64,000 bases of DNA from Macrostomum lignano (lineage: Eukaryota). Location: contig NIVC01002589.1 in the NCBI GenBank assembly GCA_002269645.1, forward strand, positions 8,783 to 72,782, given 5' to 3'. Of the stretch, positions 1-64,000 are shown piece by piece (the first letter of the stretch is position 1; each line of letters begins with the position of its first letter). The position numbers and the translations under genes were made by a program. A model generated the notes under the pieces. It had not been told where the DNA came from and did not search any database. It saw only the letters and a list, made by a program, of their open reading frames with translations.

Positions 1-602
1 TCAGATGTTGGGGATTCTTCTACAACCTACGTGACGCGCTTGTGACAGTTTTCAACGGGACTTCCTTCAGTCAGCTGTTTAAACATTCGGGAATATTTGT
101 TGTATTTAAAAAATGAAACCAAAAAAGACTATAATTTTTAGACAGCAACACTGCATGAGCATGCGATATAAAAATGCGCGGGGTAACTATAGCATAACAT
201 ATTATAACTCAGCCCCTAGTTGAAGTTTATATTTGAACGCCAGCCATAAATACGCATAGATTATTTATTATCAACTGACTGCCATTAAAGCATACAATTT
301 GATGTTATAATTTTAAACGACAAAAGCGAAAATGAATTTTGACTTAATTAAATAAAAAACAGACAGGTATTAACACAGTTATTAATTCCCTAATAAGATT
401 GAGATTTAAACCAACCCTAAATATTATCATTTTAATAATCTACTGTATTAATCCAGATTAGAAAACCTCGAACATTACACAATGAGAAACACAACATAAA
501 CACAGATTAAGAAAAGGGAACCACATACGAGCGTACAGTAAAGTGAAGAGTAAAGCAAACAGTAAGTGCATCAGATCGGGGTAGCTGTTTGGGGAAATAC
601 CC

Positions 603-1012
603 AACTCCCCAGAGCAGTCAGTGGGATTAACTCCCCAAATCCCCAAAACAACCGCCCTGACACCCAATAGCAGTCAGTGGGATAAACTCCCCAAATCCCC
701 AAAACAACCGCCCTGACACTCCATAGCAGTCAGTGGGATTAACTCCCCAAATCCCCAAAACAACCGCCCTGACACTCCATAGCAGTCAGTGGGATAAACT
801 CCCCAAATCCCCAAAACAACCGCCCTGACACCCAATAGCAGTCAGTGGGATAAACTCCCCAAATCCCCAAAACAACCGCCCTGACACTCCATAGCAGTCA
901 GTGGGATAAACTCCCCAAATCCCCAAAACAACCGCCCTGACACCCCATAGCAGTCAGTGGGATAAACTCCCCAAATCTCCAAAACAACCGCCCTGACATC
1001 CCATAGCAGTCA
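603..1012. repeat. 56-bp minisatellite (~7 units) downstream of left SUMO copy
   Basis: Unit tagcagtcagtgggataaactccccaaatccccaaaacaaccgccctgacac(c/t)c(a/c)a with period 56 (e.g. 661 to 717). It is the reverse complement of the 8420-9205 array. Confidence 0.95.
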
Positions 1013-1040
1013 CCGAGAATGAGTCGCACAGCCCAGCTGC

Positions 1041-1307
1041 TCACACGCAGCCGCCGACCTGAGACTGGAACACCTCAATCGTGTCATTCTCCTCCATGTC
1101 CAACGTGGCCGGGGTGTCCGACTCCTCCACGTTGTTTCCGTCGAAGATGAAGCGGACGGTCTGTGCCCGAAGGCCCAGCCTATCGCAGTAAGTGGTCATC
1201 AGCTTCCTCAGCGGGGTGTTCTTCTTGATCTTGAAGTGGATCACGGCCCCGTCCTGGCCCTGCACCTTCAGGTTGATGTGCTCGCTGGAGGCGTTGGTTC
1301 CCGACAT
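1041..1307 (-). CDS. SUMO: Small ubiquitin-like modifier (SUMO), intronless, 88 aa
   Basis: [28 protein letters not shown]...RF.FDG...DTP..LDME.ND.IEVFQ.Q.GG matches the SUMO/Smt3 pattern. C-terminal diglycine is followed by a CV extension. Confidence 0.96.
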
Positions 1308-1319
1308 GCTGGCTGCTGA

Positions 1320-1712
1320 TTAGTGCTCAAGTGAGAGCTCACTGGCATGCAGAGAAGCGAGTGGGTGAGGAGTGAGCCACTCAGTGCTGAGTAGTGCTCA
1401 AGTGAGAGCTCACTGGCTGAAAGAGAAGCGAGTGGGTGAGGAGTGAGCAACTCAGTGCTGAGTAGTGCTCAAGTGAGAGCTCACTGGCTGAAAGAGAAGC
1501 GAGTGGGTGAGGAGTGAGCAACTCAGTGCTGAGTAGTGCTCAAGTGAGAGCTCACTGGCTGAAAGAGAAGCGAGTGGGTGAGGAGTGAGCCACTCAGTGC
1601 TGAGTAGTGCTCAAGTGAGAGCTGGCTGGCTGAAAGAGAAGCAAGTGGGTGAGGAGTGAGCAACTCAGTGCTAAGTAGTGCTCAAGTGAGAGCTCGCTGG
1701 TTGAAAGAGAAG
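1320..1712. repeat. 71-bp minisatellite (~5.5 units) upstream of left SUMO copy
   Basis: Reverse complement of the 7327-8110 array. Confidence 0.95.
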
Positions 1713-3107
1713 CTAATAAAAGAAGGCAGTGCTTATTTAGCCAGCAGTCTAGCTTCAAAGTTAGTCAGAAGAATCTAAAACTTGACTTACTCTTTGAAAA
1801 ATTAATGACAAAACAAACATTTTGGAAGTCTAGACATTGTTTTATTGCAATTTTGGTGTAGATATTTACACTAGTAGAAACTACTAAATCTTGCAAATTT
1901 AAATAGCTATCATAACTTTCCTTCATATTCATAAAGCTGTGCTAAAGCTCAAGGTAATTACGACAATTTGATAGATACCAGTATATTAATATTTAATGTT
2001 TCATTCTTTGCCTTTCAGACATGCTAACTAGAGAATTAAAACCCTGTGGTCACATCAATCAAATACTTCTAAATATGATGGATGATACTTTGAATGTATG
2101 AATGCACTTCCTGCTCTTTTTATATATTGACACTAATAAATAAATAAAACAGTATGAGGCTTTTGTGTTTGTGTATGTTCTCAATAAACCTTTATTTAAA
2201 AAGAATCTTTTGTTAAGGGGTAATCAAGCATTAGCATTGAAATGAAAAAAAACAAACTTTTAAATTCCTTATTCCATTTAAAAAGAAAAATAATGGAAGT
2301 TTTATAAAAACATTTGATTTGCTTTTTCTTACATTTAGTCCCTAAAGTTTGATATTAGGATATCTTAATATCCTAAGCCTAAACTCAAAGGAACATATAG
2401 CCCATAGTTTTCTGCATAAGAAACTAGGTACAGTCACCTTTTTGGCTCTTTAACAATTGCTTGTCTAGTATAGTCTAGTAATGTCTAGTATATATATCAC
2501 AAATAAATTTGTTTGTAGGGAGTCAATTTTTGGCATATTGTGTAATGGATTTGAGTGTAGAGCCATGACCTTCTGATCCTGGAACACCCAGACCTAGACT
2601 AAGAGAAAATCTAAATAGATGAAAGCTATAAAAGAAAGATACAAAATACAAAAGTGCCATAAGGCCACTCAGGTCAATAGTATAGACATAATATACTAAA
2701 TCTTACACTACTAAGTCTATATACTACTAGTATAAAGATTGTTTAAAAAGTCTGATCAAACATGAATATCTTTTTTGAGTCACTACTTTGTCTTGAAACT
2801 TTATACCATAGACAAATATCATACCATTGTGATAGGAAACAGATTTAATGATACAAAATTGTTCAGTTTAGTTATATTTATTAGTTTAATTAATTTTTTT
2901 TATTATAACCATATGGCTTTTATAAACCTGTATCTCAGTAAGTTTCAACTGATTATCCCCAATCATTGCTTGCAATGACTAGATGGCTAGACATTCACCT
3001 GCACTAATCTTCATTGTGCACCCAAGGCCTATTAGGCCATTAGGCCCAAGAGCTCTATAATATGAATATTACATTTTTGTTTTTGAACAATTTTATGTTG
3101 TTAAATG

Positions 3108-3746
3108 GGGAACTGATCAAAAGGGTAATAGATCAAAGAGGCAATAGTTAAAAGGGTGATAGTCAAAAGGGCAACAGTCTAAAGGGTGATAAACTGACAA
3201 TCATAACAGTTACATGTCCACATATTAGACTTGCATATATTTGTCAAAATGTACATCTTATAGTTGTATTGGCATTATATATGCATGTATAGTAATGCAC
3301 CAAGGACTACTCAGGTATCAAAGAATGGAAAACCCCATTTCTTAGAAAATTTTACAAGGCAGTTTTTCTAAAAATATATATAATGGATATAGAAATTTTT
3401 CATTTTTCAGCATAGAAAATTGTTATTGCTTTTAGTCTAGACTTAATGAGTCAATGCTCATCTTTTGATGTGTTCTACCTTTTTTATAGGTCTATTGATA
3501 TTCATAAAGCTTTTCACTAGTTAGCTAGGAATCATAAAATAGATTGCAAAGTTAACAAATATGCAGGCACAAGTCTAGGCCTAATTTTAACACGTACATT
3601 AACAAATATATTTTGAACACAGAAGTCTAATACATGTGAACTTATAATTGTGTATATTATGATTGTTGTCCTTTTGATTGTTGCCCTTTTGACTATCACC
3701 TTTCTGACTGTCGCCTTTTTGATCTGTTGCCTTTTTGACCTGCAGC
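3108..3746. mobile_element. Non-autonomous Mutator/foldback-like element with sub-repeated terminal inverted repeats
   Basis: ~15-16-bp subrepeats at 3113-3190 (gatagtcaaaagggcaac-type) mirror those at 3661-3740 (gttgcccttttgactatc-type). Candidate 9-bp TSD tgttaaatg (3099-3107) / tattaaatg (3747-3755), 1 mismatch. Superfamily assignment is inferred from TSD length. Confidence 0.55.
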
Positions 3747-4276
3747 TATTAAATGTATATTATACTCGTATCATAGTAAAAACATTTTGGTATTCATTTA
3801 AGTAGAAAAAGAATTAAATATACACTTTTAGGCTCTTATATAAGGGCTATCAGAAAAGTTTTGCTTATTGACTAATATATTTTTGTAAGTTACATAACAA
3901 AATATGGCTAAGCCCAGGCCACTGCCTAGGATATAAAGTGTCTATTACAAAAAATTTGGCTTTAAATCTGGACACCAGAAGAAGCTTCATAGCAGAAAAT
4001 TTGCAAGTCCTATTATGAACACCTCCATTTTGCAAAAAAGCTTCTCTAAAGAAGACAAATGAACCATCATCAAGTTCCATGCCTTGCTTGGACTGTCTCC
4101 AATAGAGACACATGCAATAATGCATTAAGCCATGGCAGGCTCTTGCCCATCATATGACACTGTTCCTTGCTAGATAGCAATTTTTTTTATTAGCATAGAG
4201 GACATGTAAGATGAACCTTGAAATGGAAAGCCCTGTTTGACATGAACAATGGGAATATAACATTTGCTTATGGGAA

Positions 4277-4617
4277 GTTTGCTTGCAGAATTTTGCTTGC
4301 TCAACTTTGCTTGTTGAATTTTGTTTGCCAAACTTTGCTTGCCAAACATTGCATGCCACACTTTGCTTGCTGAACTTTGCTTGCAGGAAATTTGCTTGTA
4401 GGAATTTTGCTTGCCATGCCACTGGAATTTTGATGTCTGCTTCCTAGAAATTTGCAATCATAATTGCAGAAATAGAAGAGCTCAAAAATAGGTCCTTTAA
4501 GGTTACGCAAGAAAACTGTAGCTGGCAAACCTTGGCAAGCAAAGTTTGGCAATCAAAGTTCCTGCTGGCAAACTTTGACAAGCTTATATGCAGCAAGCAA
4601 ATTTCTTGCAAGCAAAC
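4277..4617. repeat. Foldback-like inverted pair of ~15-bp subrepeat arrays (aactttgcttgc / gcaagcaaagtt)
   Basis: Left arm 4277-4415 and right arm 4522-4617 are reverse complements; outer 11-mers gtttgcttgca / tgcaagcaaac. No TSD found. Confidence 0.5.
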
Positions 4618-5038
4618 AGACAGAAAGTCTGTAAAATAAGTCATCCGGGTCCATAAAATAGCAAATATGAAAATTATATTGGTCTGGGTCCAAGTCCAGA
4701 TCTGAGTTTTTAAATTTGATATAACCCTGCTTTATCTTCAAATAAATAAATAAATGGCTATTTAAAATACTATTAAATTTTCAATAGGCCCTACCTAAAA
4801 AACGCAGTCTTAGATTAGGCCTAAAATGCAATAGGGACTAGATAAAAACATTTTTTTGCCATTTTTGCTATAACCAATGCCTTTCATATTTAGACTAGGG
4901 GGGCCTAGTCTCGACTCTCTAGACTTTAGGCAGTGTAACCCTATCTAAGTGTGATTCTTGTTTAAACCTAATTTAAAAAACCTAACCTTAAAGTTTAAAT
5001 ATTGTGGGAAAATTTAAAACCATCAGCAGCATAACATA

Positions 5039-5298
5039 GGGCCTTTTCATATTGCTTGTTCTGGTTCCAGAACCAGAACCAATTTGTGAAGTATAACTTT
5101 TTGTCTCCATAACTAGAGGGAGATACGTGCTATAAAGTTTTTATTATTGAATGACAATCGCCAAGAAGAAAGTGAAAAATTGTGCTAAGTTAGGTTGTTA
5201 AGGCAGTCAAATATTAACAGAGTTTAATAGTTATACTGCTGTTTTTCTTGGAATTCCGAACCGATTCTGGTTCTGGAATTGGTAATATGAAAAGGCCC
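5039..5298. mobile_element. MITE, PIF/Harbinger-like
   Basis: Perfect 15-bp TIR GGGCCTTTTCATATT (5039-5053) / AATATGAAAAGGCCC (5284-5298), flanked on both sides by ATA (3-bp TSD). Confidence 0.7.
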
Positions 5299-5688
5299 AT
5301 AAAAGCGAAACAATACGCAACTACGCGTACGTTCGTTTTAAATTTTTCTTGAAAATATTCATTTTTCGACGGAATTTTTAGTATGTATACGAATCATGAA
5401 TTTAAATAAAAATAACTAAAAAGTATTACATTAACTACTGTTACTGAAATGACAAGCTCATAAAGTCTTTCATTTTTATTAAAGGTGTAATGTGTCCTTC
5501 AATATTTCTTTTGTGTATTAAATTTGCTTTCTTTGAAAATATGCTGTATTTTCATTGCGCTGATTTGTTGCAATTGTTGGTTTGCTGTTCATAATTGCTT
5601 CCTACCCCAGTCAATATAATAAAGGACACTAAATTATATTTGCAAAACTAGAGCTACACAACCTACAGTGTTGCTGCTGTTGGTTTGG

Positions 5689-5722
5689 GCCAATAGACTA
5701 TTTGGCCAGCAGCCAATAGACT
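5689..5722. promoter_or_regulatory. Paired CCAAT boxes near the middle of the SUMO-SUMO spacer
   Basis: GCCAATAGACT is repeated at 5689 and 5712, inside a locally CpG-containing patch (about 5300-5900). Function is inferred. Confidence 0.3.
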
Positions 5723-6890
5723 TACCACGGCCCACAACTCAATAGGCCTAAGCAATCCATACAAATCAATTATGGCGATCCTTCGGTTTACGATCACCTT
5801 ATATTTTACTCGTTGTAAGACAAAAATCGACAGTAGTTTCAAATGATCGAAAAGGTTTTCAAATGTCAAATGTTTTCAAACATTGATTCGCTAGTAGCTT
5901 ATTTATCACTTTCGCTTTACAAACACCCAAACTTACGTTTCTCATTAAATGATTGTAAACCGAAGTTGGCTGTAAAAAAAAGCATGTCAAATAGTCACAA
6001 AAAACTGCTTATTCCAGATCAAGGGCATCAAAATATAAAATTTTGAGACCATTGTACTGTGGCTTCTGATTCCACGTTATACATTGCCTGTAAACTCCTA
6101 AATGGAAGCATAATGGAAATGGAAGCTGTTACCCTTACTCAAATTAATTTTTTGTGCCACACCTCCCTCTCACTTTTAGTTTACAATCACTTCTACTCAT
6201 ATGCTCCATTTAAATGATCACAAACCAAAGCTGGCATCTATTATGACTATAGTATAAGAAAACCTAGTAAAGTGTTTATTGTCATTTGACAATGTTAAAC
6301 TAAATAGAAACTGCAATTTTAAAAGAAAATAATTAAAAGTATAAAAAAAATTATTTCTAAAATTAATAATAATAAAAGTAAAAGTAAAATTTTCTTATAA
6401 AAGTATATAAGAAAGTTGCTAGGCCTATGCAATACTATTTCCTTTTGTTCTATATTTGATAAGTTTCATAGGTTAGTACATTTTTTTCTTTATAAGTGGC
6501 TAAAGATTTCTATTGGTTTCTTATAGGTTTGATATTTAAAAATTATATAATCATGGCTTTCTTTCTATGAATATTATTCTATTTTAAATATTTTTTTGTA
6601 CTTAATATCCAGTTAGTTATCACAACAACAAAAAAAATTATTGTTATTAGCTAAAAAATACATTTATAACTATCAGAAAGCTAGGTCTGCATATTATAGC
6701 ATGTATAAATTATAAAATTAAAAACATTAAATCATTATTCTTATACATAAACATTTTTTTAATATATTAGCTATTATTGCCTTTGGTTAAAAATCATATT
6801 TTTTGGCATCATAAATTGATAATATGAATATTTTAAGTGCTACTCTAGTTTTTAATAAATTATCTAATAGTCAAGTTAATAAGACTATAC

Positions 6891-7143
6891 CATATATGCA
6901 CAACCCCCCTGATTTACACTGGCCATGCAACTTATGCAACTTACCTGTAAAAGAAACCTAATGCAATTTTGGGTAAACAGCAGGAGTAACTATGAATGTC
7001 TTAAAAGGGCTAAATGCCTCATCATCTATTTAGTACTACGTCTACAGTATTCTTTAGGCTGGGCATTTTTGCAACTTACCCCTGGTCTACCACAATTTAC
7101 GGTGGCCAGATTGGCCAGGTCGGCCAGCAGTTGCGCATGTATG
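6891..7143. mobile_element. MITE, hAT-like
   Basis: 14-bp TIR CATATATGCACAAC / GTTGCGCATGTATG (2 mismatches) with a perfect 8-bp TSD GACTATAC (6883-6890, 7144-7151). An 8-bp TSD with CA..TG ends is typical of hAT. Confidence 0.75.
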
Positions 7144-7326
7144 GACTATACTAGCATTGATTTTATTTAATTTTAATGGTAAAGCAAGTTTATAAAACAA
7201 ATTCAAGAAAATGATTTGTTTAATTTTTTGCAGATAATAATAATATAAATCAGATATAATAATGCCTATCTTTTGAGAAAAAAACCATTTTTCATTTGTT
7301 TTTAGCTAGTCAGCTCTTACTTAAAT

Positions 7327-8110
7327 ACTACTCAGCACTGAGTTGCTCACTCCTCACCCACTTGCTTCTCTTTCAGCCAGTGAGCTCTCACTTAAGCACT
7401 ACTCAGCACTGAGTTGCTCACTCCTCACCCACTCGCTTCTCTTTCAGCCAGTGAGCTCTCACTTAAGCACTACTCAGCACTGAGTTGCTCACTCCTCACC
7501 CACTCGCTTCTCTTTCAGCCAGTGAGCTCTCACTTGAGCACTACTCAGCACTGATTTGCTCACTCCTCACCCACTCGCTTCTCTTTCAGCCAGTGAGCTC
7601 TCACTTGAGCACTACTCAGCACTGAGTTGCTCACTCCTCACCCACTCGCTTCTCTTTCAGCCAGTGAGCTCTCACTTGAGCACTACTCAGCACTGAGTTG
7701 CTCACTCCTCACCCACTCGCTTCTCTTTCAGCCAGCAAGCTCTCACTTGAGCACTACTCAGCACTGAGTTGCTCACTCCTCACCCACTCGCTTCTCTTTC
7801 AGCCAGTGAGCTCTCACTTAAGCACTACTCAGCACTGAGTTGCTCACTCCTCACCCACTCGCTTCTCTTTCAGCCAGTGAGCTCTCACTTGAGCACTACT
7901 CAGCACTGAGTTGCTCACTCCTCACCCACTCGCTTCTCTTTCAGCCAGTGAGCTCTCACTTGAGCACTACTCAGCACTGAGTTGCTCACTCCTCACCCAC
8001 TCGCTTCTCTTTCAGCCAGTGAGCTCTCACTTGAGCACTACTCAGCACTGAGTTGCTCACTCCTCACCCACTCGCTTCTCTTCATGCCAGTGAGCTCTCA
8101 CTTGAGCACT
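7327..8110. repeat. 71-bp minisatellite (~11 units) directly upstream of right SUMO copy
   Basis: Unit ctcagcactgagttgctcactcctcacccactcgcttctctttcagccagtgagctctcacttgagcacta, period 71 (7981 to 8052). Confidence 0.97.
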
Positions 8111-8124
8111 AATCAGCAGCCAGC

Positions 8125-8391
8125 ATGTCGGGAACCAACGCCTCCAGCGAGCACATCAACCTGAAGGTGCAGGGCCAGGACGGGGCCGTGATCCACTTCA
8201 AGATCAAGAAGAACACCCCGCTGAGGAAGCTGATGACCACTTACTGCGATAGGCTGGGCCTTCGGGCACAGACCGTCCGCTTCATCTTCGACGGAAACAA
8301 CGTGGAGGAGTCGGACACCCCGGCCACGTTGGACATGGAGGAGAATGACACGATTGAAGTGTTCCAGTCTCAGGTCGGCGGCTGCGTGTGA
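8125..8391 (+). CDS. SUMO: SUMO, intronless, 88 aa; protein identical to the left copy
   Basis: Same protein as 1041-1307. By eye there is one synonymous difference in 267 nt (Glu GAA vs GAG). Confidence 0.96.
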
Positions 8392-8419
8392 GCAGCTGGG
8401 CTGTGCGACTCATTCTCGG

Positions 8420-9205
8420 TGACTGCTATGGGATGTCAGGGCGGTTGTTTTGGGGATTTGGGGAGTTTTTCCCACTGACTGCTATGGGGTGCCAGGGCGG
8501 TTGTTTTGGGGATTTGGGGAGTTTATCCCGCTGACTGCTATTGGGTGCCAGGGCGGTTGTTTTGGGGATTTGGGGAGTTTATCCCACTGACTGCTATGGG
8601 GTGTCAGGGCGGTTGTTTTGGGGATTTGGGGAGTTTTTCCCACTGACTGCTATTGGGTGTCAGGGCGGTTGTTTTGGGGATTTGGGGAGTTTATCCCACT
8701 GACTGCTATGGGGTGTCAGGGCGGTTGTTTTGGGGATTTGGGGAGTTTTTCCCACTGACTGCTATTGGGTGTCAGGGCGGTTGTTTTGGGGATTTGGGGA
8801 GTTTATCCCACTGACTGCTATTGGGTGTCAGGGCGGTTGTTTTGGGGATTTGGGGAGTTTATCCCACTGACTGCTATTGGGTGTCAGGGCGGTTGTTTTG
8901 GGGATTTGGGGAGTTTATCCCACTGACTGCTATGGGGTGTCAGGGCGGTTGTTTTGGGGATTTGGGGAGTTTATCCCACTGACTGCTATGGGGTGCCAGG
9001 GCGGTTGTTTTGGGGATTTTAGGAGTTTATCCCGCTGACTGCTATTGGGTGCCAGGGCGGTTGTTTTGGGGATTTGGGGAGTTTATCCCACTGACTGCTA
9101 TTGGGTGTCAGGGCGGTTGTTTTGGGGATTTGGGGAGTTTATCCCACTGACTGCTATTGGGTGTCAGGGCGGTTTTTTAGGGGGGTTGGAGAGGTTATCC
9201 CACTG
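8420..9205. repeat. 56-bp G-rich minisatellite (~14 units) downstream of right SUMO copy
   Basis: Unit gactgctat(g/t)gggtgtcagggcggttgttttggggatttggggagttt(a/t)tcccact. Confidence 0.97.
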
Positions 9206-10080
9206 ATTTATGTGAATTGCTGTTACCATGTTTATGTATTTTAGCGTTAGTACAACTCATTTTTAGGATATTGGATTTTCGCAGTTAACCACAGGCTTCT
9301 ATGGGATTTTGTCTGTCTGAGAAACCTTGCTTGGATTGCCTGGTGTCCGATGCCCGATTCGAATGACCCACTGTAATAATTTTCTAACTTACCTGTTTAA
9401 ATAATAACTCACGTCATGCAATGTGCGTTCTCAGCTAGTATTGTTAATAATATACACGAGTAATAAAACCGGCGAATTACATAATACCAGCTGTGCAGTG
9501 TTCGAATAATAATGTATCTATTTTTAGCACTTGCTCGCCCCTGTCTGTCGCAGTCTCCGTCTGTCTTGTAATTCTTTATTTTATCCGTTCGCTTTTTACA
9601 TATATAATCTATCGTTTTTATGCACTTCTAAATTATTCGTAATTGTGAATAGTTATTCAGGCTTTTGAATTCGTGGGAACTTGTATCGCGTGTTACTACT
9701 GTTGTGGAGTAGCTGCTTTGGAAATATTCATACTAATTCAATACAAGAAGAAAAAATGATGTAATAATCCTAAAATATAAAGTCTCGGCTCGGTCATTCT
9801 TATTTGTACTTTTTTAACATCGACTTTGTGCAAAGAAATTCCTCTCTGCAATAAGCGTGTTTTAAGTTGTCAGTGACTTGGTGTACCCAAAATCTGTAGA
9901 AGAATCTCGGCCAATTTAAGTAGCAGGTTGCAATCGATTTCTAAGAAATGGGCAGTGATTCATTTGGATTTAGTATGCTCTCATCAAGAAAGCATATACA
10001 TCGCTTAGTGTGGTTTAGCCATAGACAAATTCGGTCGACCGGATACTCGTATATCGACTGCATGGCCACTGCATTACCTA

Positions 10081-11075
10081 AGGATCTGGGAGGCTGCTGA
10101 TTTGGGATAGCTGTGGACATATCCTGGGGATTTGGGATAGCTGTGGACACACCCTGATGATCTGGGATAGCTGTGGACACATCCTGAGGATCTGGGATAG
10201 CTGTGGACACACCCTAAGGATCTGGGATAGCTGTGGACACACCCTGAGGATCTGGGATAGCTGTGGACACACCCTGAGGATCTGGGATAGCTGTGGACAC
10301 ACCCTGAGGATCTGGGATAGCTGTGGACACACCCTGAGGATCTGGAATAGCTGTGGACACATTCTGGGGATTTGGGATAGCTGTGGAAACATCCTGGGGA
10401 TTCGGGATAGCTGTGGAAACATCCTGGGGATTTGGGATAGCTGTGGAAACATCCTGGGGATTTGGGATAGCTGTGGAAACATCCTGGGGATTTGGGATAG
10501 CTGTGGAAACATCCTGGGGATTCGGGATAGCTGTGGAAACATCCTGGGGATTTGGGATAGCTGTGGAAACATCCTGGGGATTTGGGATAGCTGTGGAAAC
10601 AACCTGGGGATTTGGGATAGCTGTGGAAACATCCTGGGGATTTGGGATAGCTGTGGAAACATCCTGGGGATTTGGGATAGCTGTGGAAACAACCTGGGGA
10701 TTTGGGATAGCTGTGGACACATCCTGGGGATTTGGGATAGCTGTGGAAACATTCTGGGGATTTGGGATAGCTGTGGACACATCCTGGGGATTTGGGATAG
10801 CTGTGGAAACAACCTGGGGATTTGGGATAGCTGTGGACACATCCTGGGGATTTGGGATAGCTGTGGACACATCCTGGGGATTTGGGATAGCTGTGGAAAC
10901 AACCTGGGGATTTGGGATAGCTGTGGACACATCCTGGGGATTTGGGATAGCTGTGGAAACAACCTGGGGATTTGGGATAGCTGTGGACACATCCTGGGGA
11001 TTTGGGATAGCTGTGGACACATCCTGGGGATTTGGGATAGGTGTGGACACACCCTGAGGAGCTGGGATAGCTGCA
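10081..11075. repeat. 30-bp minisatellite (~33 units) downstream of DTD1
   Basis: Unit ctgtgga(c/a)acatcctggggatttgggatag; the left units are the ccctgaggatctgggatag variant. Confidence 0.97.
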
Positions 11076-11271
11076 GACACAACTATAAGAATTGGGACTC
11101 AGTCGTGAAGCACGACACAAACAGAAAATTAAATAAAAATGAATAAGAAAAGCAAATTTAGATCTGCTTTACACTCACAATATTAGCTACCCATGTTACA
11201 CTTTTGAGAATTGGCAAATAGCAGCAGAATTACTAAAATATATTTCTACACTATTTAGCAATAGTCCAGCA

Positions 11272-12618
11272 TCAAGTTGCTGCCTCATCGGTTTGCTGAG
11301 CAGTCTTCGGCTCCCGAGTGTCCAAACTGATGGTCACCGGGCCACAGTTGGTGCTGCTGACTTCTATCATGGCGCCAAACACTCCGGCTTTGATTTTGTC
11401 CTCCTGGTAGTCTCGGCGCATCGATTCCAGGATGTCGGCGTACATCTTCTCGGCCTGGTCGGTGGCCATGGCGCGGCGGAAGTCCGGCTTGTTGCCCTGC
11501 CATGTTTTTTGAGAAAGAAATTGGGTTGGGCAACTGAGGATCTGGGAGGTTGGGCAACTGAGGATCTGGGAGGCTGGGCCAGACCTGAGGATCTGGGATT
11601 CTGGCCTAGCAACTGAGAATCTGAGGCTGGCTCCCAGCAACTGAGGATCTGGGATTCTGGCCTAGCAACTGAGAATCTGAGGCTGGCTCCCAGCAACTGA
11701 GGATCTGGGATTCTGGCCTAGCAACTGAGAATCTGAGGCTGGCTCCCAGCAACTGAGGATCTGGGATTCTGGCCTAGCAACTGAGAATCTGAGGCTGGCA
11801 CAGCAACTGAGGATCTGGGAGGCTGGCACAGCAACTGAGGATCTGGGAGGCTGGCACAGCAACTGAGGATCTGGGAGGCTGGCACAGCAACTGAGGATCT
11901 GGGATTCTGGCCTAGCAACTGAGGATCTGGGAGGCTGGCATAGCAACTGAGGATCTGGGATTCTGGCCTAGCAACTGAGAATCTGAGGCTGGCTCCCAGC
12001 AACTGAGGATCTGGGATTCTGGCCTAGCAACTGAGAATCTGAGGCTGGCTCCCAGCAACTGAGGATCTGGGATTCTGGCCTAGCAACTGAGAATCTGAGG
12101 CTGGCACAGCAACTGAGGATCTGGGAGGCTGGCACAGCAACTGAGGATCTGGGAGGCTGGCACAGCAACTGAGGATCTGGGATTCTGGCCTAGCAACTGA
12201 GGATCTGGGAGGCTGGCATAGCAACTGAGGATCTGGGATTCTGGCCTAGCAACTGAGGATCTGGGAGGCTGGCTCAGAAACTGAGGATCTGGGAGGCTGG
12301 CCTAGCAACTGAGAATCTGGAGAATGGCGGTGGCCCAGCCTGAGTCACCTTGAGCGTCGCATGCAGCGTGAACTGGCTGACGACCAGCACCTCCAAGCCG
12401 AGATCCCGGACACTCTTCATCCATCGTTTCCCACCCTGTTCGTCATTTTCGTCGAACAGCCGCAGGTTGAGCAACTTCTTGCTCATCCAGTCGGCGTCCT
12501 GAGCGGTGTCGGACTGGCAGATGCCCAGCAGGACGCAGATGCCCCGGCCAATTTCGCCTACGGTGGCCCCATCAACCACAACAGCAGCTCGGCTGACTCG
12601 CTGCACGATGGCTCGCAT
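11272..12618 (-). CDS. DTD1: D-aminoacyl-tRNA deacylase 1, 2 coding exons (12618-12349, 11496-11272), 164 aa
   Basis: MRAIVQRV..., SQFTL motif, LK|GNKPDF joined across AAG|gtgact ... tggcag|GGC (852-nt phase-0 intron), GVFGAM and N.GPVT motifs. Confidence 0.93.
11525..12320. repeat. 28-bp-based minisatellite filling the DTD1 intron
   Basis: Units gcaactgaggatctggga(gg/tt)ctggc... alternate with gcaactgagaatctgaggctggc..., giving 56-bp and longer higher-order blocks. Confidence 0.95.
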
Positions 12619-12711
12619 GCGCTACTGTAAGTAGGACATATCGATAGGACATTTTTAATTAATGTTGCATTAATGTTGCACGAATTCAAATTTCACCCGT
12701 GCTATCAAATA

Positions 12712-13443
12712 AAGAATCTGAGGGGGAACCGGCGCCAACTGAAGAATCTGAAGGGAAACCGGCGCCAACTGAAGAATCTGAAGGGGAACCGGCGCCAACT
12801 GGAGAATCTGAAGGGGGAACCGGCGCTAACTGAAGAATCTGAAGGGGAGCCGGCGCCAACTGAAGAATCTGAAGGGAGACCTGCGCCAACTGAAGAATCT
12901 GAAGGGAAACCGGCGCCAACTGAAGAATCTGAAGGGGAGCCGGCGCCAACTGAAGAATCTAAAGGGGAGCCGGCGCCAACTGAAGAATCTGAAGGGAAAC
13001 CTGCGCCAACTGGAGAATCTGAAGGGGGAACCGGCGCTAACTGAAGAATCTGAAGGGGAGCCGGCGCCAACTGAAGAATCTGAAGGGAAACCGGCGCCAA
13101 CTGAAGAATCTAAAGGGGAGCCGGCGCCAACTGAAGAATCTGAAGGGAAACCTGCGTCAACTGAAGAATCTGAAGGGGAGCCGGCGCCAACTGAAGAATC
13201 TGAAGGGAAACCGGCGCCAACTGAAGAATCTGAAGGGAAACCGGCGCCAACTGAAGAATCTAAAGGGGAGCCGGCGCCAACTGAAGAATCTGAAGGGAAA
13301 CCTGCGCCAACTGAAGAATCTGAAGGGGAGCCGGCGCCAACTGAAGAATCTGAAGGGAAACCGGCGCCAACTGAAGAATCTGAAGGGGAGCCGGCGCCAA
13401 CTGAAGAATCTGAAGGGGAGCCGGCGCCAACTGAAGAATCTGA
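12712..13443. repeat. 30-bp minisatellite (~24 units) just upstream of the DTD1 start
   Basis: Unit caactgaagaatctgaaggg(g/a)a(g/a)ccggcgc. Confidence 0.96.
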
Positions 13444-13679
13444 CTATGCAGAAATTCTCAATTCCATGGTTAACTATCAAGAAATAAAACAAGATAAGTA
13501 TTAGAAAGTTACAAAATCCACAGCTAGACAAAATATTGTTTTGCATTTTTTATTTGAATCACGCAAGAAAGACGGATGAAAAAGCAAATCCAACAAGTCA
13601 AGGCACTAAATTGATAGCGGGAAAGTAAAAAATCTAACATTTCAATTTGTTTGCAGCGCAATACGGAAAACATCATTTC

Positions 13680-13693
13680 ATTGGACCGATTGG
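13680..13693 (-). promoter_or_regulatory. Two CCAAT boxes (minus strand), possible DTD1 promoter
   Basis: ATTGG at 13680-13684 and 13689-13693 in unique sequence between two arrays. Function is inferred. Confidence 0.25.
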
Positions 13694-13744
13694 CCTGTGA
13701 TTTAAACGGCACTGCACGAAAAGTTGATTCAAGCAATACTGAAG

Positions 13745-14535
13745 ATCAGAAGATCTGGGAGACTGGCGGTGGCCCAGCAAATGAGCATCTGGGAGGCTGG
13801 CCCAACAACTGAGCATCTGGGAGGCTGGCCCAACAACTGAGCATCTGGGAGGCTGGCCCAACAACTGAGGATCTGGGAGGCTGGCCCAACAACTGAGCAT
13901 CTGGGAGGCTGGCCCAACAACTGAGCATCTGGGAGGCTGGCCCAGCAACTGAGCATCTGGGAGGCTGGCCCAACAACTGAGCATCTGGGGGGCTGGCCCA
14001 ACAACTGAGCATCTGGGAGGCTGGCCCAACAACTGAGCATCTGGGAGGCTGGCCCAACAACTGAGCATCTGGGAGGCTGATGGCCCAGCAACTGAGCATC
14101 TGGGAGGCTGGCCCAACAACTGAGCATCTGGGGGCTGGCCCAACAACTGAGCATCTGGGAGGCTGGCCCAACAACTGAGGATCTGGGAGGCTGGCCCAAC
14201 AACTGAGGATCTGGGAGGCTGGCCCAACAACTGAGGATCTGGGAGGCTGGCCCAACAACTGAGCATCTGGGGGCTGGCCCAACAACTGAGCATCTGGGAG
14301 GCTGGCCCAACAACTGAGCATCTGGGAGGCTGGCCCAACAACTGAGGATCTGGGAGGCTGGCCCAACAACTGAGGATCTGGGAGGCTGGCCCAACAACTG
14401 AGGATCTGGGAGGCTGGCGGTGGCACAAAAACTGAGGATCTGAGATTTTGGTCTAGCAACAGAGGATCTGAGAGGATGTTCTAGCAACAGAGGATCTGAG
14501 AGGATGTTCTAGCAACTGAGGATCTGGAAGGTTGG
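13745..14535. repeat. 28-bp minisatellite (~28 units) between HINT3 and DTD1
   Basis: Unit caacaactgag(c/g)atctgggaggctggcc; same family as the DTD1 intron array. Confidence 0.96.
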
Positions 14536-14731
14536 CAGTCACAGTCTGAAGATAGTCGGAGTTAGTGCGCAGGACAGTTGAAAACCAAAGTAGTTGTTAG
14601 TGAGTTCTACGTACTTCATCTACTTTTACTTAAATTTAAAAAATGTTATTACCGCTGTATTTCAAAAGAGACTATGTACTTTTGAAAGGAGAGTATTGTA
14701 GATTTAAAAATAAATAAAAGTGTAAATATTT

Positions 14732-17700
14732 TCAAATCATCGCTTTAGTCAGGTTTTCAGTTGGTTCCGGCAGCTTCTGCAGGTGACTGATTACGTCATT
14801 GACCTGAAATGAAAATTTATGAAGGTGCTCATATTAAATCACATTAGATTAAACTAAATTACAGCATACGTAATTAATAATTTGACAAGGACAAGTACAT
14901 ATATGAATGAAATTCAGAGCATCCGGATCTTATGTTCTAAACTTAAATCTAGTCTGTGGCGCTAAAATCTAACATGTGGCGCTAAAATCTAGCATGTGGC
15001 GCTAAAATCTAGTCTGTGGCGCTAAAATTTAGCATGTGGCGCTAAAATCTAGTCTGTGGCGCTAAAATCTAGCATGTGGCGCTAAAATCTAGTCTGTGGC
15101 GCTAAAATCTAATTTGTGGCGCTAAAATCTAGCATGTGGCGCTAAAATCTAGTCTGTGGCGCTAAAATTTAGCATGTGGCGCTAAAATCTAGCATGTGGC
15201 GCTAAAACCTAGCATTTGGCGCTAAAATCTAGTCTGTGGCGCTAAAATCTAGCATGTGGCTATAAAATCTATTCTGTGGCGCTTAAATCTAACATGTGGC
15301 GCTAAAATCTAGCATGTGGCGCTAAAATCTAGCATGTGGCGCTAAAATCTAGCATGTGGCGCTAAAATCTAGCATGTGGCGCTAAAATCTAGCATGTGGC
15401 GCTAAAATCTAGTCTGTGGCGCTAAAATTTAGCATGTGGCGCTAAAATCTAGCATGTGGCGCTAAAATCTAGCATGTGGCGCTAAAATCTAGCATTTGGC
15501 GCTAAAACCAAGCATTTGGTGCTAAAATCTAGTCTGTGGCGCTAAAATCTAATCTGTGGCGCTAAAATCTAACATGTGGCGCTAAAATCTAACATGTGGC
15601 GCTAAAATCTAACATGTGGCGCTAAAATCTAGTCTGTGGCGCTAAAATCTAGCATGTGGCTATAAAATCTAGTCTGTGGCGCTAATGTCTAACATGTGGC
15701 GCTAAAATCTAGTCTGTGGCGCTAAAATCTAGCATGTGGCTATAAAATCTAGTCTCTGGCGCTAAAATCTAGCCTTACATTGACTATGGGTGATGCGGCT
15801 CATGCCATAATTTAAAACTCACAGTTTTAAAAGTTTTACCACCAGCCGTATACCTATGACTGCGGACCCGACTGGCTGGGGACAGCACGTGCAAATGCAA
15901 ATGATTCACTGAATTAAACGGAGGCCAGTGGAAACCGCATCTGTGAAGAGGGGAGGCGGGTTAAAGAATAAATTATAGTTCTCGGTATGAACTTACGGAC
16001 ACAAACCACGGTGACTTGGAGCCGTATTTGAGCTCGGCTAAGCAGCCCATGCTACTGACTGGGCTAATGAGGTGCAGGTGCAGGTGGCTCACGGAAGTGA
16101 ATGGCGGCCAATGGAACCCAATCCTACAAGTGAATTGGAGCTCCATTGAAGATGCTTGCCTCCGGTAGCTGCTACCACCCATTCTTCAGGGTGAGTTGTC
16201 GATGCCCCTGATTCCTCAGTCAGTTGCTCTCCCCCTGATTCCTCAGCCAGTTGCTTTCCCCCTGATTCTTCAGGCAGCTGCTCTCCCCACCCCTGATTCT
16301 TCAGGCAGCTGCTCCCCTCCCCCTGATTCTTCAGGCAGCTGCTCTCCCCACCCCTGATTCTTCAGGCAGATGCTCTCCCCACCCCTGATTCTTCAGGCAG
16401 ATGCTCTCCTCACCCCTGATTCTTCAGGCAGCTGCTCTCCCTCCCCCTGATTCTTCAGGCAGATGCTCTCCCCACCCCTGATTCTTCAGGCAGATGCTCT
16501 CCCCACCCCTGATTCTTCAGGCAGCTGCTCTCCCCTCCCCCTGATTCTTCAGGCAGCTGCTCTCCCCACCCCTGATTCTTCAGGCAGCTGCTCTCCCCTC
16601 CCCCTGATTCTTCAGGCAGCTGCTCTCCCCACCCCTGATTCTTCAGGCAGCTGCTCTCCCCACCCCCTGATTCTTCAGGCAGCTGTTCTCCCCTCCCCCT
16701 GATTCTTCAGGCAGCTGCTCTCCCCTCCCCCTGATTCTTCAGGCAGCTGCTCTCCCCTCCCCCTGATTCTTCAGGCAGATGCTCTCCCCTCCCCCTGATT
16801 CTTCAGGCAGATGCTCTCCTCACCCACTGATTCTTCAGGCAGCTGCTCTCCCCTCCCCCTGGTTCTTCAGGCAGTTGCTCTCCTCACCCACTGATTCTTC
16901 AGGCAGCTGCTCTCTCCTCCCCTGGTTCTTCAGGCAGTTGCTCTCCTCACCCACTGATTCTTCAGGCAGCTGCTCTCCCCTCCCCTGGTTCTTCAGGCAG
17001 TTGCTCTCCTCACCCACTGATTCTTCAGGCAGCTGCTCTCCCCTCCCCCTGATTCTTCAGGCAGCTGCTCTCCCCTCCCCCTGATTCTTCAGGCAGATGC
17101 TCTCCCCTCCCCCTGATTCTTCAGGCAGATGCTCTCCTCACCCACTGATTCTTCAGGCAGCTGCTCTCCTCACCCACTGATTCTTCAGGCAGCTGCTCTC
17201 CCCTCCCCCTGGTTCTTCAGGCAGCTGCTCTCTCCTCCCCTGGTTCTTCAGGCAGCTGCTCTCCCCACCCCTGATTCTTCAGGCAGCTGCTCTCCTCACC
17301 CACTGATTCTTCAGGCAGCTGCTCTCTCCTCCCCCTGATTCTTCAGGCAGCTGCTCTCTCCTCCCCTGGTTCTTCAGGCAGTTGCTCTTCTCACCCACTG
17401 ATTCTTCAGGCAGCTGCTCTCCCCACCCCTGATTCTTCAGGCAGTTGCTCTCCCCTCCCCCTGATTCTTCAGGCAGATGCTCTCCTCACCCACTGATTCT
17501 TCAGGCAGATGCTCTCCCCTCCCCCTGATTCTTCAGGCAGCTGCTCTCCCCTCCCCCTGATTCTTCAGGCAGCTGCTCTCCCCTCCCCCTGATTCTTCAG
17601 GCAGCTGCTCTCCCCTCCCCCTGATTCTTCAGGCAGATGCTCTCCTCACCCACTGATTCTTCAGGCAGCTGCTCTCCCCTCCCCCTGGTACTTCAGGCAG

Positions 17701-18983
17701 TTGCTCTCCTCACCCACTTATTCTTCAGGCAGCTGCTCTCTCCTCCCCTGGTTCTTCAGGCAGCTGCTCTCCCCACCCCTGATTCTTCAGGCAGCTGCTC
17801 TCCTCACCCACTGATTCTTCAGGCAGCTGCTCTCTCCTCCCCTGATTCTTCAGGCAGCTGCTCTCTCCTCCCCTGGTTCTTCAGGCAGTTGCTCTTCTCA
17901 CCCACTGATTCTTCAGGCAGCTGCTCTCCCCTCCCCTGATTCTTCAGGCAGCTGCTCTCCCCTCCCCCTGATTCTTCAGGCAGCTGCTCTCCCCTCCCCC
18001 TGATTCTTCAGGCAGCTAATCTCTCTCTACTCATAAACTTTACTGGATGATTTATCATAATGTTAGTGGTTGAATGGTTGATTGACAACTAAGGTTAAAG
18101 TATTTATGCAGCTGACACTTGCCTGGCATCTTGTACATTAGCACCAAGCCTAGACAATGCCTCCAAACCAGAGGTTTCCAATAGTTTCACAAGCTCAATA
18201 TCATTCTTTGTCAGTTGCTTGCAGTCTTTGATATGGATGACTGGACAAGACAATAGGTGGTAAGTTGCAGCTGGACAAATATCGTGGAAGACTATCACTT
18301 GATCTGTCTGGAAAGTAAGAAATATTTTTAAATCATTTTATTTCATAATAATTTATGTGGCATAAAAATATTTAAAAGATAAATATTGAAATTTATAACC
18401 TTTTTAGCTTTTATAAACAAAATATACTATGTTTTTTATAATTTTCAATAGTAATAGCTTTTTTAAAAACAAAATTGGAATAATTTGGTATTTTTAGGTC
18501 ATCTAGGTCATCTTAGGTTTAAAAAAGCTATATTTGCTTTGTTTTAAATGTTTTTGCTTAGGATTGGATAGATAAAAATCTTTTTTATCCTTGATCTCTA
18601 ACCTTTCGCCTTCAGTGGGTTGTTCTCCCTTTCTCATTTTTTAGTTTTTTCTAGTTTGAAAAACTATGCCAGTCTAGTGACCAGGCTGGGATATTATAAG
18701 CATTTATATATCTATAATCTAGACTAGACCATATATTAATTAAGATAAATAAATAAATAAAACTAAAGCTATGATATAATATAGGTCTAAGACTAAAATA
18801 AGCAAATAATGGATAGGCTTAAAGTTTTAATATATACTCAGACAGCAATATAGGACTCAGACAGCCAAGCAAAATAATCATATAACTTACTTGAAGAACA
18901 ATGTCAGATTGCTGTCTTTTATGATCAACTATATCACAAAAGGTACAGTTCCTGCGCTTTTGATGCTCTTTAGGCTTGGGCAT
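14732..18983 (-). CDS. HINT3: Histidine triad nucleotide-binding protein 3; exons 18983-18891, 18307-18123, [16123-15997 OR 15940-15823], 14803-14732; 158 or 155 aa
   Basis: Manual splice model: MPKPKEHQKRRNCTFCDIV...IVLQ | TDQVIVFHDICPAATYHLL...DAR | IGFHWPPFTSVSHLHLHLISP...PWFVS | VNDVISHLQKL...MI*. All junctions have consensus acceptors and gtaagt/gcaagt/gtgagt donors in compatible phase. The CxFC, DIxPAAxxHxL and GFHxPPFxSxxHLHLH motifs are characteristic of HINT3. Confidence 0.9.
14945..15775. repeat. 20-bp minisatellite (~41 units) in the last HINT3 intron
   Basis: Unit gtggcgctaaaatctag(ca/tc)t. Confidence 0.97.
15823..15940 (-). CDS. HINT3: HINT3 alternative exon 3b (118 nt): (R)CGFHWPPFNSVNHLHLHVLSPASRVRSHRYTAGGKTFKT
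   Basis: Acceptor cctcttcacag|A and donor ACT|gtgagt; same phases as exon 3a; paralogous sequence with an intact HxHxH. Absent from the ORF track. Confidence 0.85.
15997..16123 (-). CDS. HINT3: HINT3 alternative exon 3a (127 nt): (R)IGFHWPPFTSVSHLHLHLISPVSSMGCLAELKYGSKSPWFVS
   Basis: Acceptor ttcacttgtag|G and donor TCC|gtaagt; HIT motif HLHLH. Confidence 0.88.
16200..18017. repeat. 31-32-bp minisatellite (~56 units) in HINT3 intron 2
   Basis: Unit ctgattcttcaggcag(c/a/t)tgctctcccc(t/a)cccc with interspersed variants. Confidence 0.97.
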
Positions 18984-18995
18984 TCACAATTATCT

Positions 18996-19110
18996 CTGTT
19001 AATAGGCGTTCGTATAAAAAGTTGCTAATTTTGGTTAAGGTTGCAGCTTGCTAAATAATAAACTGATTCCCTTATATAACTGCTGCGCCGCTATATGCCT
19101 ATATACTTAC
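18996..19110 (-). other. Candidate 115-nt 5'-UTR intron of HINT3
   Basis: Donor caaca|gtaagt at 19110 and acceptor attaacag| ending at 18996, 12 nt before the ATG. An in-frame TGA directly precedes the ATG. Confidence 0.45.
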
Positions 19111-19550
19111 TGTTGCGTACGGCTAAATATATGACTGTAATTTTGCAAAATATGACGTAAGACGAAAAATTTTAGTTTACATTGCAATTGTCTCCCATCC
19201 ACTAATTTTTAAACCATCAATCTTTATTTCTACAATAATGGGCTCAATATTTTGACTTTTCAAAGCTGGAGAGAACTATGTGTATTTTTTGTATTATCAA
19301 CATCTAAATGTTTGTTAAAGTTAAATACATAAATTCAGAAAGTTCCCGTAGCCAAGCATATAATCGATCGATTCAAGTAGCTCATCGTATATTTTATTCA
19401 ATATTTAACGGCACACCAGACACCAAAGTCAAAAAAGTAAGCTCAAAAAAAAAAATTGATACTTGCATACATCTCTAGAACATGCAGTTATACATCCGAT
19501 TATGTGCAATTATGAAATTTTCATTCAAACAAGAATTCTAAGACTAAAAG

Positions 19551-21377
19551 TTATACAATCCGATCAATGAAATTCGTATTCAGCAAGTAGTGCTCATAAC
19601 AACATGGTCGTATCAAGCCACTATCCGACTTTTGCGGCCTTGAGAACGGATTTCGGTGCCACTTCCACGCCCTAAAGCCAAGGTCAAAGATGCCCAGAAG
19701 AATGCGAATATATCGATCATATTTAGATTTTCTTCGAAAAAAGCCATCCGTATGAGTCTCAAAAAGAAACTGCTTCACTCTCGTCAGGCAGCCGTCCTGC
19801 AAAGCTTGCTCAAACGCAGCCCACTCCCAATATTCGACGTCAACTTTTAGAATATCTATTGTTCCATTTCCGGGCACAAGTTCTTGGAACAGATCACATA
19901 GAGTGCGCATCTTCCAGCCTTCCGGTGATGTCTTGTTGCTGAATGACAACCCTGATCGATAAAACCACGATGTCTTCCGACGCTTGTGATCATTCACTTT
20001 GGACATACTCGGATCGAACATGAACACTCGGCAGTGAAATTTGTCGGCTAGCTCGTCATCGTACTTCCACATGTAGTTGATTCCAAAGGAAAACGCGGTG
20101 CACTGCTTCGCTGAATCAATGCTGAACGGCTCACTGAAGCAGACATCCCAGCCACCATCGTTTTCTTCGCCGATCCGTCTGCTGTAAGGACAGAAAAGAT
20201 GCTGCTGCTCCACCAGCTGAAAGTACAGGTGATCGAGTTGAGCTGGAGACATTGTGGTCAGGTTTGCTTGACGTACAGTCATCAGTTGGTCGAAGCCGGG
20301 GCTTCGGGAAATCGGGAGATTCTTTAATGGAAGGTCGATCGTACTTTTAATTCTGTTTCTGAGTTGATGATTAACAGTAGTATTATGCAGGAAGTTGATG
20401 TTGATGTAGCTGACGCTGATACCGGATGCGGTATCTAGTCGCATATTCCACTGTCGGAATCCAGCATTGTGCAGGCCAATCAGAGCAAGGATGCTACGAA
20501 TGAGCTCTTTATTAGTCAGGGAACCTTTCCTGTTAGAGCTAATAGTCAGCACAAGCTGCTTCGTCAACACCAATGAACCATCGTTGGCAGCTGCCTCAAG
20601 TGATAACCAATCTTCTGGCCCGACATTAACCTTCAGCACGTCGATGACAGTTTGCTTGGCTTTGAATCGCTTCAGGTAGCCCTGATAGCTGTCAGATCTG
20701 ACATTTCCTGCAGTCTGTGCGGCACTCAGGCCCTCCTTCAGAAGTATCACCTGGCTGCTGTGCATGTGGCTCGGCTGTTTCATCGTCGGGTCGAACACCA
20801 GCGCGTAGCAGCCGTGGCCGGCGGACAGATCCTCTTCGAAGCGCAATGAGGAGGACGCGCTGCCACCGAATGAGAAGCTGTAGCACGGCCGGCTGGGCTG
20901 GAACGGGCCCACCGTGCACAAGCCGTGGCCAGCGCGTCTCCGATCAGCGACTGCTATTCGACGTCCGAATCGGCTGCTGATAGAGCAGTGCGCTGTCGGC
21001 CGCGTCACAATCTGCTCTAATTGAACTTCTAAGGTCTCCAATGCCATGCTGAACAGCCTGTGGTCTTCTAGCAGATTCGGGAACTGCTGGGTCGTCACGG
21101 ATATGTTTCCGTTAGGCAGGCGGTACAGCACAGTCGATCCATCATGGCTAAGCACGGACTCAATGATCTTGTCTCTATGGGCATTGCTGACTGTCTCAGA
21201 GTGCTCTGGCTGAGCTACTCTGCGCTGAAGCTTCAAGGTCAGAATAGTTGTCAGAAGCAGACTAACAAAAATAATCGCTGCTGTTCTTTGTCGGGACAGC
21301 TTTCTCAGGCAGGCGCATTGCAGTAAGACTGACAGCGACTGAAGCTGAAACGTTTTCTTGCTGTATCGGTTTCTCAT
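19551..21377 (-). CDS. METTL24: METTL24-like (Methyltransf_22-type) protein with an N-terminal membrane anchor and two tandem methyltransferase-like domains, 608 aa, intronless
   Basis: The C-terminal domain has RIG..DGGWDVC, FSFGI, CRVFMFDPSM, IDILKVDVE.WEW and KQFLFETH, typical of the family. There is a hydrophobic segment at aa ~33-48. The symbol is family-level. Confidence 0.8.
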   Translation of the reverse strand: MRNRYSKKTFQLQSLSVLLQCACLRKLSRQRTAAIIFVSLLLTTILTLKLQRRVAQPEHSETVSNAHRDKIIESVLSHDGSTVLYRLPNGNISVTTQQFPNLLEDHRLFSMALETLEVQLEQIVTRPTAHCSISSRFGRRIAVADRRRAGHGLCTVGPFQPSRPCYSFSFGGSASSSLRFEEDLSAGHGCYALVFDPTMKQPSHMHSSQVILLKEGLSAAQTAGNVRSDSYQGYLKRFKAKQTVIDVLKVNVGPEDWLSLEAAANDGSLVLTKQLVLTISSNRKGSLTNKELIRSILALIGLHNAGFRQWNMRLDTASGISVSYININFLHNTTVNHQLRNRIKSTIDLPLKNLPISRSPGFDQLMTVRQANLTTMSPAQLDHLYFQLVEQQHLFCPYSRRIGEENDGGWDVCFSEPFSIDSAKQCTAFSFGINYMWKYDDELADKFHCRVFMFDPSMSKVNDHKRRKTSWFYRSGLSFSNKTSPEGWKMRTLCDLFQELVPGNGTIDILKVDVEYWEWAAFEQALQDGCLTRVKQFLFETHTDGFFRRKSKYDRYIRILLGIFDLGFRAWKWHRNPFSRPQKSDSGLIRPCCYEHYLLNTNFIDRIV

Positions 21378-21727
21378 TGCAGTATAGTATAGAATTCTTA
21401 ATTATGTCTCCCTCTTTCAAGAATGTTCGGCACAAGCTGTATATAATTAACCTGCCGTCAGCATTGAACAGGAAGTTCAAGCTGGAGCCAATTTCTGATA
21501 TGCTGACCTTGTCCTAGTTTTGTGCCCCTACATTATAAAACCTACTGCATGCGAAGATAGTATTAATTCTCTTGCAGTCCTGCCTCTAAAGCCCCTAAAC
21601 AATATCTACATGTAAAAGCTGCCCGCAAACTGCCATATGGTTGCTGTATACTGACTAAAATAGTTACTTATTATTATACACTTACACGAAAGGTCAATTC
21701 AGGCAATACTGAAGCTCATACAAAAAA

Positions 21728-22020
21728 TCTGGGAGGCTGGCCCATGCAGCAACTGAGGATCTGGGAGGCTGGCCCATGCAGCAACTGAGGATCTGGGAGG
21801 CTGGCCCATGCAGCAACTGAGGATCTGGGAGGCTGGCCCAGCAACTGAGGATCTGGGAGGCTGGCCCATGCAGCAACTGAGGATCTGGGAGGCTGGCCCA
21901 GCAACTGAGGATCTCTGAGGCTGGCCTAGCAACTGACACTCTGGGAGGCTGGCACAGCAACTGAGGATCTGAGAGGCTGGCCCAGAAACTGAGGATCTGG
22001 GTGGCTGGCCCAGGAACTGA
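21728..22020. repeat. 28/31-bp minisatellite (~10 units) upstream of the METTL24-like gene
   Basis: Unit gcaactgaggatctgggaggctggccca(tgca); same family as 11525-12320 and 13745-14535. Confidence 0.93.
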
Positions 22021-22527
22021 GATTATTTTCTCTGTGTATTTTCCTTGTATTTCTATTCTCAGTAGAGTATCAAATAAAAGTTCAGTATAATTTATACCAC
22101 TTATTGTTGTTGATTGTACACTGTATTTTAATTTATCTATTTGTTAGTTTTAGTACACTGTATTCTGTTGCGGTTCAGCCAAGTAAATATAAATATAATG
22201 GAGATGTCTATAGCTCACAGCTCACTTAATGTCTTCTCAAGTACAACGGCAACTGCAATACACAACAGTGGTCACGATTATAATCTCATTATGCTCTTAA
22301 ACCTTATCAACAACTTAAACTTCCTTTTACGAAATGCTAGAGTTAATTATCTGCAATGTCCCCCTACACTATTGATAGTAGACGCAAGAGAGAAAGTAAA
22401 CTTGCATTTGTTCGTAAATGCAGAATATGAACAACCCAAGAGAGATAGGAAGTGCTCGGTCTTTGAGAACTAAATTGACAATCTCTCTGAGCTTTTGAAT
22501 CGCAAATGAAGCAAGAAAATGTAAATG

Positions 22528-23587
22528 ACCTTTCTACACTCCCTGGCGCCTTTCTACATTTTCTTGGCGCTTTTATACATTATCTGGCGCCTTTTTACAC
22601 ACCTTGGTGCCTTTCTACATAAACTGGCGCCTTCTACACTCCTTGGCGCCTTTTTACATTCCCTGGCGCCTTTCTACACAACTTGGCGCCTTTCTACACT
22701 CCTTGGCGCCTTTCTACACTCCTTGGCGCCTTTCTACACTCCTTGGCGCCTTTCTACACTCTGGTACCTTTCTACATTCCCTGGCGCCTTTCTACACACC
22801 TTGGCGCCTTTCTACACCCCTTGACACCTTTCTACACTCCTTGACGCCTTTCTACACTCCTTGGCGCCTTTCTACACTCCTTGGCGCCTTTCTACACTCC
22901 TTGACGCCTTTCTACACTCCTTGGCGCCTTTCTACACTCCTTGACGCCTTTCTACACTCCTTGACGCCTTTCTACACTCCTTGACGCCTTTCTACACTCC
23001 TTGACGTTTTTCTACACTCCTTGGCGCCTTTCTACACTCCTTGACGCCTTTCTACACTCCTTGACGCCTTTCTACACTCCTTGACGCCTTTCTACACTCC
23101 TTGGCGCCTTTCTACACTCCTTGGCGCCTTTCTACAATCCTTGGCGCCTTTCTACACTCCTTGGCGCCTTTCTACACTCCTTGGCGCCTTTCTACACTCC
23201 TTGACGCCGTTCTACACTCCTTGGCGCCTTTCTACACACCCTGGCGCTTTTCTACATTCACTGGCACCTTTCTACACAACTTGGCGCCTTTCTACACTCT
23301 GGTACCTTTCTACATTCCCTGGCGCCTTTCTACATTCCCTGGCGCCTTTCTACATTCACTGGCACCTTTCTACACAACTTGGCGCCTTTCTACACTCCTT
23401 GGCGCCTTTCTACACTCCTTGACGCCTTTCTACACTCCTTGGCGCCTTTCTACACTCCTTGACGCCTTTCTACACTCCTTGGCGCCTTTCTACACACCTT
23501 GGCGCCTTTCTACACACCTTGGCGCCCTTCTACATTCCCTGGAATCTTTCTCCATTCCTTGGTGCGTTTCTACATCCCCTGGCGCCC
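22528..23587. repeat. 20-bp minisatellite (~53 units)
   Basis: Unit ccttg(g/a)cgcctttctacact. Confidence 0.96.
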
Positions 23588-25649
23588 ATGAAACTCAATT
23601 GACTGGTGCTTAACAACACACAACAGTACTTCCAGAATCTGCTCCTTTATTATTCGTGTCTTTACAACTCGATGTGGTGACGCAAGTCGCGAGATTTCAG
23701 TAGTCACTAGGGCACTATAATGATTCTGAGAGCTTGGGGATTCAGTTATTTGTACCGAAACCAAAATTATTATGCGATAATTTCAATATGAAACACACAA
23801 AATTGACTTAACTCGTCAAGCTAATCTATGCCCACAGAATGCACAACAATAACAGAATTTGCAAGTATAACATCTGCGAATATGTTATAACATAAACTGG
23901 TATGCGAAGCCCTGACTGCTTGCGCCATCTTCTTGAGCTAGAATTTTAATTCACTCAAAAGATAATGTAAGCTAGCTCGGAGACTTGCTTGACTTGTTTG
24001 CTTTTGCACCCGGTAGGTAACACAGGAACAATGACCCAGGTAGTTAATATCGTTCATTCACTTATTCATTCACTGGTGAGGGAGTTTGACAAACCTGCCC
24101 ATAGAGCAGACGTCCCCTATTAAGACTTAATGGAGAAGGGAAAAATCTGTGTAAATTTTAACCAATTGCTACAGTAATGTCCTACCCGCTGAGTAAATAG
24201 TCTTTGTAGCAGATGATGCGGAAACTTTGAGCTCACAATCGACTTTTCATATTAAGCATCAATTGTGCTCAAATCAAAGTCTTCAAGGCGTTCAAGCGAT
24301 GGCAATTCAATTTCAATTTGTGTAGAAATTTTTATAGCACAATGGTCAGTGCCCGAGCATGGTCTGTGTCTTCTGAGAGGCCCCAGCGGGGCGGCGGTCC
24401 CTAACTCTGCAGGTCCAGCATGCTATCTTGGAAGAACTGACTGACCCTCAATACGTAATCGAGGCCTTAGAAGTCAGTCGGCCTTAAACTAATGGAAGAT
24501 TTAACAAGCATTTTGTTTCAAGGATGCATTTTATTGTCTCTTGCAGGGGCAATTTATTGTTGGAAAAATATTTAGTAAGTCATAAATAAAATTTTCCCAC
24601 CTAAAAGATGAGCCTCCGGCCTCCTGTCAGGGTGTCAAAGATGCCACACCCCTTTTGCTTCACCTGTCCATCTGGGGAGGCAAAATATGACTAGTATTGC
24701 TGCAGACAAATTTGCCTGTTTTTGTCACCTCAGCTTGACCAGTGGAACGCAGAGTTCCAGTCCAGCTGTCTCACGCAGAGTCAGGTGCGAAATGTTTATT
24801 GCAGAGGCTGAGAGGCTATCGCAAGAGCTGTTTACTTCGCAATTAAATTTAAATTGGGCGAAGTTTTCTTAGAAAGTGTAGAGGACCATCAGCTGATTCC
24901 TCCATTATACGCTCGTAGCTGCATTGAATCAGGACATGCCGAATCCGAATGCGTGCGGTTGCTATGGCCTCGAAATTAAACGAAAGTCTCTGTGGATGGC
25001 AGTGACACAACTTGGTCAGTTTCCAGCGCTCTCTCCCTATTAAGCAAAAGGAAAAATTTCATAACACATCCGCCCGGGCTCGCACAAGCGGAGGGCGGGG
25101 CTCCAACATCCAGCTTCATCTAGAAGTCCACTTCATCATTATTAAAAATTGAGAGAGACAGAGAGCCTATATATATGCGTTGTTTATTAGAAATTCTATC
25201 TGTCTTATTAGTTCGGTTTGCCTGTTGGTCTGCCCACGGATACGACCTCACCTCACCTCCCATCCACCCCAGATATTAATTTGCATAGACTATATCGCGA
25301 TTGCTTCACAATGTAGAACTCAACTTTTAATTACCGTTTGTTCAGACGGAGGCTATAGGAGTCTGGGACCGATGATGAGGCGGTGCCAATTTTGAGTCTC
25401 GGTTTTGACTGAGCCCCGCCCACTCTGTCTCAGCCTCGATCCTGCAGTTGAATTGGTCACTTTACGGTGGGACTAGTAATTACCTGATGTTGTGTTGAAA
25501 TATTTATTCGATAGAGGAAAGAATATAGAAATTCAATGCCTGCGCTGCTTATAGAAGTATCGCTCACTGGTTTCCGAGAATTCTCTCAAATACTTTCCAT
25601 CTATTTGCCTCTCCGGTCCGCTTCTCTGTTCCATAACTGCCTCTCTCTT

Positions 25650-26300
25650 CCCACTCCGCCCTCACCTATCCGCTCCCCGATTCTATCTCCGCCTTTGCCT
25701 ATCCGCTCCCCGATTCTATCTCCGCCTTTGCCTATCCGCTCCCCGATTCTATCTCCGCCTTTGCCTATCCGCTCCCCGATTCTCTCTCCGCCTTTGCCTA
25801 TCCGCTCCCCGATTCTATCTCCGCCCTCACATATCCGCTCCCCGATTCTATCTCCGCCCTCGCCTATCCGCTCCCCGATTCTATCTCCGCCTTTGCCTAT
25901 CCGCTCCCCGATTCTCTCTCCGCCTTTGCCTATCCGCTCCCCGATTCTATCTCCGCCCTCACATATCCGCTCCCCGATTCTATCTCCGCCCTCACATATC
26001 CGCTCCCCGATTCTATCTCCGCCCTCACATATCCGCTCCCCGATTCTCTCTCCGCCTTTGCCTATCCGCTCCCCGATTCTCTCTCCGCCTTTGCCTATCC
26101 GCTCCCCGATTCTATCTCCGCCTTTGCCTATCCGCTCCCCGATTCTATCTCCGCCTTTGCCTATCCGCTCCCCGATTCTATCTCCGCCCTCACCTATTTG
26201 CTGCCCGATTCTATCTCCGCCCTCACCTATCCGCTCCCCGATTCTCTCTCCGCCCTCACCTATCCGCTGCCCGATTCTATCTCCGTCCTTTACTTCGCCC
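25650..26300. repeat. 33-bp pyrimidine-rich minisatellite (~19 units)
   Basis: Unit ttctatctccgcctttgcctatccgctccccga. Confidence 0.95.
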
Positions 26301-26319
26301 CTCTACTTCAACTTCCGCC

Positions 26320-27022
26320 CCTGAGTTTCAATCTCCGCCCCTCAAGTTCAATCTCCGCCCCTCAAGTTCAATCTCCGCCCCTCAAGTTCAATCTCCGCCC
26401 CTCAAGTTCAATCTCCGCCCCTCAAGTTCAATCTCCGCCCCTCAAGTTTAATCTCCGCCCCTCAAGTTCAATCTCCGCCCCTTAAGTTCAATCTCCGCCC
26501 CTTAAGTTCAATCTCCGCCCCTTAAGTTCAATCTCCGCCCCTTAAGTTCAATCTCCGCCCCTCAAGTTCAATCTCCGCCCCTTAAGTTCAATCTCCGCCC
26601 CTCAAGTTCAATCTCCGCACCTCAAGTTCAATCTCCGCACCTCAAGTTCAATCTCCGCCCCTCAAGTTCAATCTCCGCCCCTCAAGTTCAATCTCCGCAC
26701 CTCAAGTTCAATCTCCGCCCCTCAAGTTCAATCTCCGCCCCTCAAGTTTAATCTCCGCCCCTCAAGTTCAATCTCCGCCCCTCAAGTTCAATCTCCGCCC
26801 CTCAAGTTCAATCTCCGCCCCTCAAGTTCAATCTCCGCCCCTCAAGTTCAATCTCCGCCCCTCAAGTTCAATCTCCGCACCTCAAGTTCAATCTCCGCCC
26901 CTCAAGTTCAATCTCCGCCCCTCAAGTTCAATCTCCGCACCTCAAGTTCAATCTCCGCCCCTCAAGTTCAATCTCCGCCCCTCAAGTTCAATCTCCGCCC
27001 CTCAAGTTCAATCTCCGCCCTC
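26320..27022. repeat. 20-bp minisatellite (~35 units)
   Basis: Unit ctcaagttcaatctccgccc. Confidence 0.97.
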
Positions 27023-27405
27023 TCCCAGATCTCCGCCACTCCACTTCAACTTTCTCTTCATTTAATTGAACTTGAGGACTTTGATCTCTTTGAATCTTAT
27101 CCAATGAATTCAATCAACAAAGGCAGGGTATAATTGCAGTAATTGCAGTTTTATCAGTATACTAGTAAATATTAAAACATATAAATTTTTGCAAAACAAG
27201 CTGCACTCGAAACAAGGCTGTACACAAGCACCAACTCTTTGCGCAAATCCGAGATAAAATTCGGATTACAAAACGAAACAAAATCCCTGGCTCAGACAAG
27301 AGAATCATTGAGACAGCAACTCGCCAGAAAGACGCGGTTTAAAATATAAACGATAGAAAGCTGCTGTTCATATTGCTGTCAATCAAAATGTACAGGAGAT
27401 TCAGT

Positions 27406-28887
27406 CTAGCAGGCCGGCTGCTTGTGGCCGCCAAACCTCAGCGGGCTGGATGCCGCCGCAGCCAGCAGGTGCAGCTTGCTGGCTGCCGACAACGGCGACC
27501 AGAGGCGGCGCAAGCGGTCCTGACAGGCCGGCGCCCGCTGCTGCTTAGCGACCAGGCCGGACTGGCGCAGGGCGCGGAGGCTGTCGCGCGGCGACCGGCG
27601 CGCCCGACGATGCCGGGATAGCGACAGAGGCGGCGGCGGCTGCGGCTGCTGCGACGCCGGCGGCGGTGGAGTGGCGACTCTCGAAGGCAGCGCCGCGGCC
27701 GACTGGGCAAAGCGAAGCGCCTTCAGCGGCGCCGGCTGGAGCAGCTTTGTCGATGTTGTCGTCGAAGTCTCCGACTGCGGCGGGGTCGGCGCTGGCATCG
27801 GCTGAAGCTTCTTTCGGCCGCCGATCAGCGGCGTCCGCGCCGGGTCGAACCGGGCGAAAGTGGCGCCTCCTTCAACGTCGCCAGATGGAGCCGCCGCCGC
27901 CGCTGCTGATGCCGCCGCTGCCGTCGTTGCTCCGAGGGGGCTGCGGCTGCGGCTGCGACTCGCCAGGCGGGAGACGGCGCGGCCGAAAGCGGCGCGCAGC
28001 GCGCTGCCCAACGAAGCGGCGCGCTGCATGCTGCGCTGCTTTCGTTCCTGCTGTTGCTGCTGAGGATGAAGCTCCGATTGTCCAGCCTCCTCGGCCTCTT
28101 CTTCCTCATCGCAGCCGTACTCAACAGCGTCGCTATCGGCAACTCCGACGCAGTCGCCGAATTCAACCAGCAGGGCGGCCAGGCGGGCGGAGCGGGCGGC
28201 CTCGGTCGGGGTGGCGGCGCCGCCGGTCAGGCAGGGCCCGAGGCAGACGGCCAGGTTGCCGGCGCTCATCCGGTTGACGTCGGATGCGGCGGCGACGCGG
28301 CTGAGGAAGCCGCACAGGAGGCGCAGCGAGTGCAGCTGGCGGAGCGGCAGCAGGAGGCTGGCCAGGCGGAGCGCGCGGACCCGGCGCTGAAGGCCGAGAG
28401 CGTCGGGCAGCAGGGCGGCCTCCGCCAGCCAGGCGGGCGCCAGTGGCTCCGGCAGCTCTCGCAGCCAGGCCTTCAGCACGGCGCTGACGTCGTGAGCCGG
28501 GGAGCCGTCGCGAATGCCGCAGCCCCGGTCCAGACGCAGGCGGAGGTCGCGCTGGCGGAGCCGGGAGCCTTCGAGGCGGAACAGGCCCTCGCAGCGGAGC
28601 CGGTCCTCGGCTGACAAGTAGCGGCAGCAGGCGGCGAGCACGGCGGGCACCTGGCCGATGCCTTCGACCATCGAGCTCGGCTGGTCCTCCAGACGTCGCC
28701 CGAAGCACCGGCTGGCGGCGGCAGGCGGCGGCGGCGGTGGCGGCAGCTGGCGTCGGCGCCAGTCCAGGCGCAGGCCAAATTGTCGTCGGAGCTCGCGCTC
28801 GGCGCCGCCCATCGCCCGCCGTCGGGACTCCGGCGACATCTGGCCGATGTAGTGCTGGCTGCTGGACTCAACAGTTTGCAGTGGCAT
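27406..28887 (-). CDS. Rho GTPase-activating protein, ARHGAP11A-like, 493 aa, intronless and very GC-rich
   Basis: RhoGAP motifs CFG..LE, EGLFR (arginine finger), HDVSAVLKAWLRELPEPL and NRMSAGNLAVCLGPCL, followed by LAALLVEFGDCVG resembling ARHGAP11A. The tail is low-complexity. Orthology is not certain. Confidence 0.88.
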   Translation of the reverse strand: MPLQTVESSSQHYIGQMSPESRRRAMGGAERELRRQFGLRLDWRRRQLPPPPPPPAAASRCFGRRLEDQPSSMVEGIGQVPAVLAACCRYLSAEDRLRCEGLFRLEGSRLRQRDLRLRLDRGCGIRDGSPAHDVSAVLKAWLRELPEPLAPAWLAEAALLPDALGLQRRVRALRLASLLLPLRQLHSLRLLCGFLSRVAAASDVNRMSAGNLAVCLGPCLTGGAATPTEAARSARLAALLVEFGDCVGVADSDAVEYGCDEEEEAEEAGQSELHPQQQQQERKQRSMQRAASLGSALRAAFGRAVSRLASRSRSRSPLGATTAAAASAAAAAAPSGDVEGGATFARFDPARTPLIGGRKKLQPMPAPTPPQSETSTTTSTKLLQPAPLKALRFAQSAAALPSRVATPPPPASQQPQPPPPLSLSRHRRARRSPRDSLRALRQSGLVAKQQRAPACQDRLRRLWSPLSAASKLHLLAAAASSPLRFGGHKQPAC

Positions 28888-28919
28888 TGCGGCAGTGAGT
28901 AGTCGAGAATTTTAACTGT

Positions 28920-29060
28920 GAGTTTGAAAATGCAAATTTGCGTAGGTTGGAAAATCCGCTTGCTTTTATATTTATACAGCCATGATTCCCCAGTGCCTTA
29001 CGAGCGGGTGTTGCATGGTTGGGCTCTTCTCATTGGCTGGCCGGCTGGACCAATGGGTGA
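28920..29060 (-). promoter_or_regulatory. Candidate RhoGAP core promoter (TATA-like, CCAAT boxes, TTTGAA)
   Basis: Minus-strand TATAAATATAAAA at ~28964-28976, CCAAT/ATTGG at ~29031-29035 and ~29049-29053, TTTGAA at 28923-28928. Confidence 0.35.
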
Positions 29061-29150
29061 GCGCCTTTCGCCCTGCGGGTGGGAGAAGGGAGCTGTGTGT
29101 TGGGAGGTGTCTGAATTTGCGCCTCAGGGAAACTTCGGCTGCTTTTTAAT

Positions 29151-29378
29151 CATGCTCTGTCTCATGCTCTGTCTCATGCTCTGTCTCATGCTCTGTCTCA
29201 TGCTCTGTCTCATGCTCTGTCTCATGCTCTGTCTCATGCTCTGTCTCATGCTCTGTCTCATGCTCTGTCTCATGCTCTGTCTCATGCTCTGTCTCATGCT
29301 CTGTCTCATGCTCTGTCTCATGCTCTGTCTCATGCTCTGTCTCATGCTCTGTCTCATGCTCTGTCTCATGCTCTGTCT
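29151..29378. repeat. Perfect 12-bp repeat (catgctctgtct) x19
   Basis: Directly visible; 228 bp. Confidence 0.98.
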
Positions 29379-30574
29379 AAACATCAGCCCAGTCCATTCT
29401 CCCTCAACCTCCATCTCCATCACTTCTTTTCTCTCTTTCACTCTCTGTCTATCTCTCAATCAGTTGTTCAGTCTCTCAGTCTCCATCGACTTACATCGGA
29501 ATTCCACACACAGCCCGCATAGGAATCCTTTGTATCCTCCTATGTTCCCGCTTTACCCAGCGATAGAGGCCCATTGAAAGTTTTTAGATTTGAGTATAAG
29601 GTAAAACTGCAACATCAGTTAAAATAATACAAATTTTGTATCTTATTCAACATTGGCTATTTTGAAATTTTACATGAAAGTATAGTGATATCAGATATCC
29701 TTTCTATTGGTAGAATGAATTAATGTCTGTGTGGAATTTAAACAGATTAATGATAGATATACTTATTAGGTAAAATAGCTATATAGTAAATTTAGAGGGA
29801 CAAAGGGCGGGATGCAGTGCTTTTCTGCTCGAGCGTGAAGCTGATGATGATGGGATCAAATGCTGGCTATTTGATACAGATCCTCATCTTGAAGAGCGGC
29901 GCCAAAACTGTCTTACTGTTAAAGCAGTTCAGAAATCAGTTTAGAGGGATAAGAATCTATCCCTGTCTAATACCCAGAAATCCTTCTCTCGGGCGAGTCT
30001 GGCGTTACTTCCGCTCGGTCGCTTCTCCATACGAGGCTCCGCATTCTTAGTTAACTCGACGTTCGGCCCATGCGGCCCACGCGGACCACGCGAAACAGCG
30101 CGGGCGTGACAGGGGGGGTCCGATTGATGACATTTTTGATGGCCGAATTTCACAATAATCATTGCACGCGATCTGAAAAATCACTGCCGCCTGCACTGCA
30201 GAGAGAAATAACTGTTGTGCAATCAAGGAGGCTGCAATTTGAAGTTTCGAGATTTACGATGACAGACAATTGTTCTCCAAAAAAGGGTTGAATAATAATT
30301 TGAATTGAATTGAAATTCTCGCTTCTGTCTCAGTCAGCAGCTGTTTGAAAGCATATCGGGGTGATTTACAACGCCAATGTGATGCTGACCACAGAGATGG
30401 GGAGGTGCTTTCACAAGATCAAAATTTCGCGAAGAAATCTTTGGCTAAAAAAGTGAATGCTTGAGATTTTCGGCAGTTTGCAACTTAGATCTCATAACGA
30501 AACCAGTCCTACAGGAAAATGATATCAAAATACCAGAGTGACTTCAGATATCAACCACAGAAATGACTACTGGG

Positions 30575-31195
30575 GAGAAGGGAGAGAGGAGAGGAGAGGG
30601 AAGAGGGAGAGAGGAGAGGGGAGAGGACTGAGAGGAGAGGGTAAAGGGGAGAGCGTTGAGAGGAGTGGAGAGGGTAGAGAGGAGGGGAGAGGGGAGAGAA
30701 GTGGGAGAGGGTAGAGAGGAGGGTGGAGGGTAGAGAGGAGGGGAGAGGGTAGAGAGGAGTGAGAGGGTAGAGAAGAGGGAGAGGGTAGAGAGGAGGGGAG
30801 AGGGTAGAGAGGAGTGAGAGGGTAGAGAGGAAGGGAGAGGGTAGAGAAGAGGGAGAGGGTAGAGAAGAGGGAGAGGGTAGAGAGGAGGGGAGAGGGTAGA
30901 GAGGAGTGAGAGGGTAGAGAGGAAGGGAGAGGGTAGAGAGGAAGGGAGAGGGTAGAGAGGAAGGGAGAGGGTAGAGAGAAAGGGAGAGGGTAGAGAGGAG
31001 GGGAGAGGGTAGAGAGGAGTGGAGAGGGTAGAGAGGAAGGGAGAGGGTAGAGAGGAAGGGAGAGGGTAGAGAGGAGGGGAGAGGGTAGAGATTAGGGAGA
31101 GGGTAGATATTAGGGAGAGGGTAGAGAGGAAGGGAGAGGGTAGAGAGGAGGGGAGAGGGTAAAGATTAGGGAGAGGGTAGAGAGGAGGGGAGAGA
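30575..31195. repeat. ~19-bp polypurine minisatellite (~32 units)
   Basis: Unit gggagagggtagagagga(a/g). Confidence 0.93.
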
Positions 31196-32004
31196 GCAAA
31201 GTGCATGAAATGCCAAAGTTAAAAAGTGAAAAGTGAACGAGATATAGATTTCATAAATGTTGCTGAGAGCTCTATAGTTGCAAGGTGTTGGGAAGGGTTA
31301 AAGAAAAATTCACTGGTCGGTGAGCTGGAGTCTCCTAGAGCCACAGCTCTTCTCACCACCCCACTAGAGACTCTCGTGCCTTCGCTTCGGTTCAATCAAG
31401 AATCTGTTGGATTTTTCGAGGCGAAAATGGAATTCGTCGAGTTTCTAAATTTAATGGCGCTAAACTGATCCTTGAGGCAGCTAAATGGGTAAGCCAGCGG
31501 GAGTCTGCATGGCCTTGAGTTCCTGACTGCGACCTCCAAGCCAGTCTGTATGCCTCGTGGCTTATTTTTGTTTGAAAAAAAATTCAGGTGGGGGGGGGAT
31601 GGTGAGGCAGTTAGTAGAAGAGCGAACGGCTCCCTGAAGCGGCGCATTGTTCCCGTCCTTCTGTTTAGGGTGCCCCCCGCATTCTTAGAAATCGAGCCTC
31701 CAGCGCCTCAAGGCTGAAATGTGCAAATTGATGTTGATAATCAAACCGGAAGGTGGCTCTTTTCTTAACTGTTCTTTTTCGAGCGGAAAATCTCTTCTAG
31801 TGGACTTTTTGTGTTGCATTGTGCAGGCTTTTGTTTTCAGTAGGCCATGCAGGCCAATGCCCTCAAGCATGCCCTGATCGTGAGGCGCTTTCACATCACC
31901 GAAATTTCACTTTTCCAAGAAAATCAAATTAGCACGACCACTTTACAACACCGAAATTTTACAAGAGCTTCGCATCGCCTAAAAGATTTTAAACATTCAC
32001 TTTC

Positions 32005-32695
32005 ATAAGACCTAAACTCTACAAGACCTAAACTTCTTTAGACATTCTCTTTTTAAGATCTTAAATTCACAAGACCTAAACTTAATAGGACCTAAACTTC
32101 ACGAGATCTATACTTCCTAAGACCTAAACTTCATAAGATCTTAAATTCATGGCATAAAGTTTATAAGACCTATAATTCACAAAACCTAAACTTCAAAGGA
32201 CCTAAACTCTACGAAACTTAAACTTCATAAAACCTAAACTTCCTAAAACCTAAACTTCATAAAACCTAAACTTCATAAAACCTAAACGTCATGAAACCTA
32301 AACTCTACGAAGCCTAAACTTCCTAAGACCTAAACTTCATACAACCTAAACTTCATGAAACCTAAACTCTACGAAGCCTAAACTTCCTAAGACCTAAACT
32401 TCATCTTCATACAACCTAAACTTCATGAAACCTAAACTCTACGAAGCCTAAACTTCCTAAGACCTAAACTTCATCTTCATACAACCTAAACTTCATGAAA
32501 CCTAAACTCTACGAAGCCTAAACTTCATAAAACCTAAAATTCTTAAGACCTAACTCCATCAGACCTAAACTTCACGAGACCTAAACTTTGTAAAACCTAA
32601 TCTCCAAAAGACCTAAACTTCACGAAATCTAAACTTCCTAAGACCTAAAAATAAGACCTAAACTTCGCAAGACCTAAACTTCCTTAGACTTGAAC
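32005..32695. repeat. Degenerate 16-bp minisatellite (~43 units)
   Basis: Unit aa(g/a)acctaaacttca(t/c), period 16 (32232, 32248, 32264). Confidence 0.88.
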
Positions 32696-33329
32696 ATCTC
32701 ATATACTAGCTCGTAAAAATGGTTTGTCGGTAGGTATCTATGTTTTATTGAATGTCACCTGGGTGTGCCTTATCTTTGGATACGCAGCCAAACCGGAATA
32801 TTTTGTTTTAGAAACCCACAGTTTAAGACTCCTTATGGAACAATAAAAATTAAACAGAAATAATCTAAATACCTTTGTAAAATTTGTTTACCGAAACTGG
32901 CTTATCGCACCGACACAGACTTGTTAAATAGAAGCCGCTCCTTAGTCCCCTTATTGATTAATTAATATTCGCTAATGCTCCAAAGCTTTGGCGGCAGTAA
33001 CACATTCTTAAGTAGCGGGGGGAATTTATTGGAAATCTACGACTTTTGATTGACGTCATTCGCAACCCCAGTGCTGCGCTTTTCTAGACTGCTTTGTTGA
33101 CTTCTGTTACCAGTTGCTAGTAAAGGATTACTGCTTGTATGGGTTTATAAAGTCGATAATGATTTATGCTTAGTGACTTCTGCACAGCCCTATGTTGTGC
33201 CGAGTTTTATCATTTAGATGTTTGTAATCCAATACTTGAAAGGCTGGCGGCGGGACTTATCGAGCGAAGGAGGGGAGAGGATCGAGCGAGGGATAAACAA
33301 TGAGATGCGAAAGAGGAGATTGAAATGAA

Positions 33330-34750
33330 AAATGGGAGGGGGAGAGAGAAAGGGTGAGATTAGGAATGAGAGCGGGAGAGAGAGGGTGGGATAAAGAATG
33401 AGAGGGGGAGAGAGAGGAGTTGGGATAAACAATGAGAGGGGAGAGAGAGGGTGGGATAAGAATGAGAGGGGGAGAGAGAGGGTGGGATAAGAATGAGAGC
33501 GGGAGAGAGAGGTGGGATAAAGAATGAGAGCGGGAGAGAGAGGAGTTGGGATAAACAATGAGAGGGGAGAGAGAGGGTGGGATAAGAATGAGAGGGGGAG
33601 AGAGAGGGTGGGATAAGAATAAGAGCGGGAGAGAGAGGGTGGAATAAAGAATGAGAGGGGAGAGAGAGGGTGGGATAAAGAATGAGAGGGGAGAGAGAGG
33701 GTGGGATAAGAATGAAAGTGGGAGAGAGAGGGTGGGATAAAGAATGAGAGCGGGAGAGAGAGGGTGGGATAAAGAATGAGAGCGGAGAGAGAGGGTTGGG
33801 ATAAAGAATGAGAGGGGAGAGAGAGGAGTTGGGATAAAGAATGAGAGGGGAGAGGGTGGGATAAGAATGAGAGGGGAGAGAGAGGGTGGGATAAAGAATG
33901 AGAGGGGAGAGAGAGGAGTTGGGATAAAGAATGAGAGGGGAGAGAGAGGGTGGGATAAGAATGAGAGGGGAGAGAGAGGGTGGGATAAAGAATGAGAGCG
34001 GGAGAGAGAGGAGTTGGGATAAAGAATGAGAGCGGGAGAGAGAGGAGTTGGGATAAAGAATGAGAGGGGAGAGAGAGGGTGGGATAAGAATGAGAGGGGA
34101 GAGAGAGGGTGGGATAAGAATGAGAGGGGAGAGAGAGGGTGGGATAAAGAATGAGAGGGGAGAGAGAGGGTGGGATAAAGAATGAGAGCGGGAGAGAGAG
34201 GGTGGGATAAAGAATGAGAGCGGAGAGAGAGGGTTGGGATAAAGAATGAGAGCGGGAGAGAGAGGAGTTGGGATAAAGAATGAGAGGGGAGAGGGTGGGA
34301 TAAAGAATGAGAGGGGAGAGAGAGGGTGGGATAAAGAATGAGAGGGGAGAGAGAGGGTGGGATAAGAATGAGAGGGGAGAGAGAGGGTGGGATAAACAAT
34401 GAGAGCGGGAGAGAGAGGGTGGGATAAAGAATGAGAGCGGAGAGAGAGGGCTGGGATAAAGAATGAGAGGAGAAGAAGAGGGAGAGATAAGGAATGAGAG
34501 CGGGAGAGAGAGGGTGGGATAAAGAATGAGAGGGGGAGAGAGAGGAGTTGGGATAAAGAATGAGAGGGGAGAGAGAGGGTGGGATAAACAATGAGAGCGG
34601 GAGAGAGAGGGTGGGATAAAGAATGAGAGGGGAGAGAGAGGGTGGGATAAGGAATGAGAGCGGGAGAGAGGGTGGGATAAAGAATGAGAGGGGGAGAGAG
34701 AGGGTGGGATAAAAAGTGAGAGGGGAGAGAGAGGGTTGGGATAAAGAATG
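33330..34750. repeat. 30-33-bp purine-rich minisatellite (~46 units)
   Basis: Unit gggagagagagggtgggataaagaatgagag(c/g). Confidence 0.94.
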
Positions 34751-35232
34751 AAAGGGCAAATTGCGAGTTGCCATTGATTCCCCCAAACAGAAGCAAAATT
34801 CAAACTGAGGCTGCTTGAGAACTGATCTGAGAAATGCTTTTAGCTCCTATGGCAGAAGTGGCAGCAAACATTTGAGGTCAGGTCGCCTGTTGAAGTCAAA
34901 TATTCGAGCCGCATGCATTAGCCAGGCTGTGGCCGAGCGCGATAAAAGCCTCTTCTCTCTGACTTGTCCCCATCAATGGCGTCAAGTGGCCTTAATTGAC
35001 ACCCCGCTGCGGGCCGGGACTGGCATTTGCATTTTTTTGCACATTCGCCACTTTTTCTTTGTCTGATTCTAAGTGGCTGAAATGGAGAAAAAAGTGAAAT
35101 AGAAGGCGGGAGGCGGTTTTCCCAGGCTGAGGTGCAACTTGACAGCTTGACTGACATTTGAAGCCTTCTTTGTTGCTAAGGCTGTTTCTGGGATTGTGAA
35201 TGCGCGAAACTGGCTACTACTTAGATGGATTA

Positions 35233-36210
<978 letters not shown>

Positions 36211-36218
36211 CTCTTACG

Positions 36219-39200
36219 ACTGTCTGTGTGTTTAGCGGGACCTGAGTTATGTTAATGCGTTACGTGGACCACGCAATTCCGGTTAAAAAATAGAGTCTGT
36301 TTTGACAACGCGAAAGGCTAGCTAGGGTTATCTTTTTGTTAACTTGACGGAATAGCCAGTTCGGGGAAACTGTGGTGGTTCACTAACTACGTTTTGGGGA
36401 CCGGGTTAGGTGGACCGCAAAAAACAGTTGGTTTAGTTAGACCTCTTTCGTTGTAGAAAATTTATTGCTTTAAACTGTTCTTTTGAACTAATTAAAACAG
36501 AAATTCTCAAAAAGAACAGATAAAAGGGTTACGACGTCATTTAATGAAAATATCCCAAGTTCAAACCAATTTATTTAGCATTACTAATCGGGTTAATCGG
36601 GTTAAACAAATGTACGATCGCATTAGTTAGTTGCGTCGCGTGAATACAAGAAGGTGAATGAAAATAAAGCATTTTGAAAATAAATACCGAATCATATCAC
36701 ATACTAACTGTAAACTCATTAAAACTAATTTAGGTCAAAATGTATGCTTCAAATACATGTTAACAAACGTAAAATTCCATTAGTTAAAAAAGGTCATCCG
36801 AGTACGAGCCTACAAGAAGTTGAAGGGCATTTTTAATAACGACAAAAGTTACTGAAACTGAAATTAAATTGATTTGACTACATCAGTCCTATTATACTGA
36901 ATGAGTTGGTGAGCAATCATATGATAAGCCAATCATTTTACCGACTTTCATCTTTTCGTTCACGCAGATGATGGCTTAATCTTCTAATTTTTTCTACGAA
37001 ATAGTCTCCTGGACCTTCCCTGCTTCCGTGGTCCGGGACCGCTTCTGTTATTGATCTGTCATTGCCTCTCTCACGAATTTCAGCTTACTCAGCCATCGAA
37101 TCCGCTTACGTCAGCTCAGCTCTATGATGAACCTTTCTATATTTCTCGTCAATTAGTGGTTTGAATCTTCTTTTACAGTTCGTTTTAACCTTCATCTCGG
37201 TGAAACGCAGTCAGTCTCGTCGAGCTCAGGCGAACAAAATCAACCACAGGCTCCTACAAAGGTAGAAAATAAAATTAACTGACAATCAAACAGACACAGA
37301 AATCTGTTCCAGTTGTGTCTGTAGGTTATGTGCACCACCTGAGAGCCAGAGCCTCAAACAGACAGAGAAATCTGTTCGAGTTGTGTCTGTGGGTGAGGTG
37401 AACCACCTTCTGAGAGCCAAAGCCTCAAACAGACTGAGAGAGCTGCTTCAGTTGTGTCTATAGGTTATGTGTACCACCTAAGAGCCAGAGCCTCAAACAG
37501 ACAGAGAAATCTGTTCGAGTTGTGTCTGTAGGTTAGGTGGACCACCTTCTGAGAGCCAAAGCCTCAAACAGACTGAGAGAGCTACTTCAGTTGTGTCTGT
37601 AGGTTATGTGGACCACCTAAGAGCCAGAGCCTCAAACATACAGAGAAATCTGTTCGAGTTGTGTCTGTAGGTTAGGTGGACCAGCTACTCCACAGCACTT
37701 CTAGGCGATAATCTGAGCCAGGAATCTCCGAGAGCCTCTCGTTACACATCCAGATGTTCTGCCTTGATGCTGGACTAGCTCACTTTCTAGGAATCTGTTC
37801 TGATTGCATTCTAACAAAATGAAGCATTCTCGGCACTAAACTTTCTCGGCGGCTCTGAGATCCAGAGCCTCAAACAGACAGAAATCTGTTCGAGTTGTGT
37901 CTGTAGGTTAGGTGGACCAGCTACTCCACAGCACTTCTAGGCGATAATCTGAGCCAGGAATCTCCGAGAGCCTCTCTTTACACATTCAGATGTTCTGCCT
38001 TGATGCTGGACTAGCTCACTTTCTAGGAATCTGTTCTGATTGCATTCTAACATACTGAAGCATTCTCGGCACTAAACTTTCTCGGCGGCTCTGAGAGCCA
38101 GAGCCTCAAACAGACAGAGAAATCTGTTCGAGTTGTTTCTGTAGGTTAGGTGGACCAGCTACTGAGAGCCAAATCCTCAAACAGACTGAGAGAGCTGCTT
38201 CAGTTGTGTCTGTAGGTTATGTGGACCACCTAAGAGCCAGAGCCCTAAACAGACAGAGAAATCTGTTCGAGTTGTGTCTGTAGGTTAGGCGGACCAGCTA
38301 CTCCACAGCACTTCTAGGCGATAATCTGAGCCAGGAATCTCCGAGAGCCTCTCCTTACACATCCAGATGTTCTGCCTTGATGCTGGACTAGCTCACTTTC
38401 TAGGAATCTGTTCTGATTGCATTCTAACAAACTGAAGCATTCTCGGCACTAAACTTTCTCGGCGGCTCTAAGAGCCAGAGCCTCAAACAGACAGAGAAAT
38501 CTGTTCGAGTTGTTTCTGTAGGTTAGGTGGACCAGCTATTCTACAGCACTTCTAGGCGATAATCTGAGCCAGGAATCTCCGAGAGCCTCTCCTTACACAT
38601 CCAGATGTTCTGCCTTGATGCTGGACTAGCTCACTTTCTAGGAATCTGTTCTGATTGCATTCTAACAAACTGAAGCATTCTCGGCACTAAACTTTCTCGG
38701 CGGCTCTAAGAGCCAGAGCCTCAAACAGACAGAGAAATCTGTTCGAGTTGTTTCTGTAGGTTAGGTGGACCAGCTATTCTACAGCACTTCTAGGCGATAA
38801 TCTGAGCCAGGAATCTCCGAGAGCCTCTCCTTACACATCCAGATGTTCTGCCTTGATGCTGGACTAGCTCACTTTCTAGGAATCTGTTCTGATTGCATTC
38901 TAACATACTGAAGCATTCTCGGCACTAAACTTTCTCGGCGGCTCTGAGAGCCAGAGCCTCAAACAGACAGAGAAATCTGTTCGAGTTGTTTCTGTAGGTT
39001 AGGTGGACCAGCTATTCTACAGCACTTCTGGGCGATAATCTGAGCCAGGAATCTGCGAGAGCCTCTCTTTACACATTCAGATGTTCTGCCTTGATGCTGG
39101 ACTAGCTCACTTTCTAGGAATCTGTTCTGATTGCATTCTAACATACTGAAGCATTCTCGGCACTAAGCTTTCTCGGCGGCTCTGAGAGCCAGAGCCCTAA

Positions 39201-42200
39201 ACAGACAGAAATCTGTTCGAGTTGTTTCTGTAGGTTAGGTGGACCAGCTACTCCACAGCACTTCTAGGCGATAATCTGAGCCAGGAATCTCCGAGAGCCT
39301 CTCTTTACACATTCAGATGTTCTGCCTTGATGCTGGACTAGCTCACTTTCTAGGAATCTGTTCTGATTGCATTCTAACATACTGAAGCATTCTCGGCACT
39401 AAACTTTCTCGGCGGCTCTGAGAGCCAGAGCCTTAAACAGACAGAGAAATCTGTTCGAGTTGTGTCTGTAGGTTAGGTGGACCAGCTACTGAGAGCCAAA
39501 TCCTCAAACAGACTGAGAGAGCTGCTTCAGTTGTGTCTGTAGGTTATGTGGACCACCTAAGAGCCAGAGCCCTAAACAGACAGAGAAATCTGTTCGAGTT
39601 GTGTCTGTTGGTTAGGCGGACCAGCTACTCCACAGCACTTCTAGGCGATAATCTGAGCCAGGAATCTCCGAGAGCCTCTCCTTACACATCCAGATGTTCT
39701 GCCTTGATGCTGGACTAGCTCACTTTCTAGGAATCTGTTCTGATTGCATTCTAACAAACTGAAGCATTCTCGGCACTAAACTTTCTCGGCGGCTCTAAGA
39801 GCCAGAGCCTCAAACAGACAGAGAAATCTGTTCGAGTTGTTTCTGTAGGTTAGGTGGACCAGCTATTCTACAGCACTTCTAGGCGATAATCTGAGCCAGG
39901 AATCTCCGAGAGCCTCTCTTTACACATTCAGATGTTCTGCCTTGATGCTGGACTAGCTCACTTTCTAGGAATCTGTTCTGATTGCATTCTAACATACTGA
40001 AGCATTCTCGGCACTAAACTTTCTCGGCGGCTCTGAGAGCCAGAGCCTCAAACAGACAGAGAAATCTGTTCGAGTTGTTTCTGTAGGTTAGGTGGACCAG
40101 CTATTCTACAGCACTTCTGGGCGATAATCTGAGCCAGGAATCTCCGAGAGCCTCTCTTTACACATTCAGATGTTCTGCCTTGATGCTGGACTAGCTCACT
40201 TTCTAGGAATCTGTTCTGATTGCATTCTAACATACTGAAGCATTCTCGGCACTAAGCTTTCTCGGCGGCTCTGAGAGCCAGAGCCCTAAACAGACAGAAA
40301 TCTGTTCGAGTTGTGTCTGTAGGTTAGGTGGACCAGCTACTCCACAGCACTTCTAGGCGATAATCTGAGCCAGGAATCTCCGAGAGCCTCTCTTTACACA
40401 TTCAGATGTTCTGCCTTGATGCTGGACTAGCTCACTTTCTAGGAATCTGTTCTGATTGCATTCTAACATACTGAAGCATTCTCGGCACTAAACTTTCTCG
40501 GCGGCTCTGAGAGCCAGAGCCTTAAACAGACAGAGAAATCTGTTCGAGTTGTGTCTGTAGGTTAGGTGGACCAGCTACTGAGAGCCAAATCCTCAAACAG
40601 ACTGAGAGAGCTGCTTCAGTTGTGTCTGTAGGTTATGTAAACCACCTAAGAGCCAGAGCCCTAAACAGACAGAGAAATCTGTTCGAGTTGTGTCTGTAGG
40701 TTAGGCGGACCAGCTACTCCACAGCACTTCTAGGCGATAATCTGAGCCAGGAATCTCCGAGAGCCTCTCCTTACACATCCAGATGTTCTGCCTTGATGCT
40801 GGACTAGCTCACTTTCTAGGAATCTGTTCTGATTGCATTCTAACAAACTGAAGCATTCTCGGCACTAAACTTTCTCGGCGGCTCTAAGAGCCAGAGCCTC
40901 AAACAGACAGAGAAATCTGTTCGAGTTGTTTCTGTAGGTTAGGTGGACCAGCTATTCTACAGCACTTCTAGGCGATAATCTGAGCCAGGAATCTCCGAGA
41001 GCCTCTCTTTACACATTCAGATGTTCTGCCTTGATGCTGGACTAGCTCACTTTCTAGGAATCTGTTCTGATTGCATTCTAACATACTGAAGCATTCTCGG
41101 CACTAAACTTTCTCGGCGGCTCTGAGAGCCAGAGCCTCAAACAGACAGAGAAATCTGTTCGAGTTGTTTCTGTAGGTTAGGTGGACCAGCTATTCTACAG
41201 CACTTCTGGGCGATAATCTGAGCCAGGAATCTCCGAGAGCCTCTCTTTACACATTCAGATGTTCTGCCTTGATGCTGGACTAGCTCACTTTCTAGGAATC
41301 TGTTCTGATTGCATTCTAACATACTGAAGCATTCTCGGCACTAAGCTTTCTCGGCGGCTCTGAGAGCCAGAGCCCTAAACAGACAGAAATCTGTTCGAGT
41401 TGTGTCTGTAGGTTAGGTGGACCAGCTACTCCACAGCACTTCTAGGCGATAATCTGAGCCAGGAATCTCCGAGAGCCTCTCTTTACACATTCAGATGTTC
41501 TGCCTTGATGCTGGACTAGCTCACTTTCTAGGAATCTGTTCTGATTGCATTCTAACATACTGAAGCATTCTCGGCACTAAACTTTCTCGGCGGCTCTGAG
41601 AGCCAGAGCCTTAAACAGACAGAGAAATCTGTTCGAGTTGTGTCTGTAGGTTAGGTGGACCAGCTACTGAGAGCCAAATCCTCAAACAGACTGAGAGAGC
41701 TGCTTCAGTTGTGTCTGTAGGTTATGTAAACCACCTAAGAGCCAGAGCCCTAAACAGACAGAGAAATCTGTTCGAGTTGTGTCTGTAGGTTAGGCGGACC
41801 AGCTACTCCACAGCACTTCTAGGCGATAATCTGAGCCAGGAATCTCCGAGAGCCTCTCCTTACACATCCAGATGTTCTGCCTTGATGCTGGACTAGCTCA
41901 CTTTCTAGGAATCTGTTCTGATTGCATTCTAACAAACTGAAGCATTCTCGGCACTAAACTTTCTCGGCGGCTCTAAGAGCCAGAGCCTCAAACAGACAGA
42001 GAAATCTGTTCGAGTTGTTTCTGTAGGTTAGGTGGACCAGCTATTCTACAGCACTTCTAGGCGATAATCTGAGCCAGGAATCTCCGAGAGCCTCTCCTTA
42101 CACATCCAGATGTTCTGCCTTGATGCTGGACTAGCTCACTTTCTAGGAATCTGTTCTGATTGCATTCTAACATACTGAAGCATTCTCGGCACTAAACTTT

Positions 42201-45200
42201 CTCGGCGGCTCTGAGAGCCAGAGCCTTAAACAGACAGAGAAATCTGTTCGAGTTGTGTCTGTAGGTTAGGTGGACCAGCTACTGAGAGCCAAATCCTCAA
42301 ACAGACTGAGAGAGCTGCTTCAGTTGTGTCTGTAGGTTATGTGGACCACCTAAGAGCCAGAGCCCTAAACAGACAGAGAAATCTGTTCGAGTTGTGTCTG
42401 TAGGTTAGGCGGACCAGCTACTCCACAGCACTTCTAGGCGATAATCTGAGCCAGGAATCTCCGAGAGCCTCTCCTTACACATCCAGATGTTCTGCCTTGA
42501 TGCTGGACTAGCTCACTTTCTAGGAATCTGTTCTGATTGCATTCTAACAAACTGAAGCATTCTCGGCACTAAACTTTCTCGGCGGCTCTAAGAGCCAGAG
42601 CCTCAAACAGACAGAGAAATCTGTTCGAGTTGTTTCTGTAGGTTAGGTGGACCAGCTATTCTACAGCACTTCTAGGCGATAATCTGAGCCAGGAATCTCC
42701 GAGAGCCTCTCCTTACACATCCAGATGTTCTGCCTTGATGCTGGACTAGCTCACTTTCTAGGAATCTGTTCTGATTGCATTCTAACATACTGAAGCATTC
42801 TCGGCACTAAACTTTCTCGGCGGCTCTGAGAGCCAGAGCCTCAAACAGACAGAGAAATCTGTTCGAGTTGTTTCTGTAGGTTAGGTGGACCAGCTATTCT
42901 ACAGCACTTCTGGGCGATAATCTGAGCCAGGAATCTCCGAGAGCCTCTCTTTACACATTCAGATGTTCTGCCTTGATGCTGGACTAGCTCACTTTCTAGG
43001 AATCTGTTCTGATTGCATTCTAACATACTGAAGCATTCTCGGCACTAAGCTTTCTCGGCGGCTCTGAGAGCCAGAGCCCTAAACAGACAGAGAAATCTGT
43101 TCGAGTTGTTTCTGTAGGTTAGGTGGACCAGCTACTCCACAGCACTTCTAGGCGATAATCTGAGCCAGGAATCTCCGAGAGCCTCTCTTTACACATTCAG
43201 ATGTTCTGCCTTGATGCTGGACTAGCTCACTTTCTAGGAATCTGTTCTGATTGCATTCTAACATACTGAAGCATTCTCGGCACTAAACTTTCTCGGCGGC
43301 TCTGAGAGCCAGAGCCTCAAACAGACAGAGAAATCTGTTCGAGTTGTTTCTGTAGGTTAGGTGGACCAGCTATTCTACAGCACTTCTAGGCGATAATCTG
43401 AGCCAGGAATCTCCGAGAGCCTCTCCTTACACATCCAGATGTTCTGCCTTGATGCTGGACTAGCTCACTTTCTAGGAATCTGTTCTGATTGCATTCTAAC
43501 ATACTGAAGCATTCTCGGCACTAAACTTTCTCGGCGGCTCTGAGAGCCAGAGCCTCAAACAGACAGAGAAATCTGTTCGAGTTGTTTCTGTAGGTTAGGT
43601 GGACCAGCTATTCTACAGCACTTCTGGGCGATAATCTGAGCCAGGAATCTCCGAGAGCCTCTCTTTACACATTCAGATGTTCTGCCTTGATGCTGGACTA
43701 GCTCACTTTCTAGGAATCTGTTCTGATTGCATTCTAACATACTGAAGCATTCTCGGCACTAAGCTTTCTCGGCGGCTCTGAGAGCCAGAGCCCTAAACAG
43801 ACAGAGAATCTGTTCGAGTTGTTTCTGTAGGTTAGGTGGACCAGCTACTCCACAGCACTTCTAGGCGATAATCTGAGCCAGGAATCTCCGAGAGCCTCTC
43901 TTTACACATTCAGATGTTCTGCCTTGATGCTGGACTAGCTCACTTTCTAGGAATCTGTTCTGATTGCATTCTAACATACTGAAGCATTCTCGGCACTAAA
44001 CTTTCTCGGCGGCTCTGAGAGCCAGAGCCTTAAACAGACAGAGAAATCTGTTCGAGTTGTGTCTGTAGGTTAGGTGGACCAGCTACTGAGAGCCAAATCC
44101 TCAAACAGACTGAGAGAGCTGCTTCAGTTGTGTCTGTAGGTTATGTGGACCACCTAAGAGCCAGAGCCTAAACAGACAGAGAAATCTGTTCGAGTTGTGT
44201 CTGTAGGTTAGGCGGACCAGCTACTCCACAGCACTTCTAGGCGATAATCTGAGCCAGGAATCTCCGAGAGCCTCTCCTTACACATCCAGATGTTCTGCCT
44301 TGATGCTGGACTAGCTCACTTTCTAGGAATATGTTCTGATTGCATTCTAATAAACTGAAGCATTCTCGGCACTAAACTTTCTCGGCGGCTCTGAGATCCA
44401 GAGCCTCAAACAGACAGAAATCTGTTCGAGTTGTGTCTGCAGGTTAGGTGGACCAGCTACTCCAAAGCACTTCTAGGCGATAATCTGAGCCAGGAATCTC
44501 CGAGAGCCTCTCTTTACACATTCAGATGTTCTGCCTTGATGCTGGACTAGCTCACTTTCTAGGAATCTGTTCTGATTGCATTCTAACATACTGAAGCATT
44601 CTCGGCACTAAACTTTCTCGGCGGCTCTGAGAGCCAGAGCCTTAAACAGACAGAGAAATCTGTTCGAGTTGTGTCTGTAGGTTAGGTGGACCAGCTACTG
44701 AAAGCCAAATCCTCAAACAGACTGAGAGAGCTGCTTCAGTTGTGTCTGTAGGTTATGTGGACCACCTAAGAGCCAGAGCCTCAAACAGACAGAGAAATCT
44801 GTTCGAGTTGTTTCTGTAGGTTAGGTGGACCAGCTATTCTACAGCACTTCTAGGCGATAATCTGAGCCAGGAATCTCCGAGAGCCTCTCTTTACACATTC
44901 AGATGTTCTGCCTTGATGCTGGACTAGCTCACTTTCTAGGAATCTGTTCTGATTGCATTCTAACATACTGAAGCATTCTCGGCACTAAACTTTCTCGGCG
45001 GCTCTGAGAGCCAGAGCCTCAAACAGACAGAGAAATCTGTTCGAGTTGTTCTGTAGGTTAGGTGGACCAGCTATTCTACAGCACTTCTGGGCGATAATCT
45101 GAGCCAGGAATCTCCGAGAGCCTCTCTTACACATTCAGATGTTCTGCCTTGATGCTGGACTAGCTCACTTTCTAGGAATCTGTTCTGATTGCATTCTAAC

Positions 45201-47967
45201 ATACTGAAGCATTCTCGGCACTAAGCTTTCTCGGCGGCTCTGAGAGCCAGAGCCCTAAACAGACAGAAATCTGTTCGAGTTGTTCTGTAGGTTAGGTGGA
45301 CCAGCTACTCCACAGCACTTCTAGGCGATAATCTGAGCCAGGAATCTCCGAGAGCCTTTCTTTACACATTCAGATGTTCTGCCTTGATGCTGGACTAGCT
45401 CACTTTCTAGGAATCTGTTCTGATTGCATTCTAACATACTGAAGCATTCTCGGCACTAAACTTTCTCGGCGGCTCTGAGAGCCAGAGCCTTAAACAGACA
45501 GAGAAATCTGTTCGAGTTGTGTCTGTAGGTTAGGTGGACCAGCTACTGAGAGCCAAATCCTCAAACAGACTGAGAGAGCTGCTTCAGTTGTGTCTGTAGG
45601 TTATGTGGACCACCTAAGAGCCAGAGCCCTAAACAGACAGAGAAATCTGTTCGAGTTGTGTCTGTAGGTTAGGCGGACCAGCTACTCCACAGCACTTCTA
45701 GGCGATAATCTGAGCCAGGAATCTCCGAGAGCCTCTCCTTACACATCCAGATGTTCTGCCTTGATGCTGGACTAGCTCACTTTCTAGGAATATGTTCTGA
45801 TTGCATTCTAATAAACTGAAGCATTCTCGGCACTAAACTTTCTCGGCGGCTCTGAGATCCAGAGCCTCAAACAGACAGAAATCTGTTCGAGTTGTGTCTG
45901 CAGGTTAGGCGGACCAGCTACTCCACAGCACTTCTAGGCGATAATCTGAGCCAGGAGTCTCCGAGAGACTTTCGTTACACATCCAGATGTTCTGCCTTGA
46001 TGCTGGACTAGCTCACTTTCTAGGAATATGTTCTGATTGCATTCTAACAAAATGAAGCATTCTCGGCACTAAACTTTCTCGGCGGCTCTGAGAGCCAGAG
46101 CCTTAAACAGACAGAGAAATCTGTTCGAGTTGTGTCTGTAGGTTAGGTGGACCACCTTCTGAGAGCCAAAGCCTCAAACAGACTGAGAGAGCTGATTCAG
46201 TTGTGTCTGTAGGTTAGGTGGACCAGCTTCTCTACAGCAATTGAGTTGCAGGCCTTGCAGCTAGCTACTTTGAGATCATCAAACGAAACTCACTTTTCTG
46301 GACTCGGTGTCGACGGATTTGCGAGCGATTTGCGATTTTCACCAGGCGATGCGGCTTCTTCGATTTCGCAGTGGCTTTTTGTGACGGTGTTTTTTTAGTT
46401 TTTATTTTAGGCCTGGCGTCCTTTTTTGCGGGTCATCATATCTTGGTTGTAGATTACAGTTTTTGGCACAATAAATTTATATATGGATGAAACTTGGAGT
46501 AAGGATTAACATTAGACCTATTAAGTATAAAAAAACGTTCTAATCTATACAATTGCAGTCCTTTAGAGTTGTATAGTATGGATTATAAGTACTTTCTTTT
46601 AAACTGTCTGTGTCTGGTCTCACTACGCCATGGTTTACGTGGACCACCCGCTTAGACATTATATATCCCTCTCTCCACTGTCTTACCTTCAGAACGCTTG
46701 CGGGTTTCCTATTGGCTGCGGTCGGTCCCATTGTTGGGGTGGATCTATCCTCCTAAGTGTTAACCAGCCAATTATAGATAGGGAGGTCTGTCTGTCTGTC
46801 TGTTCCAACCCTATACTCCTGCACATGTGTTTACGTGGACCAAACAGACAGTGAGTGTTAGGCTGACTGTTAATGCGTTCTTAGTTTTACTGGGACCGCA
46901 ATCAAGTCGACCTTTTGCTAGAGAGTCAGAGACCCGATCGCTAGCTAAAAGGCCCTTCTTAATTGCGTCCTCTTGATCAAATCTTTTGCATGTACATGTA
47001 TGAATTGTCCTTTTCAATTAGGTAAATTGCATCTTCAACTTTGCACTTGAAAGGCTGCAGCTTAGGATCTTCTTCTTCCAACATTGGAGGAGGATAGAAC
47101 AGGATATCCCATAGTGTTTAGGATAGAATTGGCAAGCACTTAATTCATGAAGTTGCTATTTTCTTCTTGTGTAATGGTAGAGCCTCAGAAATTCGCATTT
47201 ACACAGTGTGGCTATCAAGGACCACTGGGAGTTCTTGAGAAGTCATTGAAGAATACTGTTTAGGCTTCACTTAAATATCTTTCTTGTCTCGGAGTCTTTA
47301 TCGTTTGATCTGGTTAGCGAATTGGATTTCTTTACGTTGGTGTCTTACTCTGTGAGTCTGTGCTCAGAGTACGATACCGGAATTGCTGGAACTGAGCTAA
47401 TTAAATGGAGTTTAAAGTTTACTGTATCAAATTCATTTCGCATACGAGGTTTCAGAATTTTTAATTAACCTGCGTACCTACTTGAATGTCAAAGAACTGA
47501 ACGCATATTGTTTTAAAGCCAGTAGCGGTCATAAATGATGCCAACATAGCCCTTTGTTCGTAAGGTAATGATCTGTAAAAAATTCAGTTTTGCATCGAAT
47601 CTATGCTTAATAACTGCTATACACAAACAGACACAAACAGACACAAACAGACACAAACAGACGATTTTCGAAAAATTTTCTAAAATTTTTCGGTTTACGT
47701 GGACCAGACTCGCTCGTTTAGGTAGACCAGGCTGGAGGTCCAGCTAAACTGAAATGCAAATAACTTTGGAAAAAACCATGCTAGACATCCCAAAATTGCT
47801 TAAGCCTTTCTTGACCCGCCTGACATTAATGTGAGATCCTCATCAACGTCTTAACCCCACCAGAGACAAAATTATTTGGTGGTCCACCTAAGTGGTCTAC
47901 CTACACCGGTGGTCCAGCTAACGAGGCTACTGAACTTCCAAAAAGTCCACGTAAACACACAGACAGT
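36219..47967. mobile_element. Possible DNA-transposon-derived domain bounded by a 16-bp inverted repeat and containing the satellite array
   Basis: ACTGTCTGTGTGTTTA (36219-36234) / TAAACACACAGACAGT (47952-47967), each next to a GACA array, with a shared internal TTA(C/G)GTGGACC motif. No TSD or transposase recognised. Confidence 0.35.
37285..46235. repeat. Composite satellite, ~9 kb: 238-bp monomers plus 68/71-bp subunits, with a 1089-bp higher-order repeat
   Basis: Monomer period 238 (38461 to 38699). The same short ORF recurs at 38959, 40048 and 41137 (1089-bp spacing) and at 42841 and 43555 (714 = 3x238). Confidence 0.97.
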
Positions 47968-47969
47968 AG

Positions 47970-56848
<8,879 letters not shown>

Positions 56849-57394
56849 ACTGACTCTTGATCGATCACGTGCTCATTGTAATAAAAAGTCTGAACGGGCA
56901 AGCAGTTTTTGCGCAGGAGAAACACCAGCATGCCCAAGTATCACTCAGCCCAATTCGAAATTGGCCACGACCTGTGTGTACAAAATTGAGGTCGGCCACC
57001 GATGCAAGCTGGAGAGCCGGAGCCTCATCAAGTGGCCCGGTATGCCTAATCATACTATTAGCTTTATACTAAAAACATTGTTGACTGACGGGCGGCGAAA
57101 TGACGGATCTGTTTGCTCAGGCCGAGCCTTTAACTCGATATTTTTTTAACTGAAATGTTGTGGTCTCTGATTAGCGATTAGCATAAGCACACGCTGGTTC
57201 ATTGAGAACAATTGATTAGCACAATAGAGTGAAACGACTGCTCGATTGAAGCTTTTTATTTTTTGCGCTTTGTTCTGATGCAACTGCTTTTAGAAATGCT
57301 TTTTTAAGCTGGACTTCAAGTTGCTTCACTTTGGAATTGTTCGACCTTATTTTCATAAAAAATCTTCTATACACTAAAAATCGATTGCTTCTTG

Positions 57395-58245
57395 GTTTCT
57401 AATGGCAGTGTGTGGGTTTCTAATGGCAGTGTGTGGGTTTCTAATGGCAGTGTGTGGGTCTCTAATGGCAGTGTGTGGGTTTCTTGTGGCAGTGTTTGGG
57501 TTTCTAATGGCAGTGTGTGGGTTTCTTGTGGCAGTGTTTGGGTTTCTAATGGCAGTGTGTGGGTTTCTTGTGGCAGTGTTTGGGTTTCTAATGGCAGTGT
57601 GTGGGTTTCAAATGGCAGTGTGTGGGTTTCAAATGGCGGTGTGTGGGTTTTAATGGCGGTGTGTGGGTTTCTAATGGCGGTGTGTGGGTTTCTAATGGCA
57701 GTGTGTGGGTTTCTTGTGGCAGTGTGTGGGTTTCAAATGGCAGTGTGGGTTTCTAATGGCAGTGTGTGGGTTTCTAATGGCAGTGTGTGGGTTTCTAATG
57801 GCAGTGTGTGGGTTTCAAATGGCGGTGTGTGGGTTTTAATGGCGGTGTGTGGGTTTCTAATGACAGTGTGTGGGTTTCTAATGACAGTGTGTGGATTTCT
57901 AATGGCAGTGTGTGGGTTTCTAATGGCAGTGTGTGGGTTTCTAATGGCACTGTGTGTGGGTTTCTAATGATGATTTGTGGGTTTCTAATGGCATTGTGTA
58001 TGGGTTTCTAATGGCATAATTAAGGTTTATAATGGTTTTGTTTGGGTTTCTATTGGCGATATGTGGATTTCTAGTGGCATTTTGTGGGTTTCTAATGGCG
58101 ATTTGTGGATTTCTAGAGGCATTGTATGGGCTTCTAATGGTGGTTTGTGTGTTTCTAATGGTTTGTGGGTTTCTAATTGCAGTGTGTGGGTTCTATTATA
58201 CAATGTGTTGGTTATATATTACAGTGTGTGGGTTCTATATCACAG
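57395..58245. repeat. 21-bp minisatellite (~40 units), decaying rightwards
   Basis: Unit gtttctaatggcagtgtgtgg. Confidence 0.93.
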
Positions 58246-58606
58246 TGTACTTAGGCTTTCAAGATTTAAACAACCTTTCGCCGAATTAAATCTTACTTTG
58301 TTACTAGCAGTAGTGCTTAAAAAGTATCTTTGGTATTATAAAAAACATGATTTAAAATGCCAAAATAAAAAAATTAATTCCATATGGAATTCGACAAAAA
58401 TCCAGTTCAATTTTTTAGTGCCAGGTGGTTAATGATCTCTTAAACTTTTTTTTCACACAGGGACACAAATTTTTGTTATACTTGCAAGTCGATTATAAAA
58501 AAATTTATTTGAAAAAATCGTGACGAATTCGGTAACAGACGTAGCGGAGGAACTTTGTTTTACTTAGGTGGAGACGAGTTTTTTTCCGGTGTTTTCAAAT
58601 CGCATC

Positions 58607-58614
58607 TATATAAG
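58607..58614 (+). promoter_or_regulatory. TATA box upstream of the ASPEETT-repeat gene
   Basis: TATATAAG ~85 nt upstream of the ATG at 58696. Confidence 0.45.
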
Positions 58615-58695
58615 TCTGACTGGAAAGTCTCTCAGACTTAGTTGACACTGTTTGACTTTCTGCCAAATTTTAAGCCTTTGTTTTTTTATCTGAAT

Positions 58696-59358
58696 ATGGC
58701 TTCTCCAACCCGATCTCTTCTACTGCAGTGTCTGCTGCTTGTCTGTCTGCTCAGCTTTGCCACCTCAGCTGCTTTGGACGCTTTGCCTGCTCAAAACGGG
58801 GCGCCGAAAGCGACTGAGGAAACTACCGCTTCGCCGGAGGAAACTACCGCTTCGCCGGAGGAAACTACCGCTTCGCCGGAGGAAACTACCGCTTCGCCGG
58901 AGGAAACTGCCGCTTCGCCGGAGGAAACTACCGCTTCGACAGAGGAAACTACCGCTTCGCCGGAGGAAACTACCGCTTCGCCGGAGGAAACTACCGCTTC
59001 ACCGGAGGAAACTACCGCTTCGACGGAGGAAATTACCGCTTCACCGGAGGAAACTACCGCTTCGCCGGAGGAAACTACCGCTTCACCGGAGGAAACTACC
59101 GCTTCGCCGGAGGAAACTACCGCATCGCCAGAGGAAACTACCACTCCGCCACCGGAAACTACCACCGAGCAAAACAAACCGAACCGACATAAATGGCATG
59201 GAAAAGAGCCCAGGCGCGTCGGCTGGCGCCATCATCATGGCCCGCCGCCTGCCAAGGGAAGGAAGGAGCCCCCGCACCATTCGCGAGAGGAGCGTTATGA
59301 CCGCAGTGACCGCTTTGACCGCTTTCATCGCAATGAGCTTTTTTCATTCGAAACATAA
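58696..59358 (+). CDS. Secreted mucin-like protein, 220 aa: signal peptide, 15 x ASPEETT, His/Arg-rich tail
   Basis: MASPTRSLLLQCLLLVCLLSFATSA is signal-like; frame-preserving 21-bp repeats follow. TATA upstream and AATAAA at ~59489. No homolog recognised. Confidence 0.72.
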   Translation: MASPTRSLLLQCLLLVCLLSFATSAALDALPAQNGAPKATEETTASPEETTASPEETTASPEETTASPEETAASPEETTASTEETTASPEETTASPEETTASPEETTASTEEITASPEETTASPEETTASPEETTASPEETTASPEETTTPPPETTTEQNKPNRHKWHGKEPRRVGWRHHHGPPPAKGRKEPPHHSREERYDRSDRFDRFHRNELFSFET

Positions 59359-59720
59359 GAAGCAGCAATTCTTCCAAGGAGGTCCATCTGAGAGACAAAA
59401 TGCAGAGATGCAGTTCAAAGGTGTTCACTGCTCAGTGACTATATAGATATCGATCAGCTATTATTTTGGTGTTGGGATCATTATTGCTAAATAAAATTTG
59501 CCTACGTGTGTCCAGTCTGAGGCTTGGGAGTTTGAGAGATATTGAGATAAATGTAGATTCATTTATTCCTATAGAATTTCTTTCTTTCGTCTTTTCTTCG
59601 TTAATAAAGGAAACGACAGAAGTAGATATCTCAGATGTAGAGTAGATGTCTCAGGTGTAGAGTAGATAGCTCAGGTGTAAAGTAAATAGCTCAGGTGTGT
59701 GTAGAGTAGATTAGAGTAGA

Positions 59721-60690
59721 TTACACCACAGAGGACTACACCACATGAAACTGCACCACATGAAACTACACCACAGAGAACTACACCACATGAAACTGCA
59801 CCACATGAAACTACACCACAGAGGACTACACCACATGAAACTACACCACATGAAACTACACCACAGAGGACTACACCACATGAAACTACACCACAGAGGA
59901 CTACACCACATGAAACTAAACCACATGAAACTACACCACATGAAACTACACCACATGAAACTACACCACATGAAACTGCACCACATGAAACTACACCACA
60001 GAGGACTACACCACATGAAACTACACCACATGAAACTACACCACAGAGGACTACACCACATGAAACTACACCACAGAGGACTACACCACATGAAACTAAA
60101 CCACATGAAACTACACCACATGAAACTACACCACATGATACTACACCACATGAAACTACACCACAGAGAACTACACCACATGAAACTACACCACATGAAA
60201 CTACACCACATGATACTACACCACATGAAACTACACCACAGAGAACTACACCACATGAGACTACACCACATGAAACTACACCACATGATACTACACCACA
60301 TGAAACTACACCACAGAGAACTACACCACATGAAACTACACCCCATGAAACTACACCACATGATACTACACCACATGAAACTACACCACAGAGAACTACA
60401 CCACATGAGACTACACCACATGAAACTACACCACATGATACTACACCACATGAAACTACACCACAGAGAACTACACCACATGAAACTACACCACATGAAA
60501 CTACACCACATGAAACTACACCACATGAAACTACACCACAGAGAACTACACCACAGAGAACTACACCACATGAAACTACACCACATGAAACTACACCACA
60601 GAGAACTACACCACATGAAACTACACCACATGTACTACACCACATGAAAATACACCACATGATACTACACCACATGTACTACACTACACT
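59721..60690. repeat. 15-bp minisatellite (~63 units)
   Basis: Unit ctacaccacatgaaa with cagagga/cagagaa/catgata variants. Confidence 0.96.
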
Positions 60691-61718
60691 ACTATCGAAC
60701 ACGATAGGGATGAAGGAGTTTAAATGCTAACTCGATTTGACAGATTGAGGATGGTTTTGCTTCGCTCGAATCGCTTCGCTTCGCTGCACCAGCTTAGTGA
60801 CAAAGTGACCAGACACGAACGCGACCCCGTGTTACATTGTTAGTGGACGTTGTTTCATTTTTAAGGCTGCAAGAGACCGGAAGTCTGGTGCACAGATAAC
60901 TAGAATAACTATAGATGGGGCCACTCAGCACATTTGCGCCCAACCTACTTTTAGTTCAGTATTCTCGTAGTACGAGCTAAGTTAAACTGAAGTATTTAAT
61001 GTACTTTTAAAGACCAGGCTCATTTATTGGCTTTTAACCCCCCCGCCCCAGCTTAAACCCTCAAACAGAACCTCTACCCCTGCCCCGCCACCCAATTTTT
61101 ATTGCCTTCCCTGATTGTTCCAGCCTAAAGCTGCCATGTACATTTCAGTGGACTGGCCAATGTACATTATTGCTGAACCAATTAGCAAGCTGTTTACGCC
61201 TGCAAGCTTCGGCTTCTAAGCTTATCAAAGTCATTTCAGCCGCCTTTATTTTTCTAAATGCCATCTGTATTTTTCATTCCTACTGAACTGAAAGTAGAAA
61301 GCTGTTTTGCTAAGTATACATGCCTGAGTGGCCTACCCCCTTATCAAATCTGAGGCGAAAAAAATCGATTAGCATTTTAATTTCGGTAAATCAGCATTCA
61401 ATTTAAACAAAACTTTTCGTGAACTGAATTATGGAGCCAGATGCAGGGAGACATTACAGAGAAATCAAAGGTATCCAGTGTGCCAATGAAGAAATGAAAT
61501 GTTTTTGCAGGCTTAATCTAATTCATAGTTTTTGAAGCAACGAACCAAGAAAAATCAATAAAACTTCGAAACCTTCTTACTAGCAAAATCTAATATATTA
61601 GACACAGTAGAACTCATAACTGATTTTGCATAGAAAAATAATGGGTTCAACGCAAAGTTACACCAAGATCGATTATGTCAATGTAAAAGGCATTGATGCA
61701 TTCTAAAGACACCAAGTG

Positions 61719-62903
61719 TTAGTCATGTCGGTGACGAGGGCTGTAATCAGGACGCCGGTAATGTTGACGGTGTGATCTGTAATCAGGGCTTCGTTCGTGA
61801 TGTCGGTGACGAGATCTGTAATCAGGGCTTCGTTCGTGATGTCGGTGACGAGATCTGTAATCAGGGCTTCGTTCGTGATGTCGGTGCCGAGATCTGTAAT
61901 CAGGGCTTCGTTCGTGATGTCGGTGACCAGATCTGTACTCAGGGCGTTGGTAATGTCGTCGACGTGATCTGTACTCAGGGCGTTGGTAATGTCGGCGACG
62001 AGATCTGTACTCAGGGCTGGTAATGTCGGCGACGAGATCTGTACTCAGGGCGTTGGTAATGTCGGCGACGAGATCTGTGGTCAGTATGACGGAATTCGAC
62101 CTGAGGTATTTTATCACTTTTGTTTTTATTCGTATGATCCATAGTCTTTGTTTGAGCTAATTGCTTAGCTATGACTTCAGAAGGTCGAATAATGGTCTTT
62201 TCTGGTGGCCGTGCAGCAGCAGCTGGTGGAGCAGTGGCTTCGGCTGGTAGAGCAGGGGCTTTAGCTGGCAGAGCAGGGGCTTTAGCTGGCAGAGCAGGGG
62301 CTTTAGCTGGCAGAGCAGGGGCTTTAGCTGGCAGAGCAGGGGCTTTAGCTGGCAGAGCAGGGGCTTTAGCTGGCAGAGCAGGGGCCTTAGCTGGCAGAGC
62401 AGGGGCTTTAGCTGGCGCAGGGCTTTAGCTGGCAGAGCAGGGGCTTTAGCTGGCAGAGCAGGGGCCTTAGCTGGCAGAGCAGGGGCCTTAGCTGGCAGAG
62501 CAGGGGCTTTAGCTGGCAGAGCAGGGGCTTTAGCTGGCAGAGCAAGGGCTTTAGCTGGCAGAGCAGGGGCCTTAGCTGGCAGAGCAGGGGCCTTAGCTGG
62601 CAGAGCAGGGGCTTTAGCTGGCAGAGCAGGGGCTTTAGCTGGCAGAGCAGGGGCCTCAGCTGGGCGATGCACATTCTTGTTGGCTGAAGCTGCTGAAATC
62701 ACAGTGCGATTATTTACAAGCACGTGGAGCTGTTTAGCTGGTTTAACATGTTGTTGTAAACCATTTGCTGCGTTGCGGATGTCAGAACCATCACCAGCTG
62801 AGCCGGAGATCCTACTTAACGGAGCCGAGTTGACACAGCTGGCAATGCACAGGATGATAAGATAAACACACAGGTGAGGTCTCTGCAGGACAGTCTGTGC
62901 CAT
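61719..62903 (-). CDS. Secreted repeat protein (~396 aa if repaired): signal peptide, ~19 x APALPAK, ~9 x RS(R/G)(R/H)RH(Y/H)..P(E/D)Y; broken by two small deletions as assembled
   Basis: MAQTVLQRPHLCVYLIILCIASCVNSA is signal-like. One 21-bp unit lacks 4 nt (~62416-62422) and one 36-bp unit lacks 2 nt (~62017). Restoring them gives a continuous frame through ..RPPEKTIIRPSEVIAKQLAQTKTMDHTNKNKSDKIPQVEFRHTDHRSRRRHYQRPEY.. to the stop at 61719. Confidence 0.65.
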
Positions 62904-63369
62904 GCTGTTTGGTTTCAACTTTTTGTGTCGGAAAGAAGTTGTTTTAGCGCACTTGTGAGCTGTGTTTAAAACCTGTTTTTGTCTTCCAAAATGGTTGAAC
63001 GAAAGCTTTTAATTCGTGTCCCGATGGCACACAATGTCACGCAAACTAGCCATAAAATTTATTGTAGCTTGAGTTGAGTCTGAAATTCGCATAACCAGCT
63101 GTGAATTCATTTCTCATTGCTTTCTCCTTTCAACAAAGTTTTTGAAACTTTTCTCTGTTTGTTTCACCTCTGCAAAGCTATGATTACTGCACTTGCGTCA
63201 CGTTCAGATTTCGGAGGTCGTTGCAAAAATCACCTGTTCGGCAATGAAAAATCCAAAGCAAAATCTTAACCTAAAAATAAAACCTGACGAATTCAGCCGG
63301 ATCAGCATTGTCAAAGTTTTTATTGCAAGAGAGCTTTGTCAGCATTTGAAACTGTTTAACATCGAAAAG

Positions 63370-64000
63370 ATGAGATTTTTAAAGACAATTTCGTCCGTTT
63401 TACTGCTGAGTGTCGCAGCAGCAGCAGCTGCTGCTGTTGCAATCGACAGTGCATTTGACGATATCAGCAGCCAGTGGACGGCTGACTCAGGGTCGGCATC
63501 AAGGTGGGACGAAGACTTCGAGAAAGAATTCAGCAATCGTTTTGGAATCTCTCGACCGAGGCGCTCGGACTCAGTGGAAAAAGCGACGAGTTTTAGGGTT
63601 GGAAAAGGGGCAGAGAAAAGGCCCGGCTTTAAAAACTGGAAGTTTGATGCGAGACATCACGAAAGGGACGTCGCGAACACGGCAGACGCGAAGAAGAACG
63701 TCGCGAACACGGCAGACGCGGAGAGGGACGTCGCGAACACGGCAGACGCGGAGAGGGACGTCGCCAACACGGCAGACGTGGAAAAGAACGTCGCGAACAC
63801 GCAGACAGGAGAGGGACGTCGCGAACATGACAGACGTGGAAAGGACGTCGCGAACATGGCAACGCGAGAGGGACGGCGAACAGCGGCAGACGCGGAAAAG
63901 GACATCGCCAACACAGCAGACGTGGAAAAGAACGTCGCGAAACGACGGCAGACGAGGAAAGGGACGTCGTGAACATGACAGACGTGGAAAGGGACGTCGC
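63370..64000 (+). CDS. Secreted repeat protein, 3' end outside the window or disrupted: signal peptide, acidic/basic linker, 10-aa (E/K)(R/K)(D/N)VANTAD(A/V) repeats
   Basis: MRFLKTISSVLLLSVAAAAAAAVA is signal-like; 30-bp repeats start at 63661. Several 1-2-nt indels after ~63800 may be sequence errors. Confidence 0.6.

What the first reader, a model, noticed from the sequence alone, without database searches (positions are those of the whole stretch)
15823..16123. HINT3 has two tandem, mutually exclusive exons, each carrying the catalytic histidine triad
Seen: exon 3a (16123-15997, IGFHWPPFTSVSHLHLHLISPVSSMGCLAELKYGSKSPWFVS) and exon 3b (15940-15823, CGFHWPPFNSVNHLHLHVLSPASRVRSHRYTAGGKTFKT) are paralogous. 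Both have consensus splice sites and the same phases (2 in, 0 out) and are only 56 nt apart. Joining both gives ATG CGG TTT CCA CTG GCC TCC GTT TAA, an early stop. A branch-like TTAAC lies ~35 nt from the 3a donor, the geometry known to exclude double inclusion sterically. The triad region is conserved while the segment after it differs completely, which suggests selection on both copies. Known: in HINT enzymes the C-terminal loop after the HIT motif shapes substrate specificity. Inference: one gene makes two HINT3 enzymes with swapped active-site exons. I know of no description of this for HINT3, but could not search.
Basis: partly seen in the sequence, partly recalled or inferred. Interest (0 to 1): 0.85.

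Follow-up and report, generated by a model that had tools for sequence, protein, structure and literature searches.

The report
Duplicated catalytic exon in flatworm HINT3
The HINT3 enzyme gene of the flatworm Macrostomum lignano carries two old, adjacent copies of the exon that encodes its catalytic histidine motif; both have been kept intact by selection and only one can be used per mRNA, but use of the second copy is not yet shown.

Summary
The window is Macrostomum lignano contig NIVC01002589.1. HINT3 lies on the minus strand as exon 1, exon 2, 3a, a 56-nt intron, 3b and exon 4. 3a (127 nt) and 3b (118 nt) are homologous, have AG/GT splice sites and share the same phases. Including both, or neither, shifts the frame into a stop.

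New evidence favours a real second coding exon. Over the first 24 codons, synonymous sites are saturated (pS 0.90) while pN is 0.17. None of 200,000 random placements of the same number of substitutions kept the protein as similar. The two copies are as diverged in DNA as HINT3 exons of different phyla, so the duplication is old and the triad of 3b stayed under purifying selection. AlphaFold2 gives both isoforms the same HIT fold.

Three points count against or remain open:
- The RNA-seq-guided NCBI models use only 3a.
- No 3b-containing protein and no close relative exists in any collection searched.
- 3b replaces a Trp conserved in at least 90% of HINT3 proteins.

The steric-exclusion claim is not established, because flatworms splice introns shorter than 75 bp. 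This is a probable new member of a well-known kind, tandem-duplicated mutually exclusive exons. Interest is moderate.

The parts
18891..18983 (-). HINT3 exon 1. ATG at 18983. Encodes MPKPKEHQKRRNCTFCDIVDHKRQQSDIVLQ, donor GTAAGT, phase 0.
   Evidence: The C-x-F-C motif aligns with HINT3 orthologues. The 5'-partial NCBI models do not include this exon.
18123..18307 (-). HINT3 exon 2 (185 nt). It ends in phase 2 and is followed by a GC donor (AG|GCAAGT).
   Evidence: The NCBI protein reads ...QDAR|IGFHW, so the GC donor is the one used.
16124..18122 (-). Intron 2 (GC-AG, 1999 nt), filled by a 32-nt minisatellite of about 57 copies at 16229-18017.
16108..16149 (-). Predicted 17-bp RNA hairpin across the exon 3a acceptor. 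The 5' arm is the weak polypyrimidine region, the 3' arm is the first 16 nt of 3a, and the AG lies at the loop edge.
   Evidence: dG -21.9 kcal/mol, z -3.68, 1 of 200 shuffles fold as well. A role in exon choice is inferred, not shown.
15997..16123 (-). Exon 3a (127 nt, 3n+1). It has the canonical HIT exon length and tail (HLHLH ... Y ... WF) and is the exon used in the annotated mRNAs.
   Evidence: The orthologous exon is also 127 nt with the same phases in termite and vertebrate-like loci.
15941..15996 (-). 56-nt intron between 3a and 3b (GTAAGT...CACAG). It has a branch-like CTTTAAC at 15966-15960 (branch A at 15961) and a strong polypyrimidine tract before the 3b acceptor.
   Evidence: No significant secondary structure.
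15823..15940 (-). Exon 3b (118 nt, 3n+1). A paralogous HIT exon with an intact HLHLH triad. The tail is 3 codons shorter, basic (RVRSHR), and has Thr-Phe where other HINT3 proteins have Trp-Phe. Donor GTGAGT.
   Evidence: Identical in the second M. lignano contig copy L001.
14804..15822 (-). Intron 3 (1019 nt), filled by a 20-nt minisatellite of about 41 copies at 14945-15773. Acceptor TTTCAG.
14732..14803 (-). Exon 4 coding part, VNDVISHLQKLPEPTENLTKAMI followed by a stop. It is shared by both isoforms.

Best explanation
3a and 3b descend from an ancient tandem duplication of the 127-nt HIT exon of M. lignano HINT3. Both have been kept as coding exons, and they are spliced as alternatives, producing two adenosine-5'-monophosphoramidase-type HINT3 isoforms.

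- Isoform A (158 aa, with 3a) is canonical and dominant.
- Isoform B (155 aa, with 3b) keeps the His-x-His-x-His catalytic motif. It replaces the following amphipathic helix and the conserved Trp with a shorter, basic segment, which probably alters substrate or partner recognition.

Proposed mechanism (inferred): the weak GC donor of exon 2 pairs with one of two acceptors. One is the 3a acceptor, which comes first but has a weak pyrimidine tract and lies in a hairpin. The other is the strong 3b acceptor. Whichever exon is chosen is then joined to exon 4.

Exactly one exon is enforced at least by reading frame. Both exons are 3n+1, so double inclusion or double skipping gives a premature stop and presumably decay. 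The 35-nt spacing between the 3a donor and the 3b branch site may add to this.

Shown here: the anatomy, the homology, the phases, the frameshift logic, the signature of selection, and the 3a-to-exon-4 junction in the annotated mRNA. Inferred: that 3b is actually included in any mRNA, how the choice is regulated, the role of decay, and any biochemical difference between the isoforms.
For: - Exact exon anatomy and frames.
- HINT3 identity of both isoforms. Pfam DcpS_C scores 9.9e-27 and 2.4e-26 and HIT passes for both. Orthologues are named HINT3.
- Selection over the first 24 codons. 24 of 72 nt differ but only 6 of 24 residues differ. Nei-Gojobori pS is 0.90 (saturated) and pN is 0.17.
- Randomisation. 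None of 200,000 random placements of 24 substitutions gave 6 or fewer amino-acid changes without a stop. Fisher p is 5.5e-7.
- Age. 3a and 3b are 67% identical in DNA (third positions 48%). That is no closer than either is to HINT3 exons of other phyla, where the mean is 61-62%. The duplication is therefore old, and a neutral 3b would have lost the motif.
- At the sites where 3a and 3b differ within the triad region, 3b carries residues common in 155 HINT3 homologues. One example is Val after the triad, at 61% frequency against 5% for the Leu of 3a.
- The length difference is 9 nt, which is in frame. The conserved Tyr, the invariant Phe and the terminal Ser/Thr of the tail are kept.
- 3b has the best splice signals of the cluster, yet the annotated mRNA skips it. 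This is what a one-or-the-other arrangement predicts.
- AlphaFold2 gives the same fold for both isoforms, mean pLDDT 90.3 for A and 89.4 for B. The isoform B model matches aprataxin and HINT1 structures.
- The pair meets all sequence criteria used to predict mutually exclusive exons (PMC3228551). In C. elegans most such homologous 3n+1 clusters proved real and were policed by NMD (PMC4165533).
Against: - No transcript or protein containing 3b was found. Both RNA-seq-guided gene models use 3a.
- No 3b-type protein exists among 5.8 billion clustered proteins, and neither isoform is in the collection as an exact sequence. This negative is weak, because the canonical full-length protein is also absent and the annotation pipeline dropped minor isoforms (PMC5730564).
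- 3b has Thr where at least 90% of close HINT3 orthologues have Trp. It also lacks the hydrophobic M-x-F-L positions of the tail.
- The open frame of the 16-codon tail is not significant by itself; a chance open frame has probability about 0.46.
- Conservation of 3b in other Macrostomum species could not be tested.
- The second genomic copy is identical over all unique sequence compared except one base in exon 2, and therefore gives no information.
Confidence: 0.55

Rival explanations
1. 3b is a relic. It was a functional alternative exon for a long time but is now a silent pseudo-exon that is always skipped. Only isoform A is made.
For: - Only 3a appears in the annotated mRNAs.
- The 3b tail has lost the near-invariant Trp and the hydrophobic helix positions, and has a 9-nt deletion.
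- No 3b-type protein was found anywhere.
Against: - The triad half shows no decay at all, despite saturated synonymous divergence.
- Both splice sites are consensus, and the polypyrimidine tract is the best of the cluster.
- The deletion is in frame.
- Decay confined to the tail, with a perfect catalytic half, is not what uniform neutral drift gives.
- A strong unused exon 56 nt from a constitutive donor would be a liability.
Confidence: 0.27
2. 3b acts as a regulatory poison exon. It is included together with 3a after removal of the 56-nt microintron, which creates a premature stop (…WFVS-MRFPLASV-stop) and lowers HINT3 output or yields a C-terminally truncated protein.
For: - Double inclusion gives a stop 9 codons into 3b, about 91 nt before the last junction.
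- Introns shorter than 75 bp are a normal class in flatworms, including M. lignano (PMC6530080), so the 56-nt intron may well be spliceable.
- 3b has strong splice sites.
Against: - A poison exon needs no protein-level conservation. Here the amino-acid sequence is conserved while synonymous sites are saturated.
- The frame that is conserved is the one used when 3b replaces 3a, not the one read after double inclusion.
Confidence: 0.12
3. 3b is a recent insertion copied from another, diverged HINT3-like locus. Its conservation would then reflect selection elsewhere, not in this gene.
For: - 3b resembles the HINT3 consensus more than 3a does at several sites.
- Its third-position GC (0.45) differs from that of 3a (0.74).
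Against: - No second HINT3-type protein of M. lignano was found with either query.
- The copy has the same phases and intact splice sites, and sits exactly between 3a and exon 4, as tandem exon duplication predicts.
- Its tail is unlike that of any HINT3 seen.
- Its GC3 matches the other exons of this same gene, which range from 0.35 to 0.54.
Confidence: 0.04

Closest known systems
Homologous mutually exclusive exon clusters made by tandem exon duplication. Examples are C. elegans let-2 exons 9/10 and the other 22 homologous clusters (PMC4165533), and predicted Drosophila clusters (PMC3228551). General principle: Kondrashov & Koonin 2001 and Letunic et al. 2002, as cited in PMC4165533.
   Same: - Adjacent internal exons of near-equal length with the same phases and clear homology.
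- Exon length of 3n+1, so that two or zero copies shift the frame.
- A short intervening intron.
   Different: - Mutually exclusive use is not demonstrated here; only the 3a form is annotated.
- The 56-nt intron is above the roughly 40-nt limit used for steric exclusion in C. elegans.
Sterically enforced exon pairs. Examples are alpha-tropomyosin exons 2/3 (Smith & Nadal-Ginard 1989, cited in PMC4165533) and OGDH exons 4a/4b, which have branch points close to the 5' splice site (PMC7969005).
   Same: The best branch-like site for the downstream exon lies only 35 nt from the upstream exon's donor.
   Different: - The minimum donor-to-branch spacing is unknown for flatworms, which routinely splice microintrons (PMC6530080).
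- The branch point is predicted from a motif, not mapped.
Enzymes whose alternative duplicated exons change the catalytic or regulatory core. Examples are pyruvate kinase M exons 9/10 (own knowledge), ATE1 exons 7a/7b (PMC7797038), and C. elegans gly-5 and gly-6 (PMC4165533).
   Same: One gene would give two enzyme forms that differ only in a homologous segment next to the active site.
   Different: - Here the duplicated segment contains the catalytic nucleophile motif itself.
- No biochemical difference between the forms is known.
HINT3 (adenosine 5'-monophosphoramidase HINT3) of other animals.
   Same: - The same domain pair, DcpS_C and HIT.
- 33-48% identity to named HINT3 proteins.
- The same 127-nt HIT exon with the same phases in termite and vertebrate-like loci.
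   Different: None of the 88 other HINT3 loci examined carries a second HIT exon; 55 of them have at least 500 nt of flank on both sides. No paper in the searched library links HINT3 or the histidine triad with mutually exclusive or duplicated exons.

Membership tests
HINT3 (HIT superfamily, aprataxin/HINT3 branch) | Histidine triad His-x-His-x-His-x-x after a G-[FY]-H-x-P-P segment. | tested here: met
   Both 3a (GFHWPPFTSVSHLHLHLI) and 3b (GFHWPPFNSVNHLHLHVL) carry it. These columns are invariant or nearly so in 108 orthologues.
HINT3 (HIT superfamily, aprataxin/HINT3 branch) | Pfam DcpS_C (PF11969) and HIT (PF01230) above their gathering scores. | tested here: met
   Isoform A scores 94.1 and 30.8 bits. 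Isoform B scores 92.9 and 35.1 bits. The cut-offs are 24 and 21.5.
HINT3 (HIT superfamily, aprataxin/HINT3 branch) | The closest named relatives are HINT3, and the closest solved structures are aprataxin and HINT. | tested here: met
   (named HINT3 from many phyla). (aprataxin, then HINT1).
HINT3 (HIT superfamily, aprataxin/HINT3 branch) | Conserved Trp-Phe in the strand after the triad. Trp is present in at least 90% of close orthologues and Phe is invariant. | tested here: inconclusive
   3a has WF. 3b has TF, so Phe is kept and Trp is lost. Isoform A meets the feature and isoform B only half.
HINT3 (HIT superfamily, aprataxin/HINT3 branch) | Nucleoside phosphoramidase or acyl-AMP hydrolase activity. 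| not testable with these tools
   This needs recombinant protein assays.
Tandem-duplicated mutually exclusive exons | Neighbouring internal exons of similar length, with the same splice-site type and reading frame and no in-frame stop (criteria of PMC3228551). | tested here: met
   127 nt against 118 nt, a 9-nt difference. Both are AG...GT, phase 2 in and phase 0 out, and open.
Tandem-duplicated mutually exclusive exons | The exons encode homologous peptides. | tested here: met
   18 of 24 residues identical in the first 24 codons. TBLASTN E 3e-9.
Tandem-duplicated mutually exclusive exons | Both copies are under purifying selection. | tested here: met
   pS 0.90 against pN 0.17. None of 200,000 randomisations matched the observed conservation, and Fisher p is 5.5e-7. 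This holds for the triad half; the tail is too diverged to test.
Tandem-duplicated mutually exclusive exons | [quoted passage not shown] | not testable with these tools
   Only 3a-containing models exist. No read-level RNA data are on hand. No 3b protein was found in the collections.
Tandem-duplicated mutually exclusive exons | Both exons are conserved in related species. | not testable with these tools
   No Macrostomum relative turned up in any collection. The best non-lignano hit is below 50% identical. The second M. lignano copy is identical.
Sterically enforced exclusion (alpha-tropomyosin type) | The donor-to-branch-point distance of the intervening intron is below the minimum the spliceosome needs. 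| tested here: inconclusive
   The distance to the best branch-like motif is 35 nt and the intron is 56 nt. However, microintrons shorter than 75 bp occur in M. lignano (PMC6530080), the C. elegans limit is about 40 nt of intron (PMC4165533), and a human 56-nt intron is spliced (PMC8363638).
Frame- and NMD-policed exclusion | Exon lengths are not a multiple of three, so double inclusion or double skipping creates a premature stop. | tested here: met
   Both exons together give MRFPLASV-stop. Neither exon gives SMT-stop. Decay of such mRNAs was not testable.
Poison (unproductive-splicing) exon | Conservation is at the nucleotide level without protein-coding constraint. | tested here: not met
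   Synonymous sites are saturated while the peptide is conserved.

The most novel reading that the evidence does not exclude
M. lignano really makes two HINT3 enzymes from one gene by swapping the exon that carries the catalytic histidine triad. The second form has lost the family's conserved Trp and gained a short basic lid, which would give it a different substrate or partner range. The choice would be set at the GC donor of exon 2 by a hairpin over the 3a acceptor. This would be the first case of mutually exclusive catalytic-motif exons in the HIT superfamily.
Probability: 0.45. Interest if true: 0.55.

Novelty: new member of a known kind. Interest (0 to 1): 0.4.

Why it matters
HINT3 is the least understood animal HINT enzyme. 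It has no solved structure and its physiological substrate is unclear. A natural pair of isoforms that differ only in the 40 residues around and after the catalytic triad would be a ready-made experiment on what that segment contributes to specificity. It would also add an annotated alternative isoform to a regeneration model whose published gene set kept only dominant isoforms. In a wider sense it is one more example of a common evolutionary route, tandem exon duplication leading to alternative exons, so it does not change general understanding.

Tried and rejected
- **Search for a 3b-containing protein.** I queried full-length isoform B, made exact look-ups of both isoforms, and queried the genomic stop-to-stop frames around 3a and 3b joined together. 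Only the two NCBI 3a models turned up. The canonical full-length protein is also absent, so the negative says little.
- **Search for close relatives to test conservation.** I ran a profile search of 5.8 billion proteins, HMMER over 1.84 billion representatives and a metagenome contig scan. Nothing was closer than about 48% identity. The best ENA hits are intronless genes.
- **Allelic or homeologous comparison.** Contig NIVC01001551.1 (L001) carries the same locus, but its unique sequence is identical apart from one base in exon 2. This comparison therefore has no power.
- **Tandem HIT exons elsewhere.** None was found in 88 other loci. The few proteins with two triads are whole-gene tandems or fusions.
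- **Frameshifted remnant in the 3b tail.** The other two frames of the 3b tail do not encode the canonical tail, so this idea was rejected (read).
- **Long-range or competing RNA structure.** The fold across 3a-3b is not significant (z -1.63). Only the local hairpin at the 3a acceptor stands out.
- **Other features and literature.** Rfam found nothing in 13500-21500, and the plus strand holds no ORF of note. Literature searches found no description for HINT3 or the histidine triad, and the locus tags appear in no paper.
Full report
**Where the window comes from.** A 15-kb stretch of the window (9000-24000) that contains the finding is 100% identical to Macrostomum lignano contig NIVC01002589.1 of assembly GCA_002269645.1 (locus L002). 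A second contig of the same assembly, NIVC01001551.1 (L001), carries the same locus at 96-99.6% identity, with the differences lying mostly in minisatellites.

**The gene.** On the minus strand I reconstructed a HINT3 gene with these parts:
- Exon 1, 18983-18891. It starts at an ATG and encodes the C-x-F-C strand.
- Exon 2, 18307-18123, followed by a GC donor (AG|GCAAGT).
- Exon 3a, 16123-15997.
- A 56-nt intron.
- Exon 3b, 15940-15823.
- Exon 4, with its coding part at 14803-14732.

Introns 2 and 3 are filled by a 32-nt and a 20-nt minisatellite. With 3a the product is 158 aa; with 3b it is 155 aa.

Both products pass Pfam DcpS_C and HIT. Their best named relatives are 'adenosine 5'-monophosphoramidase HINT3' from many phyla at 33-48% identity. 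No HINT3 structure is solved, and aprataxin is the nearest.

The two NCBI protein models for this locus, PAA56696.1 and PAA66543.1, are 5'-partial. They use the GC donor, contain 3a and skip 3b.

**Check of the observation.** Both exons are included gives the stop MRFPLASV*. A branch-like CTTTAAC has its A 35 nt from the 3a donor. Skipping both exons also gives an early stop. The homology is not chance: TBLASTN with 3a finds 3b at E 3e-9.

Two corrections apply:
- The shared upstream donor is GC rather than GT.
- The tails are not unrelated. They align in frame with a three-codon deletion in 3b, and 3b keeps the conserved Tyr, the invariant Phe and the terminal Ser/Thr.

**Is 3b a live coding exon or debris?** The strongest evidence available here is evolutionary.
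- Over the first 24 codons the copies differ at 24 of 72 nucleotides but at only 6 of 24 residues. Nei-Gojobori counts give pS 0.90, which is fully saturated, and pN 0.17.
- I placed 24 random substitutions on either copy 200,000 times. This never gave 6 or fewer amino-acid changes without a stop; the mean was 14.4. A Fisher test on synonymous against non-synonymous sites gives 5.5e-7.
- The two copies are 67% identical in DNA (48% at third positions). Each is 61-62% identical on average, and up to 75%, to the same exon of HINT3 genes from other phyla.

The duplication is therefore old. An unconstrained copy would have lost the motif long ago.

At the positions where the copies differ inside the triad region, 3b carries residues that are common among 155 homologues, sometimes more common than those of 3a. 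One example is Val after the triad, at 61% against 5% for the Leu of 3a.

The orthologous exon is 127 nt with the same phases in termite and vertebrate-like contigs. So 3a has the ancestral length, and 3b differs by an in-frame 9-nt deletion.

AlphaFold2, run with an alignment of 108 orthologues, gives both isoforms the same fold at mean pLDDT 90.3 and 89.4. The helix after the triad is shortened in isoform B. The isoform B model matches aprataxin and HINT1. This shows compatibility, not function.

**What speaks against.**
- There is no RNA evidence for 3b. The annotation was RNA-seq-guided, but it merged transcripts with TACO at --isoform-frac 0.75 (PMC5730564). It therefore reports essentially the dominant isoform. 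This establishes that the 3a-to-exon-4 junction is the main one and is silent on minor or tissue-specific forms.
- No protein with the 3b tail exists in the large protein collection. However, the canonical full-length protein is also missing, so M. lignano transcriptomes are evidently not represented for this gene.
- The 3b tail replaces a Trp present in at least 90% of close orthologues, and it loses the hydrophobic positions of the helix after the triad.
- I could find no species close enough to ask whether 3b is conserved.
- The second M. lignano copy is identical in all unique sequence apart from one base in exon 2.

**How exclusivity would work.** The frame argument is solid. Both exons are 3n+1, so two or zero copies end in a premature stop. 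This is the arrangement found for most homologous mutually exclusive clusters in C. elegans, many of which rely on nonsense-mediated decay (PMC4165533).

The steric argument is not solid:
- The 35-nt spacing between donor and branch site is below mammalian limits.
- However, flatworms, explicitly including M. lignano, have a class of microintrons under 75 bp (PMC6530080).
- C. elegans excises introns down to about 40 nt (PMC4165533).
- A human 56-nt intron is spliced with the help of SPF45 (PMC8363638).

I therefore treat steric hindrance as possible but unproven.

Two features may bias the choice made at exon 2's donor. That donor is a weak GC type. The 3a acceptor also has a poor pyrimidine tract and lies in a predicted 17-bp hairpin (dG -21.9 kcal/mol, z -3.68). 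By contrast, the 3b acceptor has a long pyrimidine tract and no such structure. That the annotated mRNA skips an exon with such good signals is itself what a one-or-the-other arrangement predicts.

**Rival readings.**
- A relic pseudo-exon, functional in the past but silent now, remains plausible at about 0.27. It fits the missing Trp and the missing transcripts. It does not explain the flawless triad half and splice sites.
- A poison exon included together with 3a (about 0.12) fits a spliceable microintron. It would not need protein-level conservation in the replacement frame.
- A recent insertion from a diverged paralogue (about 0.04) is not supported. No second HINT3-type protein of M. lignano was found. 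The third-position GC of 3b (0.45) also matches the other exons of this gene, while 3a (0.74) is the outlier.

**Comparison with what is known.** Tandem exon duplication giving mutually exclusive exons is a common and well-described route (PMC4165533, PMC3228551, PMC9013439). Several enzymes use it near their active or regulatory sites, for example ATE1 (PMC7797038) and OGDH (PMC7969005). For HINT3 or the HIT superfamily I found no description. None of 88 other HINT3 loci has a second HIT exon. The finding is thus a probable new member of a known kind, specific so far to the Macrostomum lineage.

**Verdict.** Interest is moderate (0.4). The decisive test is junction-level RNA evidence together with a look at other Macrostomum genomes.

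Noticed in passing
window 18121-18122 (minus strand), donor of HINT3 intron 2: The intron upstream of the duplicated exons is a GC-AG intron (AG|GCAAGT). The NCBI protein confirms that this donor is used. A GT six bases further on would also be in frame. Weak GC donors are often linked with regulated splicing (own knowledge).
   Followed up: partly
window 16108-16149 (minus strand): A predicted 17-bp hairpin encloses the exon 3a acceptor (dG -21.9 kcal/mol, z -3.68). The 3b acceptor has nothing comparable.
   Followed up: partly
window 15823-16123: Third-position GC is 0.74 in exon 3a, 0.45 in 3b and 0.35-0.54 in the other HINT3 exons. The annotated canonical exon is the compositional outlier, and this is unexplained.
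   Followed up: no
window 18891-18983 and 19551-21377 (minus strand): Both NCBI HINT3 models are 5'-partial and miss exon 1, which holds the ATG and the C-x-F-C strand. A 608-aa single-exon ORF ends 568 nt upstream of the HINT3 ATG. The locus tag suffix 'g2' suggests that HINT3 is the second gene of a polycistronic, trans-spliced transcriptional unit.
   Followed up: no
window 607-1713 and 7300-9206: A 56-nt array followed by a 71-nt array (607-1012, 1314-1713) reappears as reverse complements in the opposite order (7300-8118, 8420-9206). Together they form a giant inverted pair of minisatellite blocks around an AT-rich interior, reminiscent of a foldback-type element. A ubiquitin-like gene is called at 8125-8391, between the two arrays of the right-hand pair.
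   Followed up: no
whole window, e.g. 47955-56839, 38233-45545, 35233-36210: The tandem-repeat load is extreme. It includes an 8.9-kb (ACAG)n tract, a 7.3-kb array of a 238-nt unit and dozens of 12-75-nt minisatellites (54 TRF rows). Most introns here, in both HINT3 and the D-Tyr-tRNA deacylase gene, consist mainly of such arrays.
   Followed up: no
window 11530-12320, 13770-14418, 14331-14503, 21727-22021: One 28-nt minisatellite family (GCAACTGAGGATCTGGGAGGCTGGCCCA and variants) recurs at several places. One copy lies inside the single intron of the D-Tyr-tRNA deacylase gene at 11272-12618 on the minus strand.
   Followed up: no
L074, L076, L085-L090 (metagenome contigs): Host-genome contigs in metagenomes carry the HINT3 HIT exon as a separate 127-nt exon with the same phases as 3a. 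These come from termite-like and vertebrate-like sequences, so this exon boundary is ancient in bilaterians.
   Followed up: partly
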